From a virus (Duplodnaviria; Heunggongvirae; Uroviricota; Caudoviricetes): a stretch of DNA of 64,000 nt. The notes under the pieces are model-generated. The model saw only the letters and a list, made by a program, of their open reading frames with translations. It made no database searches and was not told the origin of the DNA. Below are positions 1-64,000 of this stretch, piece after piece (within the stretch, counting starts at the first letter, position 1; each line of letters starts with the position of its first letter). The stretch covers positions 77,860 through 141,859 of the IMG/VR virus record IMGVR_UViG_3300028797_000096. One strand, given 5' to 3'. The position numbers and the translations under genes were made by a program.

Positions 1-121
1 GAGCACAATTTGACCAAAGAAAACAGTGATTTAGTGGTTGATAATACAAATGACCCTGAAAGTCACTGGATTGTAAAGGTTAAACCTGGTTTTTTACATA
101 CAACAATATAAGGAGCGTAAA

Positions 122-793
122 ATGACTACAGTAAACCGTAAAATCTTAGATAATGGTAATGTCGAAATGACAATCATTAGAGAAATACCTCGTTATAAAG
201 GGGAAGTATCTTGTGATAATATCATGTGTCAAGATATATTCTTAACTGAAGTTAAACAAAATGGTGTTTTAATCTATCCATTCGAATGCGGAACATTTGA
301 TGCATTCCAAACATGGGATGTTGATGAAGAAGAATTGAATGGTAATACAATGAGTGTTGCTAAACAAATTCTGCAAACGAAATTAGATGAACAATATGGT
401 AAGGATACTTATAAGGTATTCGTATTAGGTGTATATGAACATTCAAGCGTTGCATTCCATATAGTAGATAGTGATATATCTCAATCAGGTTGTCCAGATG
501 CTAGATGGGATGGTAGAAATTCAGGCTTCGTTGCTGTTCCAAATGATGAAAATCAACCTTGGAATAGTAAAAATGTTGACAAATTATCTCGTTTGTTAAC
601 ATCATTATATAACGGTGAAGTCTATGAATACATGATTGTAGACAACAGTTTGGATGATGATGACCCTGATAATGTAGTAGATTCATGTTGGTTCATAGAT
701 GGAATAGATGATACCGCATGCAAAGATTTTCGCAAGAATGCATTAGAGAAATATAATGTAGACTTCGAAAAGGTAGAAGTACGATACTTCTAA
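122..793 (+). CDS. hypothetical protein
   Basis: 223-aa ORF; AGGAG Shine-Dalgarno (taaggagcgtaaaATG); acidic DDDDPD tract near C-terminus. Confidence 0.6.
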   Translation: MTTVNRKILDNGNVEMTIIREIPRYKGEVSCDNIMCQDIFLTEVKQNGVLIYPFECGTFDAFQTWDVDEEELNGNTMSVAKQILQTKLDEQYGKDTYKVFVLGVYEHSSVAFHIVDSDISQSGCPDARWDGRNSGFVAVPNDENQPWNSKNVDKLSRLLTSLYNGEVYEYMIVDNSLDDDDPDNVVDSCWFIDGIDDTACKDFRKNALEKYNVDFEKVEVRYF

Positions 794-865
794 AAAAACG
801 CTTTACAACGATGAAAAAATGTTGTATAGTATAATTACATTCATATAAAACTAAGAGGTAAAAAG

Positions 866-1486
866 ATGTCAAAAGGTGGTAAACAAGCACCAAAACCTGT
901 TAGCGTAGATGGAAAAGTATATCCTTCTATTTATGCAGCAGCGTTAGCATTAAAAACAAGTCCGGGTAATATCACTTGGACAGTAAATCATACTGGTGTT
1001 TGGCACGGTATGAATATCAAATTAGTCAATAATCCATTTACAGCAGTATTGTCTAATGAAATGGCTGATAAATTAGGTATTACATCTGAAAAGTCTGTTG
1101 CAGATAAGAAAAGCGTAATGCCTAAATTGACAAAGAAAGGTGTTAGAGTTGAAAGTGATTCTAAAATCTTTCCTTCTATTAAAGCAGCAGCACTATACTT
1201 GAATGAAAATCGTTATAAATTGTGCAATATATTACGTCGTGACGGCAAATATAAAGCAGCAGATGGTGAAGTGTATAGAGCAATTGACCCTGCACATTCA
1301 AGAAACTTGAAAAAAGGCACTGGATATGTCCAAACAAAGATGAAATTGCCAGAAAGTAAACCAGTCGTTAATACTGTAGATACTTCATTAGCAAAATCTA
1401 TCTTGAAACAACATGTCAATGCATACTTACAGAAAGATTGCTATAAAGAAGCACGTGAATTGCTTGAAACAATTGAAAAACTGTAA
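866..1486 (+). CDS. DNA-binding protein with NUMOD1-like HTH repeats
   Basis: internal repeat GKVYPSIYAAALALK / SKIFPSIKAAALYLN resembling NUMOD1 helix-turn-helix modules of homing endonucleases; no nuclease motif seen. Confidence 0.5.
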   Translation: MSKGGKQAPKPVSVDGKVYPSIYAAALALKTSPGNITWTVNHTGVWHGMNIKLVNNPFTAVLSNEMADKLGITSEKSVADKKSVMPKLTKKGVRVESDSKIFPSIKAAALYLNENRYKLCNILRRDGKYKAADGEVYRAIDPAHSRNLKKGTGYVQTKMKLPESKPVVNTVDTSLAKSILKQHVNAYLQKDCYKEARELLETIEKL

Positions 1487-1575
1487 GAATCATATAGTAA
1501 ATGAATAATATAGAACAAGGTTGGAATATATCTTGTTCTATATATAAGTTTTAGAAAGTAAAGAAGGAGTAATAA

Positions 1576-1788
1576 ATGGCAGTAAAATCTAGAACACCTT
1601 ATACTTCAAAAGGAATGGTTGGAACAGTCAAATCAGGACATAGTGATATGTCTATCTTAAGAAGTATGTGTTCGGGAACTAAAAAACATAAAACATATAA
1701 TATAAAGCAAGCCCCAAAGAATCCAGATATTGCAGAAAGGCGGCATGAAAAGAAGCGTCAAATGCGATTGAAAAAGAAAGAAATGTAA
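1576..1788 (+). CDS. small basic protein
   Basis: 70-aa ORF, SD aaggag 7 nt upstream, Lys/Arg-rich C-terminus. Confidence 0.5.
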   Translation: MAVKSRTPYTSKGMVGTVKSGHSDMSILRSMCSGTKKHKTYNIKQAPKNPDIAERRHEKKRQMRLKKKEM

Positions 1789-1816
1789 GAGTTTCCTCTA
1801 AAGGATGAATGTAAAG

Positions 1817-1843
1817 TCCTGGTTATAACAACCAGGATTTTTT
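1817..1843 (+). terminator. rho-independent terminator
   Basis: TCCTGGTT-ataaca-AACCAGGA followed by TTTTTT. Confidence 0.7.
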
Positions 1844-1850
1844 AATTTTT

Positions 1851-2333
1851 GTGGTTAAATCTTTATGTTATAATATAAATAAACCAAAGGAGGTTAAAAT
1901 CGGGTACACAAATTATTGGCGAACAAAAAGAATACCAAAAAATGAATTGCCACAAGAATTTTTGACAGAAGTTGAGAATTCTTTAGATAAGATTATTAGC
2001 CAAGGAATACAATTGGCTGATGGTTCTGGAGAAAAATTGTATAAAAACGGTAAACAAATCGTTGATAAAGCAATGAAAGCAAATCCAGATTACTTTATCT
2101 TATCCTTAAATGGATACGGTGAAGATTGTTATGAATCATTTGTATTTGATACAAGTGGTGACCATAACTTTTGTAAGACAGCAAGATGCAATTACGATAT
2201 AGCAGTCAAGTGTATACTTATCTTAGCAGAAAAATACCAATTACTGTCTATAAACGGAGAAGGGTCTTACTGGTCTTTTGATGGAAAGCGTAGCGATGAG
2301 GAATACCAAGCCGCTGCAAAATTACTTAAATAA
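1851..2333 (+). CDS. hypothetical protein (start codon uncertain)
   Basis: ORF track starts at GTG directly after a terminator; a -10-like tataat and aaggagg SD lie inside the annotated 5' end, so the real start is probably a non-ATG codon about 1896. Confidence 0.45.
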   Translation: MVKSLCYNINKPKEVKIGYTNYWRTKRIPKNELPQEFLTEVENSLDKIISQGIQLADGSGEKLYKNGKQIVDKAMKANPDYFILSLNGYGEDCYESFVFDTSGDHNFCKTARCNYDIAVKCILILAEKYQLLSINGEGSYWSFDGKRSDEEYQAAAKLLK

Positions 2334-2344
2334 AGGAGTAATAA

Positions 2345-2689
2345 ATGGCTTACATAATTAAAGCATACGATTATGATGGTAAATTCTATGGATACTTTGC
2401 ACCACATCCAGATGACCTAGAAAATAAATCGTTTTCTTTCTATGAAGATGATGTTAAATTGGCAAAACAATTTAATTCATATATAGAAGCAAGTAATATG
2501 GTTGAACGCTTCCAAGACGGTAGTGATTTGGAATATATAATAATCAACTATAATCCAAATAACGGTGATTTACATGACTTCATTAAACAATGGGTTGCAA
2601 AACACTATGGTGAAAGTGAAGCCAATAATCCTTCTTGGAATATTGAATCATTAGCAAATGCAATTACAGAATACTTAAACAACAAATAA
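2345..2689 (+). CDS. hypothetical protein
   Basis: 114-aa ORF with SD aaaggagtaataaATG. Confidence 0.55.
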   Translation: MAYIIKAYDYDGKFYGYFAPHPDDLENKSFSFYEDDVKLAKQFNSYIEASNMVERFQDGSDLEYIIINYNPNNGDLHDFIKQWVAKHYGESEANNPSWNIESLANAITEYLNNK

Positions 2690-2701
2690 AAGGAGCGTAA
2701 A

Positions 2702-3079
2702 ATGGGATGCAGATGTGTAATCGTATCTAAAGATACAGATAGAACAAATGCTAATCAAAAGATTGGTATTTACTTACATAGTCATGGTGATATTGACACT
2801 GTTAAATACTTACTGAATGAAGTTAAATCCAAAGGACCTCGTAACGTAATGTCAGACCCTGCTTATGGTTGGGCCAGAGCATGTCAAATCATTGGTGATG
2901 TCTTAACTAGTGAAGCATTAAATTCCCCCTATGAAATAGCGCAATCACATGCGTATGAAACAGGTATGGGAATTGGTGTAGTTAAAACATTAGATTGCCA
3001 TAACTATGATAACGGTGTATATTATATCGACGAAAACTGGGATATAGTTAAACATACTGATGGTCAAGAGTTGGTATAA
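2702..3079 (+). CDS. hypothetical protein
   Basis: 125-aa ORF with SD aaaggagcgtaaaATG. Confidence 0.55.
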   Translation: MGCRCVIVSKDTDRTNANQKIGIYLHSHGDIDTVKYLLNEVKSKGPRNVMSDPAYGWARACQIIGDVLTSEALNSPYEIAQSHAYETGMGIGVVKTLDCHNYDNGVYYIDENWDIVKHTDGQELV

Positions 3080-3097
3080 TAACGAAGGAGAACTGGG

Positions 3098-3463
3098 ATG
3101 AAGGCAACTATAGAACAAGTACAAATTCAGTTGTCTAATCTTAAATTAGATAGGCAACATGGTCGTAAAGGGAAAGCATTAGATGATTCTACTGCTGAAC
3201 TAAAACGATTAAAGAATAACCTTGCTTCAAGACTCTGTAGGGCTAGATTAAAACAGGCCAAAGAGCTTGGAATTCCAGATAAAAGAGCTGAAAAATCTAT
3301 TCCAGGTGGGTTAACCGAAGTAGATATTCGTAGATTTAAGCAGTGTTTTGTCTATGAAAGCATTTTACCTAGTATTACTTACGTTAAACGTATGACTGGA
3401 TTAACAGATACCCAGATAGAACATGCATGTAAGTATACTAAGTTAAAGTGTGCTAAAGTGTAA
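3098..3463 (+). CDS. hypothetical protein
   Basis: 121-aa ORF, SD gaaggag, followed by tandem terminators. Confidence 0.55.
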   Translation: MKATIEQVQIQLSNLKLDRQHGRKGKALDDSTAELKRLKNNLASRLCRARLKQAKELGIPDKRAEKSIPGGLTEVDIRRFKQCFVYESILPSITYVKRMTGLTDTQIEHACKYTKLKCAKV

Positions 3464-3474
3464 AGATAATAGAA

Positions 3475-3514
3475 GGACTACCACTTTTTATCTATTTTAG
3501 TGGTAGTCTTTTTC
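3475..3514 (+). terminator. rho-independent terminator (first of tandem pair)
   Basis: GGACTACCACT...AGTGGTAGTC then TTTTT. Confidence 0.7.
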
Positions 3515-3539
3515 TATTATAATTGTAGTAGAAAATATG

Positions 3540-3578
3540 ACCAAGTTATTACTCATCCTGATAACTTGGTTTTGTTTT
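3540..3578 (+). terminator. rho-independent terminator (second of tandem pair)
   Basis: ACCAAGTTAT...ATAACTTGGT then TTTGTTTT. Confidence 0.6.
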
Positions 3579-3659
3579 CTAGTTAGAAGCAAACATCCTG
3601 AACATGATGTTAAACTGTTCTTTGTCTAACTACATAATACTAACTAAAGGAGGTCAATT

Positions 3660-4013
3660 ATGTCAAAGACAAAAACAAACCGTGGTGTTAGAGCCACATT
3701 AGGACTGTCAGATGAAGACATTAGCCGTTTGGTTGATGCTGATACAGCAGTCAAAGAAGCAAAACTGAAACTCGATGCATTGAAGCAAGAGTTAAGAGTA
3801 GATGATTTGTCATCTGGTTCTTATGTTGCTGAAGGCATTGGTGCAGTCATCAAAAACACTTCAATTCGAGGCACTGTCGACTATAAAAAGATGTTGTTAG
3901 AACATCCAGAAATTGATGTCGAACAGTATACCGAATACAAAGAAGTAAGTTCTTTGATCATTAGAAATATGCGTGTCAAGCCATCTGGTTTGTTATCACG
4001 TATTGTTAAATAA
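3660..4013 (+). CDS. hypothetical protein
   Basis: 117-aa ORF, SD aaaggagg. Confidence 0.55.
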   Translation: MSKTKTNRGVRATLGLSDEDISRLVDADTAVKEAKLKLDALKQELRVDDLSSGSYVAEGIGAVIKNTSIRGTVDYKKMLLEHPEIDVEQYTEYKEVSSLIIRNMRVKPSGLLSRIVK

Positions 4014-4036
4014 CTCGTAAAGCAAGAGGTGTAATT

Positions 4037-5083
4037 ATGTTAACCCTTAAAGAATGGTATGATAAACTTACACCTGTCGCTCAAAAGTGGGTCAAAAATC
4101 ATTGTAATGAATGGTTTGATGAATCAACACCAGACTATTACAAAGCAGACCTAATGGAAGAAGTCTCAGGTAATATTGTATCTGAGACTTCGCATCCTTT
4201 CATGTATGATGAAATCCGTGGTTCGGGTTGCAACATAAGTGAAGGAATTATCAATAGATACTGTAAAATATTACAATTAATTAATAAGACTCATCCGGAA
4301 ATCATTTCGGATAAGGATTATGATACACTTGTAATGCCCGGTATTTGTAGATCCGATATAGGTTATCTTGACGACCTTTGGCGATATGGAAGAACCCTTG
4401 AACAGAAAAAGCAATTGTTTTTACAGAAAGAATTGCAACAATCATCTAGTCTTTATTTAAAGGATTATTTGTTTACTGTAAGTGATTATAGTAAATTAGA
4501 TATAAACTTGATAAAGAAAGATACACTGGATCAAGGTATAATAGATATCATAGGATACGATAATGCTAAAGCATGGGCTATTGATCATCCGAAACGATTG
4601 GTTGATGGCTTAAGTGATTGCGAAGAATCGGAATTGTTTGATGAGTTATTCTTTGGTGACTCTGACGAAGATAATATCAAAGGTTGGAGTTCTGCCGTTA
4701 AGAGTAGAGTCTTATATGATCGTTATCATAATATGACTAACTTATCACGATTCAATGATTTCTTATATCGTATGGTTGCAGTAGATCATCATTATTTAAG
4801 ACACTTGGGTGATTATTTGGCTAATTATCCTGCGTTGGGTAATATGATTGCAACGGCTAAGAAACCAGAAAGCGAATTAGATGGTACTGAATCTGTAGCA
4901 AATCGTTTCAGATATAGTCCAGAGATTCGTAAGTTGGGTAAGATAGCAAATGCTTGTATTCGTAAGACTATAAGTAAGACTAATCATGGATCATTACATG
5001 AACATGGATCACTTGTTAAGTTATATAACTATAGTTATAAAGATATATACGATGCAATGTATCCAGATGAGATTGTATTATAA
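4037..5083 (+). CDS. hypothetical protein
   Basis: 348-aa ORF, SD agaggtg; no recognisable motif. Confidence 0.6.
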   Translation: MLTLKEWYDKLTPVAQKWVKNHCNEWFDESTPDYYKADLMEEVSGNIVSETSHPFMYDEIRGSGCNISEGIINRYCKILQLINKTHPEIISDKDYDTLVMPGICRSDIGYLDDLWRYGRTLEQKKQLFLQKELQQSSSLYLKDYLFTVSDYSKLDINLIKKDTLDQGIIDIIGYDNAKAWAIDHPKRLVDGLSDCEESELFDELFFGDSDEDNIKGWSSAVKSRVLYDRYHNMTNLSRFNDFLYRMVAVDHHYLRHLGDYLANYPALGNMIATAKKPESELDGTESVANRFRYSPEIRKLGKIANACIRKTISKTNHGSLHEHGSLVKLYNYSYKDIYDAMYPDEIVL

Positions 5084-5197
5084 GATCTTTGATGAAACAA
5101 GAACCGAAGCATATATACTTACGACCGAAAAAATTTAATTTCAGTGGTAGTATATATGCTTTATAATATTAATAGACAATAACACAAGGAGTAAAAA

Positions 5198-6439
5198 ATG
5201 TCTATTTCCGAAAACATGAAGGGCAAAATGTTAATGCCCGAATTTACCATTGACACTTTAGAACAAGAAAATGGTAAACACATTCCAGGTATCAAGCGTA
5301 TGTTTGATATCGCGTTAGCACTTAAAGACTCTGTTATGATTTGGGCAGGTCCAGGTGTTGGTAAATCCCAAGGTGTCTTACAGTGGAATCAAGAAAAGGT
5401 TGAAGAATATAATGCTCGTATTGCTGCGGGTGAAAAAGTTAAACCTTGGAATCCACAAGTATGTGACATTCGTTTGTCCATGAAAGAACCTGTAGATATG
5501 ATGGGTGTGCCTATTCCAAGTAAAAATGAGAAAGGTGAAACAGTCACTGTCTGGGCTATTCCAAGTATCTGGCCAAAAGATGATGGTGAGTTTTCAGGTG
5601 GAACAATCTTCTTAGACGAAATGAACCAAGGTCAAGCAGCAATTCTTAATGCTGCATTCCAGTTGGTACAAGATCGTGCATTAGGTGATTATAAAGTACC
5701 TAAAGGTTATATCATTATAGGTGCTTCGAATCCATCTGCGTTTAATGGAACAGTGACAGAGTTTAGTATTCCTTTGAGTAATCGTTTCAGTCACTTCAAT
5801 ATTAAAGTAGACTTTGATTCTTGGTTAAACTATCGTATGAATAATGGTGGAAACTTAGACGTCATGACATTCTTGAAGACACAAGACCAATCATTGTTGT
5901 TTGATCGTCAAGGTATGGAAGCCAAAGTTGGTAGTAGTTTAGCAGAAACAATGTATACAGATATTGTTGTCACTCCTCGTTCTTGGGAAGTTGTAGAAAA
6001 ATTGTTGAACTTACCAGAAGGAACTAAAGATACAGGTGGCTTTAGTATCGATGAAAAGAAATACTATGCAACTGGTCGTTTAGGTTTGGGTGTTGCTAAC
6101 AGATTGTTTACATTCATTAAAGATAAAAACAAATATCAAGATTGTATGGAAATCTTGAAAGATGGTAAACCATTCCGTGATGAATCAGGTGATCAATTCT
6201 GGGCAACACAAATGGCTTGTGTTAATGCTATCATCAATCAATCAGATGATAAAACTTGTCGTGATTATGTATTAAACTTTATTAATGCAACAAGACAATT
6301 AAAGTCTGACGCATATAAAGTTATTAATACGACAACTTTAGTCAGATGCAAACGATTGAAAGGTGCATTAAAAGTCTTCAATCCTTTGGCAGATGCTGGT
6401 GATTTGTTGGGTCTTGCAGCAACAGCAGTAAAAGCCTAA
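5198..6439 (+). CDS. MoxR-like AAA+ ATPase
   Basis: Walker A GPGVGKS, Walker B IFLDEMNQ, about 410 aa, directly upstream of a VWA-domain gene (classic MoxR/VWA pairing). Confidence 0.7.
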   Translation: MSISENMKGKMLMPEFTIDTLEQENGKHIPGIKRMFDIALALKDSVMIWAGPGVGKSQGVLQWNQEKVEEYNARIAAGEKVKPWNPQVCDIRLSMKEPVDMMGVPIPSKNEKGETVTVWAIPSIWPKDDGEFSGGTIFLDEMNQGQAAILNAAFQLVQDRALGDYKVPKGYIIIGASNPSAFNGTVTEFSIPLSNRFSHFNIKVDFDSWLNYRMNNGGNLDVMTFLKTQDQSLLFDRQGMEAKVGSSLAETMYTDIVVTPRSWEVVEKLLNLPEGTKDTGGFSIDEKKYYATGRLGLGVANRLFTFIKDKNKYQDCMEILKDGKPFRDESGDQFWATQMACVNAIINQSDDKTCRDYVLNFINATRQLKSDAYKVINTTTLVRCKRLKGALKVFNPLADAGDLLGLAATAVKA

Positions 6440-6494
6440 GTAAATAATCTAGGGAAGTCATTAAGATTTCCCTAGTAAAATCAAGGAGTTAGTT

Positions 6495-6902
6495 ATGTCA
6501 TACATAATTAAAGAAGTTAAACCAGATCATTTCTTAGAGATCGATCGAGTAATTCAAGGCTTAGACATTGTGACTGTAGTTGAACCAATTTACAGTCATC
6601 ATGCAGCAACTAAGTTTGATAGTATCGATGAATGTAAAAGTATCTTAGAGCAGATCAAACAAGAAGGCAATTATCATATAGATGAATGTGTTTTCTTAGA
6701 TCCTGATGAAATTGATGCCGAAATTCAACGTAAGAAGGAAGAAGAAGAAAAACGATTGCAAGAATTTGGTCAGGCTAAGATGCAAGAAGTAATCGATAAA
6801 TTGAAGAAAGCCGGTAAGACAGATGAAGAAATATCAGAAGTCTTAGACCAAGGTATTCGTATCGATAAAGAAGAATATGAACGAGTAATCAAAGGAGAAT
6901 AA
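6495..6902 (+). CDS. acidic coiled-coil protein
   Basis: 135 aa, Glu/Lys-rich heptad-like C-terminal half; sits between the MoxR and VWA genes. Confidence 0.5.
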   Translation: MSYIIKEVKPDHFLEIDRVIQGLDIVTVVEPIYSHHAATKFDSIDECKSILEQIKQEGNYHIDECVFLDPDEIDAEIQRKKEEEEKRLQEFGQAKMQEVIDKLKKAGKTDEEISEVLDQGIRIDKEEYERVIKGE

Positions 6903-6903
6903 G

Positions 6904-8301
6904 ATGGCTACTATAGATGTTAATAAGATCGTAGAAAATGCTATGATTAATTTAAGTCTAGACTTTCCAATCTATACGAATTTAATTACACGCATTGGTT
7001 ATCGAGTGACTCATGAAGGTACTAAAAGAGCAATAGCCTATACAAATGGAACTAGTATTACTATTAATGCTGATGAAGTAGAACGTTGGAACTTAGATCC
7101 AATGGTCGAATTCGAAGGTAAAATGGTTAACAGAACCATTACACAGAAAGAAATGCAGTTCTTGTTATGTCATGAATTATTGCATTTACTTGGGTTAACA
7201 CATGAGCGTATGAAGAATGTAAAACTTTATGTTGCAGATATAGCAGCTAATGATGAAGTCTTACGTAAATTTGAGATCTGGAATCAAGCAACAGATTATG
7301 AAATCAATAGTTTGTTGTGGAATAATGAAACTACAGATCCTGAATTTGGTGATAAGAAAAGACATCCTGTTGGTAATATGCCAGCAGTTGGTTGCTATAA
7401 AGATGAATATAAAGATATGACAGCAGAAGAAATTTACGCTAAATTAATCGAAAAAGAAAAGCGTGAAAATAATGGTATGCTGTTAAAACCTCAGAATCCA
7501 ATGGTAATACCAGGCGATGGTGATGATGATGACGAAAGTGATAACGGTAAATCCTTAGCAGTAAAAGGTATTGGTGGAACAGCATTAGATATGCACATGC
7601 CAATAGAAAGTGAAGATGCTAAGAATGAAATGTTATCTAAAATGTCAGAAGTATTTGGTAGTAAGGGTAATGGATTAGGTGAATCTGCGATTGATCGTAT
7701 GGTTAATAGAGTATATAAACCAGTACCATTCAATTGGAGAAAAGCATTAACTAAATACATTAGATCTTATATCAAATCAAATTATACTTGGAACAAACCA
7801 AGTAGAGCAGGTATTGCGAATAATTTGATCTTACCAAGTGCTGGTACTACACCAAGTCTGCACGTAGGTGTTGCAATTGATACTTCTGGATCTATTAGTG
7901 ATAAAGAAATCAATGCAATGATGGATCATGTCTTTACTATCTTACAGCAATTCAAGTCCTTCGAAGTTGATTTGTGGGCTTGCGGTAGTAAAGTATATGA
8001 AGAGTCACTTATCAAAATCACTAACCAGAATAAAAAGGATTTGGAGAAATTCAATCCAATATCTGATGGTGGTAATGATATGAGAAAGAACTTTAAGTTT
8101 GTCAGAGATCATTATAAAGGTAAAGATAAAATTGATCTATTGATAATCTTAAGTGACTTCATTGATCCTCTAGATGGTGATGACGAAACAACAAGTATTT
8201 GTCCTTGTGTATTCTTGTGTATCGATCATAAAGACTTTAAGAAACCATCCAAGATCAAGGGTGAAGTGTATCCGTTTTCAGTAGAAAATTGGAAAGACTA
8301 A
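6904..8301 (+). CDS. VWA-domain protein with N-terminal HExxH (DUF2201-like)
   Basis: MIDAS motif VGVAIDTSGSIS (DxSxS); N-terminal LLCHELLHLLG HExxH motif; architecture typical of VWA partners of MoxR ATPases. Confidence 0.7.
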   Translation: MATIDVNKIVENAMINLSLDFPIYTNLITRIGYRVTHEGTKRAIAYTNGTSITINADEVERWNLDPMVEFEGKMVNRTITQKEMQFLLCHELLHLLGLTHERMKNVKLYVADIAANDEVLRKFEIWNQATDYEINSLLWNNETTDPEFGDKKRHPVGNMPAVGCYKDEYKDMTAEEIYAKLIEKEKRENNGMLLKPQNPMVIPGDGDDDDESDNGKSLAVKGIGGTALDMHMPIESEDAKNEMLSKMSEVFGSKGNGLGESAIDRMVNRVYKPVPFNWRKALTKYIRSYIKSNYTWNKPSRAGIANNLILPSAGTTPSLHVGVAIDTSGSISDKEINAMMDHVFTILQQFKSFEVDLWACGSKVYEESLIKITNQNKKDLEKFNPISDGGNDMRKNFKFVRDHYKGKDKIDLLIILSDFIDPLDGDDETTSICPCVFLCIDHKDFKKPSKIKGEVYPFSVENWKD

Positions 8302-8355
8302 GTAAGACAAGGGGTTATGTAAAAATAACCCCTTCGTTAATTGAAGGAGAACCAG

Positions 8356-8739
8356 ATGACTAACAAGCAGATATTAAAGAAATTAGAATCTACCGAAGGA
8401 AGAGAAAATGCTAAAGCAGTAAAAGAACTCTTACCACAGTGGAACTTAAAAGAATCCTTTCCAGATGATCATAATAGCATGATGCGTTATATAAGAATGC
8501 ATCAATGGGATTATGAAGACTTTGGATTTGGTATGGAAATGATATTAACAAGAGTGTTTCAAAGATATATCTTGCGTTCATATTTTGATATGAAAGAATT
8601 TAGAAGTAATCATAGAAACGTCCTAACCTCTACTTGTATTGCATTAAGTAAGATGGAAGGATTGCTTATGAATACTCAAGATGAAAAAGCATATTGTTTG
8701 TATCATTATTCGTTAAATAAGTATTACGGACATAATTAA
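8356..8739 (+). CDS. hypothetical protein
   Basis: ORF track start 8341 is a TTG inside the SD (ttgaaggagaaccagATG); ATG at 8356 preferred. Confidence 0.5.
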   Translation: MTNKQILKKLESTEGRENAKAVKELLPQWNLKESFPDDHNSMMRYIRMHQWDYEDFGFGMEMILTRVFQRYILRSYFDMKEFRSNHRNVLTSTCIALSKMEGLLMNTQDEKAYCLYHYSLNKYYGHN

Positions 8740-8750
8740 AGGAGTATAAA

Positions 8751-9497
8751 ATGAAAATTACTCGTATTAATATGAAAGGCTATATAGATCATATAGATTA
8801 TGCTGATCTTACTAAAGGAGTTTTTACAGCAAAAAAGACTCGTGTATCAGATATATATGGTTCTTATAAAGCAGATGAATGTAATGAAGTAGAAATAGAT
8901 AGTAAAGATGTAAAAGATTTGGCAAAAAAATATAGTCATGTTATTAGTGTTAGTGATATAGTAGATTACTTGCAAAAGAAAAAGTTATTACCAGCAGGTA
9001 GAGTATTTATACCAAATAACGAATGGAAGTATGACTTTATTAATGATAAAGGTGTATATAATATCTATTATGATGATACAATTCCATCTAGTAAAAAAAG
9101 ACAATCAACTGGTGTTTTACATATCTTTCACTATAAAGACTTTGTTAAATTACCTGCAACTAAGAAAGAACAAGATATGCTAGATCATTTAGCAAATCGC
9201 GCAAGAATGAAATCTTTGAATAATTTAGTATTAAAAGATAATTTCTTGAAGATACTGAATGATAATAAGTATAACGTAGAATTATATAAAGATGGTGAAA
9301 CAGTATACTTTAAGAATAAAGCAGGATGGAATAGATTAGTTCATGATGCTATTACTTACTACTTAAACAATACAATCTTAAAAGAAATAAAATGTGAAAT
9401 TGTCATGCCATTATATACTAGTAGTCATGCATGTAAATGGAGTGATTCATTCTGTAATATAGGCGATTTAAAGATGATTGTAGGTGATAAAAAGTAA
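8751..9497 (+). CDS. paralog family A protein
   Basis: 248 aa; shares a TKKEQ...L.K.N and C-terminal A(I/L).YYLN motif with the 13367 and 14293 proteins. Confidence 0.6.
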   Translation: MKITRINMKGYIDHIDYADLTKGVFTAKKTRVSDIYGSYKADECNEVEIDSKDVKDLAKKYSHVISVSDIVDYLQKKKLLPAGRVFIPNNEWKYDFINDKGVYNIYYDDTIPSSKKRQSTGVLHIFHYKDFVKLPATKKEQDMLDHLANRARMKSLNNLVLKDNFLKILNDNKYNVELYKDGETVYFKNKAGWNRLVHDAITYYLNNTILKEIKCEIVMPLYTSSHACKWSDSFCNIGDLKMIVGDKK

Positions 9498-9506
9498 AAA
9501 TATTGT

Positions 9507-9537
9507 TTTACTATTTGTTTTAGATAGTATATAATCA
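9507..9537 (+). promoter_or_regulatory. phage promoter, GTTTTAC-N18-TATAAT variant
   Basis: tgTTTTACtatttgttttagatagTATATAAT upstream of a 15-codon mini-ORF. Confidence 0.4.
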
Positions 9538-9637
9538 TGTCGTATTCAGAATAAAAGGAGTATGACATGAAGTATATATCTAGAGTTACTTCAGGTAAGA
9601 TCTTGCGTAAGTAAGATTTTATTTTGACAATAAAAAT

Positions 9638-9672
9638 GACCGAATATTTTAAATGTATTCGGTCTTTTTTTT
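9638..9672 (+). terminator. rho-independent terminator
   Basis: GACCGAATA-ttttaaatg-TATTCGGTC then TTTTTTTT. Confidence 0.75.
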
Positions 9673-9703
9673 ATGCTAATATAAATTTATAACAAAAGGA
9701 TAT

Positions 9704-10141
9704 ATGATGAGAGCAGACCATTGGATACCTATTAATGAATATATCTTTAAACACAATGGTGCAGAAGATATGGTTAAAATATCTAATATCTTAGATTTAG
9801 TTGGTAAATGTATTTATGTTCGTCCACCACACGCACGTTATAGTTCATATTATACTTTGCCTAAATACTATATCATTGGTATAGATAAAAATAATAGTAC
9901 TTTTACTGTATACCAGATTAAAGAAACAGTAGTTAAACAATATCGAGAAAATACTTATGAAAATAGTGAGTATACTACTTTTAAGTTTGACTTAGGATTA
10001 AAGAAACATATTAAAGTTAAAATGAATGCCAAAAACAATTGGTTAAAGATAGGTACTAATATAATCCGTATACAAGATATAAAAGAAACAGACCTTAAAC
10101 AAACACAAGAAGTTTGTACTTATGAAAGAATGTATGACTAA
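9704..10141 (+). CDS. paralog family B protein
   Basis: 145 aa, same length and residue pattern as 11135..11572. Confidence 0.55.
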   Translation: MMRADHWIPINEYIFKHNGAEDMVKISNILDLVGKCIYVRPPHARYSSYYTLPKYYIIGIDKNNSTFTVYQIKETVVKQYRENTYENSEYTTFKFDLGLKKHIKVKMNAKNNWLKIGTNIIRIQDIKETDLKQTQEVCTYERMYD

Positions 10142-10152
10142 AGGAGTGTAAA

Positions 10153-19305: not shown

Positions 19306-19665
19306 ATGGGAATATATATAGAAGCTGAGAATTATTTGCAGATGAATATACCTAGACTGCTTGGTGAATTGACTAAAGCAGATAAAGAATGTTATGGGTG
19401 TAATATATGTGTATTTGCACCTTTTGGAAAAGAATATAAAGGTTTTAGTACAGTAAGTATATGTATATTGAATATTAGGTTAGCGTATAAACCGGAGATA
19501 TTAGCATATATTAGAGAAAAATTTGGATTTGAGGATGCATGGATATATAAAGATGATGATCATATATTAGATAAGTCAGGTATCTTTGGTAATCTTAATC
19601 TAGCATATAAAATACCAATAAGTTTAGTTGAGCAGCTTGCGGTATTATATAAGATAACTATTTAA
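19306..19665 (+). CDS. paralog family D small protein
   Basis: 119 aa; tandem paralog of 19695..20057 (YI.AENY.Q.N...L.ELTK.DKE.Y ... LAY..PI.L.E.LA.LYK..I). Confidence 0.55.
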   Translation: MGIYIEAENYLQMNIPRLLGELTKADKECYGCNICVFAPFGKEYKGFSTVSICILNIRLAYKPEILAYIREKFGFEDAWIYKDDDHILDKSGIFGNLNLAYKIPISLVEQLAVLYKITI

Positions 19666-19694
19666 TTCATATAGTAAATAAAAAGGATTTAAAT

Positions 19695-20057
19695 ATGTTA
19701 ATATATATACCTGCAGAGAATTATATACAGTTAAATTTATCTAAGATGCTTTCTGAATTGACAAAAGATGATAAAGAATCCTATGCACTTAGTATAAATG
19801 TATTTAAAATACCTTTTGGGGCAGAAAATGCAGATTTTTCTATGGTATATATAAGGGTAATGAATATTAAATTAGAGCATAAACAAAACTTTTTAGATAT
19901 ACTTAGAGAAAACTTTGGGTTAGATCCTATGTGGTTAACTAAAGATGAAGATTATATATATGAAAACGATGAAACAATAGCAAATTATAATTTAGCATAT
20001 CAAGTTCCGATTGGTTTAATTGAAAAGTTAGCGCTATTATATAAGTTAGCTATTTAA
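19695..20057 (+). CDS. paralog family D small protein
   Basis: 120 aa, tandem duplicate of previous gene. Confidence 0.55.
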   Translation: MLIYIPAENYIQLNLSKMLSELTKDDKESYALSINVFKIPFGAENADFSMVYIRVMNIKLEHKQNFLDILRENFGLDPMWLTKDEDYIYENDETIANYNLAYQVPIGLIEKLALLYKLAI

Positions 20058-20134
20058 TTGGTATAGTAAAATATACAGTAAAATCAAAGACTTAGACTTA
20101 GAATGTTTAAGTTTTTTAATTTTTTGAATTTTTT

Positions 20135-20165
20135 GCTTTACTTTTAATAAAAATTAATGTAAGAT
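20135..20165 (+). promoter_or_regulatory. phage promoter GCTTTAC-N18-TAAGAT
   Basis: ttttGCTTTACttttaataaaaattaatgTAAGAT, 16 nt before ATG 20181. Confidence 0.45.
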
Positions 20166-20180
20166 TGTAATAACTCAATA

Positions 20181-20516
20181 ATGAGTAATAGTAAAAAGGA
20201 CATGGAAATGAATAATGAAAATGTAATTTTTAATAAAGAAACAGTAGATACTGAAACTTTAAAGAAGTTAGGCATAAAATCTACTACAAGTACTTTGAAC
20301 TTAACGATACATGAAAAGCGCGTATTGGAATTGTTTAAAGATAAAGATACTGAATTGACTGTTGTTGATATAGTGTTGGGTTATTATAATAAATATACCA
20401 AAGACCATAGTAAAGAAAAGTTGATAAACCGAAATTACATGGGTTTAATTGTTTATAGAATGGCTCAAAAGAAGTTATTAAAAGCAGTTAAAAGAGGTGT
20501 ATATAAACTAATTTAA
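20181..20516 (+). CDS. hypothetical protein
   Basis: 111 aa; GCTTTAC promoter motif 40 nt upstream. Confidence 0.5.
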   Translation: MSNSKKDMEMNNENVIFNKETVDTETLKKLGIKSTTSTLNLTIHEKRVLELFKDKDTELTVVDIVLGYYNKYTKDHSKEKLINRNYMGLIVYRMAQKKLLKAVKRGVYKLI

Positions 20517-20530
20517 TAAAAAGATTAAAA

Positions 20531-21127
20531 ATGGAAAATAAAAGTAAAAAAAGATATTTATATATTGCAACAAATCCATGCTTATATGGATTTATTAAAA
20601 TTGGTATAACTAATAGTATAAATGGTAGAAAAGCTACTTTATCAAATACTAGTGTGTTAGAAGATTTTGAATTTGTTGCTTTATTTGAATGCCAAGATGC
20701 TGAAAAAAATGAAAAAGCTTTACATAAAGCTTTTGCTGCATATAGACATTATACCAGAACTGGTCGTGAAACAGAATTTTTTAGTGCAGATAAATTAGAT
20801 GAAGTTTTAAGTTTTGCTAGAACATCTTTACCTGGAAGTAAAGAAATTACACCTAATTCTACTAAAAAACGCCGTAATAATACTACGTTTGCTATGTTGA
20901 ATATTCCAATTGGTGCTAAGATTTATTATATGAATTGTCAATTACCAGCATGTACTGGTATTGTAATGCCAAAGAATAAAGTTCAATTTCCAGGTTTCGA
21001 TAAACCAGAAAGTGTATCAAAAATTGCCGGTAAATTAGCACCTGCAGATAAAACTAATTCTTTAAATGGTTATCAATTATTTTATTACAACAATAAAACT
21101 TTAGAAGAATTAAGACCAAACGAGTAA
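20531..21127 (+). CDS. T5orf172 / GIY-YIG-like domain protein
   Basis: N-terminal YLYIATNPCLYGFIKIGITNSINGRKATLSNTSVLEDFEFVALFEC...LHKAFAAYR matches the T5orf172 (MUG113-like) pattern. Confidence 0.55.
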   Translation: MENKSKKRYLYIATNPCLYGFIKIGITNSINGRKATLSNTSVLEDFEFVALFECQDAEKNEKALHKAFAAYRHYTRTGRETEFFSADKLDEVLSFARTSLPGSKEITPNSTKKRRNNTTFAMLNIPIGAKIYYMNCQLPACTGIVMPKNKVQFPGFDKPESVSKIAGKLAPADKTNSLNGYQLFYYNNKTLEELRPNE

Positions 21128-21211
21128 TATAATCAAGTCAAAAAGCTTAGATAGAAATATTTAGGCTTTTGACTTTACTATTTAATAAATATATATTATA
21201 ATAAAAATATA

Positions 21212-21607
21212 TTGGGGTTAATAAATAAAATGTCTAATTCTGGAAGATTTATTAAAGGACATAAAACTTGGAATAAAGGCCTTTTTGGTTGGCAAGGGGC
21301 TAATGCTACTAGTTTTACTAAAAAAGATATTGAAGCTAGACGTATTATTGGTAAGCCCAGAAAAGGTCGAGATGGTATGGTATGTAGTAGTGAAGAGAAA
21401 GTACCTGTAAGAAGCCGTAATGGTAAAGTATATATGCACCAGCGCAGAGTAAGTTATAGTAAATGGCTTATGGAAAAGGAATTAGGTAGAAAATTAAAAA
21501 GCAATGAAGTAGTTTATCATATAGATGGGGATAAGTTTAATAACGATTTAAATAATCTTGAAGTTATTACTAGAGCTGAATTATTAAAAAGAAATGGTAG
21601 GAGATAA
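21212..21607 (+). CDS. HNH_3 homing endonuclease
   Basis: FIKGHKTWNKG N-terminal motif and VVYHIDGDKFNNDLNNLEVITRAE HNH_3 motif. Confidence 0.6.
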   Translation: MGLINKMSNSGRFIKGHKTWNKGLFGWQGANATSFTKKDIEARRIIGKPRKGRDGMVCSSEEKVPVRSRNGKVYMHQRRVSYSKWLMEKELGRKLKSNEVVYHIDGDKFNNDLNNLEVITRAELLKRNGRR

Positions 21608-21609
21608 TT

Positions 21610-21984
21610 ATGATGACAGATACAGAAATTGCTACCGCAATAGTTTTTTATCTTTCTAATAAATTGAATATTAATGCAATTCCACAAGATTATACTAATG
21701 ATATTGCGTCTATAAGTCTTAATTATACTCCAAGTGATAAGGTTTTTAGTGTAGCATTAGATATAACTCATCATTTAACTAGTAAAGAAAATATTAATGA
21801 AATAGTAGAAAGAAATATAAAATGGTTTAATAATGATACAAAACGGAAATTAGGCTTAGATAAGCCAAGTCGAATATATAAAGATCTTATAAGTCAAAGT
21901 TGGATGCTTGCTAAAGTAATATTAATGTATGATTTAACAGAAGATATAGAAAATACTTTACTTGTATTATCTAAAATACAATAA
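21610..21984 (+). CDS. paralog family D-related small protein
   Basis: 124 aa; C-terminal ...ENTLLVLSKIQ tail shared with 22043, 22402, 19306 and 19695 proteins. Confidence 0.5.
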   Translation: MMTDTEIATAIVFYLSNKLNINAIPQDYTNDIASISLNYTPSDKVFSVALDITHHLTSKENINEIVERNIKWFNNDTKRKLGLDKPSRIYKDLISQSWMLAKVILMYDLTEDIENTLLVLSKIQ

Positions 21985-22042
21985 TTTGTTTTACATTTAA
22001 TTTGTAGCAAGTTATTATTTAAATAGATTAAAAGGTCATTCT

Positions 22043-22399
22043 ATGATATATAATAAAGAATATTTTGATATTGAAAAACTTTTGACACACTATATTCAAG
22101 ATGAATTAGGTGAAACAAAAGTTAATTTTCATATTAATTTTGCAGTTAAAGATACTTTACCAGAGCCTTATAATTATAAAGAATATCCGCCTTATATTAG
22201 AGTTGCTATAAGATCTAATGTATTAAATATAGAAGCTCAGTTGTGGATAAAAAATTGGTTTAAAAATACATTTGGATTAGATAAACCACATTTAGAAAGG
22301 GAATATGCGCATAGTAGTAAAGAAATTTTATATGAGATTTTATATAAAGTACCTGAAGAATTATATGATAAATTAAAAGTATTAAGTAAGATCAATTAG
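22043..22399 (+). CDS. paralog family D-related small protein
   Basis: 118 aa; C-terminal YDKLKVLSKIN. Confidence 0.5.
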   Translation: MIYNKEYFDIEKLLTHYIQDELGETKVNFHINFAVKDTLPEPYNYKEYPPYIRVAIRSNVLNIEAQLWIKNWFKNTFGLDKPHLEREYAHSSKEILYEILYKVPEELYDKLKVLSKIN

Positions 22400-22401
22400 T
22401 T

Positions 22402-22845
22402 ATGAAGACAGATAGAGATTTTTTGATAGAAGCTTTAAGAACGTATGTGGATACTAATGTCCGCAGCTGTTTTTATTGGAATAGTTTAAGTAGTTATGTA
22501 TATATTACAGATATATCTGAACTTAAAGTTAGAATTGAATTATCTTTTGGTATATCAAAGAATAAATATCTTAAAAGTTTTCGTAGATTTGCTATTAATA
22601 AACTAATTGAAAATTTAGAAAAAGATTTAGGTATTAAAAGTAAATTCAAAACAGATGTTAAATATAGTGAAGCTAGAATAATTGAAGATACATGGGGTTC
22701 AAAAGTAAATTATTGTGATATTAATGTTAAATACTTAATACCACGTGATTTATATAACAAATTAGAAATTTTAGCTAAAATAGATAAAGAAAGTATTATA
22801 GCTATGGCAAATGAACATGTTAAATGTTCGGAGGTTTTAGTATGA
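22402..22845 (+). CDS. paralog family D-related small protein
   Basis: 147 aa; LYNKLEILAKIDKES tail. Confidence 0.5.
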   Translation: MKTDRDFLIEALRTYVDTNVRSCFYWNSLSSYVYITDISELKVRIELSFGISKNKYLKSFRRFAINKLIENLEKDLGIKSKFKTDVKYSEARIIEDTWGSKVNYCDINVKYLIPRDLYNKLEILAKIDKESIIAMANEHVKCSEVLV

Positions 22846-23216
22846 GTAATTTCTTTGTACCTTATGGTAAATGGGTAATTTGTCATGCTTTAAAAGATTA
22901 TCTAGAAAGTTTAATTTTTCCTATTCCTAATACTGATGAAGCAATTCCTGGTAAATCTTTAGGAATAGCAGATATAATTGTAGGAACTGTTAATGCTCAA
23001 TTAAATAATGTATCTATTGTAGTTTTATTTCATAATGACTGGAGTCCTAATAATTTAGAGTTTGAATTAGTAGAAAAACATCTTAGTAACTTATTAAAAG
23101 ATTGGAATAAAGTTATAGATTTTAAGCACAACGGTATAGAGTTTATTGGTAATACCGAGTTAATGACTAATTTAGGCAATTTTTTAAGAATGGGTGGATA
23201 TATTGTTGTAAAATAA
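22842..23216 (+). CDS. hypothetical protein
   Basis: ATG at 22842 (MSNFFVPYG...) preferred over overlapping upstream start at 22824. Confidence 0.5.
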   Translation: MSNFFVPYGKWVICHALKDYLESLIFPIPNTDEAIPGKSLGIADIIVGTVNAQLNNVSIVVLFHNDWSPNNLEFELVEKHLSNLLKDWNKVIDFKHNGIEFIGNTELMTNLGNFLRMGGYIVVK

Positions 23217-23254
23217 GCTTAAAATTTATATAACAAAAAGTTTATTGTTTTTCT

Positions 23255-23285
23255 GCTTTACTTTTAATATTTTATATACTATTAT
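23255..23285 (+). promoter_or_regulatory. phage promoter GCTTTAC-N18-TATTAT
   Basis: ctGCTTTACttttaatattttatatacTATTAT. Confidence 0.45.
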
Positions 23286-23317
23286 AATAATATAGTTAAA
23301 AACCAAAAGGGGTAAAA

Positions 23318-23650
23318 ATGGCAACAAATCATAATATGACATTAAAACAACCTTATTTTAATTTGATTAAAGAAGGTAAAAAAACTATTGAATTACGTTT
23401 ATATGATGCTAAAAGACGTAAAATTGAAATTGGAGACACTATTACTTTTCAAAATGGTGATAATTTTCATACAGTACAAGTAAAAGGCTTTTTTACTGCA
23501 CCTACTTTTAAAGAATTGTTTAGATATATTGATCCTAAATATGCTGGATTGGGAACTGTTGAAAATGCGATTAAGATTATGGAACAGTTTTATGATAAAG
23601 AAGCACAAGGTAAATTTGGTGTAGTAGGTATTTGTATAGAAAATATATAA
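23318..23650 (+). CDS. ASCH/PUA-like domain protein
   Basis: 110 aa; LKQPYFNLIKEGKKTIELRLYDAKRRKIEIGDTITFQNG resembles the ASCH domain. Confidence 0.45.
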   Translation: MATNHNMTLKQPYFNLIKEGKKTIELRLYDAKRRKIEIGDTITFQNGDNFHTVQVKGFFTAPTFKELFRYIDPKYAGLGTVENAIKIMEQFYDKEAQGKFGVVGICIENI

Positions 23651-23663
23651 TAAAGGATTTTAA

Positions 23664-24182
23664 ATGAGTACTATTTCTTATGAATTATCAAATGTCTATA
23701 ATCCAAAGCATGAACCATTTTATGGACAAGTTGCTTGGTTAACTAGAGATATTTTGGACAGTTATGAAGGGCATTGGGATTGGTTACAATATAAATTCTT
23801 TCCGGGATTAAAAGAAGGTAAACGTGGGTATAGCTTTGCAATAGATCCATATTCTAAGCAAGTAATTACTACTAAAAGAGGTATTATTCCTGTATATACC
23901 TTAGCGGGTTGTGCTTTATTAAAAGATGAACCAGATGAAAAAAAATTATGTTGTTTATTTGTAGATCCAAATTATAGAGGTCAAAAAATTGCAAGTAAAT
24001 TGATTGAAGATAGTTTCGAAGTATTGAAAACGAATAAACCAGTTATGACAGTATCTCAACAGAATTTAAGTATGTTACAGAAACTGATTGATAGATATGG
24101 TTTTGAATTAACATCAGTTAAAGAATCTGTATACAAACCTGGTATTAAAGAATATTTTTATAATGAAGGTTTAGCTAGATAA
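23664..24182 (+). CDS. GNAT family acetyltransferase
   Basis: motif A-like CCLFVDPNYRGQKIASKLIEDS. Confidence 0.5.
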   Translation: MSTISYELSNVYNPKHEPFYGQVAWLTRDILDSYEGHWDWLQYKFFPGLKEGKRGYSFAIDPYSKQVITTKRGIIPVYTLAGCALLKDEPDEKKLCCLFVDPNYRGQKIASKLIEDSFEVLKTNKPVMTVSQQNLSMLQKLIDRYGFELTSVKESVYKPGIKEYFYNEGLAR

Positions 24183-24199
24183 ATTAAAAAGGATATTAA

Positions 24200-24499
24200 A
24201 TGTTAAAAAATAGTAGTATTGAAATTATTAAAAACGCTTTAGAAACAAATAATGAAGAACATGTTGCATTTCTTTCACAAAGATGTATTGAATTTGTTGA
24301 TAAAATAAAAGAAATATGTAAAGACGATGAAGAAGGTCCTGAAAAAGAAAGAGTTATTTCTATATTAATAGATAAGTGTTTAGCTGTCATAAGAAGCGAT
24401 ATAGAAAAAAGGATAAATGGACAAAATAAAGAATTTGTGTCTAAAATGTGTGAAGTTTTAGCTAATGTAAGTAGGAATGAATTATTAAAAAATCAATAG
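24200..24499 (+). CDS. hypothetical protein
   Basis: 99-aa ORF. Confidence 0.5.
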   Translation: MLKNSSIEIIKNALETNNEEHVAFLSQRCIEFVDKIKEICKDDEEGPEKERVISILIDKCLAVIRSDIEKRINGQNKEFVSKMCEVLANVSRNELLKNQ

Positions 24500-24501
24500 T
24501 T

Positions 24502-24909
24502 TTAGAATTTATTCCAAGGTTTACCGTTTTTATCAATATAAGTAAAAGGTCTAACTTCTATAGAATAATCTATTGGATATCCTACTAGAAAATTATATTC
24601 ATCGTCATATTTAAGTAACTTTGAATATATTTCTTTTGTGTCAGGTACTGATGGACCAGCATATTCTGAAAGATCTTTATGAATAAGATTGGCTAGAGTT
24701 TTTCTAGCTTCTTTTTTATTTTTATATAAGATAGCCTCTTCTTTAGAATTCACCCAACTACTACCATTATAATAAAGTGTAGGACCAGGAATATCTTTTG
24801 CATTTTGTTTTAATGCATATACTTCATGCTTTAATGTGATATATTCTTTTAAAGTATTTTCTAATAACGATCTTAGCTTACTCATATAAAAATCCTTGAT
24901 TCTATTCAC
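24502..24909 (-). CDS. hypothetical protein (minus strand)
   Basis: 135-aa ORF on minus strand in a gap between plus-strand genes. Confidence 0.5.
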   Translation of the reverse strand: MNRIKDFYMSKLRSLLENTLKEYITLKHEVYALKQNAKDIPGPTLYYNGSSWVNSKEEAILYKNKKEARKTLANLIHKDLSEYAGPSVPDTKEIYSKLLKYDDEYNFLVGYPIDYSIEVRPFTYIDKNGKPWNKF

Positions 24910-24946
24910 TTATAATAGAACTTAGTTACAAAGAATTAAATTTTTT

Positions 24947-24977
24947 GCTTTACTTTTTAAAACGATTATTGTATATT
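24947..24977 (+). promoter_or_regulatory. phage promoter GCTTTAC-N18-TATATT
   Basis: ttttttGCTTTACtttttaaaacgattattgTATATT upstream of the sigma-r4-like gene. Confidence 0.45.
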
Positions 24978-25001
24978 TAACATAAAATAAAGGTATTAAA
25001 A

Positions 25002-26195
25002 ATGGATGAGCAATTAAAAAAAGCTGTTACACAATTATTAAAAAAAGATTTTTCTCTTGATTGGATTTGTAATTCTTTAAATTTAAAAAGAGAAGATGTA
25101 TTAAAAGCTTTTTCTAATGATAAAAAAGGCAAACCTAGTGTAATCACGAAAGAACTTAAACAATTAAAAACTTTAAATAGATTACAAATAAAAGAAACTA
25201 AAGCTAAATTTAAACAAGCCATTATTAATAGAGTTATAGAAACATATAAAAATTATCCAGAGTTATCAGTTAAAGAAAAAGCTATTAAAGCGGGTATAGA
25301 ATTTTCACGCTTTACTAATATTTCACATAAATTAGGTTTAAAACAACCTCAATATATACCACCTTTAGAAAAAAGAAAACAAAAACAGGCAATTAGAGAT
25401 ATGTATAGTAAAGGTATTTATACATATCAAGCTGTTGCAGATAAATTTGGAATTACAAGAGAACGAGTTCGTCAAATTGTTTCAGATATTTATACAGAGT
25501 TTAAAGCTCAAGGCAAAACACATAAAATTGTTAAAAAAGTATTGTGTGGTAAAAATTCACCTTCATATAAAAAAAGTTTAGAAAATTATAATGATATGAT
25601 TAATGTGTTTAAAATTGCAAAAATACATTATAATAAAAGTATATTAAATTTAAATGAAATAACCATTGCTTACCATAATTTGTATGGTAAAAAAAAGAAA
25701 ATTAAACCTAGTCATTTGATTTGGGCAAGTTTGTATAAATATATAAATAATAATGAATTAAAAGAAAATGGTGTAGAAATTAAAAGAATAGATAAAAATA
25801 AATATACTTTATTAATAGACAAACCTTTAAATAAAGAGGAAATTCCAATGATAGAAAATTTGTTTACAGTAAGTGAAAGTGAAGCAAAAAAATTAAAATT
25901 GTCTTCTTATACTATAAATATATATAGAAGTATGGAATTTTTGCGTGTGTTTTGGATTGCTTTAAAAGATTATAATAAAGATAAATTAACATTAAATGAA
26001 TTAACTACTGCTTATTATAATTTATATGGAGCTAAAAATTCAGCTAAAGTATTAACCAGAAAACAAATTAGTACAAAATTACATAATATTCGGCATAGAG
26101 AAAATTGTAGTTATATAGAAAATGTCAAAAATGCCAAAGGATTATATAGATTAACCGAAGCAGGTAAAGATTATGCTGCTAAAATGTTTAAGTAA
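25002..26195 (+). CDS. sigma-70 region-4-like HTH protein with internal tandem repeat
   Basis: KQAIRDMYSKGIYTYQAVADKFGITRERVRQIVSD closely resembles sigma70 region 4.2 (VTRERIRQIEAKAL); internal repeat LNEITIAYHNLYGKKKK / LNELTTAYYNLYGAKNS; GCTTTAC promoter upstream. Confidence 0.55.
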   Translation: MDEQLKKAVTQLLKKDFSLDWICNSLNLKREDVLKAFSNDKKGKPSVITKELKQLKTLNRLQIKETKAKFKQAIINRVIETYKNYPELSVKEKAIKAGIEFSRFTNISHKLGLKQPQYIPPLEKRKQKQAIRDMYSKGIYTYQAVADKFGITRERVRQIVSDIYTEFKAQGKTHKIVKKVLCGKNSPSYKKSLENYNDMINVFKIAKIHYNKSILNLNEITIAYHNLYGKKKKIKPSHLIWASLYKYINNNELKENGVEIKRIDKNKYTLLIDKPLNKEEIPMIENLFTVSESEAKKLKLSSYTINIYRSMEFLRVFWIALKDYNKDKLTLNELTTAYYNLYGAKNSAKVLTRKQISTKLHNIRHRENCSYIENVKNAKGLYRLTEAGKDYAAKMFK

Positions 26196-26206
26196 AGGAG
26201 TAAGAT

Positions 26207-26518
26207 ATGTTACCTTCTAGTGAAAAATATTTAATGCAAAGATATGAAAAGAAAGAAGATTTTGAATATTTACGCGGTTTAATTGATACTTGTATAAAAG
26301 CTTATAATGAAATATCTAAAGAATTAATTAATGGTGAAATAACCATAGATGATAAAAAATACAGTGAATTTGATTTACGTATGGGTATGGTTCAAGCTTG
26401 CATGGGAATGATTACAGATAAAGCAGAAGAAATTAAATGCAAACCAAATCCTGAAACATTAGAAGATATTAAAAAAGTTTTAACTAATGAATTAATCAGT
26501 GAATTTATGGAAGATTAA
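26207..26518 (+). CDS. hypothetical protein
   Basis: 103 aa, SD aaaggagtaagatATG. Confidence 0.5.
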   Translation: MLPSSEKYLMQRYEKKEDFEYLRGLIDTCIKAYNEISKELINGEITIDDKKYSEFDLRMGMVQACMGMITDKAEEIKCKPNPETLEDIKKVLTNELISEFMED

Positions 26519-26519
26519 A

Positions 26520-26924
26520 ATGCATGAATTAGAAAATACTAGATTTAAAAAAATATCAACCTCTTCTGGTGATTGGCTTATTTATGAAAATGGAGATGTT
26601 GAAAGTTATAATATTTTTAATTTTTATTATTCTATTCATCTATTTTGGCCGCCTAAAGAACAGCCTATTGTGCTAAGTGGAAAATATGTAGAATTTCCTC
26701 ATTCGGATTATTTAGTTTATGATAATAATAAATTTAGTTATTTTAAACTTATTAAAAATCCTGATACATTTAATTATTTATCACCAATGTATTATGAATT
26801 GGTTTGGGAATGCGATAATAAAGATTTAATTAAATTTTATATAAAATTAATAGATTCAGGTTTAACTATAGATTCAGTAGTATTAGAAGAATTTTTAAAT
26901 ATGGCAAAAAAATTAAAGGCCTAA
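26520..26924 (+). CDS. hypothetical protein
   Basis: ATG 26520 (MHELENT...) preferred over overlapping start 26499. Confidence 0.5.
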   Translation: MHELENTRFKKISTSSGDWLIYENGDVESYNIFNFYYSIHLFWPPKEQPIVLSGKYVEFPHSDYLVYDNNKFSYFKLIKNPDTFNYLSPMYYELVWECDNKDLIKFYIKLIDSGLTIDSVVLEEFLNMAKKLKA

Positions 26925-26940
26925 TTAAAGGCCTTTTTCT
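26915..26940. terminator. bidirectional hairpin between convergent genes
   Basis: AAAGGCC-taattaaa-GGCCTTT with T-run; lies between 26520..26924(+) and 26942..27442(-). Confidence 0.55.
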
Positions 26941-26941
26941 T

Positions 26942-27442
26942 TTATCTTACTATATCCCAGAAAGAATACTCTTTAGTTCCTACTCTTATTACAGTAAAAT
27001 TCATAAATGGAAATTCACCAGATCCAAAGAAAGCATGATAGTCTGCTTTATCATATAAAGTAATTTGATCAACAGCAACTTTATCTAATTGTCCATTCAT
27101 TACCAATTGTTCTTCCATATAAGGATCTTGTGCTCCTCTTTTATCCTTTTGTCTTTCCAGATAAGTTACAAATCTATCCCATAAATCTGTTACACAAGTT
27201 TCAAACATTAAATTTTTAGTATTAAATGTAATATTCTTGTGTGTATTATACATATTACGAAATACAGTATAATTATCTAAGCAAGATAAATTAACTGGAT
27301 ATTTTTCTGAATCTTGTTTACGTTGATGGAAAATTTTTATGAAGTTTTCACAAAATTGTTCTTTACAAACAGATATGACATTATCAATATCATAATCTTC
27401 ACGAAATGCCCAGAAATCGAGGGCAGTAGTCTCTTTTAACAT
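26942..27442 (-). CDS. hypothetical protein (minus strand)
   Basis: 166-aa minus-strand ORF convergent with 26520..26924; bidirectional hairpin between them. Confidence 0.5.
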   Translation of the reverse strand: MLKETTALDFWAFREDYDIDNVISVCKEQFCENFIKIFHQRKQDSEKYPVNLSCLDNYTVFRNMYNTHKNITFNTKNLMFETCVTDLWDRFVTYLERQKDKRGAQDPYMEEQLVMNGQLDKVAVDQITLYDKADYHAFFGSGEFPFMNFTVIRVGTKEYSFWDIVR

Positions 27443-27539
27443 TTTTTACTCTTTTAGTTCCGCCACTTGATATTATCGCATGGAAATTATGAAGTCGCAG
27501 TCATTGCTACTTCTTATTATATAGAACATAAATTTTATG

Positions 27540-27570
27540 GCTTTACATTATAAAATATTTAACTTATAAT
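27540..27570 (+). promoter_or_regulatory. phage promoter GCTTTAC-N18-TATAAT
   Basis: atgGCTTTACattataaaatatttaactTATAAT. Confidence 0.45.
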
Positions 27571-27596
27571 AAAAAATGTAAAATAAAGGATATTTT

Positions 27597-28274
27597 ATGA
27601 AATTTGAAAAAGAGATTACTAATACATTAAAAGTTGGTATATTATTTCAACTTTTACATAGGCATCTAATACGTGATATCGAATCTGAATATTATAAGCA
27701 AGCATATGAAGAAATGCTAAATGGTAATGCATATAGAATTAATTGGGGAATTAAAGAAGATGTACATTTTGTATTAGCTTTACGTTTAGGTAAAGGTAAT
27801 GAAGATACTCTTTTTTCAGCAGAAAAAGATGGGGATAAATTAATTATTAATATTTGGTTATCTTATTTAGAAAGTTTAGTCTTATATAGAGAAATAAACA
27901 AAAAAGCTTTTATAGTACGTAGAATTGAAAGTTTATCAAGTATAATTATTTGGTATATGCTTTCTTTACTGAATGAAGACAAACAAAATATAGATTATAA
28001 TTCAATTAATTTTGAAAAAAATACAAAAAAATTCTTTAATTTAAATAAAGTAAAGACAGCTTTTAATGGAGTTATTTCATTATGTTTATTATGTGATGAT
28101 AAAATCATAACAAAAAATACACCTAAACAAGAAGTTGTAGATGTAATAAAGCAAACAATGGAAAATGATGCTATGCTTTCAGGTATAACTAAGTATTTGG
28201 AATCTTTAAATCAATCAGGTTATGATGATTTAGTAGAATATTGTGAAGAATTATTTGAAAAAAATAAGGAGTAA
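27597..28274 (+). CDS. hypothetical protein
   Basis: 225 aa; GGCTTTAC promoter variant upstream. Confidence 0.5.
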   Translation: MKFEKEITNTLKVGILFQLLHRHLIRDIESEYYKQAYEEMLNGNAYRINWGIKEDVHFVLALRLGKGNEDTLFSAEKDGDKLIINIWLSYLESLVLYREINKKAFIVRRIESLSSIIIWYMLSLLNEDKQNIDYNSINFEKNTKKFFNLNKVKTAFNGVISLCLLCDDKIITKNTPKQEVVDVIKQTMENDAMLSGITKYLESLNQSGYDDLVEYCEELFEKNKE

Positions 28275-28277
28275 ATT

Positions 28278-28493
28278 ATGAAAAGAATTATTTTAGGGAT
28301 ATGCGATTATTTTAAAGATTGTCGTCATGATAGATTAATGAAAAAAGCAGAAAAACTTAATTGTAAGTTATATGAACCAGCTTCTAGATTATTTAAAAAG
28401 AATATAGTTGGTTATGTAGTATCATCAGAATGGAAAGAAGGACCAATGATTTACTATATTTTACAACGATTTATGAAACGGAAAAAATTTTAA
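28278..28493 (+). CDS. hypothetical protein
   Basis: 71 aa, SD aataaggagtaaattATG. Confidence 0.45.
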   Translation: MKRIILGICDYFKDCRHDRLMKKAEKLNCKLYEPASRLFKKNIVGYVVSSEWKEGPMIYYILQRFMKRKKF

Positions 28494-28499
28494 TTTTTT

Positions 28500-28529
28500 G
28501 CTTTACTTTTTAAAAAATTACGTTATTAT
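28500..28529 (+). promoter_or_regulatory. phage promoter GCTTTAC-N17-TATTAT
   Basis: ttttttGCTTTACtttttaaaaaattacgtTATTAT. Confidence 0.4.
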
Positions 28530-28802
28530 ATATAATAAGTAAAGTGTTGAAACGGTAAGTTATTGTTTTCGTCATTTTTCTGATGTGTCTATAAACGGTT
28601 GTACTTTGTATAGTTTGTTTTTAGTCATAAATTTAATGAATGCTTTATATATTAAGCTAGCAAAAATATATAAAGTTAAACAATGATCGCTATAGGGGTA
28701 ACCTCCTTAGGATTAAATATCTGGATAGATATTAAAATCCGCTCCTATTTAGTGGAATTGAATTCATTTATCTAACATCAATTGTAATTATTTTTTATAC
28801 TT

Positions 28803-28833
28803 TAAGCTTCTTCTTTTTGAAGAAGCTTTTTTT
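28803..28833 (+). terminator. rho-independent terminator
   Basis: AAGCTTCTTC-tttttg-AAGAAGCTT then TTTTTTT, immediately followed by a promoter. Confidence 0.8.
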
Positions 28834-28863
28834 TGTTTTACTTTTAATATTTATTTGTTATAA
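28834..28863 (+). promoter_or_regulatory. phage promoter GTTTTAC-N17-TATAAT
   Basis: tttGTTTTACttttaatatttatttgtTATAAT directly after the terminator, 7 nt before ATG 28871. Confidence 0.5.
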
Positions 28864-28870
28864 TATAAAT

Positions 28871-29377
28871 ATGGCCAGTGAAGGTAATACATTTTTAAGA
28901 ATAAATTTTCCATCATTAAATACAAGTAAGTTTGTTGCTGCTTTGTATGATATGTGGTATAATCCTACTACTCCAATTCCATATAAATATGAATTAGATA
29001 AAATTACACATGATCCTAAAACTAGTATAATTACATTTAATTTTGTTGCTACTTTAGGTAATTATCCTTTTGTTTTAAAAATGATAGATACACGTATTCA
29101 TGAATGGTTTAGTTTTATAGAAGAAAAATTAGGCTTAGGCTATAATAATCTTATTGAAATGATTAAAAAAGAATTGTCTGCGGATAAATTGAATTGGGAA
29201 ATATCTTTTATGTATAATCTTCCAAAAGACAAATTAGATCGTATTGAAATTTTATTAAGAATGGAAGGATATTATAAAGAAAATGATTCTAACATGGCAT
29301 ATATGTTTAAAAATTGTACAAATTTAAAAGAGGTAAATTTTTCATCTTTAATGAATATTAGCATTGAACATAAATAA
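28871..29377 (+). CDS. hypothetical protein, C-terminal LRR_5-like segment
   Basis: ORF track start 28817 lies inside a terminator hairpin plus promoter, so ATG 28871 (MASEGNTF...) is preferred; C-terminus AYMFKNCTNLKEVNFSSLMNIS resembles BspA-type LRR. Confidence 0.45.
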   Translation: MASEGNTFLRINFPSLNTSKFVAALYDMWYNPTTPIPYKYELDKITHDPKTSIITFNFVATLGNYPFVLKMIDTRIHEWFSFIEEKLGLGYNNLIEMIKKELSADKLNWEISFMYNLPKDKLDRIEILLRMEGYYKENDSNMAYMFKNCTNLKEVNFSSLMNISIEHK

Positions 29378-29384
29378 AATAATG

Positions 29385-29414
29385 GCTTTACATTGTTAGA
29401 ATTTTTATTATAAT
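29385..29414 (+). promoter_or_regulatory. phage promoter GCTTTAC-N17-TATAAT
   Basis: atgGCTTTACattgttagaatttttatTATAAT. Confidence 0.5.
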
Positions 29415-29438
29415 AAAAATATAATAAAAAGGTTTAAA

Positions 29439-30431
29439 ATGATAAATACTTGGAATTATAGATATAGTAATAATATGTGGTATGCATCTCTTTTTGCATT
29501 TAGACATCCTATTCGTTTTATAAAAGAATTTAAGGATAATATGTATACTTGGCCTTCATTGGAAAATACAATTCGTGAAAAATGGATGAAGTTATATAAA
29601 AGATTACCATTTCAAAAGGCTTGTCGTTGGTTAGGTTCTGAATTAATTGAGCGCGTATCTGATAGTAAAATATTAGATACTTTTGAATGTAGAACACGTG
29701 ATGCAAATACTAAATATTATTTTGCAACATGTCATTTTGGTTACATTAAATTTGAAGAAAAACAATACACTTATAAAGGTAAAGCTTGTAATTTATTTAT
29801 GGACTTTACAGTAGCCGGTTTAGTTGGTGATGAATCTGCTAAAACAAAAGCAGAACAAACTAAAACTAAAGTTAAAGTACTTTATAAAGGTTGGGTATTT
29901 TCTAAAAAGAAAGCAGAAAAAGTATTAAAACAAGTTATTAAAAAGAATCCTAAAATCTATAAATCTGAATATCAAAATTATCCAGAAGCTGCAATACCAT
30001 ACTTAGTGGAATATCCAGAGCATATGTTAAATCTTTTGAATACTGGTAAATTGCCTTGGAATGATATAGATAGTAAGCATTTATGTGATATCTATAATAA
30101 TAGCAAAGATAATATTGAAAAGCTTTGGTGTTATGTAATGTATTTGTTATCTTGTAGAAATGATTTTAATGCACATGCTGAATTAACAGATATAGCTTCA
30201 ACATGTGATTGGTACTTGTTTAATAAAGCTAGAATGAAAGATCCTATAGTAGATGCACATTATGCTTTGTTAATGAAACAAGGTAAAGAAAAACAGGCTA
30301 AAAAATATATAAGCTTAGTAAGAAAAGATAATAAAAATTATAAAGAAAGTTCTATGAAAGAGATTAAAGAAAAAATTAATAAATTAAAAGAGTATTATTT
30401 AAATATGCCTTTTAATTATTATAGAATTTAA
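29439..30431 (+). CDS. hypothetical protein
   Basis: 330 aa, Lys-rich. Confidence 0.55.
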   Translation: MINTWNYRYSNNMWYASLFAFRHPIRFIKEFKDNMYTWPSLENTIREKWMKLYKRLPFQKACRWLGSELIERVSDSKILDTFECRTRDANTKYYFATCHFGYIKFEEKQYTYKGKACNLFMDFTVAGLVGDESAKTKAEQTKTKVKVLYKGWVFSKKKAEKVLKQVIKKNPKIYKSEYQNYPEAAIPYLVEYPEHMLNLLNTGKLPWNDIDSKHLCDIYNNSKDNIEKLWCYVMYLLSCRNDFNAHAELTDIASTCDWYLFNKARMKDPIVDAHYALLMKQGKEKQAKKYISLVRKDNKNYKESSMKEIKEKINKLKEYYLNMPFNYYRI

Positions 30432-30441
30432 GGAGTATGAG

Positions 30442-30594
30442 ATGTTTGCAGCTATAGAAAATAAAGTAGAAGATTGTAAAATAGTTTGTACAGGTCAATC
30501 GAAAGGTCAGGTTAAGCGTATACTTTGCCAAATGGGTTTAGACTGGAATCAATATCGAATAATAGATTTGGATGCTCCAGATATCTATAGATAA
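30442..30594 (+). CDS. small hypothetical protein
   Basis: 50-aa ORF not in track, SD aaggag 6 nt upstream. Confidence 0.35.
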   Translation: MFAAIENKVEDCKIVCTGQSKGQVKRILCQMGLDWNQYRIIDLDAPDIYR

Positions 30595-30604
30595 AGGAAA
30601 TTAA

Positions 30605-30799
30605 ATGGGCTTTATATTTAGAAAAAGTTTAAATTTAGGCTTGTTTCGTGTTAATTTAAGTAAACATGGATTTGGTTTTAGTTTTGGTATGCCTGGTTTT
30701 AGAAAAACATATGGTAGTAATGGTATAAATCGTACTACTTATAATATTCCAGGTACAGGAATATCTTATGTTAAAACAAGTAAAAGGAAAAGTAAATGA
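30605..30799 (+). CDS. DUF4236-like small protein
   Basis: MGFIFRKSLNLGLFRVNLSKHGFGFSFGMPGFRKT matches the DUF4236 pattern. Confidence 0.5.
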   Translation: MGFIFRKSLNLGLFRVNLSKHGFGFSFGMPGFRKTYGSNGINRTTYNIPGTGISYVKTSKRKSK

Positions 30800-31026
30800 A
30801 AACTAGGACAAAATTAAATGTAGCAGAATATCTTGAAAAAAATTTAAAAGATGATCCAGCTAAGGAATTAATATTAGAGTATATAAGTTATTTAGAAAAA
30901 AGAGCTGAATCTTTAGATAAAATTAGAGCTTCCGGTAGAAAATATATAGATAAAAATAAAGAAAAAAAAGCAGAATATAATCGTATGCGCTATTTAAAAA
31001 GAAAAGAGGCAAAAAATGAAAAATAA
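30796..31026 (+). CDS. hypothetical protein
   Basis: 76 aa, basic. Confidence 0.45.
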   Translation: MKTRTKLNVAEYLEKNLKDDPAKELILEYISYLEKRAESLDKIRASGRKYIDKNKEKKAEYNRMRYLKRKEAKNEK

Positions 31027-31366
31027 AAAAATTGATAAATTATTTGTACAATGTGATTGTGGATCTGAATATATAGTTTTAGAACCACAAGATATAGATT
31101 GCTTAGAATGTGGTTTGTATATGGGTGTTTTAGCAAATGCTTATCATAAACCTTCATTTTGGCATAGATTTAGACATATTTGGTATACATTGAAACATGG
31201 TAAACCTTATACAGATCAGGTATGTTTAGATTTAGACAAAGTTAAAAAATTAGAAATGTATTTGAAAAGTTATATTGCTATGGCCGAATTAGATAAAAAG
31301 TATAGAAATAAAAAAGATAATAAATCTAATATGATTTTAATTTATCCTACTAAAAAAGGAAAATAA
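31016..31366 (+). CDS. zinc-ribbon protein
   Basis: CDCGSEY...CLECG cysteine pairs. Confidence 0.45.
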   Translation: MKNKKIDKLFVQCDCGSEYIVLEPQDIDCLECGLYMGVLANAYHKPSFWHRFRHIWYTLKHGKPYTDQVCLDLDKVKKLEMYLKSYIAMAELDKKYRNKKDNKSNMILIYPTKKGK

Positions 31367-31367
31367 C

Positions 31368-31562
31368 ATGTTAGAATTTTTTAAAATCTTAGGTCTAACT
31401 ATATTGGGTATTATTGCTTTTGTTATAATTGCGTTTTTCGGCATATGGTTATTACTTTGGATATGGCCAATTATAATTATAGCTTTACCTATTGCTTTAG
31501 TTATTTATTTAATCCAATTATATAAAATAGCTAAGCCAACAAAGAAAAATAGAAAGAAATAA
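31368..31562 (+). CDS. small hydrophobic membrane protein
   Basis: 64 aa, two TM segments, basic C-terminus (holin-like topology, unproven). Confidence 0.45.
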   Translation: MLEFFKILGLTILGIIAFVIIAFFGIWLLLWIWPIIIIALPIALVIYLIQLYKIAKPTKKNRKK

Positions 31563-31576
31563 AAAAGGAGTAAACA

Positions 31577-32431
31577 ATGAAATGGAAAAAGTTTTATTTT
31601 GTACCAAATAATGGTTATAATATGGATAATGAAAATGTTACAGATTTTATATTATCTGCTTTATTTACCGGTGCATTGTGGATTTTGTGTTTAATTCTTA
31701 TTTTTGGATCTTGGTTTACTGTAGCTGAAGGTGAAAGAGCCATCTTAACTACTTTTGGTAAAGCTTCGAATCATATATATGAAGCAGGTTTACATATCAA
31801 GTGTCCAATTATTCAAGATGTAAAAACTTTTGATATTAAAACGATTCGTGCTGATTATAAAACACAAACTTATACAAAAGATATTCAAACAGCAAATATT
31901 ACTGTGTCATATTCATATAATTTGATTAGTAATGATATTATTGAAACATATAAAACATACGGTAATCAATGGCAAGAACGTATTTTATATCCTAACTTAG
32001 AACAAGCCGTTAAAGCTGAAGTGGGTACATGGAATGCAGATCAAATGGTTGCTAATCGTGATAAAGTAGCAGATAATATTTTAAAATCACTACAATCTCG
32101 TATGATTGAACATAAATATCCTGTTACTATTACAAATTTTCAAATGATTAATATTGATTATTCTGATCAATTTGAAAAATCTATTGAAAAGAAAGTAGTT
32201 GCAGAACAAGAAGCTTTAGAAGAAGAAAATCGTACTAAACAAGTTGAACAAAAAGCTAAACAGCAAGTTATTAGTGCAAAAAGTGAAGCTGAATCTATGC
32301 GTATTCGTGCAAATGCTTTAGCAAATAATCCAAAATTAGTTAATTATGAATTTGTTCAAAAATGGGATGGTAAATTGCCACAAATTATGACTGGTGATTC
32401 TATGCCAATTTTAATGAATTTAAATAAATAA
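31577..32431 (+). CDS. SPFH/band-7 (prohibitin-like) domain membrane protein
   Basis: N-terminal TM then ERAILTTFGKASNHIYEAGLHIKCPIIQDVKTFDIKTI typical of SPFH domains; coiled-coil C-terminal region. Confidence 0.6.
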   Translation: MKWKKFYFVPNNGYNMDNENVTDFILSALFTGALWILCLILIFGSWFTVAEGERAILTTFGKASNHIYEAGLHIKCPIIQDVKTFDIKTIRADYKTQTYTKDIQTANITVSYSYNLISNDIIETYKTYGNQWQERILYPNLEQAVKAEVGTWNADQMVANRDKVADNILKSLQSRMIEHKYPVTITNFQMINIDYSDQFEKSIEKKVVAEQEALEEENRTKQVEQKAKQQVISAKSEAESMRIRANALANNPKLVNYEFVQKWDGKLPQIMTGDSMPILMNLNK

Positions 32432-32456
32432 TTATTAAGGAAAAAAAGGCGAAGTT

Positions 32457-33710
32457 ATGTTATTTAAAACATTTGATAATGGATTAGTTTTATTATATGA
32501 AAAAAATAAAGTTAATAATAAAGATGCTTTTCATGTAAATGTTTTAACAGGTAGTGCTTTAGAAGAATCAAATGAAAAAGGAATTAATCATTTGGTTGAG
32601 CATTTAATGTTCAAAGCAAGTCATAAAAGAACGACTAAACAAATATCTGAAGAATTAGAACAACAAGGTGCTATTGTTAATGCATGGACTAATTATGATA
32701 ATGTTCGTTTTCATTTTGAATGTTTACCAGAAAAACTTGAAAAATGTGCTGAAATATATGCAGATATGTTGTTAAATAAAAATATTAGTAAAGAAGAATT
32801 TGAAAAAGAAAAGTCTATTGTATGCCAAGAAATTGCTATGTATGAAGATAATTTTGAAGCAACAAATGAAACAAATTATTTTCATGAATTTTTAAGTATG
32901 GAAGATGTGGCTGGCTCTATTAAAAGTGTTAAAAAAATTACATTAAAACAAGTAAACGATTTTATTTATAATACATATATACCAAGAAATATGGTAATTT
33001 CTGTATGTTCACATTTATCATTTCGTAAGATTTGTAAAATTGTTGAAAAATATTTTGGTATAAAACATTGTTATCTTTCTACACAAAAAGATATGCGTAA
33101 GATATGGAGTGAAAAAGCGGCTACTGCTTTTAATTTAGATATAAAGAAAAAATCTCCATATAAACAAAAGAAAAATACTGCACAAGTACAAGTATTACAT
33201 GCATATTATTTAAAAGATATTATGACTACACCAAGAATGTTAACTATATTAGAGGTTGCTTTATCAGGTGGATTATCTGCGCCTTTAATTAAAGAGATTC
33301 GTGAAAAATATGGTATTTGTTATAGTATTTATGCAGATGGGGTTGTTTTATATCCAAATCAGTTTAATAATAAATTACCACAAATTATATTAATTAAATC
33401 AAGTACAGAAAAGAAACATTTAAAACAATATTTAGCTGCAGTAGATGAAGTAGTTAAGAATTTACCAAAGCTTATATCAGATATTGATATTGAGCGTAGT
33501 GTAAATACTCTTCGTACTGCTGGGTTAAAAGCAACTGATATTGCAAGTACAAATTTCTTTTGGTATTTAAATCCAAAAACTTATCTTTGTAATATTTCAG
33601 CTGCAAAAGAAAGTGAACTAATTAACAAATGTGCAAATGATATTATAAGAAGTTTAGCTCAACGATTATCAGTTGCAGATTGTGATATTAGTATTTTAGG
33701 TAATATTTAA
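32457..33710 (+). CDS. M16 (pitrilysin/insulinase) family zinc peptidase
   Basis: inverted zinc motif GINHLVEHLMFK (HxxEH) about 45 residues from N-terminus; 417 aa. Confidence 0.65.
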   Translation: MLFKTFDNGLVLLYEKNKVNNKDAFHVNVLTGSALEESNEKGINHLVEHLMFKASHKRTTKQISEELEQQGAIVNAWTNYDNVRFHFECLPEKLEKCAEIYADMLLNKNISKEEFEKEKSIVCQEIAMYEDNFEATNETNYFHEFLSMEDVAGSIKSVKKITLKQVNDFIYNTYIPRNMVISVCSHLSFRKICKIVEKYFGIKHCYLSTQKDMRKIWSEKAATAFNLDIKKKSPYKQKKNTAQVQVLHAYYLKDIMTTPRMLTILEVALSGGLSAPLIKEIREKYGICYSIYADGVVLYPNQFNNKLPQIILIKSSTEKKHLKQYLAAVDEVVKNLPKLISDIDIERSVNTLRTAGLKATDIASTNFFWYLNPKTYLCNISAAKESELINKCANDIIRSLAQRLSVADCDISILGNI

Positions 33711-33724
33711 TTAAGGAGTAAACT

Positions 33725-34033
33725 ATGAAAAAACTTATTATTACCTCAATTATCGCTTTAACAACAACTTGTGGCTTTGCTTCAGATTATTATATTCCAC
33801 AAGAAACTACATCTGAAGTATTTACTCGTCAACAAGTACAAGTAACTAATGATTGTTATGGTTCAGTATGTAATAAACGTGTAGCTATGCCTTCATATAA
33901 AATGGCTCCAGTTACAGTTCATACTGGTCGTACAGTTACAGTTAAAGATCATTACGATGTGTATCAACCACGAGTAGTTTATGACAAAGTAGATAGTTAT
34001 ACAACTACTAAAACATGTACATATTGTGATTAA
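33725..34033 (+). CDS. lipoprotein
   Basis: signal peptide with lipobox TTCGFAS. Confidence 0.5.
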   Translation: MKKLIITSIIALTTTCGFASDYYIPQETTSEVFTRQQVQVTNDCYGSVCNKRVAMPSYKMAPVTVHTGRTVTVKDHYDVYQPRVVYDKVDSYTTTKTCTYCD

Positions 34034-34101
34034 TCAGAAAGGGATAAATGTTAATAGGTATTTATCCCTTTTTCCAAATATAAAAGTAAAGGAGGATATT
34101 A

Positions 34102-34470
34102 ATGTATATAAGTTTAAAACAAAATAAAAATTTATTATGTGAAGTTGGTATATATACAATAAAAGCAGATAATATAATAGCAAAGCCTTGGTCAGTATCT
34201 ATACATTCATATATTAATATAGAAAATTATTCAAATGCTTTATTAAAAATTTCAGAAGAACTTCAGCAAGATTTCATAAAAGATTTTAAAATGATCCAAG
34301 GTTTTAGGCAAGATTATTTTGAACAAATATCTAAAGAGTTTCCTGTTCCAAATTGCTATGATTTAAGTGATGAAAATTTAACTAAAGATGAATTTAAGAT
34401 TATTTGTATAATTAGAGAAAAAATACAAAAATTAGCAGATAAATGGAATATGGAATATAATGAAGATTAA
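34102..34470 (+). CDS. hypothetical protein
   Basis: 122 aa, SD aaggagg. Confidence 0.5.
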   Translation: MYISLKQNKNLLCEVGIYTIKADNIIAKPWSVSIHSYINIENYSNALLKISEELQQDFIKDFKMIQGFRQDYFEQISKEFPVPNCYDLSDENLTKDEFKIICIIREKIQKLADKWNMEYNED

Positions 34471-34482
34471 AGGAGTTAAAAT

Positions 34483-35052
34483 ATGACTAAAACATATAAA
34501 AAAATAGAAGTTGAAGAAATCAAAACATATAAATGTTCTGATGGTAAAATTTTTAATACTAAAGAAGCAGCTGAAAAGCATGAAAAAATTTTAGCAAATC
34601 CAGATTGTAGAATTGAAATGTTAGAAGAAAGAATTCAAGATTTGGAGATATTGGTTGATTCATTGCGAAATAAAGTATTAGCTTTAGAATTTCATAGACT
34701 TAATCCAGCAAAACCTCATCCAGATATTGTAGGTCCACAATGGCCACCATATCCTTATAATGAACCGTTGCGTTTTGATGAAGAAGCTAAAAAAGTTAAA
34801 TTACCAGCAGAACCCGGTAATGTAGTATATGATTCAGTAGAATTATCTAAATTATCAGATGAAGAATTAATAAAAAGAGGATATAATGTAACTTATGCGG
34901 GTCATAACAGATCGATTATTCCACGTGTAGATTTAAGTACTGTTTGTGGTAATGTAACTACTCCACCTGAATATATTGGTAATCCTTTGGATAATCAAGA
35001 TTGTGGTTCAAATTGTGGTAGTAATTCAGGTATATATGGGAATAATAAATGA
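34483..35052 (+). CDS. hypothetical protein
   Basis: 189 aa, followed by terminator and promoter. Confidence 0.5.
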   Translation: MTKTYKKIEVEEIKTYKCSDGKIFNTKEAAEKHEKILANPDCRIEMLEERIQDLEILVDSLRNKVLALEFHRLNPAKPHPDIVGPQWPPYPYNEPLRFDEEAKKVKLPAEPGNVVYDSVELSKLSDEELIKRGYNVTYAGHNRSIIPRVDLSTVCGNVTTPPEYIGNPLDNQDCGSNCGSNSGIYGNNK

Positions 35053-35066
35053 TAAATAAAATTACT

Positions 35067-35096
35067 GCTTTACTTTTGTAAAAAATGTACTATATT
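35067..35096 (+). promoter_or_regulatory. phage promoter GCTTTAC-N17-TATATT
   Basis: actGCTTTACttttgtaaaaaatgtacTATATT. Confidence 0.45.
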
Positions 35097-35156
35097 ATAT
35101 AATGTATTAAAAAACTTCATGTTTTTATACATTTTTTAAACTCTGAATACACTCTA

Positions 35157-35192
35157 AATCACCAGATTTTATATTTGGTGATTTTTTGTTTT
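35157..35192 (+). terminator. rho-independent terminator
   Basis: AAATCACCA-gattttatattt-GGTGATTT then TTTTGTTTT; upstream of the Pnkp gene. Confidence 0.65.
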
Positions 35193-35239
35193 ACAATTAT
35201 TATAAAAAATTATATAATATAAATATAAAGAGGTAATAA

Positions 35240-37441
35240 ATGAAGATCTTGTTAGTTTTAAGAGGTATTCCAGGTTCTGGTAAATCTACTTGGATTAAAG
35301 AAAGAGATTTAGAAGCATACGTTTTAAGTACCGATGCTATTCGTTTATTATACTCTTCTCCAGAACAAACTATAAAAGGTAAATATATTGTTTCTAATAA
35401 ACATGATAAACATGTTTGGGCTTTCTTTAAAGAAAGATTAGAAGATCGTATGAAGAATGGTGATTTTACTATATTAGATGCTACACATACCAAAGAATCT
35501 TATTTAAAAGATTATAAAAAATTGTGTAAAGAATATAATTATCGTATGATTATTGTAGATTTTTCTTCTGTTGATTTAGATACTTGTAAAGAAAGAAATT
35601 TAATGCGGGAAAGTTATAAACAAGTACCAAATGAAGTATTAGATCGTATGTATAATCAAATAAAAGTACCATTACAAAATAAATATGAAATTTATGATTA
35701 TAATGAATTTCCTAATTTAGATAATTTTGTATATAAAATAGATGGTAATAAATGGAAAGAAGTAGTAATATTTGGTGATATACATAATTGTTATGATCCA
35801 ATAAGAAAATACTTTGAAGCATCTCCAGAATCTGATCAAAAATTATACATCTTTATTGGTGATTATTTTGATCGTGGTATTCAAGCTAAAGAAGTATTAC
35901 AGTTTTGTTTAGACCACTGTGAAAAAGAAAACTTTGTATTTTTACAAGGTAATCATGAAATATGGGCTAAGAATTATGTAAGAGATGGTGAAGCTGCTAA
36001 AATGACACCAGATTTCAAAGATTCTTTAGTACAGTTTGGTGAATTAAAAGATCAATTAAGTAAGTTTACTAGAAGATTAAAAGTAGCAGTAAATGTTAGT
36101 TTTTACTGTCAGGGTATTTATCATAGATTTTCTATTACTCATGGTGGATTAAGCTTTCCTTTAGATTATCGTACTTCTGCAATACAATGTATTAAAGGAG
36201 TAGGTGATTATGATGATTTAGATGAAGTAGAAAAAGCTTTTGGTAGTATTAATGAAAAAATGACTATGCAAGTATTAAACTACAAATGCTATAATGTACA
36301 TGGTCATCGTAATGTAACTAATAATCCAATTATAAGTGCAGACGGCTATAGTATTAACTTAGAAGGTAAAGTTGAATTTGGTGGTAATTTAAGAATAGTT
36401 GAATTATCTTATACAGACAAAATGAATATATTACCAATAGAAATACCAAATACAATTTATAACAAAGATATACAAATTCCTTCTAGTAGACATGATAATC
36501 CAATTATTCAACAATTGGATAGTAGTAGTTTAATACATAAAAAAGATTTGGGTGATGGTATAGTTTCTTATAACTTTAGTAGAGAAGCTTTTTATAGCCA
36601 AAAATGGAATAAATTAACTACTACAGCGAGAGGCTTATTTGTTGATACTAAGACAAATCAAGTAGTTGCTAGATCTTATCCTAAATTTTTTGAAGCAGAA
36701 CAGCATCCATCTACACAATGGAGAAATTTAGAAAAGACATTAGTATTTCCAGTAACTGCTTATTTGAAAGAAAATGGCTTTTTAGGTATTGTATCTGTAT
36801 ATAATGATCAATTATTTATTGCATCTAAATCTACAAATCAAGGCGAATATAAAGAAAACTTTGAGCGTATATTAAAAACACATACAAATATTGATAAATT
36901 AAAAGAATATTTAAAAGCTAATAATTGTTCCGCTATATTTGAATGTGTAGATCCACATAATGATCCGCATATTATTGAATATGTCAATGAAAAAGTTGTA
37001 TTATTAGATATAGTACAGAATGATTTTACAGATACATTTAAATCTTATGATGATGTATGGGAATTAGCTAAACAAATAGGATGTAAACCAAAAGAAATGT
37101 GTAAAGTATTTAATACCTTTGCTGAATTAAAATCTTTTATTGAAGCATTTGATAAAGATTTTCATGAAGAAATAGAAGGTTTTGTATTTGTAGATCAGAA
37201 TAATTTTATGATTAAATATAAAACACCTTTCTATAAATTCTGGAAAGACATGCGTAGAATGAAAGAATATATTAATAAAGGTGATAATGATAAATATTTT
37301 GCCGCTAAAAATGTAAAGTCTGAACAAACAAATTTGATGAATGATTTGTTTAGTTTTATGACAGGTATTAAAAATGGTGGTATTGATTTAGATACATTAT
37401 CCATTATTGATATTAAAAACAGTTATTATAATAAGGATTAA
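35240..37441 (+). CDS. Pnkp-like polynucleotide kinase / calcineurin-type phosphoesterase with C-terminal ligase-like domain
   Basis: P-loop LRGIPGSGKST; metallophosphoesterase motifs GDIHN, GDYFDRG, GNHE; C-terminal third has ligase-like elements (ARGLFVD, EGFVFV, KYKTPFYK) reminiscent of bacterial Pnkp RNA-repair enzymes. Confidence 0.65.
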   Translation: MKILLVLRGIPGSGKSTWIKERDLEAYVLSTDAIRLLYSSPEQTIKGKYIVSNKHDKHVWAFFKERLEDRMKNGDFTILDATHTKESYLKDYKKLCKEYNYRMIIVDFSSVDLDTCKERNLMRESYKQVPNEVLDRMYNQIKVPLQNKYEIYDYNEFPNLDNFVYKIDGNKWKEVVIFGDIHNCYDPIRKYFEASPESDQKLYIFIGDYFDRGIQAKEVLQFCLDHCEKENFVFLQGNHEIWAKNYVRDGEAAKMTPDFKDSLVQFGELKDQLSKFTRRLKVAVNVSFYCQGIYHRFSITHGGLSFPLDYRTSAIQCIKGVGDYDDLDEVEKAFGSINEKMTMQVLNYKCYNVHGHRNVTNNPIISADGYSINLEGKVEFGGNLRIVELSYTDKMNILPIEIPNTIYNKDIQIPSSRHDNPIIQQLDSSSLIHKKDLGDGIVSYNFSREAFYSQKWNKLTTTARGLFVDTKTNQVVARSYPKFFEAEQHPSTQWRNLEKTLVFPVTAYLKENGFLGIVSVYNDQLFIASKSTNQGEYKENFERILKTHTNIDKLKEYLKANNCSAIFECVDPHNDPHIIEYVNEKVVLLDIVQNDFTDTFKSYDDVWELAKQIGCKPKEMCKVFNTFAELKSFIEAFDKDFHEEIEGFVFVDQNNFMIKYKTPFYKFWKDMRRMKEYINKGDNDKYFAAKNVKSEQTNLMNDLFSFMTGIKNGGIDLDTLSIIDIKNSYYNKD

Positions 37442-37452
37442 AGGAGAAAAGT

Positions 37453-37620
37453 ATGGTAGAAAAAATTACTTGCCCATATTGTGGAGAATCTTTATATAGG
37501 CATCCAAAACAATATATATTAGATAAAGAATATATATATTATTGTAAAAAATGTCAACAAGAATTTAATAAAACCATAACAAATGCTGAAAGACTGAAAA
37601 AGTTCTTGTATAAGAAGTAA
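37453..37620 (+). CDS. small zinc-ribbon protein
   Basis: 55-aa ORF not in track: CPYCG...CKKC, SD aaggag. Confidence 0.45.
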   Translation: MVEKITCPYCGESLYRHPKQYILDKEYIYYCKKCQQEFNKTITNAERLKKFLYKK

Positions 37621-37635
37621 TTAAAGGAAAATAAA

Positions 37636-38010
37636 ATGAATATGGAATATATACCTTCAAAGCCAAAAGGTCAAAATGGATATATTAGTGATAACTTAGC
37701 TGCGTCTATAAACAGTGCAATAGCTTGTGCTAATCTTAGTATAAGCCATGAAGAATGCGTACAAAGACTAAATGAAACAGAACAATGTAGTAATTGTGCT
37801 CATTATGGTTGGGTAGGTAATTATAATGCATGCGCTGATGGTAGCTGGTTTAAGATTTTAAGAGATGGCCCGTTATCAGTAAGTTATTGTGGTTGGTGTA
37901 GGCATTTTGTAAACAAATCTTCACCGGAAGGTAAAGCAATTCAATATTCAAAATATAAAAAATGGTTATTAAAAGGCATGGGATTTCACAATGAAAGAGA
38001 ATCAAGATAA
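37636..38010 (+). CDS. cysteine-rich protein
   Basis: CSNCAHYGW...CADGSW...CGWCRH. Confidence 0.45.
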   Translation: MNMEYIPSKPKGQNGYISDNLAASINSAIACANLSISHEECVQRLNETEQCSNCAHYGWVGNYNACADGSWFKILRDGPLSVSYCGWCRHFVNKSSPEGKAIQYSKYKKWLLKGMGFHNERESR

Positions 38011-38221
38011 TAAACAACCACAACAATCTTCTAAAACTTTATTTTCTATTCCTTTGAATGGATGTTTATCAGTAATTATTTTATCAGCTCTAGCTGTTAT
38101 AGCGGTTAAGGGTTGTAAAATGATGAATATGAAATATGAAGAACAAAAAGTCCAGCATGAAATGTATATGGATAGTATTAATAAAGTAAGAAATGATACA
38201 ATAAATTATAGAGGTAAATAA
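37991..38221 (+). CDS. small membrane protein
   Basis: TM segment CLSVIILSALAVIAV. Confidence 0.4.
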   Translation: MKENQDNKQPQQSSKTLFSIPLNGCLSVIILSALAVIAVKGCKMMNMKYEEQKVQHEMYMDSINKVRNDTINYRGK

Positions 38222-38245
38222 ATGAATAAACAAAAAGGAGTAAAA

Positions 38246-38806
38246 ATGTTTCACAAAATAGCACAAATTTGTCAAACTATTTTAATTGCATTTATATTTG
38301 TTTATACTATATTATTAATTTGGTCTCCAGATGTATTTGCTGATACTATAAAGGGTAAAGCAAAAGTTATTGATGGTGATACTATAGAAATACAAGGCGA
38401 AAAAATTCGTTTACAATGTATTGATACTCCAGAAAGTTCATATCGTGGTAAAATTCAATATTGTTTAGATAATGAAACAGATTGTGGATTTTATGCTAAA
38501 AAAGTATTGTTAGAAACAGTTAGAAATAAAGAAATTGTCTGTGAATATACCAAAAGAGATGTATATGGTAGAATTCTTGGTATGTGTCAAGAATATTATT
38601 GGAATATAGAATGGGATTATGAAGGTACTTTAAATTATAGAATGGTTACAGAAGGTTATGCTTGGTGGTATAATGGTGGAAAAGAATGTAAACCGTTCAA
38701 AGAAGCAATGGAAGAAGCACAGAAGTATGAAAAAGGTTTATGGTGGAGTGGTTATGGTGGATTTAAAGAGCCTAAACTTTGGAGAAAAACAAGGAGTAAT
38801 GATTAA
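38246..38806 (+). CDS. membrane-anchored staphylococcal-nuclease (SNase)-like nuclease
   Basis: N-terminal TM then KAKVIDGDTIEIQGEKIRLQCIDTPES matching SNase; ATG 38246 with SD aaaaggag preferred. Confidence 0.6.
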   Translation: MFHKIAQICQTILIAFIFVYTILLIWSPDVFADTIKGKAKVIDGDTIEIQGEKIRLQCIDTPESSYRGKIQYCLDNETDCGFYAKKVLLETVRNKEIVCEYTKRDVYGRILGMCQEYYWNIEWDYEGTLNYRMVTEGYAWWYNGGKECKPFKEAMEEAQKYEKGLWWSGYGGFKEPKLWRKTRSND

Positions 38807-39006
38807 TGGAATATGAAGTTATAGATTTAGAAGAAGCACTAAAATTACTTATACAAGGAAAATATGTATATTATCCAAGTATATATGGTACAGTCTTAAT
38901 GCAACAAATAGATCCAGAATATTGTCCTAAAGATTCTTCTTGGTCTGAGATAGCAAATTTATTATATTATAATCCATTATATAAAAGAGTATATAAGGAG
39001 GATTAA
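38806..39006 (+). CDS. hypothetical protein
   Basis: 66-aa ORF. Confidence 0.4.
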   Translation: MEYEVIDLEEALKLLIQGKYVYYPSIYGTVLMQQIDPEYCPKDSSWSEIANLLYYNPLYKRVYKED

Positions 39007-39390
39007 ATGATTAGATGGTATAAAGGAACAGATCCAGTAGAACCAGATGAAAGTAAACAGATATTGTTTTATGCTGGAGGTAGTTCGTTACCTTATCTTG
39101 GATTTTATTATAAGCATAGTGATAGATTTGGTGATTGGAAAGCAGAAGATGTACAAAAATGGCAATATATAGAAGAGATATTAAGTTTAGCTAATCAAGC
39201 TCCAGAAAAAAGATATACTTTTAGTGCTATGAGTTTAGGCTCAAAGCTTTATCCAATGAAAGTAGAAGGTCCGGGCTCAACAGATTATTGGTGGACAGAT
39301 AAAATAGAAGAAGCTATGACTTGGCCAGAAAAAGAAATGGTAGAAATTATTGCTAATGAATATTGTGATACAGAAATAGTAGAGATATAG
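39007..39390 (+). CDS. hypothetical protein
   Basis: 127-aa ORF, SD aaggagg. Confidence 0.5.
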   Translation: MIRWYKGTDPVEPDESKQILFYAGGSSLPYLGFYYKHSDRFGDWKAEDVQKWQYIEEILSLANQAPEKRYTFSAMSLGSKLYPMKVEGPGSTDYWWTDKIEEAMTWPEKEMVEIIANEYCDTEIVEI

Positions 39391-39392
39391 TA

Positions 39393-39623
39393 ATGACTTG
39401 TTTAAAAGATATTAAATATTTAACTAAAAAGAAGGTTTTATCTTTACAACCGATATATTATGCACAGCCGGGTTTAAATATCGGGAATAAAAGAGGAAAA
39501 TGGTCTGTAATAAAATTAGAAGGTGAAAAATTAGAAAAGGCACTTGATAACTATTTATTATATAATGATTATTTATGTTTTACTACAGAAAAAGAAGCTT
39601 TAGATTTAATAAAAGGAAAATAA
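39393..39623 (+). CDS. hypothetical protein
   Basis: 76-aa ORF. Confidence 0.45.
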   Translation: MTCLKDIKYLTKKKVLSLQPIYYAQPGLNIGNKRGKWSVIKLEGEKLEKALDNYLLYNDYLCFTTEKEALDLIKGK

Positions 39624-39660
39624 AAAATTGGAATACATAGAATAACTTCGGAGTAATAAA

Positions 39661-40053
39661 ATGAAAAAGTTTTTACAAAATTGGTGGAATAAAATAGATA
39701 ATATTCTTTATTTTCAATTTGTTTTTTCATACAGGTATATTAGTATATCTTTGAAAATTTTTGATTTAGGATTTAATTTTTCATTTTATTTACCGATTAC
39801 GTTATATAAGTTTAGGCAGATAGATTTTATAGATTATAATTCAAAAGTAAAAAATAACAAAAGATATTTACAGCAATTATCTTTAAGTGATAGTTGTCAT
39901 ACAGGCATTGAAATAGATATACCAAAACCAATTGGTCATCATGGTTTGACATTTGAGATTGCCCTGCTTGGTTTGTTTTATATATTTAATTATTTTGATA
40001 TGCGGGAATGGGATTATAAAACAAATAGTTATAAAGAAGTAAAGGAGAAATAA
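39661..40053 (+). CDS. hypothetical protein
   Basis: 130-aa ORF, SD ggagtaataaaATG. Confidence 0.45.
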   Translation: MKKFLQNWWNKIDNILYFQFVFSYRYISISLKIFDLGFNFSFYLPITLYKFRQIDFIDYNSKVKNNKRYLQQLSLSDSCHTGIEIDIPKPIGHHGLTFEIALLGLFYIFNYFDMREWDYKTNSYKEVKEK

Positions 40054-40683
40054 ATGGGATATAGAAATTATTTTGCTGTTATAGAAAAAGAAGAAGCTGA
40101 TAAAATTTTGAATTTATCTCACGAAGAACAAATGAAACTTACTGCAAAGCAAGTAAGAGAAGAATGGTCTGGTTGTAGTGATGAAGAAGAAATAGTTGCT
40201 AAGTATTTAAAAGATGATGTAGTAAATACCTATGCACTTAGAAATTATTTAAAACCAGAAGAAATAGTAGAATGTGGTAAATATTTTGATTATGATGTTG
40301 CACAAAAAATAAAAGAAGATTGTAGAGACTATTCAGATGAAGATACTGAATTTTGTATAGTTAAACCAGAAGCTTTATTGATTTGTGCAGATTTTTATAG
40401 AAATAATACTGTTAAATATTATGAATCTGTGATTAGATCTTTTGATATGACTGATGAAGAATGTTTAGAAGATAAAGATATGGGTTACCGTAGACCTAAT
40501 TTAGTATCAGCTTTTCGTCATCAAATATATGATTTGAAAGCATTAAAAATAGATAAAGAATCAGTATTAAAGCATAAAACATTGATAGATACTTGGGAAT
40601 ATGAATATGATATGTTTAATATGTTGCATATGTATAAGAATATAGATTGGGATAAATATTATTTAATTTGGCAAGGTTATTAA
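40054..40683 (+). CDS. hypothetical acidic protein
   Basis: 209-aa ORF. Confidence 0.5.
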   Translation: MGYRNYFAVIEKEEADKILNLSHEEQMKLTAKQVREEWSGCSDEEEIVAKYLKDDVVNTYALRNYLKPEEIVECGKYFDYDVAQKIKEDCRDYSDEDTEFCIVKPEALLICADFYRNNTVKYYESVIRSFDMTDEECLEDKDMGYRRPNLVSAFRHQIYDLKALKIDKESVLKHKTLIDTWEYEYDMFNMLHMYKNIDWDKYYLIWQGY

Positions 40684-40684
40684 A

Positions 40685-40879
40685 ATGAAACGCTTTTTAG
40701 TATTATTTTTAATGACTTCTTTGTGTTTAGGCTGTAGTTTACCGACACCTGGAGTAAAACCTACGCCTTATACAAATGATAATTTACAAGAAAGTGATAT
40801 AAATAGAGATAATTTAGATGTAGAGTATAAAATCCCTATAGATATACTTATATGGGCAACTGAAAAAACTATAAAATAA
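40685..40879 (+). CDS. small lipoprotein
   Basis: lipobox LCLGCS. Confidence 0.5.
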   Translation: MKRFLVLFLMTSLCLGCSLPTPGVKPTPYTNDNLQESDINRDNLDVEYKIPIDILIWATEKTIK

Positions 40880-40903
40880 AGGTCATTTTGATGGCCTTTT
40901 TTA
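40879..40903 (+). terminator. rho-independent terminator
   Basis: AAGGTCAT-tttg-ATGGCCTT then TTTTATT (one mismatch in the stem), followed by GCTTTAC promoter. Confidence 0.55.
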
Positions 40904-40905
40904 TT

Positions 40906-40935
40906 GCTTTACTATTATAATAAATAGTTTATAAT
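40906..40935 (+). promoter_or_regulatory. phage promoter GCTTTAC-N17-TATAAT
   Basis: ttattGCTTTACtattataataaatagttTATAAT. Confidence 0.5.
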
Positions 40936-40957
40936 AATATAATAAAAGAGGTAAAAA

Positions 40958-41434
40958 ATGAAAAAGCAAAAGTTACCAAACGATTTAATTAAGAACATTT
41001 GTATGATTAATTCTACAAGTGGGTTGTTTCAATGTATGGATGAATGCGCTAATAATCCAGAATTTAATTTTGAAAATCCATTTGATAAAAAAGTATATAG
41101 TTTTTCAATTAATGATTGGTTAGATATGCATTTTATTATTACCAAAGAAACAAGTACTCCGGCTTTTCCGGTTTATTTAGATATTAGTACATGTACAGAT
41201 ATTAAACAATTAATATATCAATTATTAAATTCTAAAGAAGATACAATTGATTATACTATTTTAACACTTTCTTTTTGGAAAAGAGCTAGTAAAGAGGTTG
41301 TAAAAGAATATGGGTTATTTGGTGATGATCCAGTATTTTATCAAGGTTTAAAAGTAACAAGATGGTTTGTACCTAATATAAAAAATTATCAAATACCTAC
41401 TGATGAAATGATAAATTCAGTTAAAAGGATATAG
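40958..41434 (+). CDS. hypothetical protein
   Basis: 158 aa; terminator plus GCTTTAC promoter upstream. Confidence 0.5.
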   Translation: MKKQKLPNDLIKNICMINSTSGLFQCMDECANNPEFNFENPFDKKVYSFSINDWLDMHFIITKETSTPAFPVYLDISTCTDIKQLIYQLLNSKEDTIDYTILTLSFWKRASKEVVKEYGLFGDDPVFYQGLKVTRWFVPNIKNYQIPTDEMINSVKRI

Positions 41435-41436
41435 TT

Positions 41437-42051
41437 ATGAAAAATAAAACAATATTATGGTTATTATTAATTTTTTGGGCAGCGATATTTTTTGTTGCAG
41501 GAATTATAAATGCTAAAGCAGAAAATTGGGTTACTTCACCAAGTAAAATGTATATGCCAGGAAATATTTATAATACAGCAATTATAAATAGTACAAATAC
41601 TGTAAATACTACTTCTAATAATAAATTTGATAGTTGTAAAAATCCAGGTACAGTAAGAAAAATTATAGTAGATAAATCTGATAAAACTTTACAGCTTTTA
41701 GATGTTAATGGATGTATAGTTAAACAATATGATAATATTCGTTTAGGTAAAAATGAAGGACCAAAGCATTGTGAAGGTGATTCTAAAACACCAGAAGGTA
41801 TTTATCATATTATAGAAAAAAGAAATTCTAAGTATGTTAAATTTTTAGCCTTGGATTATCCACAAGCTAAAGATATTAAAAAAGCAAAAGAATTAGGATG
41901 TAAACCAGGTGATTCGATTGGTATTCATAGTTGGATTGAAGGTTTACCAAAAGAAGGTTCACAAGGTTGTATTACTGTATGGACTAAAAAAGATATTCTT
42001 GAAATTAATGATTTAGTTAGTGTAGGTACTGAAGTAGAAATTAGGAAATAA
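41437..42051 (+). CDS. secreted L,D-transpeptidase (YkuD)-like protein
   Basis: signal/TM N-terminus; GDSIGIHSWIEGLPKEGSQGCITVW resembles the YkuD His..Ser.Gly-Cys catalytic region. Confidence 0.45.
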   Translation: MKNKTILWLLLIFWAAIFFVAGIINAKAENWVTSPSKMYMPGNIYNTAIINSTNTVNTTSNNKFDSCKNPGTVRKIIVDKSDKTLQLLDVNGCIVKQYDNIRLGKNEGPKHCEGDSKTPEGIYHIIEKRNSKYVKFLALDYPQAKDIKKAKELGCKPGDSIGIHSWIEGLPKEGSQGCITVWTKKDILEINDLVSVGTEVEIRK

Positions 42052-42054
42052 CTA

Positions 42055-42384
42055 ATGCAAACTAATAGTGAAAAATTTACCATATGGAAACGACAGTTTG
42101 AAGATGAGATTAGTACTTATTTAAATACTGTTTGTGAAAAATTAAGACTTACAATGAGTATTAGTTGTAATGGTAAATATAATATTGATATTCAAGTATT
42201 TGGAGTAAAAGATAAACTTGACTATTTATTAAAAACAGTTAAAGATCATAAAGTGTGTACATATCTTACTATGGAAAATATTGATAGCCAAATATCACCA
42301 TATATGGCAATGACTTTGCATTTTAAAGAAAAAACAGAAAAAGAATTAAAAGCTAAACTTACTCTGTTAAAAATTTTAATTTAA
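42055..42384 (+). CDS. hypothetical protein
   Basis: 109-aa ORF. Confidence 0.45.
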   Translation: MQTNSEKFTIWKRQFEDEISTYLNTVCEKLRLTMSISCNGKYNIDIQVFGVKDKLDYLLKTVKDHKVCTYLTMENIDSQISPYMAMTLHFKEKTEKELKAKLTLLKILI

Positions 42385-42451
42385 ATTAGAAATTTTAATT
42401 TTACTTTTTTCTTTTTTTATGTTATATTTTTAATATAAAAAAGGAGAAAAG

Positions 42452-42817
42452 ATGCCTAAGAAAAATTTTCAATATAAGCAGCTTTCTGAGGATGTCTGGT
42501 ATACAGATAGTTTGAAAGGTTGGTTCATCGTTAAGGATAAGCAAGTATATGTTTTAAAGAAAGGTTCTATTATAAGTGATGATATGATTGAATTTGGAAC
42601 CAAGATATTTAGAACATATCAAAGACTTGCTGATGCTAAGGTGGGACTTGAAAATCTTCTACGAGATAGAGTAGAAATGATAAAGAAGCAGGAGGACCTT
42701 TTCAATGAATTACAAAAAAATAATAAAATCGATAAAAAAGAAAATCAAACGAGTATTGACTACGGACAATTGGATAAAGAAGCCGAAAGACTTAAAGCGA
42801 AATGGGGGCTTAGGTAA
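42452..42817 (+). CDS. hypothetical protein
   Basis: 121 aa; overlaps next ORF by 113 nt across poly-A tracts. Confidence 0.45.
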   Translation: MPKKNFQYKQLSEDVWYTDSLKGWFIVKDKQVYVLKKGSIISDDMIEFGTKIFRTYQRLADAKVGLENLLRDRVEMIKKQEDLFNELQKNNKIDKKENQTSIDYGQLDKEAERLKAKWGLR

Positions 42818-43130
42818 AGAATATATAATTGTTAATAAAAATAATTTTACAGAAGTTATTTTAAATCATTTAACAAGACATTTATATGATATAACCGTAA
42901 CATTTAAAGGATTGGATTTTTATGAATTAAATCTTTTAATTTGGGGTGATGAAATGCATAATCTTAGAAAGCTTTTACCTTTTGGAATTAAAATAGAGGA
43001 TATAACAAGTACAAAAAAAGAATATACAATAATAGTAGTAGAATTATCAAAAGATTTAAAAGAAGCATATATACAATTAGATAAAACAAATTTTCTTCTT
43101 TATGTAAAGAATTTGTTAAAAGGATATTAA
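42705..43130 (+). CDS. hypothetical protein (start uncertain, possible frameshift fusion with previous ORF)
   Basis: 141-aa ORF in another frame overlapping 42452..42817; A-rich homopolymers at 42712-42745. Confidence 0.4.
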   Translation: MNYKKIIKSIKKKIKRVLTTDNWIKKPKDLKRNGGLGKEYIIVNKNNFTEVILNHLTRHLYDITVTFKGLDFYELNLLIWGDEMHNLRKLLPFGIKIEDITSTKKEYTIIVVELSKDLKEAYIQLDKTNFLLYVKNLLKGY

Positions 43131-43131
43131 T

Positions 43132-43614
43132 ATGGCAATAAGAGAAATAGTTAATCAAGATAATGAAATTCTTCGTAAAATTGCAGATCCAATAATAGAA
43201 TCTGATAGGGTTGATATTTCTCTTGAAAATTTAATTTATGATATGGTTCAAACTGTAAAAAGTGTAGATGGTGCGGGTTTAGCAGCACCTCAAGTAGGAA
43301 TATCTAAAAGAGTTATTGTTGTAAAAGATATAAATAAAGAAGGAAATTTTTTCGAAATGATTAACCCTGAAATTATTTGGACATCTTTTGATAAGCAATA
43401 TGAATTTGAAGGTTGTTTAAGTGTATTAGGAAAAGATGGTAAACCTATTCATGAAAGAGTAGAGAGATATAAAAGGATAAGAGTTAAATGGGAAGATGTT
43501 GATGGCAATTTACATGAAGAATTAATCAAAGATCCGTTAACGAGTAGAATTATACAGCATGAAACTGATCATTTAAATGGAAAGTTGTTTACAGACTATT
43601 TACAAAAGGAGTAA
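43132..43614 (+). CDS. def: peptide deformylase
   Basis: all three PDF motifs: GAGLAAPQVG, EGCLSV, QHETDHLNG. Confidence 0.85.
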   Translation: MAIREIVNQDNEILRKIADPIIESDRVDISLENLIYDMVQTVKSVDGAGLAAPQVGISKRVIVVKDINKEGNFFEMINPEIIWTSFDKQYEFEGCLSVLGKDGKPIHERVERYKRIRVKWEDVDGNLHEELIKDPLTSRIIQHETDHLNGKLFTDYLQKE

Positions 43615-43617
43615 TAT

Positions 43618-44217
43618 ATGTCAGAAATGTTACATTGTTGTGATAAAGATTTGAATACTATTCAACCTTATGATAGAGATGTAGTACATAAAGAAGGTAT
43701 TTGGCATAAGACTTCTCATGTATGGTTTTATGATCGAGAAGGATATGTATATTTCCAAGTAAGAGCGGATGCAGATAAATTATATACTACTGCTTCTGGA
43801 CATGTATTAGCGGGTGAAGATCCTAAAATGACAGCTTATAGAGAAACAGCAGAAGAAATAGGTATAAATATAAATACAAATAATTTAGAATTAATAGAAA
43901 TAGATAGCTGGAAATCAGATACAGAAACTAAGCATGATCATGCATATGCTTATATTTATTTATATGAAATTGCAGCAGGATTTATTGGTTTTAGCGTTAA
44001 TACTACAGAAGTAACTGATATTATTAAGATTAAAGCCGAAGATTTATTAGGATATTTATTAGGTTTACCATTTGAATGTGATCAATATTCGATTTGGGAA
44101 AGAAAGAATTTAAAACATAAAAAAGATTTGTTATTAATGAATGGTGAAGTTGGTATATTAAAATATGGTAGAATATTACAAGCTATACATAATAGGACTA
44201 AAAAAGAGGACAAATAG
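43618..44217 (+). CDS. Nudix hydrolase
   Basis: Nudix box GHVLAGEDPKMTAYRETAEEIGI. Confidence 0.7.
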   Translation: MSEMLHCCDKDLNTIQPYDRDVVHKEGIWHKTSHVWFYDREGYVYFQVRADADKLYTTASGHVLAGEDPKMTAYRETAEEIGININTNNLELIEIDSWKSDTETKHDHAYAYIYLYEIAAGFIGFSVNTTEVTDIIKIKAEDLLGYLLGLPFECDQYSIWERKNLKHKKDLLLMNGEVGILKYGRILQAIHNRTKKEDK

Positions 44218-44219
44218 GT

Positions 44220-44876
44220 ATGCATAATTACAAATTTGGTGTTACACCTGCCGAATTAAAAGAAGCAAGAAAACTTATTATTCAAGATATTAAATCTAAT
44301 AATAAAGTTAATAATCCTATTTGTAATATGACTCTTCAAGATTATTTTGATATAATTAAAGAATGTGTATTGGGTTCCTGTGATGAAAATGGTATAATAA
44401 CTGATCCATATACTGGTTGTTGGTATAGTGAATCAAAAAGACAAGATATGAGAAAACTATCATCTATAGAAGTTGCTAAAGCTTGGATGGATGGTAGAGG
44501 TTTATTTACTGAACATTTTAATTCTCAATTATGGGCTGATGAAAAACATCAAGGTAATTGGGATAATATAGGTCAACATGACCAAAATCAATGGTATCAT
44601 GAAGATAGACTAAATGATCCATTATGGTTTAAAGAATGTGTTCAAGTTATAGGTCATGCTGGACATCCTACAGAAATGGTAACATGCGGTAATTTTAATC
44701 CTTATGAATATGAACCAAATAAATGGTGTATGAGATTTGGAACCTTTAGTAGGAGTAGTTATTATATGCTTAAAGGTTATCTATATATGAAAAAGAAAGG
44801 TATATCGGTTTTTATAGATGGTGCTAAAGAATATCTTACAATTAAACAAAAAGGAAAATTAAATGGCAAATATTAA
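44220..44876 (+). CDS. hypothetical protein
   Basis: 218-aa ORF, Trp/His-rich. Confidence 0.5.
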   Translation: MHNYKFGVTPAELKEARKLIIQDIKSNNKVNNPICNMTLQDYFDIIKECVLGSCDENGIITDPYTGCWYSESKRQDMRKLSSIEVAKAWMDGRGLFTEHFNSQLWADEKHQGNWDNIGQHDQNQWYHEDRLNDPLWFKECVQVIGHAGHPTEMVTCGNFNPYEYEPNKWCMRFGTFSRSSYYMLKGYLYMKKKGISVFIDGAKEYLTIKQKGKLNGKY

Positions 44877-45084
44877 AGCAAATGCATATGCAGCGGAAAG
44901 ATGTAAAACCCCATTGTTTAAACATGAAGATAGAAGATGGCATGTTGATTATGTTGAAAACGATAAATGGACAGAGAAATCTTTTATGGACCCAGAAAAA
45001 GCATATGAATTTTATTTGAGTATTTTTCATAAATTAGAAAAAGAATATACAAGAAAAAATAGAGAAGGTAAAGGTAGTAGATAA
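44863..45084 (+). CDS. hypothetical protein
   Basis: 73-aa ORF. Confidence 0.45.
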   Translation: MANIKANAYAAERCKTPLFKHEDRRWHVDYVENDKWTEKSFMDPEKAYEFYLSIFHKLEKEYTRKNREGKGSR

Positions 45085-45482
45085 TGGATAAAATACCAGC
45101 AATTTTTTGTGATATAGATGGTGTAGTTACGCATAAATTTGCTATTCCTAATTATGATCATTTTGGTGAACCTAATGAAAAGATGATATCTGTAATCGAA
45201 CAGCTTGGTCAAAAGTTTACTATCGTATTCATTACAGGTCGTTGGGCTATGGGTCAAGAAAAAGTAGAAAAATTACTTAATGAACTATTTCCAAATATTA
45301 AAAAGAAAGTATTTTGTAAACCACATGATTACCCCGGTACTACTGCTGAATTTAAACTCGATATGATTAAAAAGTTAGAAGAAAAAGGCTATGAGTTTAA
45401 TTTAGGCTTAGATGATCACAGCGCAGTAGTTGGTTTAATGCATAATCATGGTATATTTATGGCACAAGTATTATCAGATTAA
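45084..45482 (+). CDS. HAD-superfamily phosphatase
   Basis: motif I FCDIDGVVT (DxDGV) at N-terminus. Confidence 0.55.
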   Translation: MDKIPAIFCDIDGVVTHKFAIPNYDHFGEPNEKMISVIEQLGQKFTIVFITGRWAMGQEKVEKLLNELFPNIKKKVFCKPHDYPGTTAEFKLDMIKKLEEKGYEFNLGLDDHSAVVGLMHNHGIFMAQVLSD

Positions 45483-45496
45483 AACAGAAAATAAAT

Positions 45497-45527
45497 GCTT
45501 TACTTTTAAGAAAAATAGTTCTATAAT
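45497..45527 (+). promoter_or_regulatory. phage promoter GCTTTAC-N18-TATAAT
   Basis: aatGCTTTACttttaagaaaaatagttcTATAAT. Confidence 0.5.
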
Positions 45528-45641
45528 ATAATTATTGTAAAAAAATAAGAAAGGGTTTATACGCTTTCCTCTGTTTTAATAAGGAGTTTTTGTGAATCGG
45601 TTAAATTCTCAATTTTAAATAAAATATTGAGGAGGTATAAA

Positions 45642-46127
45642 ATGAACATGGTTAATCCATCTGCGAATAAAATTATTTTGGGTAGTTATCCAGGTTTGGT
45701 ATCTAATTTACGTAGTGAGTATTATAGTCATCCAAATAATAGTTTTTGGACATTATTAAATATTCCTACTAAAGATAAAGATGATAACAAAATTTCTTAT
45801 ATAGAAAAAATAAAAAGGTTAGCAGAAAAAGATATTGGTGTATGGGATGTATTATCTGCTTGTTCTAGATTAGATAAAAATAATAAAGAAACAAGTCTAG
45901 ATAAAAATATATCTTTACAACAATATAATAATTTAGAAAAACTAATTAATAAAGATCTATATTTTAATGGACAAACTGCTTTTAAAGAATTTTCTAAAAT
46001 CGTAAAACAACAAAATTTATCATTTGATTTAGATAAATTACAAAAACATGTTTTACCTTCTAGCAGTGGTTTGTATAGAAATAATCTAGATAAAAGAAAA
46101 GAAATATGGAATAACTTTTTTAATTAG
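45642..46127 (+). CDS. hypothetical protein
   Basis: ATG 45642 with SD gaggagg preferred; ORF track start 45627 is TTG inside the SD. Confidence 0.5.
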   Translation: MNMVNPSANKIILGSYPGLVSNLRSEYYSHPNNSFWTLLNIPTKDKDDNKISYIEKIKRLAEKDIGVWDVLSACSRLDKNNKETSLDKNISLQQYNNLEKLINKDLYFNGQTAFKEFSKIVKQQNLSFDLDKLQKHVLPSSSGLYRNNLDKRKEIWNNFFN

Positions 46128-46135
46128 TAACTAAT

Positions 46136-46172
46136 GGGCGAGCGCCGGAGTCGGAGAGCCGGGGCAGACTGT
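46136..46172 (+). tRNA. tRNA-Tyr(GUA) exon 1 (intron-interrupted)
   Basis: GGGCGAG acceptor, CCGG D-stem, GCAGA anticodon stem, loop CUGU|; near-identical to E. coli tRNA-Tyr core (GCAGACTGTAAATCTGC) once spliced to exon 2. Confidence 0.65.
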
Positions 46173-46352
46173 AAAAAATTGCAGCCTTATATAGTAATAT
46201 ATAAGTGAAAATTTGGCTAAGTCGGGGAAAGCTAAGTTAAATGATATGCTAATCCCGAGCTAGGAGAAATCCGAGTGTAGAGACTTTACACCAGACATCT
46301 TATTGAGATGAAGAGAAAGTCCAGACTACAATGTGAAAACAATGTAGCAATG
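46173..46352 (+). ncRNA. group I intron (about 180 nt, ORF-less) in tRNA-Tyr anticodon loop
   Basis: inserted after U35; internal guide GCAG pairs with exon end CUGU with a U-G wobble at the splice site; shares GTGTAGAGACT and AAGTCCAGACTACAA blocks with the tRNA-Leu intron; ends in G before exon 2. Confidence 0.6.
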
Positions 46353-46402
46353 AAATCTGTTGTCTTATGACTGAGTTGGTTCGACTCCAACCTCTCCCAC
46401 CA
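46353..46402 (+). tRNA. tRNA-Tyr(GUA) exon 2
   Basis: AAA-TCTGT anticodon 3' half, 14-nt variable arm, GTTGG-TTCGACT-CCAAC T-arm, CTCTCCC-A-CCA. Confidence 0.65.
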
Positions 46403-47594
46403 CAAATGAAATCCTAGAACAACTGCTATGACATCTTAGTAATGTTATCAGCTCTAGGTAAAGATACAAGGGGATGAGTTAAATTCGACAGTATATTTTT
46501 ACTGGACTCGGTTTCAATACCGATATCTCCACCATAAAGTTTGGTGATATTTAGTTTATTACGAATAGAACATTTGGTACTAGACCAAAAGAAGCATAAG
46601 GGACATTGCAATATCACCGATACAGTTTACTAAATAATTACAAAAGATTATTTAATTGACTGGCATGATAAATGAACCAGCGAACGATAACTATAAATTA
46701 AGTGCAATAGCTGCTTGATTTAAATAAAGTTATCAATCGGAGCTGGGTAGAGCTTGGCAACAGAATCTACCAAATTTATTTGCGGGCTTAGCTCAAAAAG
46801 TATAGAAAAATATTTGGCTCGTGGGAATGCATAGTGTGTTCACCTGACTGTCACTCAGGAAATCAGATGGGGGCGGTACCCATACGAGTCGCCATAAAGT
46901 TTGGGTAAGTAGTGTGAAGTATAGCACACAGCACACTGGGCTGAAGTGTTAGGGGAAGTGCCTAACCAATAATCCCACCCTCAATTTAGCTGAGACTGCA
47001 GTAGTAGGCTAAATCCCTTGACTAACGTTCCTGGTCAGAACGATCGTCACTAGTCGATAGTAGTCGGAGTTTAATGCAGGTGTGACTTCGTTAGGTTAGG
47101 CCAACTAAATTCTGCATTTTTAATGTTTATACTTATTTCGAGTGAAATAGTCTCGAATGTATTGGTGTTCGACAATACAGCTTGCTGTAACAAGTCCAAG
47201 GGAAAGAATAGGAAACCTGAAAGAGCTCTAGTAAGGTGGAATTGGAAGTATAAATGTTTACTGTTGATATACTTTTATGTATATTAATTTCGGGTTTGAT
47301 AGGCCGGTTAGCTTGTACTCTTACAAGTCAGTGATCTAAATTCCGGGTCTTACTATCATTCTCCGCTTAAATTCCTATTAGCATTAGCTAGTATGGATTG
47401 CCAGAATGTAGAAATGCATTTTTGGTTTTTGGGGTAAAGTTTCAACTACTGATTGGACACCTCAATCCGAACATCACGGAGTTCAGCTAGTGATGCTCGA
47501 CTGAACATATTTCTGGGCCTTGACCAATGGTCGAGGATTTGCCGAGGCTTTTGGTGTTATTGAGCCATCGTAGAGAATCAAAACACCTTTATAT

Positions 47595-47669
47595 TGGCGT
47601 GTAGCTCAACGGCAGAGCTTTCGGCTGTTAACCGAATGGTTGTCCGTTCGAATCGGACCACGCCAGCCA
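47595..47669 (+). tRNA. tRNA-Asn(GUU)
   Basis: TGGCGTG/CACGCCA acceptor, anticodon loop CTGTTAA, GTCCG-TTCGAAT-CGGAC T-arm, encoded CCA. Confidence 0.85.
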
Positions 47670-47676
47670 TGTTTCT

Positions 47677-47751
47677 GGCCCCATCGTCTAATGGTTAGGA
47701 CACCGCCCTTTCAAGGCGAGAATCCCGGTTCAAATCCGAGTGGGGCTGCCA
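47677..47751 (+). tRNA. tRNA-Glu(UUC)
   Basis: GGCCCCA acceptor, anticodon loop CTTTCAA, GGTTCAAATCC T-loop, CCA. Confidence 0.75.
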
Positions 47752-47757
47752 ATTTAT

Positions 47758-47831
47758 TGGAGCATAGTTTAATGGTAGAACCCGGGATTTTGGTTCCCGT
47801 TATCTTGGTCCGAATCCAGGTGCTCCAACCA
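47758..47831 (+). tRNA. tRNA-Gln(UUG)
   Basis: TGGAGCA/TGCTCCA acceptor, anticodon stem CGGGA/TCCCG, loop TTTTGGT, CCA. Confidence 0.8.
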
Positions 47832-48024
47832 TTAAGTTTTACAGAAGTGTCTACTATTAGTTACGTATGAGGCTATAAAGGTAGGAATACGTATCAAAGA
47901 CAGCCTACTAATAAGCACGAAATAATTTTGGTAAGACTTATTAGAGGAAAGTTTTTCTTTTAGCATTGGCTAGAAGTATTACCTGAAAGTTAATATGAAA
48001 AAGTTATTAGCTTTCTTGGTCTAT

Positions 48025-48101
48025 GCTTGTTTAGCTCAGTTGGCTAGAGCATCTGCTTTACACGCAGAGGGTCAGGAGTTCGAGTCTCTTAACAAGCACC
48101 A
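48025..48101 (+). tRNA. tRNA-Val(UAC)
   Basis: GCTTGTT/AACAAGC acceptor, anticodon loop TTTACAC, GGAGTTCGAGTCTC T-arm, CCA. Confidence 0.85.
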
Positions 48102-48124
48102 AAAAATTTAAAAAAAGGAAATTA

Positions 48125-48616
48125 ATGAAAGCAATTTGTCCAAAATGTGGAATAGAATTTGAAAATGATACAAATCGAAAATTTTGTTCAAGAAAATGTG
48201 TAAATAGTCGTAATATTTCACAAGAAACAAAAAAGAAAATTTCAAATAAAATGAAAGCCAGATATCAAGAACCTGAATACAGAAAACAAATTTTGAATTT
48301 AAATAGAAAATTAGGTAATCATTTACATGAAGAAAAATTAAAAAGATTTGTAAAAGCAAAAAATGGGCAAATTTTAGATATTACATATGGGGAATTAGAA
48401 GAATACCAAAAAACTCATTTGGTATGTGAAATTTGTGGTAAAACTGAAATTGCTTCACATAACATAATAAAAAAGATATATCGAAATTATGTCGTGATCA
48501 TGATCATAAAACTTCTAAATTTCGTGGATTATTATGTAGTAATTGTAACAGAAAGTTAGGTTGGTTTGAAAATTTTAAAGATGAAATTTTCAAATATTTG
48601 AATAAAAAGCACCAGT
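48125..48616 (+). pseudogene. NUMOD3 + Endonuclease-VII/HNH-type homing endonuclease with frameshift
   Basis: N-terminal NUMOD3-like SQETKKKISNKMK; frame 2 reads ...LVCEICGKTEIASHNIIKK then must shift to frame 1 (DISKLCRDHDHKTSKFRGLLCSNCNRKLGWF) at the A6 run 48468-48473 to restore the CxxC...DHDH...RGLLC..CN motif. Confidence 0.6.
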
Positions 48617-48682
48617 AGTTTAATAGTAGAATGTAACCTTGCCAAGGTTAAGACCTCGGAGCATAACCGGGTTGGTGCACCA
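48609..48682 (+). tRNA. tRNA-Gly(GCC)-like, atypical arms
   Basis: GCACCAG/TTGGTGC acceptor, perfect anticodon stem TAACC/GGTTA with loop TTGCCAA, CCA; D-arm weak and T-loop AGCATAA non-canonical; overlaps the stop of the HNH pseudogene. Confidence 0.45.
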
Positions 48683-48684
48683 AT

Positions 48685-48774
48685 GGACAGATGGTAGAGT
48701 GGCTGAATACACTGGTCTTGAAAACCGGCATACCAGCAATGGTATCGGGGGTTCGAATCCCTCTCTGTCCGCCA
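48685..48774 (+). tRNA. tRNA-Ser(UGA)
   Basis: GGACAGA/TCTGTCC acceptor, loop CTTGAAA, long variable arm, GGGGTTCGAATCCC T-arm, CCA. Confidence 0.85.
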
Positions 48775-48782
48775 TTTTTTAA

Positions 48783-48872
48783 AGGAGTGGTGGTAGAGCG
48801 GTTTAATACAGCTGATTACTAATCAGCCGAAGCAGTAATGTTTCCGGGGGTTCAAATCCCTCCCACTCCGCC
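48783..48872 (+). tRNA. class II tRNA (Ser-like) with anticodon loop TTACTAA (anticodon ACU?)
   Basis: GGAGTGG/CCACTCC acceptor, GAGCGGTTTAA D-loop as in tRNA-Ser, perfect anticodon stem GCTGA/TCAGC, long variable arm, GGGGTTCAAATCCC, CCA; A at position 34 is unusual. Confidence 0.6.
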
Positions 48873-48888
48873 ATTACTTTATTAATTT

Positions 48889-48923
48889 TGGCCCTGTGGC
48901 GGAATTGGTAGACGCTGCAGACT
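48889..48923 (+). tRNA. tRNA-Leu(UAA) exon 1 (intron-interrupted)
   Basis: GGCCCTG acceptor, GGCGGAATTGGTAGACGC D-arm, GCAGA anticodon stem, loop CUU| ; intron inserted after U34 as in cyanobacterial/plastid tRNA-Leu(UAA). Confidence 0.65.
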
Positions 48924-49628
48924 TAGACGAAAATGAGTGTATCATAATTTATTGAAAAAGTAGTTCTATATCATAAGGAGTTAATCCTATGAAAAATAGA
49001 ATTACAGATCAAGAAATGATTGATATTATCATTAAGTCTCAAACAATGGCTTTAGCTGCTAAAAGATGTGGTATGGCATATACAACATTTATTAGGCATG
49101 CTAAAAGATTGGGTATTTATAAACCTAATCAAGGCGGAAAAGGTACTGAGAAAAAAAGATCTGCTAAAATATCTATAGAAGAAATTTTAGCAGGAAAGTA
49201 TCCTCAGTATCAAACATATAAATTAAAAACAAGATTAATAGATGAAGGATATAAAGAAGATAAGTGTGAGAAATGTGGGTGGTGTGAAAAATTAAAAAAT
49301 AGCAAATATACTCCATGCGAATTACATCATATCGATGGAAATCCTGAAAATCATTTATTATCTAATTTAATTATATTGTGTCCAAATTGCCATTCCTTAA
49401 CTAAATCTTATAGGTTTAGAAGAGGTAAGACTAATGAGCAACAAGGTAGGAAACTTCTCGATTGAATGCTGTCAAATTCGGTGAAAGGTTTTATAATCCT
49501 AACGCCGAGCGAAGCCTAGAAATAGGAACGTGTAGAGACTTAACGGCAGCCACCTAAGTAGAAATATATGGTGAAGACAAAGTCCAGACTACAAACAAGA
49601 AATTGGTAGTGAAAGCTATAGTAGTAAG
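48924..49628 (+). ncRNA. group I intron (Azoarcus / cyanobacterial tRNA-Leu type) carrying an HNH ORF
   Basis: 705 nt; guide GAGT pairs with exon end ACUU (U-G at splice site); core blocks TGTCAAATTCGGTGAAA and GTGTAGAGACTTAACGGCAGCCACCTAAG match the Azoarcus pre-tRNA-Ile intron recalled from memory; terminal G at 49628. Confidence 0.65.
48989..49465 (+). CDS. intron-encoded HNH homing endonuclease
   Basis: CEKCGWCEKL...CELHHIDGNPENHLLSNLIILCPNCH (HNH with two Cys pairs); lies wholly inside the tRNA-Leu group I intron; SD aaggag. Confidence 0.7.
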   Translation: MKNRITDQEMIDIIIKSQTMALAAKRCGMAYTTFIRHAKRLGIYKPNQGGKGTEKKRSAKISIEEILAGKYPQYQTYKLKTRLIDEGYKEDKCEKCGWCEKLKNSKYTPCELHHIDGNPENHLLSNLIILCPNCHSLTKSYRFRRGKTNEQQGRKLLD

Positions 49629-49682
49629 AAAATCTGTTGACAGTTAAATGTCGTACCGGTTCGATTCCGGTCAGGGCCACCA
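49629..49682 (+). tRNA. tRNA-Leu(UAA) exon 2
   Basis: AAAA-TCTGT, variable arm TGACAGTTAAATGTCGT, ACCGG-TTCGATT-CCGGT, CAGGGCC-A-CCA pairing exactly with exon 1 acceptor. Confidence 0.65.
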
Positions 49683-49694
49683 AAAAATTTATAT

Positions 49695-49770
49695 GGGGTT
49701 GTAGCTCAGTTGGTAGAGCATCTGCTTTGCAAGCAGAGAGTCGTCAGTTCGAGTCTGATCAGCTCCACCA
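49695..49770 (+). tRNA. tRNA-Ala(UGC)
   Basis: G3-U70 wobble identity pair, anticodon loop TTTGCAA, CCA. Confidence 0.8.
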
Positions 49771-49771
49771 T

Positions 49772-49848
49772 AGGAAGGTAGTTCAGATGGTTAGAATGTC
49801 GCTCTGATACAGCGAAGGTCGTGAGTTCGAATCTCACTCTTCCTACCA
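49772..49848 (+). tRNA. tRNA-Ile(GAU)
   Basis: AGGAAGG acceptor, anticodon loop CTGATAC, GTGAGTTCGAATCTCAC, CCA. Confidence 0.8.
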
Positions 49849-49856
49849 TAGTTTAT

Positions 49857-49932
49857 GCCTGCTTAGTTCAGTTGGTAGAACGACTGATTTGTAATCAGTA
49901 AGTCGGCGGTTCAAGTCCGTCAGCAGGCACCA
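49857..49932 (+). tRNA. tRNA-Thr(UGU)
   Basis: GCCTGCT/AGCAGGC acceptor, anticodon loop TTTGTAA, CCA. Confidence 0.8.
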
Positions 49933-50321
49933 GAGATTAGTAGGTAATCGTAGTATAGAGATAAAAGCCTTGAATCGTATATCCAATATATTTGAATGGA
50001 CGCCGTAGTCAGTAAAGGGACCTACTAAGTAAGAGATTTTGATAATAAAAAATAGGTTGAGCACATAGTGTTAACTCCAGGTTAGTCATGACTGCTGAGC
50101 ACAGACCGATCATGAAGTAACATACTTGAAACGATAGAGTAGGGTTACAGTTATCAAAATAGTGTTGGGGTAGAGTCTATATAATATATTAAGCATGTTT
50201 ATGCAATCCTTGGATGTTTATATTTGATTGACTCTACAACAATTTTAACCGGATATTAGTGAATGATAATTATTTATTATGCCTAATATCTATAAGTCTA
50301 AGAAAAACATAAGGAAAAAAT

Positions 50322-50747
50322 ATGTTTATTAATACAAATGGAGGTTTGATTGATACTCCAGAACGCTTAATCAATCATTTTGCATCTCTTCCTGAATATA
50401 CTGATATTCAGAAGTCTTTAATTGAAGATCATTGTGCTTGCTGTGCTAAAAGCTTTGCTAGAGGTGTTGGTAAAGTTACAAAAGAAGAGGTATGGTTTGG
50501 TGCTTTAGATGTGTTTCCATATATATCTAATAAGCATGAATTTACCAATGAAGATTTTTTAATTAAAAGATGGGGTATTGATTGGCAAAAAGCTAGGTTA
50601 AAAGAAAGACCAGATGTAGATATTGATAAATCTACTAAAAGTCAATTAGGAAAGATTTTTTACGATGCCTTATTGAGAGATAAAAACGCTATTTATAAAT
50701 GGCGTAGAGTAGAAGGCAAATATTTTGAATATTGTCGTATAAAATAG
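50322..50747 (+). CDS. hypothetical protein
   Basis: 141-aa ORF within tRNA island; CACCAK motif. Confidence 0.5.
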   Translation: MFINTNGGLIDTPERLINHFASLPEYTDIQKSLIEDHCACCAKSFARGVGKVTKEEVWFGALDVFPYISNKHEFTNEDFLIKRWGIDWQKARLKERPDVDIDKSTKSQLGKIFYDALLRDKNAIYKWRRVEGKYFEYCRIK

Positions 50748-50835
50748 TTCAAATATAAAAGGGTGGGACAATTGCTATGATGTTTTAGTAACATTATCAA
50801 TCCCACCCAATGAGTTTAAAATAAGAGGTAAAATC

Positions 50836-51108
50836 ATGTCATTTAACCGTAAACAAACACCAATTGCAACAAACGATCATTGGAATTTATATTTATTAGG
50901 ATTTTGTAAAGAAAATGTTCGTAAAGCTGTGTTAATTAATTATCTTACTAATGATGAATTATCTGCAAAAGTTAATGTAGGTGCAGATATTACTGGTAAA
51001 AATACACAATATACTGTAATTGAAGCGGTTGATGAAAAAACAAATCATTTAGTTGATTTTACTAAAACATTTGTTGTTCCGGGTAAATATGTTAAAACTC
51101 GTGGATAA
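50836..51108 (+). CDS. hypothetical protein
   Basis: 90-aa ORF, SD aagaggtaaaatcATG. Confidence 0.5.
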   Translation: MSFNRKQTPIATNDHWNLYLLGFCKENVRKAVLINYLTNDELSAKVNVGADITGKNTQYTVIEAVDEKTNHLVDFTKTFVVPGKYVKTRG

Positions 51109-51377
51109 TAAATATTAAAAGTTTTGGTCTTATAGGTCAAAGACTAAAATGACGGGGACAGCCTGAAGATAGGAGGCTGCTGCTTGGATCGGCAATATAG
51201 GGTCTCACAAAATACATAAGATTGACCTCACAGTGTTTTCACGCTGATAATCTTATGGTGAGTGTATGCAAAACCTGATTGAGTTGGTTCAAATCCAGAC
51301 AGTTAGGTAGGCAAGGTGTTGGAGCATGAACACACTTAGATGGGTTGCTCCTTATAGTTTTATAGGAAGGATATGAT

Positions 51378-51611
51378 ATGAAAGATATATGTACTGAAAT
51401 TATAAAAGAGTTAGAAAAAATGGGATATACTGCATTTCAAATAACTCCAGAGATGTCTATTCATGAAGATTTAGGTTTAGATTCATTAGATACTATTGAA
51501 TTGGTTGCTAAATTAGAAGAAAAATTTGATATTCGTATAAAAGATGATGATTTAGTAGATGTAAAAACGATTCAAGATATTGTAGATATTGCTAATAAAT
51601 ATTTAAAATGA
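51378..51611 (+). CDS. acyl carrier protein
   Basis: 77 aa acidic; phosphopantetheine attachment motif DLGLDSLDTIELVAKLEEKFDIRI. Confidence 0.8.
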   Translation: MKDICTEIIKELEKMGYTAFQITPEMSIHEDLGLDSLDTIELVAKLEEKFDIRIKDDDLVDVKTIQDIVDIANKYLK

Positions 51612-51734
51612 GAGTTTAACCGATAAAAGAAATAGTTCTATATAATATGAAAAAAATAAATGTATGTTTTTGGCCATGCTTTCCTAGTACCTTTGGAGGT
51701 AAGTGTTAATCATACTTTTATAGAAGATTAGATA

Positions 51735-51764
51735 CCTCCAGAAATAAAAAGCTGGAGGTTTTTT
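51735..51764 (+). terminator. rho-independent terminator after the ACP gene
   Basis: CCTCCAG-aaataaaaag-CTGGAGG then TTTTTT. Confidence 0.8.
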
Positions 51765-51853
51765 AATTGAGTTTGGTAGTTGTAGTATAATCAATACACT
51801 TCCCAATGGGGTAGAAGAGATGTAAGTAAAATCTTATCGATTACCACAGTTTA

Positions 51854-51931
51854 TCGGAATGTAGGATAATCTGGTTATTCCGCCTGTTTTGGGTACAGGA
51901 GACTCCCGGTTCAAATCCGGGCATTCCGACC
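51854..51931 (+). tRNA. tRNA-Pro(UGG)
   Basis: CGGAATG/CATTCCG acceptor, anticodon loop TTTGGGT, CCCGGTTCAAATCCGGG, CCA. Confidence 0.8.
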
Positions 51932-51937
51932 AGTTTT

Positions 51938-52014
51938 TGGCTGGGTAGCTCAGTTGGTAGAGCAAGGGACTGAAAATCCCTGTGTCAGTGGTTCGATCCC
52001 GCTCTCAGCCACCA
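51938..52014 (+). tRNA. tRNA-Phe(GAA)
   Basis: GCTCAGTTGGTAGAGC D-arm, anticodon loop CTGAAAA, CCA. Confidence 0.85.
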
Positions 52015-52019
52015 ATCTT

Positions 52020-52093
52020 GGCCAGGTGGCAGAATGATTATGCAGAGGACTGCAAATCCTTGTACATCGGTTTGATTCCGGTCCTGGCCTCCA
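52020..52093 (+). tRNA. tRNA-Cys(GCA)
   Basis: GGCCAGG/CCTGGCC acceptor, anticodon loop CTGCAAA, discriminator U, CCA. Confidence 0.75.
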
Positions 52094-52098
52094 AATCT

Positions 52099-52172
52099 AG
52101 GTCATTAGTTTAGTGATAAAACAAAGATCTCCAAAATCTTAGTCGGTGGTTTGATTCCATCATGACCTGCCA
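52099..52172 (+). tRNA. tRNA-Trp(CCA)
   Basis: AGGTCAT/ATGACCT acceptor, anticodon loop CTCCAAA, CCA. Confidence 0.75.
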
Positions 52173-52303
52173 TTATTTTGGAAATTTAGTTAAAAAAAGT
52201 ATTTACAAATAAAAATAAATGTATATAATATATAATATCTACTTGCTGCCATACTAGATTTCCCAGTTACCATCGTAGTAAGTACAGCAAGTAGGTAGTT
52301 TAT

Positions 52304-52380
<77 letters not shown>

Positions 52381-52571
52381 AGATTTATAAGGTCTTGAAA
52401 GTTGGTGTCAATGCTTTCTGGATTAAATTCCAAAGACCTTGCCAGTTTAAGGGTTATTGTCGTATTTAACCAATTATTTTTGCTCTTCAATAACCCTTAA
52501 TTCATTGCTTTCAAGAAGAAAACCTCGACTAAAGTTCTATTAAATATAGGATTTTTATCGGGGTATTTTTT

Positions 52572-52805
52572 ATGTCAAAAATGCAAAAAGAATCTGTTGG
52601 TTGGCATAATAATTATCACATGTATAAACTCGTTGATGGTGTAGGGCAAGAACACTACTGGGCAGAGTCGGATTATGTGGGAGAAGGTTATGTAACTGTA
52701 ACAGGGGAAAATGTCGATCAACTTAAATTAGCAATAGATGATATAAATCTCCGCATGAAAATCTTTTCTACTTTACATCGAAAATATAGAAAAAGGTGTA
52801 AGTAA
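52572..52805 (+). CDS. hypothetical protein
   Basis: 77-aa ORF. Confidence 0.45.
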   Translation: MSKMQKESVGWHNNYHMYKLVDGVGQEHYWAESDYVGEGYVTVTGENVDQLKLAIDDINLRMKIFSTLHRKYRKRCK

Positions 52806-52806
52806 T

Positions 52807-53220
52807 ATGCCTGATCCACAACCTAAAAGAAAAAGAATTGGCTTTCGGTTTAATGGTGAAGAGGATCTAGAGCCAATGAAAAATTTAAACACAGTGGAAG
52901 AAGAAGTAGAACCTAAAGAAGAAGGAAACGAAGAAGATACACAAAATAATTCAACTGTAATGTTAGAAGATTATATTCCAGGAGCTATTTATGATGGTAA
53001 TGGTAATATAGTAACATATGAATTATTTAGAGCCAAACTTAGAAAAGTAAAAGCTGAAGCAAAAAGTTTACGCAGAACATCTTTTGGAAAAACTCTTCTT
53101 TATCTATCATTAGCTGCTTCTATTGCACTATTAAGTTATGGAGTATATAATAAGTATTTAAGTAGTAATGCTAAAAAAGCTACTATTACAAATACAGTTG
53201 TAAAAGAAAGACAAAGATAA
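52807..53220 (+). CDS. membrane protein
   Basis: acidic N-terminal half, C-terminal TM LLYLSLAASIALLSYGVY. Confidence 0.5.
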   Translation: MPDPQPKRKRIGFRFNGEEDLEPMKNLNTVEEEVEPKEEGNEEDTQNNSTVMLEDYIPGAIYDGNGNIVTYELFRAKLRKVKAEAKSLRRTSFGKTLLYLSLAASIALLSYGVYNKYLSSNAKKATITNTVVKERQR

Positions 53221-53233
53221 AAAGTAGGTAATT

Positions 53234-53449
53234 ATGAATAATGGTATATCGGCATCTAAATATGCTGAAGGTATGATTTGGCCTCCTCATTTTGATTCAG
53301 GTTTAAAAAAGTGGATTTTGTCATATAAAAAAGATGGCAAAGTTTGTGTATTACAATTTGATAATCCTACACTTGCTTGTGCTACATATATAACTAAGTT
53401 TAATCAATATAAAAATAGTTACTTGCAAGATTTAAGTAAGCATAAATAA
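53234..53449 (+). CDS. hypothetical protein
   Basis: 71-aa ORF. Confidence 0.45.
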   Translation: MNNGISASKYAEGMIWPPHFDSGLKKWILSYKKDGKVCVLQFDNPTLACATYITKFNQYKNSYLQDLSKHK

Positions 53450-53463
53450 GGAAGAGTTATAAC

Positions 53464-53664
53464 ATGTATGATTTAACTACCATGAAAGCTATTATGGAAA
53501 GTGATAAATATGCTTTATACATTATAAAAGAATTATCTAAAAATAAATATGAAGGTATTCGTTTAGATAAGAAAAATAATCATCAGGTTGGTGTTTATAT
53601 AGAAAAAACTAATACTCCTAAACCTCCTTATAGAGTAATTGGATTTATTCAAAATAATAGATAA
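53464..53664 (+). CDS. hypothetical protein
   Basis: 66-aa ORF. Confidence 0.45.
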   Translation: MYDLTTMKAIMESDKYALYIIKELSKNKYEGIRLDKKNNHQVGVYIEKTNTPKPPYRVIGFIQNNR

Positions 53665-53843
53665 AAAATTAATTTAAGTAATTCGGTCATATATTATTTA
53701 TAAAGTTCTATTTAATGTAATATTGGTAGTATAGAAACGCAATATTCTTATTTAAATAGAAAACTGCATTTATAAGGAAAGAATTCTTATATCTATACTA
53801 CATGATATAAGAATTTTTTTTTATATTAGAAAGGAAAGATAAA

Positions 53844-54137
53844 ATGGCAACAAAAGTAGAATTAAACAAAACATATCATTGTCAATCTCCAGCTATTGGA
53901 AGTGGTGTTATTCAAGTAATCGGTGGTTCTGTAACTTTAAAAGGATCTAATATTACTGAATATGATACAAAGGGTAAATTAATTGTTCCAGCTTTTTCTG
54001 AATTGGTAGCAACTGGTGATACTTTAGAGGAAGGAATTCATACATTAACAGGTTTGTGTGAATGGATTGGTTTTGACGGTAGTGCTACAGAAGTTTGGAT
54101 TAAAATGGGTGTAGATCAACGTATCGAACCAAAATAA
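53844..54137 (+). CDS. small structural (tail-module) protein
   Basis: 97 aa, Gly/Thr/Val-rich, first gene of the fibre cluster. Confidence 0.45.
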   Translation: MATKVELNKTYHCQSPAIGSGVIQVIGGSVTLKGSNITEYDTKGKLIVPAFSELVATGDTLEEGIHTLTGLCEWIGFDGSATEVWIKMGVDQRIEPK

Positions 54138-54158
54138 TTATAGGAAGGAGACAATACG

Positions 54159-55205
54159 ATGAGTTTAGTATTAGGTCAAGGTTTAATTTTTAATGGATTT
54201 GGTGGCGGCGGTTCTGATCCACATAATTTAGGTTGGTATGTAGATCTAAATGCTTTAGAAACTGCCCATCCGGTTGGCACATCTGGTGATTATGCTATTT
54301 TAGGCTCAACAGATACTGTGTGGGTATGGGATGAAGATACCATAGCTTGGGTTGATACAGATACAAAAGGTCAAGTAACTACTGTTAATAACCAAACAGG
54401 TGATGTTGTTGTTCAAGAAACATTAGTATCTGGTACTAATATTAAAACAATTAACGGTAGTAATGTTTTAGGTTCAGGTAATTTAGAAATTGCATCTTAT
54501 TTAAATTTTCCTTCTAGTTGGCCAACAACTTCTGCTACTACAACTAAAGCTTTTTGTGATGTTGTAGCTGGAGATTCTACTGCTATAGAAGGTAAAATGT
54601 ATTTAGGTGAAGTTAGATGGAATGATTTACCAGCAGAGATGGTAAATGCAGAAGTTACCGTTAAAATCATGAAAGGCTCAAGTGCTTCAAATAAAGTTAT
54701 TTTACTTGAAATGACAAGCGGTAATCGTGCTCCATATAAATGGCAATATACATATTGGAATCAAGGTGGATCAGTAAGTGGTTGGATTGGCTTTCAACCT
54801 GAATTACCAAGTCAAACTGGTCAATCGGGTAAGTACTTAACAACTAATGGCAGTAGTATGTCATGGTCTACTGTTGATGCTTTGCCTTCACAATCTGGTC
54901 AATCAGGTAAATATTTAACAACCGATGGTACTACAGCAAGTTGGACAGAAGTAGATGCTTTACCTGCGCAAACTAGTCAATTGGGTAAATTTTTAACAAC
55001 TAACGGTACAGCTGCTTCTTGGTCTGGATTAGCTCTGTCAAATATTAGTGATGTTACGGCTACAACTTCAGAAGTTAATAAATTACATGGTGTAACAGTA
55101 ACAACTAATGAAATTAATTATTTAGATGGCGTTTCAAGCAATATCCAAAATCAACTAACAAATAAAGTTGTATTTAGAAAATGGACTACAACTCCTAATA
55201 ATTAA
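54159..55205 (+). CDS. tail fibre protein with three LPSQSGQSGKYLTTxG..SW repeats
   Basis: Gly-rich N-terminus; repeats LPSQTGQSGKYLTTNGSSMSWS, LPSQSGQSGKYLTTDGTTASWT, LPAQTSQLGKFLTTNGTAASWS; the motif is shared with the 60305 and 62382 proteins. Confidence 0.65.
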   Translation: MSLVLGQGLIFNGFGGGGSDPHNLGWYVDLNALETAHPVGTSGDYAILGSTDTVWVWDEDTIAWVDTDTKGQVTTVNNQTGDVVVQETLVSGTNIKTINGSNVLGSGNLEIASYLNFPSSWPTTSATTTKAFCDVVAGDSTAIEGKMYLGEVRWNDLPAEMVNAEVTVKIMKGSSASNKVILLEMTSGNRAPYKWQYTYWNQGGSVSGWIGFQPELPSQTGQSGKYLTTNGSSMSWSTVDALPSQSGQSGKYLTTDGTTASWTEVDALPAQTSQLGKFLTTNGTAASWSGLALSNISDVTATTSEVNKLHGVTVTTNEINYLDGVSSNIQNQLTNKVVFRKWTTTPNN

Positions 55206-55233
55206 TAAAATACAAAAATAAAGAGTATTAAAT

Positions 55234-57810
55234 ATGGCTAAACTTATAATCGGTGAGTCTAATCCAATCCCAGCTAAAATTTTAGAGCAAAAAGTTCCTT
55301 TGCCTTTTAGTGAAATCTCTTCAAACTATGAAGTAGTAGAAGGTAAGTTGTGTAAAAGAACTACTTCAACAGAAGAACTTTTATCTATTTGGCCCAAACC
55401 TGGTGATATGGAAGGAGTTACCAATTTAGGTGAAGGTGTATTTAAAGATGCGGCAAAAAATTGGACAGCGAATCAGCGAGATGCTCTTACAAAGATAGAT
55501 TTTTCTTCTTTGACTAGTCTTACTAATAAAAATGTTTTATATGATGCATTTTATACAGGTCAATATCCAAATGTAACTGAAATTGATTTTTCAAATTTAA
55601 AAGAAATAAATGTAGAAGGGGCTACTGGTAATGCGAATGGTACTTTAAATTATACTTTTTATCAGTTACGTACGACTACTTATGGAAAACCAATAACTAT
55701 AAACTTTAATTCCTTAGAAAAAATAAAAGGTAAATATACTTGTTGGTATACTTTTTATGGATGTAAGGATTTATATTATGTGGATTTTCCTAAATTAAAA
55801 GAAATAACAACAGACGGAACAGGCAATGCAGCATATTATATGTTTAGTAACACAAAAGATTTAATAGAAGCTAGATTTGAAAGCTTAAAAAGAATTGAAG
55901 GTACTACGGGTCTCTTTGGTGGAGGAAATGCTTCTGGAATTCAAAAAATATATATGCCAGCTTTAAAGCAAATAGAAAATTCTAATGATATGTTTAAAAA
56001 CTGCGCAAATTTAACCGAAGTTGTTCTTGGTACTTCAGATTTGATTTTAGGACCTAGTCATGAGGGTATTAATGCAACAAATGGCTTATTTTATAATTGT
56101 ACAGGTTTAACCTCTATTAATTTAGATAGCGTAATAAAAATAGATGAAAGAGGAGCTTGTTGTGCGTTTAAACAATGCTCTAATTTACAGCATGTTAGTT
56201 TAGCTAACCTTAAAGAAATTGGACCGGCAGGTGGTTGGGAAATATTTCAATATTGTACATCTTTAACTTCTATAAGTTTTGATAGTTTGATGTTATTAAA
56301 GGATAATCAAGCATTATATTTAGCATTTAGAGGATGTACAAGTTTAACAGATATATATTTTCCTAAATTAGGTGATATAGATGCTCCTGCTGTTGAAGGT
56401 TTAGTTGAAGATTGTACAGATGTAAAAATACATTTTTCTAAAGATTTATATCCACTACTTATAAATAAATATGGAGATTGGTTTATTGAAAATTTATTAG
56501 CTAGGGTAAGTGGAACAAATACTTCACTTTTATTTGATTTACCTGAATTAGAAAAAGTAAAGGTTACAATTTTAGCAGATTTTGTTAAAAGAAGTTATAC
56601 TACTACAAATACATTTTGTAAGACTATTATATATAATAGAGAAACTGATTTTTATGAAGAATCAAGTAATGTTGATATCGTATATGATGATAATTTAGGT
56701 TGTGGAGTAAGTACAATTGAAATATTTAAGGATAAGTTAACTGAGCAAACAGAATTATATATACATAAAACTGATAAAACAAATTATAGTATGTATAGAT
56801 TAGAAGAAGCTTTTATTACTATAAAATTACCTCATGAAAAAGGTACTCCTTGGGAAAATAATATAGAAGTAGATTTACGTGCGGCAACAAGACCTTTTGA
56901 TTTAAAATGTATAAGTATTGAAGTAGGCAATGAAGATATTGTACATGGTCAAGGTGGATTTATGGTTGGGCCTAACTTAGGTACTGATAGAATAATAGCA
57001 TATGATGGTCATCCTGCTACTAATAATTATCGTACATTTTATGTTGGTCATACAACAAATGATTCTGATTTATATATATATTATAATTTGAGTCCAAGAG
57101 ATACGTATAACTATGAGTATTTAGAGTCTTATCCATACGCATATAGTGTTAAAACTCCTCAACCTCTTTTACTTAATTTTCCTGAATATACAATTCATTC
57201 AGATTGGACCGCTAATGATTTTATAGTAGTTACAACATTTTCACCTAGCGAAGCAGGCGAATGGTGGTCACTTGCAGAAAGAATTGAAGGGGCTAGCACG
57301 CCTGTAATGTTAGCTAAATTCTGTTGTACTGATGGAAGTATAAATTCGAGTTTTAGATCAGTAAATTTGTCTAATTGTATTTCTGATAATTTATTTAAAC
57401 ATGGTACAAAATTACAAATAGACATTGATAGTAGATTTGAACATTATCCAGAATTAGATGATGCTTTAGTTTATATGGGTTTAGTAAAAGAACCTAATAG
57501 AAATTATACATACAATGAAGTTGTTCAATTACAGTGGTCAAATTTATTCTATCATTCGACTGCAATTTTAGATTCTCAATTTGCTGGTACTGTTAGTAAT
57601 GGGGAAATATGGTCTCCTGATGTTCCGGGTGAAGGAAAGTATGTAGGCATGTCACATTCATTTTGTATAACTAAAGAAGCTTTATTATTACAAGGTTGGG
57701 TAGAGGGTGATCCATTATGGCTACAAATTGGTCAATGTAATGCTTCTAATGTACAAGATCCAGCGTCGATACAACTTTATATAAAAAATATTTTAATAAG
57801 GGAAGATTAA
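55234..57810 (+). CDS. BspA-type leucine-rich-repeat (LRR_5) receptor-binding-like protein
   Basis: 858 aa; about 12 repeats of the F..C..L..I.FP.L..I pattern (e.g. YMFSNTKDLIEARFESLKRIEG, MFKNCANLTEVVLG); N-terminus MAKLI shared with the next gene. Confidence 0.6.
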   Translation: MAKLIIGESNPIPAKILEQKVPLPFSEISSNYEVVEGKLCKRTTSTEELLSIWPKPGDMEGVTNLGEGVFKDAAKNWTANQRDALTKIDFSSLTSLTNKNVLYDAFYTGQYPNVTEIDFSNLKEINVEGATGNANGTLNYTFYQLRTTTYGKPITINFNSLEKIKGKYTCWYTFYGCKDLYYVDFPKLKEITTDGTGNAAYYMFSNTKDLIEARFESLKRIEGTTGLFGGGNASGIQKIYMPALKQIENSNDMFKNCANLTEVVLGTSDLILGPSHEGINATNGLFYNCTGLTSINLDSVIKIDERGACCAFKQCSNLQHVSLANLKEIGPAGGWEIFQYCTSLTSISFDSLMLLKDNQALYLAFRGCTSLTDIYFPKLGDIDAPAVEGLVEDCTDVKIHFSKDLYPLLINKYGDWFIENLLARVSGTNTSLLFDLPELEKVKVTILADFVKRSYTTTNTFCKTIIYNRETDFYEESSNVDIVYDDNLGCGVSTIEIFKDKLTEQTELYIHKTDKTNYSMYRLEEAFITIKLPHEKGTPWENNIEVDLRAATRPFDLKCISIEVGNEDIVHGQGGFMVGPNLGTDRIIAYDGHPATNNYRTFYVGHTTNDSDLYIYYNLSPRDTYNYEYLESYPYAYSVKTPQPLLLNFPEYTIHSDWTANDFIVVTTFSPSEAGEWWSLAERIEGASTPVMLAKFCCTDGSINSSFRSVNLSNCISDNLFKHGTKLQIDIDSRFEHYPELDDALVYMGLVKEPNRNYTYNEVVQLQWSNLFYHSTAILDSQFAGTVSNGEIWSPDVPGEGKYVGMSHSFCITKEALLLQGWVEGDPLWLQIGQCNASNVQDPASIQLYIKNILIRED

Positions 57811-57811
57811 G

Positions 57812-60241
57812 ATGGCTAAATTAATAAATGATGATTCTGTACAGACTTTAATTAAAAATCTTAATGTACCTACACATATAAGTGGTACAAAACAGGTATA
57901 TCATGCAGATGAAAATGGCGTTTTAGTAGTAGGTCCTTCATATGAAGAGCTAGCTTCATCTATTTGGCCAGATTTTGATATGACAGGTGTTACTGATTTA
58001 GGTACAGAAGTATTTTATAGTGTATATGATAAGATAACTGATCCTAGTATTAGGAAAATTAATTTATCTTCTTTAACAAGTATTACCGGGGATAAATGTT
58101 TAACTTATGCATTTAGAAGCAATTCTAGTACACCTGGTTGTTATAATATTTCAGATATTGATTTTTCAAATGTAGTTACTATAGCAAATACAGGAACTAC
58201 TAATTATGGGCCATTAGAAGGAGCTTTTCAGTATTTTCATAATAATACTTCAGGAGTACCTGTAAGACTACGCTTTGATAATTTACAAGAAATTACAGGT
58301 GCTTATGCAATATCTCAAGCTTTTCAATATACCAGAGATATTTATGAATTATCTATGCCTAAATTAAAACGAATATCAACAGGAGCGCAAGTCGCAGCAA
58401 ATGCATTTAGTTATTGTTATAATTTACAAACAGTAAATTTTGAGCATTTAGAATATATACAAAATGCATATAATATGTTTATGAGTTGTCCAGAATTAAC
58501 TAGTGTAACTTTAGATAATATAAGTTATATTGAAAATTGTTATGGTATGTTTAAAGGTTGTTCAAACTTAAATCACGTTGATTTTGGATCAGAAGCGGAT
58601 AATCTTACATTATATGACAATCACACTAGTGGTACTGCACCGACAAGCGTGACAGGAACTACTAATGGTATATTTGAAAATTGTTATTCTTTAGAGACGA
58701 TTGATTTAGAATATATACAATATATTGAAGAGCTAGGTGCAGTTGGAATATTTAAAAACTGTACTAGTTTAAAACATTATGATGATGAAGGATATGATAG
58801 ATGGGGACCTCTTGAATTTACTTCATTAAAAAGAATTGGTAAGAATGGATTAAATCTAGGTTTTTATGGATGTAGTAATACTCCAGCTATATATTTTAAT
58901 ATGCTTGATATAGTAGAATCATATGGATTACGTTTTGCTTTTGGTAATTGTACATCTCTAAGAGATGTATATTTTCCAAAATTAAGTGATTTCAATATAA
59001 ACTTTTTAGATCAAGCTTTTTATAATTGTGGTAATGTAAACGTTCATTTTTCATCTAGCTTAGCTAATAATCAAGATATATTAGATGCTATTGCTGCAGC
59101 TGGAGGTGAAAATATAAATGCAATATTTGATCAACCTGCATTACCTACCTTTAATGTAGTAATTTATACATATGAACCTGCACAAGATGGAATAGGTTTT
59201 ATATATAAAGGTAAAAATTATTCTAATAATTTTCAATCAGAATGGGATTCTGAACGGTCTTGTTATAAATTTTATCAATCTATTGTTTATTTAGGCGAAG
59301 ATGATAATATATATGTATATAATAAACGTACAATAGTTACAACACCTGGAGTAGTATGTATAAAAACAGTAAATAATGATAATTCTGATATGGAATTTGA
59401 TTTACGTGTTCCAGATCAAGATCCTAATTTAGTTACTGTAAATTGGCAAGCAAATCAGCTTGTTAATTCAATTTTATTTAATGTTTATAATACAGCTGGT
59501 ACGACACTTATATGTGGAAATGTATATGATATAACAGAAAGTACTAGTGGTGCATTTGGATATTTTACACCAAATTCTTTCTTAGTTGAAGGAGATTTTA
59601 CTACATCTACTGCGGGATATTTACCACAAAGTTATTCTATAATTCCAGCACCTGTTACAGGTGAATTAATCGATATTGCATTCCAACCTGTTGAAACTAT
59701 TATGACTATTACTGCTGCAGATTCTAATTTATTAACTCCAGCAATTGCAGAAGGTGATAAATGGTCTATAGAAAATCTTCAAGATTATACAACGAGTGAA
59801 TATGAAGATGTAATAAGAATACATCAAGACAGTTATGCAAAAGCCTGGGAAACTGCTAAAGGTATAGAATTTACTATGCCAAATAATATAGATAATTTTA
59901 TATTCACTATATATGCTAATGCAGATAGTGAAAAGAATTATGATTTTGGATATATTGCTTTAAGAAATACAATAAGTACTATACCAGCAACCACTGGTAA
60001 TGCAAATGGTACAAATGTTAAATATTGGAAAGATTCTTTAGGTATATTACTTATGAAAGATACAGATAATCATAATGGTTGTAATATTCAAGAATGGAGT
60101 GCAACAGCTACTAGAAGTCAAATTGAATCACTTTTAGGTAGTGGTCCATATTATATACAGATAGGATTTAGCCAAGATAGTAGTACTACTAAATGGACAA
60201 ATTCTTTCTATGTAAAAGAAATAAAAGTCCAAGGTTATTAA
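57812..60241 (+). CDS. BspA-type LRR (LRR_5) receptor-binding-like protein, paralog
   Basis: 809 aa; same repeat architecture (AFSYCYNLQTVNFEHLEYIQNAYNMFMSCPELTSVTLDNISYIENCYGMFKGCSNLNHVDF). Confidence 0.6.
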   Translation: MAKLINDDSVQTLIKNLNVPTHISGTKQVYHADENGVLVVGPSYEELASSIWPDFDMTGVTDLGTEVFYSVYDKITDPSIRKINLSSLTSITGDKCLTYAFRSNSSTPGCYNISDIDFSNVVTIANTGTTNYGPLEGAFQYFHNNTSGVPVRLRFDNLQEITGAYAISQAFQYTRDIYELSMPKLKRISTGAQVAANAFSYCYNLQTVNFEHLEYIQNAYNMFMSCPELTSVTLDNISYIENCYGMFKGCSNLNHVDFGSEADNLTLYDNHTSGTAPTSVTGTTNGIFENCYSLETIDLEYIQYIEELGAVGIFKNCTSLKHYDDEGYDRWGPLEFTSLKRIGKNGLNLGFYGCSNTPAIYFNMLDIVESYGLRFAFGNCTSLRDVYFPKLSDFNINFLDQAFYNCGNVNVHFSSSLANNQDILDAIAAAGGENINAIFDQPALPTFNVVIYTYEPAQDGIGFIYKGKNYSNNFQSEWDSERSCYKFYQSIVYLGEDDNIYVYNKRTIVTTPGVVCIKTVNNDNSDMEFDLRVPDQDPNLVTVNWQANQLVNSILFNVYNTAGTTLICGNVYDITESTSGAFGYFTPNSFLVEGDFTTSTAGYLPQSYSIIPAPVTGELIDIAFQPVETIMTITAADSNLLTPAIAEGDKWSIENLQDYTTSEYEDVIRIHQDSYAKAWETAKGIEFTMPNNIDNFIFTIYANADSEKNYDFGYIALRNTISTIPATTGNANGTNVKYWKDSLGILLMKDTDNHNGCNIQEWSATATRSQIESLLGSGPYYIQIGFSQDSSTTKWTNSFYVKEIKVQGY

Positions 60242-60304
60242 AGAAAATTAAACAAAATAAAACAAGTTCTAACTATAGAATAATAAAGTGAAGGAAAGTA
60301 GAAA

Positions 60305-62365
60305 ATGCCAAATACATATACAGATACCGCAGTTGCAAGTCTTGTTATAAACAAGATGACTCAAGAACAGTATGATGCTTTAGCTGAAAAATCAGATACA
60401 GAGTTATATTTGATTGATGGTGGTGAAACTGCAGTTTATGCAGAACAAATGATAGAAATGCCTAATGCTGAAGCTGCTAAATTGGGTAATATTATACAAT
60501 ATGCAGGTTTAACTGATCAAGATTACACAAATGGTTATTTCTATAAATGTAATATTACAAGTGGTTCACCGGCATCTGTTACTATAACACAAACGATAGG
60601 TAGTAGTTTAAGTGATTTAGCGGTTAATATTACTACTTTTGAAAACTATGTGCACCCTTCTGGTGATGAAACAATTGATTTTGAATATGTAGTAATACCT
60701 GGTACAATGAATTGTGTAGATACAGCAGGTGAAATAGGAATTGCTTGTAATAATGTAGATGAATTTATTGCAGGACTTGCTACGGCGTGTGGTTATACAG
60801 TAGATCTTACAGTAGAAAATCTTAATGATTCTAATTCTATTTTTACCTATTATCCTAATAATGCATCAGATGAACGTTTGACTTGGAATATGGGTAATGG
60901 TAGTTGGCTTCCAGACACATTGTTAGCTTATTTTAGTTTTGCTGAAACACCTTTAAATGATATTAGTTGGACTACTTCTCCAGTTACACAAGGTTCCTAT
61001 TATTGGAGTGATGGTTTTGATGAAGTAAATCTACTTAATTATGGTATTGTATATTCAGGTACTCCAGTAGGTGGTGATGAAATTGAAGTAGATTATGTTG
61101 CTTCAACAGCTGTGTATAGTTGGGTACAGCTTAATGTACAACCGGGCGTAACAGTTGTAGATAATTATGGTTCAACTTCTACTACTTCTGCCTTGTCTGC
61201 AAATATGGGTCATGATTTAAATGAACGTTTAACTTCAGTTGAAGGTCGTGGTCGTTATTTGTCAACTTGGGATTGTACAACTGGTTTAGCCGGAACAAAT
61301 CCACCGGAATCTCCATATACATATAAAGCAGGTGATTATTTTATTGTAAGTACTGTTGGTGTTACAAATTATAAACCAAGTGGTAGTAGTTATACAACTG
61401 GTGTAGCTTCCTCTACTGTTGAAACAGGTACAGTTAAAATAAATGATACATATCAATTTGATGGAACAAATTGGACATTATTAAATAATACAGCTGGTGA
61501 TGTATTACCTTCACAATCTGGAAATAGCGGTAAGTTCTTAACAACTGATGGGACAACAACAAGTTGGGGTGAAGCATTAGTTAATAAAAGATTAGCTTCT
61601 CAAACTGGTGATTTAGTAATTGGTGATAATGCTTCCGCAAATGGTGCGCAAGAAGGTGCTACAGCTGTTGGTCAATACGCACAAAGCGGTTCAAAAGGTA
61701 CATCGGTTGGATATGCTGCATCAGCAAGTTCTCGTGGTACAGCTATTGGTAATAATGCACAAACAACTGATACTTATGCTACAGCTATTGGTATGAGTGC
61801 TAAAGCTACTGCAACTAATGCAATCCAATTAGGTGTTGGTGCAAACGGTGCAGATGTAACTAATGCTAATGCAAATACATTTAAAGTCGGTAATGCAAAC
61901 GGTAATTTTGAATTGATGAGTGCAGACGGTACAATTCCAGAGGCTCGTTTAGCAAGTATGAGTGGTGTTAGTGCAGGTCAAGGCTTAGTATTAGATAATA
62001 ATTTAAATGCAGTATGGGGAAACATTGATCCATTACCATCACAATCTGGTCATGCTGGTAAAGTATTAACTACAAATGGTGTATATACATCTTGGACAGA
62101 ATTAATTAAGTCTCCAACTACTGCTCCTGTATTATTAGGCGGTACTGGTGCAGGTGCTTGGGATAGTAGTACAAATACTCAAACTGTAACAGTACAAGGA
62201 GTAACCTCTACTAATGCTATCTTTATTAGTCCAGCACCCGCAAGTTCATTGGATTATGCAACAGCCGGGGTGATTTGTACAAATCAAAATTTAAATAGTT
62301 TAACATTTAGTTGCAATACAATACCTGTAAATGATCTTACTGTTAATGTAGTAATTTTAGGATAA
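60305..62365 (+). CDS. tail fibre protein with YadA/Hep_Hag-like alanine-glycine repeats
   Basis: 686 aa; LPSQSGNSGKFLTTDGTTTSW and PLPSQSGHAGKVLTTNGVYTSW motifs; ATAVGQYAQSGSKGTSVGYAASASSRGTAIGNNAQTTDTYATAIGMSAKATATNAIQLG head-like repeats. Confidence 0.65.
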   Translation: MPNTYTDTAVASLVINKMTQEQYDALAEKSDTELYLIDGGETAVYAEQMIEMPNAEAAKLGNIIQYAGLTDQDYTNGYFYKCNITSGSPASVTITQTIGSSLSDLAVNITTFENYVHPSGDETIDFEYVVIPGTMNCVDTAGEIGIACNNVDEFIAGLATACGYTVDLTVENLNDSNSIFTYYPNNASDERLTWNMGNGSWLPDTLLAYFSFAETPLNDISWTTSPVTQGSYYWSDGFDEVNLLNYGIVYSGTPVGGDEIEVDYVASTAVYSWVQLNVQPGVTVVDNYGSTSTTSALSANMGHDLNERLTSVEGRGRYLSTWDCTTGLAGTNPPESPYTYKAGDYFIVSTVGVTNYKPSGSSYTTGVASSTVETGTVKINDTYQFDGTNWTLLNNTAGDVLPSQSGNSGKFLTTDGTTTSWGEALVNKRLASQTGDLVIGDNASANGAQEGATAVGQYAQSGSKGTSVGYAASASSRGTAIGNNAQTTDTYATAIGMSAKATATNAIQLGVGANGADVTNANANTFKVGNANGNFELMSADGTIPEARLASMSGVSAGQGLVLDNNLNAVWGNIDPLPSQSGHAGKVLTTNGVYTSWTELIKSPTTAPVLLGGTGAGAWDSSTNTQTVTVQGVTSTNAIFISPAPASSLDYATAGVICTNQNLNSLTFSCNTIPVNDLTVNVVILG

Positions 62366-62381
62366 ATAGGAGTATACAAAT

Positions 62382-62726
62382 ATGACACTTATAAATAGTT
62401 ATGTAACAGCATATACACAAGATATACAAGTTACTACAATGCCTACGGCAAATGCTGATAATTTAGGTAGAGTAGTACAATTCGTAGGTACTACTACTAG
62501 TACTTATACAAATGGATACTTCTATGAATGTGTTTCAGATGGTGATCCTACACCTACATATTCTTGGACACAACTAGATGTACAACCTGCATCTGGTGGA
62601 TCTCCATTACCAAGTCAAACAGGTCAAGCAGGTAAATTCTTAGTAACAGATGGTACTAATGCATCTTGGAGTGATGTAACAAATAGATCTAAAGTTACTT
62701 TAAGAACATGGTCAGATCAACAATAG
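62382..62726 (+). CDS. short fibre-module protein (partial paralog of 60305 fibre)
   Basis: TNGYFYEC and YSWTQLDVQP match TNGYFYKC / YSWVQLNVQP of the 60305 protein; one PLPSQTGQAGKFLVTDGTNASW repeat. Confidence 0.55.
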   Translation: MTLINSYVTAYTQDIQVTTMPTANADNLGRVVQFVGTTTSTYTNGYFYECVSDGDPTPTYSWTQLDVQPASGGSPLPSQTGQAGKFLVTDGTNASWSDVTNRSKVTLRTWSDQQ

Positions 62727-62916
62727 CATATATATTTAGGAAATAAAATATGCTTAGCTATTTAGCACATGGTACAAAAAGAGTTTCTCTAGCAACTATT
62801 ATTAAAGTACTCACTATACCTGCTGGTGTAGCATCTCGTATAGTACAAAATTGAGTAGTAATAGGCTCAGTTTGAAATAATAAAAATTTTAAAATAAAGA
62901 TATAGGAGTAATAGAT

Positions 62917-64000
62917 ATGGGAAAACTTATGATGGGAACTTCAGCAATAGCACCCGCAGTAACTTATGTGCAAGAAGTTGAAGGTATGCCTTCCTATATT
63001 CCAACCTCTAAGGGTTATACTTTTGATAATAATACTTTAACTAGTTATGATTTATTACACAATCAATATAGTACTTATCCAGCTAAAGATATTGGAACAG
63101 ATATTTTATCTCGTGCATTTTCTAAAGAATCTTCAAATGAAATGGGGGAAGTTAGTTTTAATGGTGATCCTAATTTAGTAGCTGTAGATTTGGATTCTTT
63201 ACTTACAGTTACTGGTGATAGAGCAATGTATGCAGCTTTTGCAGCTTGTGAAAATTTGGCTACTATTTCTATTGCAAATTTAAAATCTATAAAAGCAGAT
63301 TCGGTATTTGCAAGGGCTTTTTGTGGTACTTGGCAATATATGGATGAAGAAACTTGGGAAGAAAAGCCTGGTATTCATCCTGCATATACATCTTTAAGTT
63401 TTCCTGAATTAGAAGAAATTGAAGGAGATAATGTATTTGAATATACATTTTGGTGTTGTGAAAATTTAACAAGTGTTACCTTTCCTAAGTTAAAAAAGAT
63501 CACCGGTGATTGGGTATTTAAATATACATTTGGTTATTCACAAATACCTTCGATTGAATTTACAAGTTTAGAAGAAGTAAATGGAGACCGTGTATTTAGT
63601 TCTGCATTCGTATATAGCGGACAAACTTCACCTGCAACTGGAGGTAAAACAGGTCCTGCAATTAGAGTTACTTATCCTGCATTAAAGAAAGTAACAGGTG
63701 ACTATACAATGTATAATACGTATAGTTATCGTGGTTCAGATATTACTACTTTTGCATTACCTAATCTTCAATATGTAGAAGGTACCTGTGCAATGGGATC
63801 TCTTGCTTCTAATAATGTAAATTTAGTTAATGTAGACTTAGGTAAACTTGAAACCGTTAAAGGTGATAATGCAATGTCATATTTCTTTTCGGGTTGTACA
63901 AGTTTAACTGAGATATCGTTTCCATCATTAAAGAATGACTTTGGTACATATAAAACTCAATTTAACAAGATGTTAAATAATTGCACAGGTGTAACAGTAC
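62917..64000 (+). CDS. BspA-type LRR protein (third paralog, runs off window end)
   Basis: ORF open from ATG 62917 (MGKLMMG...) to the window end; repeats such as AAFAACENLATISIANLKSI, FWCCENLTSVTFPKLKKI, FSGCTSLTEISFPSLKN; SD ataggag. Confidence 0.55.
   Translation, partial: MGKLMMGTSAIAPAVTYVQEVEGMPSYIPTSKGYTFDNNTLTSYDLLHNQYSTYPAKDIGTDILSRAFSKESSNEMGEVSFNGDPNLVAVDLDSLLTVTGDRAMYAAFAACENLATISIANLKSIKADSVFARAFCGTWQYMDEETWEEKPGIHPAYTSLSFPELEEIEGDNVFEYTFWCCENLTSVTFPKLKKITGDWVFKYTFGYSQIPSIEFTSLEEVNGDRVFSSAFVYSGQTSPATGGKTGPAIRVTYPALKKVTGDYTMYNTYSYRGSDITTFALPNLQYVEGTCAMGSLASNNVNLVNVDLGKLETVKGDNAMSYFFSGCTSLTEISFPSLKNDFGTYKTQFNKMLNNCTGVTV

Follow-up and report, generated by a model that had tools for sequence, protein, structure and literature searches.

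Why should a phage carry a lone gene for an acyl carrier protein (ACP) in the middle of its tRNA genes, and what might such a protein do in an infected cell? The gene in question lies in a 64,000-nucleotide stretch of viral DNA (the window, in what follows), and a first, sequence-only reading of that stretch had recognised it as an ACP gene while leaving the role of its product unclear. In the current study, we compared the gene, its product and its surroundings with sequence profiles, solved structures, cellular genomes and other phages.

Identity of the gene product

Three features define the gene:

51378 to 51611, + strand: coding sequence of the ACP, 77 amino acids, with an ATG start and the stop codon within the range
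51483 to 51485, + strand: codon of Ser36, the predicted 4'-phosphopantetheine attachment site within D35-S36-L37, which aligns with Ser36 of E. coli ACP
51364 to 51371, + strand: Shine-Dalgarno sequence AGGAAGGA, read from the sequence, 6 nt before the ATG of the ACP

The product, MKDICTEIIKELEKMGYTAFQITPEMSIHEDLGLDSLDTIELVAKLEEKFDIRIKDDDLVDVKTIQDIVDIANKYLK, is acidic (pI 4.37, with 19 D plus E against 10 K plus R) and carries the DSL motif at residues 35 to 37. The sequence-only reading had described this ATG-initiated ORF as encoding an acidic 77-residue protein with the canonical DSL motif, and it was accurate on both points. In Pfam, the protein scored 50.5 bits against PF00550 (PP-binding; cutoff 20.8, E=2.5e-13) and passed PF14573 (PP-binding_2; 32.5 against a cutoff of 32). 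It also matched PHROG 5934, ‘acyl carrier protein’ (E=3.1e-15, 57.1 bits), with residues 13 to 76 aligned on positions 25 to 88 of the 93 in the profile. When compared by phmmer with the sequences of solved structures, residues 10 to 74 matched the type II fatty acid synthesis (FAS) ACPs of the PDB (Aquifex, E. coli and many more) at E~1e-11, and the DSLDT(V/I)ELV core aligned with them without gaps.

An AlphaFold2 model, built from a three-sequence alignment, had a mean pLDDT of 85.1 and predicted helices at residues 2-14, 36-50, 56-59 and 65-76; Ser36 would therefore sit at the N terminus of helix II. The top matches of this model in a Foldseek search of the PDB were all ACPs (TM 0.85-0.89, rmsd 1.2-1.9 Å). 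Taking sequence and structure together, the best matches were type II FAS ACPs in complex with FabZ, FabG, FabI, FabH, FabD and LpxA/D. The PP-binding fold is thus backed at three levels (sequence profile, sequences of solved structures and predicted fold), and the identification, which the sequence-only reading had staked on a profile search, therefore holds. The ORF encodes a genuine ACP, with a four-helix bundle as its predicted fold.

What kind of ACP it is proved harder to say. The NCBIfam models for AcpP were its best matches in that collection, yet every one of them fell below its curated cutoff (NF002148, 65.6 against 71; TIGR00517, 61.2 against 70.45; others in the NF002148-NF002151 set, 55.4 against 66 and 55.1 against 106), so that the protein cannot be classed as an AcpP equivalog. 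Like E. coli AcpP, it is 77 residues long, and the two align without gaps and with the DSL serine at the same number; the four-helix fold and the acidity are likewise those of bacterial type II AcpP (E. coli, 1L0H/1T8K; B. subtilis, 2X2B; T. maritima, 6LVU). D35, D38, E41, E47, E48, I54 and D56 of E. coli AcpP are all conserved. However, the phage protein is only ~35-43% identical to E. coli AcpP, and four of its positions have become basic (A45K, E49K, E53R and P55K). These replacements map to the helix II-loop-helix III face that is contacted by FAS enzymes. Moreover, whereas housekeeping AcpP is encoded in or near a fab cluster (fabD-fabG-acpP-fabF), the ACP described here is phage encoded and lies outside any such cluster.

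The residues on which activation depends have fared differently from this face. In vivo modification by E. coli AcpS requires D35, E41 and E47/E48 of AcpP (bioRxiv 10.1101/2025.01.28.635281), and all of these are found at the same positions in the phage ACP, as are S36, L37 and D38. Bacteria with several ACPs offer a parallel, in that their auxiliary ACPs are phosphopantetheinylated by the cell's own phosphopantetheinyl transferase (PPTase), yet the paralogues have no function in fatty acid synthesis (PMC5686131). P. aeruginosa AcpP2 and AcpP3 and E. faecalis AcpB resemble the phage ACP in being AcpP-like but not housekeeping; they differ from it in that they are chromosomal, have regulatory or unknown roles and belong to defined hosts.

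That the AcpS-binding residues are kept while the rest of the interaction face has changed is compatible with a role as a decoy or regulator. The phage protein, perhaps as apo-ACP, would bind host partners of ACP, for which AcpS, PlsX/PlsB, a FabT-type repressor, SpoT or MukB may be proposed, and so shut down or rewire lipid synthesis or signalling in the course of host takeover. Excess apo-ACP is reportedly toxic in E. coli, a finding attributed to Keating, Carey and Cronan in 1995. ACPs also serve as structural or regulatory subunits of MukBEF, of a cysteine desulfurase complex, of complex I and of MmpL5/Emb, as seen among the PDB matches, and one report describes E. faecalis AcpB as an auxiliary ACP used in regulating fatty acid synthesis (PMC6509188). 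On the other hand, conservation of the full DSL motif and of the hydrophobic core is not something that a pure decoy would require, and our literature searches found no phage ACP acting as a decoy or regulator. We regard this explanation as unlikely, albeit worth weighing.

Relatives of the protein are few and distant. A word-indexed search of 5.8 billion proteins returned the ACP itself, a one-residue variant and one protein of 47% identity on a 1.8-kb contig, and nothing else. An exhaustive search of 1.84 billion cluster representatives, the output of which was dominated by multi-ACP megasynthases whose repeats sum their scores, found no relative above ~50% identity apart from the ACP's own variant. 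Among 185,579 species genomes, the best ACPs were 36-52% identical to the phage protein and were scattered over many phyla, and there is consequently no signal of a host or cellular origin. On these comparisons, the phage ACP forms an isolated, very divergent lineage.

The phage and its tRNA island

The gene belongs to an uncultured phage of ~231 kb with a T4-type capsid gene. An identical ACP was found on a contig of 231,566 bp, and ENA sample ERZ27257207 holds the same genome in two contigs (k141_2687070, 95,497 bp, and k141_7130665, 136,184 bp), in which the 20 kb around the ACP gene match the window base for base. Consistent with the original assignment of this DNA to a phage, the window contains a Gp23-type (T4-type) major capsid gene (PF07068, 16716-18257, - strand), the product of which reaches no more than 34% identity with deposited phage capsids. 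Other phage markers are LRR_5/fibre-repeat proteins downstream of the ACP, HNH endonucleases, group I introns and the tRNA island. Large LRR_5 (BspA-type leucine-rich repeat) proteins form a long run (55234-60241, and 10536-19727 of contig L008) that adjoins a fibre-repeat protein and is probably a diversified set of receptor-binding proteins. No DNA-level relatives of the window were found among 50,697 phage records. Scans of IMG/VR with a 348-aa protein and the peptide deformylase of this phage returned unrelated ~40-kb phages or distant matches, none carrying an ACP, and a metagenome scan with its uracil-DNA glycosylase (UDG) returned two short contigs (58-59% identity) in which tRNAs were present and the ACP region was absent.

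The surroundings of the ACP gene include the following features, in order of position:

45499 to 45527, + strand: promoter of the TTTAC[AT] family, the nearest upstream of the ACP, ahead of UDG and the tRNA island
49695 to 49932, + strand: tRNA-Ala, tRNA-Ile and tRNA-Thr, upstream of the ACP
50322 to 50747, + strand: ORFan of 141 amino acids, sharing the inter-tRNA gap with the ACP
50836 to 51108, + strand: ORFan of 90 amino acids in the same gap, adjoining the leader on its upstream side
51106 to 51116, + strand: left copy of TAATAAATATT, the 11-nt direct repeat bracketing the leader-plus-ACP unit
51109 to 51377, + strand: ORF-free leader of 269 nt (GC 39.8%, against 23.9% for the ACP gene and 29.6% for the window)
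51222 to 51251, + strand: candidate sigma-70-like promoter within the leader, TTGACC-18-GATAAT, with 10 of 12 consensus matches by consensus scan only
51593 to 51603, + strand: right copy of TAATAAATATT, within codons 72-76 of the ACP
51734 to 51764, + strand: intrinsic terminator, ACCTCCAG, a 10-nt loop and CTGGAGGT, then TTTTTT
51855 to 52172, + strand: tRNA-Pro, tRNA-Phe, tRNA-Cys and tRNA-Trp, downstream of the ACP
52202 to 52229, + strand: promoter of the TTTAC[AT] family, the next after the ACP terminator

With tRNAs for Ala, Ile and Thr on one side and for Pro, Phe, Cys and Trp on the other, the ACP gene does lie within a tRNA island, as had been claimed from the sequence. ARAGORN found 14 tRNAs in the island, Rfam one more at 48609-48679, and a further one at 48890-49682 is split by an intron. 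This last tRNA, labelled Ser(aga) when introns were allowed in ARAGORN, is interrupted in its anticodon loop by a 702-nt intron that holds an HNH endonuclease ORF (48989-49465; PHROG 10822, 3.6e-20) and a group I intron core (49397-49609; 65.1 bits in Rfam, gathering score 50). Another group I intron core lies at 46162-46345, just past the UDG gene (56.8 bits, gathering score 50). At 48784-48873, beside tRNA-Ser(TGA), there is a tRNA-Ser whose anticodon, ACT, is unusual (wobble A), and the same pair recurs at 351-435 of a related metagenomic contig, L060. The ORF-poor interval 46473-47590, in which GC rises to 0.49, gave sub-threshold Rfam matches to alpha_tmRNA (36.4 bits) and to permuted tmRNA (22.9 bits), and a tRNA-Asp at 46816-46894 with relaxed ARAGORN; it may contain one or more unrecognised structured RNAs.

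The two 11-nt repeats are the only copies of TAATAAATATT in the 64 kb. One ENA contig (L033, from ERZ27256849) carries in its positions 1-1234 an H29Y allele, a single SNP away from the ACP of the window, and joins position 51603 directly to 51117. Such a junction implies either a tandem duplication or a circle of the 487-bp unit, and, because it creates a stop codon, it also accounts for a 75-aa variant of the protein (P0002). As the junction is backed by 18 nt of one assembly only, we say no more than that the leader-plus-ACP unit may be duplicated in one sample. We also considered, and rejected, the repeat-bracketed unit as an integron cassette; on inspection, no integrase was seen, and TAATAAATATT at the junction is not a GTTRRRY core.

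Such a setting raises the question of whether the ACP is anything more than a functionless passenger, picked up in a recombination-prone tRNA island. Islands of this kind gather mobile DNA, and this one holds two group I introns and two HNH genes; the repeats, the possible duplication and the isolation of the lineage point the same way. However, the ORF is intact, with a strong Shine-Dalgarno sequence, every key residue and a confident predicted fold, and its base composition (GC 23.9%) is phage-like, fully ameliorated to that of its carrier. It has also been retained across several samples, the protein being identical or one residue different on contigs from four of them. A passenger without function therefore seems very improbable to us.

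The leader that precedes the gene is itself unusual. It contains a tRNA T-loop-like element, GGTTCAAATCC, identical to the T-loops of three tRNAs of the island, and it folds at z=-2.2; relaxed ARAGORN (80% threshold) made only a sub-threshold tRNA-like call, at 51222-51307. It had no Rfam match even at E<=10 on 821 nt and no second copy in the window or at the compared loci, and an exact 20-mer from it had no match in IMG/VR. It could be a decayed tRNA or an unrecognised RNA element. The possibility that the ACP is an intron-borne ORF was rejected, since Rfam showed nothing flanking the gene at that same E value.

Transcription of the ACP could begin at either of two places. A strongly conserved promoter family, TTTAC[AT]-N16-17-TATAAT, has 13 sites on the + strand of the window, 12 of them intergenic (examples are 15992-16019, 28837-28864, 35190-35218, 45499-45527 and 52202-52229); the sites often run on as ATAAAT and often follow a run of T. 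The member at 45499-45527 is a possible start of a unit that ends at the ACP terminator, and the second candidate is the leader promoter at 51222-51251. The ACP would thus be either the last gene of a host-type unit of ~6 kb that includes tRNAs, or a small unit of its own.

At the other end, the terminator has a stem of 8 bp (51734-51741 with 51752-51759) followed by six T. The region (51 nt) folds at -15.8 kcal/mol (z=-4.0, equalled by 0 of 200 shuffles), and no other terminator with a perfect stem occurs on the + strand from 45 to 56 kb; the one reason that a consensus scanner overlooked it is the 10-nt loop, as that scanner accepts loops of up to 8 nt. The sequence-only reading had given the gene its own terminator. 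The hairpin is real, but it may not be the ACP's alone: it may end the longer unit, or a small transcript downstream may use it as well. Between the ACP stop and the terminator (51634-51766) there is a promoter-like motif, AGTTCTATATAAT, together with a Cys-rich mini-ORF of 20 codons (51648-51710, MKKINVCFWPCFPSTFGGKC) that has no obvious Shine-Dalgarno sequence, and a small transcript of ~110 nt sharing the ACP terminator may arise from this region.

A different motif, AGTTCTA, is a candidate late-promoter element. It has 6 matches in the window against 2.2 expected, which is modest support, and it stands before the capsid gene, the fibre gene at 60305 and two further genes, at 52572 and 53844, and not before the ACP. 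Its positions include 18490 (- strand), 52533, 53704 and 60265, as well as 51634, just past the ACP stop. The placement of the ACP in a region of host-type promoters, and not behind the motif of the capsid and fibre genes, is a further point in favour of the decoy or regulator discussed above.

Partner genes and other phage ACPs

The sequence-only reading had noted that no other fatty acid or polyketide genes were nearby. That statement extends to the ~84 kb from 10 kb before the window to 10 kb after it, in which precomputed Pfam annotation contained no PPTase, ketosynthase, acyltransferase, thioesterase, adenylating enzyme or other FAS or polyketide synthase (PKS) gene. The domains that were present are GNAT, sigma-70 region 4, Band_7, M16 peptidase, a kinase-phosphatase-RNA ligase fusion, SNase, YkuD, peptide deformylase, NUDIX, UDG, IMPDH and DnaJ. 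A six-frame phmmer search of the same ~84 kb with AcpS and Sfp queries (approximate sequences) gave noise only, at E>0.4 throughout. The proposed search for a PPTase or acyltransferase was therefore negative for the former in the ~84 kb covered of this ~231-kb genome, and for the latter it turned up only a generic GNAT (23664-24182), the sole gene of acyltransferase fold, 27 kb from the ACP. It follows that activation of the ACP would depend on the host.

The immediate neighbours are mostly ORFans. The 141-aa ORFan had no match in Pfam, PHROG, NCBIfam, PADLOC or the PDB, and its AlphaFold2 model (pLDDT 38.5) was too poor to use; the 90-aa ORFan had no significant match in Pfam, PHROG, NCBIfam or PADLOC.

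Lone ACPs are not unusual in phages. They have a PHROG family of their own, and a tblastn search found ACPs in 31 phage records. In eight annotated phage genomes (Bajun, RSL1, Serratia 2050H1, Yersinia fHe-Yen9-04, BCSR5, Harreka_1, Manatee Spring siphovirus and Vibrio P018-4), the ACP stands alone: its neighbours are hypothetical genes, and none is annotated as a lipid or PKS partner. As in the present case, the stand-alone ACPs of PHROG 5934 and 4154 are lone, small and mostly from large phages; examples are RSL1 ORF083, BAJUN_00790 of Brevundimonas phage Bajun, Serratia phage 2050H1_100, g153 of Yersinia phage fHe-Yen9-04, the ACP of Burkholderia phage BCSR5 and gp68 of Olleya phage Harreka_1. 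The known phage ACPs are at most 45% identical to the one described here, and some are C-terminal domains of longer proteins, whereas ours is stand-alone; unlike them, it also lies inside a tRNA array, behind a GC-rich leader of 269 nt. When the ORFs surrounding ten phage ACPs were all compared with one another, nothing proved to be shared except the ACPs themselves. That the ACP is the sole shared gene in these ten contexts, and is alone in the eight genomes, points to universal host partners. We conclude that the window ACP is a new, very divergent example of an already familiar class of phage accessory genes.

In RSL1, a tRNA splicing ligase gene directly precedes the ACP gene. In the window, 10 kb before the tRNA island, the gene at 35240-37441 encodes an RNA repair enzyme of the Pnkp/Rnl type, 733 aa long, in which a kinase domain (KTI12/AAA_33) is fused to metallophosphatase and T4 RNA-ligase-1 domains. 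The occurrence of an RNA-repair or ligase gene together with an ACP in both phages is probably a coincidence.

The literature on these proteins is sparse. Of phage ACPs it has been said that their ‘function remains unclear’ (PMC5463345) and that they are ‘rarely found’, in that case near a spanin (PMC7760394), and the literature that we found reports no functional test of any phage ACP. The same report detected the ACP of Eneladusvirus jumbo phages by LC-MS/MS in virions, along with SPFH and DnaJ-like proteins (PMC7760394). This could suggest that the ACP belongs to the virion or has a structural role, with no part in acyl transfer, since the phage studied here also encodes Band_7/SPFH and DnaJ proteins and its fibre and LRR genes begin 2.5 kb downstream of the ACP. 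However, between the ACP and that structural block lie the terminator, a cluster of tRNAs and a further promoter, no AGTTCTA precedes the gene, and the conserved attachment serine favours carrier chemistry. We think a role in the virion most unlikely.

In other viruses, the ACP does have company. Roseobacter prophages carry fabG-acpP-fabF (PMC8224337), and on three IMG/VR contigs (L001-L003), an ACP homolog directly follows an FA_desaturase ORF, with a second desaturase close by. This homolog shares the PP-binding domain of the window ACP and is 52% identical to it over residues 22-69; it differs, as do the roseobacter prophage ACPs, in having adjacent lipid enzymes, of which the window ACP has none within 84 kb. 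Region 7000-15500 of these otherwise unrelated viral contigs also contains two Asp/Arg-hydroxylase-like genes, an FkbM methyltransferase gene, a QueC-like gene and a permuted tmRNA.

These cases bear on the possibility that the ACP is a dedicated carrier for a pathway encoded by the phage, one that, for instance, acylates or lipidates a component of the phage or of the envelope. That pathway's enzymes would have to be encoded in the other ~147 kb, beyond the ~84 kb inspected, or be among the ORFans that make up most of the neighbourhood. The sub-threshold AcpP scores and the altered partner-binding face are in line with such a specialised carrier; in bacteria, ACP paralogues are as a rule specialised (PMC5686131), ACP homologs adjoin phage-borne desaturases on the three contigs just described, and Flavobacterium jumbo phages have ACP-containing multigene ‘host-interface’ modules (PMC13573597). 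Yet acyltransferase, ligase, ketosynthase and PPTase are all missing from the 84 kb, save for the distant GNAT, and no neighbour is conserved across the contexts in which phage ACPs occur. A dedicated phage pathway thus seems to us an improbable explanation, though not a negligible one.

Possible roles during infection

The phage ACP is best explained as a functional, stand-alone type II (AcpP-like) accessory carrier, activated by a PPTase of the host and working with the host's acyl-ACP enzymes. We put this forward tentatively, as quite possible though short of probable. The ~231-kb phage would carry the ACP as an accessory gene (a ‘moron’ or auxiliary metabolic gene), transcribed from the sigma-70-like promoter family of the tRNA island, or from the weaker promoter in the leader, as far as the hairpin at 51734-51764. 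Translation would start from the strong ribosome-binding site, and an AcpS-type PPTase of the host, to go by the conserved contact residues, would convert the apo-ACP to the holo form at Ser36. Holo-ACP would then presumably exchange acyl groups with acyl-ACP enzymes of the host, and not of the phage, so that lipid metabolism might be supplemented or redirected during infection.

This host-directed carrier is supported by the retention of the AcpS contacts, by the FAS-type fold and by the absence, within the regions compared, of a phage PPTase or a conserved phage partner. It gains further support from the fact that where phage ACPs do have recognisable neighbours, these are lipid enzymes (the desaturases and fabG-acpP-fabF). 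The host's own ACP is abundant and stable, so that it is not obvious what the phage would gain from an additional one. The case is also weakened by the missed AcpP cutoffs, by the re-charged interaction face and by the precedent of paralogous ACPs that are modified but do not act in FAS (PMC5686131).

A more speculative alternative, and one that we consider distinctly unlikely, is that the protein is no helper of lipid synthesis but a phage-specific hub that mimics ACP, is coexpressed with the tRNA island and is redirected by its re-charged face. The AcpP surface could have been kept just enough for host AcpS and ACP-binding proteins, with K45, K49, R53 and K55 redirecting the rest. Such a hub could titrate or reprogram an ACP-dependent checkpoint of the host (lipid synthesis, the stringent response or SMC function), or it could serve an ORFan enzyme, and the 487-bp leader-plus-ACP unit might be amplifiable as a means of adjusting dosage.

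Taken by itself, the window ACP is an ordinary example of the stand-alone ACPs of phages and would not surprise a specialist; because the phage is uncultured, it does not make the role of these proteins any more testable than the cultured examples do. Its interest lies in the class to which it belongs. Many phages, unrelated to one another and for the most part large, have a gene for a stand-alone ACP. The preserved AcpS residues, the lack of a phage partner in 84 kb and the lack of any shared neighbour argue that phage ACPs generally plug into host machinery. If this were demonstrated, these small genes would represent a widespread route by which phages tap or throttle bacterial lipid metabolism.

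Follow-up and report, generated by a model that had tools for sequence, protein, structure and literature searches.

A seven-gene array of capped LRR_5 proteins, candidate host-recognition adhesins, lies among fibre-like genes in a T4-like gut phage

Seven paralogous LRR_5 genes with fibre-like genes in between form an array of about 17 kb on a phage contig of at least 231 kb that originates from gut-type metagenomes. We have analyzed a stretch of 64,000 nucleotides from this phage (the window), at the end of which the array begins. Here, we establish the gene architecture, the LRR fold and the absence of secretion signals, and show that the LRR genes occur together with fibre and structural genes and diverge fast. 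Based on sequences and structure models, we favour with moderate confidence the idea that they may be interchangeable, virion-borne adhesins for host recognition, acting either as receptor-binding or as accessory proteins. The source phage is T4-like as judged from its Gp23-type capsid protein; the capsid gene (16716-18257) scores 78.9 bits against Pfam Gp23.

Three of the LRR genes are located in the window, all on the plus strand. LRR protein 1 (55234..57810) has 858 aa, LRR protein 2 (57812..60241) has 809 aa and LRR protein 3 (62917..64000, the window end) is covered with 361 of its 396 aa. The first-pass annotation had reported these two complete frames and the partial one as LRR_5 proteins; positions and sizes are as given there, and the Pfam LRR_5 scan (PF13306, gathering cut-off 27.7 bits) bears this out with scores of 47.3, 52.2 and 38.1 bits, respectively, all above the cut-off. 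The full LRR protein 3 was read from the identical contig L001/L003 and reaches 39.0 bits; across 55234-64000 the window is base-identical to contig L003. The count of three given in that annotation was too low owing to the window edge, just past which four further LRR_5 genes follow (428, 604, 521 and 472 aa; 34.2-55.8 bits). The array is organized in three cassettes, each of which opens with a fibre-like gene and then has two or three LRR genes. It is preceded by a tRNA array and followed by a metallophosphoesterase gene. None of the genes adjoining the LRR genes in the window is a sheath, tube or baseplate gene. The earlier label of a tail module is thus backed by the interleaved fibre-like genes only.

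LRR protein 1 starts with a type-A N-terminal module (residues ~1-60), continues with an LRR_5 solenoid (~60-445) and has an orphan part at its C-terminus (446-858). The motif 'F..C..L' recurs at a spacing of 24-34 residues. In the AlphaFold2 model residues ~30-445 form a confident solenoid (pLDDT mostly 84-98) with paired short strands every ~25-30 residues, in line with the curved beta-solenoid that had been expected. The solenoid is closed by a helical cap that ends with '...SGTNTSLLFDLP'. The top PDB matches of the model in Foldseek are the BspA-type LRR proteins 4fs7 and 4h09. Residues 447-849 have pLDDT values below 50. A search with the C-terminal half returned 0 homologues, which is a weak negative since this search missed even LRR protein 1 itself, and an hhalign comparison of the C-terminal part with the C-terminal family of LRR protein 2 was not significant (E 0.088). 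The two long proteins share 33% identity, confined to residues 1-450. The description of the proteins as largely LRR repeats has to be corrected: both are only ~45-50% LRR, and residues ~446-858 and 451-809, respectively, are non-LRR.

LRR protein 2 likewise starts with a type-A N-terminal module and a capped LRR_5 solenoid that extends to residue ~450. The middle part (~451-624) gave a poor AlphaFold2 model with mainly beta strands, while the C-terminal part (residues ~625-809; 59684..60238, plus strand) was modelled as a jelly-roll domain. This model, which was built from 3 sequences and is of moderate confidence, resembles carbohydrate-binding modules, and modules similar to it bind hyaluronan, porphyran or glucans. 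A full-length orthologue of LRR protein 2 (P0243, 32% identity) is encoded on a 245.8-kb contig. Another protein, P0244 (4438 aa, IgGFc_binding repeats), matches just a 52-residue stretch of LRR protein 2 and was judged uninformative. LRR protein 3 consists of the type-A module, the LRR_5 solenoid and the cap, and has no distal domain; it is 37% identical to the product of the next gene, LRR4 (428 aa).

The window LRR genes belong to a metagenomic subfamily with 904 relatives at E <= 1e-5. This large family, drawn from uncultured phages, is so far uncharacterised. The cap 'HFP...GFGGT.TTVLFDLP' is conserved in 116 of the 120 closest relatives. Three types of N-terminal adaptor modules occur in this phage, and the one in the window is type A, 'M(A/G)KL..G'. 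The common M(A/G)KL(I/M) start pointed out in the first-pass annotation is real and part of this recurring module; 20 of the best 120 family members have it, including relatives from other phages. The modules are also found on proteins other than LRR proteins. The window phage encodes a 213-aa non-LRR protein with the same N-terminal module as the 604-aa LRR protein, and two non-LRR proteins of contig L008 (258 and 384 aa) are headed by N-terminal modules of LRR proteins. Neither Pfam nor PHROGs revealed an attachment or anchor domain of a known family, and the PHROGs that matched were all families of unknown function. GenBank phages gave no match by megablast with the region or by tblastn with the 858-aa (E <= 1e-5) and 686-aa proteins; tblastn with the 521-aa paralogue gave nothing beyond generic LRR matches of partial length, one of them to a hypothetical protein of Butyrivibrio virus Arian. 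Searching IMG/VR with the 858-aa protein alone yielded nothing, and the family profile retrieved 4 contigs of viruses there. LRR_5 proteins of this kind, which had been called unusual for a phage, are so with respect to cultured phages but not in metagenomes.

The neighbours of the LRR genes within the array are fibre-like. The first cassette is opened by a 348-aa protein (54159..55205, plus strand; assigned from ORF and translation) with three tandem 'LPSQ.GQSGK.LTT(D/N)G...SW' repeats (DNA and protein repeat families D4, D6, D8) and the C-terminal motif 'E(V/I)N.L.GV.....Q.QL'. It matches only PHROG families of unknown function and is 62% and 60% identical to proteins of 351 aa in contig L006 and 362 aa in contig L007, whose genes each likewise precede an LRR gene. 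The second cassette starts with a 686-aa protein (60305..62365, plus strand), which combines an N-terminal tail-tip motif of Phage_tail_C type ('LVINKMTQEQYDAL...ELYLI') with YadA/EibD-like head repeats as in trimeric adhesins (420-519) and two 'LPSQSG..GK.LTT.G' repeats. Its Pfam matches to Phage_tail_C, Phage_fiber_rpt and YadA_head are each below the gathering cut-off, and a PDB sequence search identified EibD (2xqh_A, E 0.0023). This protein shares 39% identity with a 676-aa protein of L007. A 379-aa protein of L006 passes the YadA_head gathering threshold (27.6 vs 25), and its best match, a fibre-like gene of 372 aa, is located in the third cassette. The cassette-opening fibre-like proteins are probably trimeric. 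A small fibre-related protein of 114 aa (62382..62726, plus strand), recognized from its translation, contains one 'LPSQTGQAGKFLVTDG' repeat and is similar to an inner part of the fibre-like proteins, with 59-66% identity to segments of the L006 379-aa and L007 676-aa proteins.

In 4 of 5 related contigs the LRR relatives have fibre, portal, capsid or lysis genes as neighbours. In L006, T4 gp15 and the portal are followed by a fibre, an LRR and a YadA-type fibre gene. In L007 the LRR and fibre genes are placed between gp2 on one side and the prohead protease and Gp23 on the other. In L008 the LRR gene comes after the genes for a Phage_tail_C protein and a protein with a discoidin domain, and before a lysozyme gene. 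In L051 a holin directly follows LRR genes that are set among genes for proteins of 599-1111 aa, the 1111-aa one of which matches Phage_tail_C. The exception is L004/L005, a 231.6-kb pig-gut scaffold, on which 2 LRR genes are found among NAMPT, RtcB, macro-domain and methyltransferase genes and no recognised tail gene lies within 10 kb of them. This context of NAD-salvage, RtcB, macro-domain and methyltransferase genes would fit a different explanation, namely that the LRR proteins are non-structural intracellular scaffolds with a role in, for example, taking over the host, anti-defence or assembly, and that their proximity to fibre genes simply reflects the organisation of a late operon. The absence of secretion signals is compatible with this, as are lone relatives on Gastranaerophilales chromosomal contigs, which have the same cap and N-modules, adjoin IS1595 transposases and are surrounded by no recognisable prophage. 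However, virion proteins equally have no secretion signals, the other four phage contexts are those of fibre, structural or lysis genes, the N-modules are common to non-LRR genes in the same fibre-gene neighbourhoods, and a domain resembling carbohydrate-binding modules has no obvious use in the cytoplasm. We therefore regard intracellular scaffolds as fairly unlikely. A search for the T4 late-promoter motif TATAAATA gave 30 matches vs 28 expected, and the motif is hence not enriched.

Compared with their counterparts in L006 and L007, the LRR genes are only 23-38% identical, whereas identities amount to 53-62% for the fibre genes and 56% for the metallophosphoesterase. Judged by these values, the LRR genes diverge much faster than their neighbours. 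Such fast divergence is more in keeping with an arms race at the bacterial surface than with attachment to conserved animal glycans. It thus speaks against a second explanation, in which the proteins are virion-borne but bind non-host material (mucus glycans, food polysaccharides or other bacteria) and hold the phage in a gut micro-niche instead of serving as infection receptors. Ig-like capsid decoration has been proposed to act in this way in the 'bacteriophage adherence to mucus' idea. The linkage of the LRR genes to fibre-like and not to head-decoration genes also argues against it. Three points count in its favour: every related contig stems from an animal-gut or rumen-type sample (guts of pig, ruminant, rabbit and other animals), the jelly roll of LRR protein 2 is similar to hyaluronan-, porphyran- or glucan-binding modules, and there are more paralogues than a single host receptor would need. 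The sample origins, which also bear on the targeting to an animal-associated niche suggested in the first-pass annotation, reflect the habitat and do not demonstrate a function. On balance, we think that this second explanation is quite unlikely. The receptor-binding role suggested in the first-pass annotation gains indirect support from the interleaving with fibre-like genes, the portable N-modules, the fast divergence, the jelly roll and the structural-gene context of the relatives.

The repeats had also been described as typical of BspA-like surface adhesins. With BspA-type LRR proteins (BspA of Tannerella forsythia, 4fs7 of Bacteroides ovatus and 4h09 of Eubacterium ventriosum) the window proteins have the repeat family and the solenoid fold in common, but membership in the family of BspA-like surface adhesins is not supported. 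Unlike BspA-type proteins, the window proteins have no signal peptide, surface anchor, Ig-like or sorting domain; they carry phage-type N-terminal adaptors and a conserved cap, and their genes reside on phage contigs beside fibre genes. In the 7 paralogues, no signal peptide (top 15-residue Kyte-Doolittle mean with a start within the first 40 residues, 0.34-1.36) and no transmembrane segment (top 19-residue hydropathy 1.09-1.20) was found. Big_2 Ig-like, T9SS C-terminal and cell-wall-anchor domains had no Pfam match at E <= 1. By a hydropathy heuristic, which is not a dedicated predictor, signal-peptide-like N-termini are present in 0 of the 120 closest relatives vs 65 of 119 generic LRR_5 hits. 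It is very improbable that the genes are host-derived BspA-type adhesins carried as passengers ('morons') that would give infected or lysogenised cells an altered surface. In favour of this, LRR_5 comprises mostly surface proteins of bacteria, the generic matches of the 858-aa protein include leucine-rich repeat proteins, so named by their sources, from Clostridia and Bacteroidales MAGs, and more than half of the generic hits have the N-termini just mentioned. Against it, the phage is T4-like, its proteins constitute a subfamily of their own with a particular cap and phage-type N-modules, all surface-protein features tested are absent, and the coding-repeat motifs between paralogues are at most ~85% identical in DNA, which excludes a recent capture. 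Beyond these motifs there are no long DNA repeats, inverted repeats or invertible segments that would point to cassette switching or recent gene conversion.

If the LRR proteins are virion-borne adhesins, as we favour, the N-terminal adaptor would dock each of them onto the virion or a fibre protein, and the capped LRR_5 solenoid might serve as a binding or spacer scaffold. Some paralogues also have a distal domain, as exemplified by the jelly roll modelled for the 809-aa protein. Several exchangeable adhesins could then provide multivalent or broadened specificity for host surfaces. Modular phage receptor-binding proteins in multi-tailspike or multi-fibre systems such as CBA120 pair a conserved anchor at the N-terminus with distal domains that can be exchanged. 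The array resembles these systems in that paralogues have common N-modules and divergent distal parts, cluster with fibre genes and diverge faster than the genes around them. LRR proteins are usually monomeric, while classical tail fibres and spikes are trimeric (beta-helix or fibre). In contrast to CBA120-type receptor-binding proteins, the scaffold here is an LRR solenoid and its virion location is putative. Counted against the virion-adhesin reading were this difference between monomeric LRR proteins and trimeric fibres, the L004/L005 context and the Gastranaerophilales chromosomal relatives, as well as the missing sheath, tube or baseplate gene next to the array, the 3-sequence basis of the jelly-roll model and the unmodelled C-terminal half of the 858-aa protein, for which no homologues were detected.

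The literature on phage LRR_5/BspA receptor-binding proteins that we found is limited to annotations and a proposal for the phage Goslar. In Goslar, N-terminal DUF7941 is combined with carbohydrate-binding, glycoside-hydrolase or LRR/beta-helix domains in proposed host-recognition elements, and DUF7941 is reported to be exclusive to chimalliviruses (bioRxiv 10.64898/2026.04.21.720040). The array is similar to this 'fibre cloud' of a member of the Chimalliviridae, in both cases many paralogues of a jumbo phage with an N-terminal adaptor and LRR and/or carbohydrate-binding-like domains. However, the N-terminal modules are different and the phage described here is T4-like and not a chimallivirus. 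Pfam scans of the 7 paralogues gave no match to DUF7941, although the scanned Pfam copy may lack this model. Annotated BspA-type LRR proteins are already on record for a crAss-like virus contig and for the Vibrio jumbo phage pir03 (PMC7765460). These are likewise phage-encoded, uncharacterised proteins of LRR_5/DUF285 type, but they are single genes and do not form a multi-paralogue array, and the structural match of the crAss-like entry is weak (E 0.04).

As a more tentative idea, which we consider possible but rather doubtful, capped LRR_5 proteins with plug-in adaptors might represent a widespread, uncharacterised class of phage receptor-binding proteins. These would be non-trimeric, diversifiable solenoids, analogous in function to LRR immune receptors, in multi-gene arrays of T4-like jumbo phages of animal guts, with Gastranaerophilales (Melainabacteria) as possible hosts; described phages of Gastranaerophilales were not found. 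Should the proteins be located on the virion, the LRR solenoid would join the known scaffolds of phage receptor binding. The signature of N-terminal adaptor, LRR_5 repeats and cap would then find host-recognition genes in uncultured gut phages, many of which have unannotated tail-fibre genes. Likewise, the array, with its seven genes and exchangeable adaptors, would exemplify how receptor-binding proteins are swapped as modules in nature and be useful for host-range engineering. The practical value is limited pending a cultured relative or virion proteomics.

Three smaller observations concern the array and its surroundings. The fibre-like proteins contain 7 'LPSQ.G..GK.LTT.G' motifs, which we considered as docking sites for the 7 LRR proteins; the match in number was taken as coincidence. 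A scan of JGI metagenomes with the metallophosphoesterase gene retrieved only relatives of 50-68% identity. Between the 114-aa fibre-related gene and LRR protein 3, a candidate ORF of 34 aa (62750..62854, plus strand) is called as a gene in the identical contigs L001, L002 and L003.

Three proteins with leucine-rich repeats are encoded on the plus strand of the window, at 55234-57810 (858 aa), at 57812-60241 (809 aa) and from 62917 to the window end (361 codons without a stop, all as in the ORF table). The first-pass annotation had described them as consisting largely of BspA-type LRR_5 repeats behind a common M(A/G)KL(I/M) N-terminus. This observation is confirmed, with three corrections, because the ORFs, the LRR_5 scores, a model of the 858-aa protein, the PDB matches of this model and the N-terminus, which is present in all three sequences, bear it out. 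Each protein exceeds the 27.7-bit gathering score of Pfam LRR_5 (47.3 bits for the 858-aa, 52.2 for the 809-aa and 38.1 for the partial protein). An AlphaFold2 model of the 858-aa protein, with an input alignment of 42 sequences, has high confidence over residues ~30-445 (pLDDT of mostly 84-98 by block) and displays the expected solenoid, a ladder of short strands with two helices as closure. The best PDB matches are 4fs7 from Bacteroides ovatus and 4h09 from Eubacterium ventriosum, both BspA-type LRR structures from structural genomics. The word "largely" has to be corrected, since the repeats cover no more than about half the length of the 858- and 809-aa proteins. These two are 33% identical over residues 1-450, and BLAST found no relatedness between their C-terminal parts of ~400 residues.

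The finding is also larger than first described. Public contigs, the longest of 231,566 bp, encode the exact 858-aa protein, and one of them, ENA contig ERZ27257207 k141_7130665, is base-identical to the window across 55234-64000 and runs on downstream. Seven LRR genes lie on the identical contig, and the proposed triplicate was a count set by the window edge. In gene order, a 348-aa fibre-like gene is followed by the 858- and 809-aa LRR genes; a 686-aa fibre-like gene by genes of 114 and 34 aa and the LRR genes of 396 (the 62917 gene) and 428 aa; and a 372-aa fibre-like gene by a 213-aa gene and the LRR genes of 604, 521 and 472 aa. Each of the seven encoded LRR proteins scores above the LRR_5 gathering threshold. 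The array therefore consists of three cassettes, each with one fibre-like gene and then two or three LRR genes. Behind the 472-aa gene follow two small ORFs and a metallophosphoesterase gene, while a tRNA array and small ORFs lie upstream. The fibre-like proteins carry a repeated motif, LPSQ.G..GK.LTT(D/N)G...SW, an N-terminal motif (LVINKMT..QYD.L) that weakly matches Pfam Phage_tail_C, and head repeats like those of the trimeric adhesins YadA and EibD (PDB 2xqh, E 0.0023). A 379-aa protein of the related contig L006, which pairs best with the 372-aa fibre-like gene, passes the YadA_head gathering score. The proposed placement in a tail module rests on the interleaved fibre-like genes. No canonical tail gene adjoins the array, which is an adhesin or fibre cassette outside any contiguous tail module. 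Non-structural genes make up most of the first 46 kb of the window; the exception is a minus-strand capsid gene at 16716-18257 (Pfam Gp23, 78.9 bits), whose product is 34% identical to the capsids of Xanthomonas phage phiXF1 and Pseudomonas phage QdP_Psa3. Because of this Gp23-type capsid gene and the contig sizes, the phage is T4-like and sits on jumbo-size contigs. The capsid gene lies in a local GC-rich island distant from the fibre and LRR genes, and is by far the larger of only two minus-strand ORFs of at least 150 aa in the first 55 kb.

We have read the surroundings of the LRR genes in five relatives. In L006, genes for T4 gp15, the T4 portal and small proteins precede a fibre gene of 351 aa that shares 62% identity with the 348-aa gene of the window, then a 410-aa LRR gene and then a fibre gene of YadA type that shares 53% identity with the 372-aa gene. 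Measured against L006, the phage of the window has acquired additional LRR and fibre genes here. The 129-kb contig L007 has, in this order, gp15, gp2, a metallophosphoesterase gene (56% identical to that of the window phage), an array of LRR and fibre genes, the T4 prohead protease and Gp23. In contig L008 the LRR gene lies behind genes for a Phage_tail_C protein and a discoidin-domain protein and before a lysozyme gene, and in the 245.8-kb contig L051 LRR genes are found amid genes for proteins of 599-1111 aa, the 1111-aa one matching Phage_tail_C, followed by a holin gene. The sole exception is a 231.6-kb pig-gut scaffold (L004/L005), where two LRR genes lie amid NAD-salvage, RtcB, macro-domain and methyltransferase genes and no recognised tail gene was found within 10 kb. 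Identity to the counterparts in L006 and L007 is just 23-38% for the LRR genes, against 53-62% for the genes beside them.

The seven proteins share a conserved solenoid closure or cap, V.VHFP..L....W.....GFGGT.TTVLFDLP, and differ on both sides of the repeats. Four proteins, those of 858, 809, 396 and 428 aa, have an N-terminus of type A, M(A/G)K(L/V)..G. Type B, MIINQTVSGGSS, is found on the 604-aa protein and on the 213-aa protein, which is not an LRR protein. Type C, MSISPSMIKLTPKIEEL..PTTS.QTI, is shared by the proteins of 521 and 472 aa. Nothing follows the cap in the 396-, 428- and 521-aa proteins. The 604- and 472-aa proteins have in common a domain of ~70 residues past the cap that ends in YSDS.CTT...TIDSIA and is without a family match; it is conserved, with the ending ...VG..(V/I)YSD..CTT.(I/V).TI.SIA, in several paralogues of different phages, namely at 14339-16153 and 17774-19192 of L003, the contig that continues past the window end, and at 6560-7930, 10001-12157 and 12410-14056 of L007. 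In the 858- and 809-aa proteins ~400 residues follow the cap. For the C-terminal part of the 809-aa protein, a search of 1.84 billion representative proteins gave just three relatives, one of them a full-length orthologue (P0243, 32% identity) encoded on a 245.8-kb contig. The C-terminal part of the 858-aa protein has no confident AlphaFold2 model, its profile comparison with the C-terminal family of the 809-aa protein was not significant, and a homologue search found nothing, a weak negative because the query's own protein was not returned either.

A family profile of the N-module, LRR and cap region retrieved 904 proteins at E <= 1e-5. None bears an informative name, a few being labelled just "surface protein" or "hypothetical protein", and many sit on contigs of 20-230 kb. 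Among the best 120 members, 116 have the HFP...FDL cap, 96 reach their C-terminus no more than 10 residues from this cap and 20 extend by more than 60 residues, and their N-termini fall into a few recurrent module types that include A, B and C. The same modules also occur on non-LRR proteins in fibre-gene neighbourhoods of related contigs. A signal-peptide-like N-terminus was found in none of these 120, compared to 65 of 119 generic LRR_5 matches to the 858-aa protein. PHROGs matches to the repeat region are to families of unknown function only, and GenBank phages gave no match to the 858-aa protein. These data point to a distinct LRR_5 subfamily, unrepresented among cultured phages and so far mainly on phage-like contigs. 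Such proteins are thus unusual, as first proposed, among cultured phages but not in metagenomes, where the 904 relatives occur.

By profile and fold the proteins belong to Pfam LRR_5. They fall outside the BspA class of exported cell-surface adhesins because its defining export and anchoring features are missing: by hydropathy, no signal-peptide-like or transmembrane segment is present in any of the seven. The label "BspA-like adhesin" should be read as a fold and not as a function. In their putative mode of action the LRR proteins come closest to modular phage receptor-binding proteins. For phage Goslar, proteins with an N-terminal DUF7941 module followed by carbohydrate-binding, hydrolase or LRR domains have been proposed as host-recognition elements (bioRxiv 10.64898/2026.04.21.720040). 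The layout of adaptor plus binding domain is similar, but the adaptors differ, and Pfam scans of the LRR proteins gave no DUF7941 match. In Vibrio jumbo phage pir03 (PMC7765460) and on a crAss-like virus contig, LRR proteins of the BspA family are annotated but unstudied. The literature that could be searched gave no phage receptor-binding protein with an LRR_5 scaffold that has been characterised by experiment.

The evidence best supports a reading of the LRR proteins as exchangeable host-recognition adhesins, modular phage adhesins on an LRR scaffold. The N-terminal adaptor would dock the protein onto the virion or a fibre protein, the solenoid, together with the distal domain where present, would provide the binding surface, and the array might confer multivalent or broadened specificity. 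The receptor-binding role suggested by the first-pass annotation is plausible and now backed by fibre linkage, rapid divergence and portable N-modules, but unproven. The proteins might instead adhere to non-host material in the gut. They might also have an intracellular, non-structural role; the non-structural context in L004 is a weak point for the adhesin reading, as are relatives that occur alone next to IS1595 transposases on chromosomal contigs of Gastranaerophilales. A further weak point is that LRR proteins mostly occur as monomers. That the proteins are captured bacterial surface adhesins is contradicted by the negative signal-peptide and anchor tests.

In three Gastranaerophilales (Melainabacteria) MAG contigs (L013 668-3805, L014 903-3405 and L015 6128-9617) a capped LRR_5 gene of phage type lies divergent to an IS1595/ISXO2-like transposase gene in otherwise cellular surroundings. 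The encoded proteins have the same N-modules, a cap ~80% identical to that of the window and no signal peptide. Such a pair may represent an IS element carrying an LRR gene as passenger. It also hints at Gastranaerophilales as host of this phage group.

The region upstream of the array has features of its own. A group I intron (Rfam RF00028) matches at 46162-46345 with 64.8 bits against a gathering score of 50 (E 1e-15), a match absent from the whole-window gathering-mode scan. The flanks within 46137-46405 look like two tRNA halves, and this is probably an intron-interrupted tRNA gene heading the tRNA array. The following ~1.1 kb (46473-47590) have no plus-strand ORF of at least 60 aa, a GC content of 0.39 against about 0.27 around, and only sub-threshold tmRNA-like matches (alpha_tmRNA 36 bits versus 50, permuted tmRNA 23 versus 47); this stretch may hold a non-coding RNA. 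The tRNA array at 47595-52380 comprises 14 genes found by ARAGORN and one more found by Rfam (48609-48679), including a tRNA-Ser with the unusual anticodon ACT (48784-48873), and is 96% identical in the related contig L010. Between the tRNAs lie cysteine-rich ORFs at 48125-48559 and 48989-49465, the latter HNH-like by eye. A 733-aa protein encoded at 35240-37441 fuses polynucleotide kinase, phosphatase and RNA ligase (phrog_8238, E 6e-175). Taken with the many tRNAs, it suggests a role in tRNA repair; RtcB is encoded on a related jumbo scaffold. A 77-aa acyl-carrier-protein-like gene (PP-binding) lies within the tRNA region at 51378-51611, and in L051 a PP-binding gene is likewise found near the LRR array.
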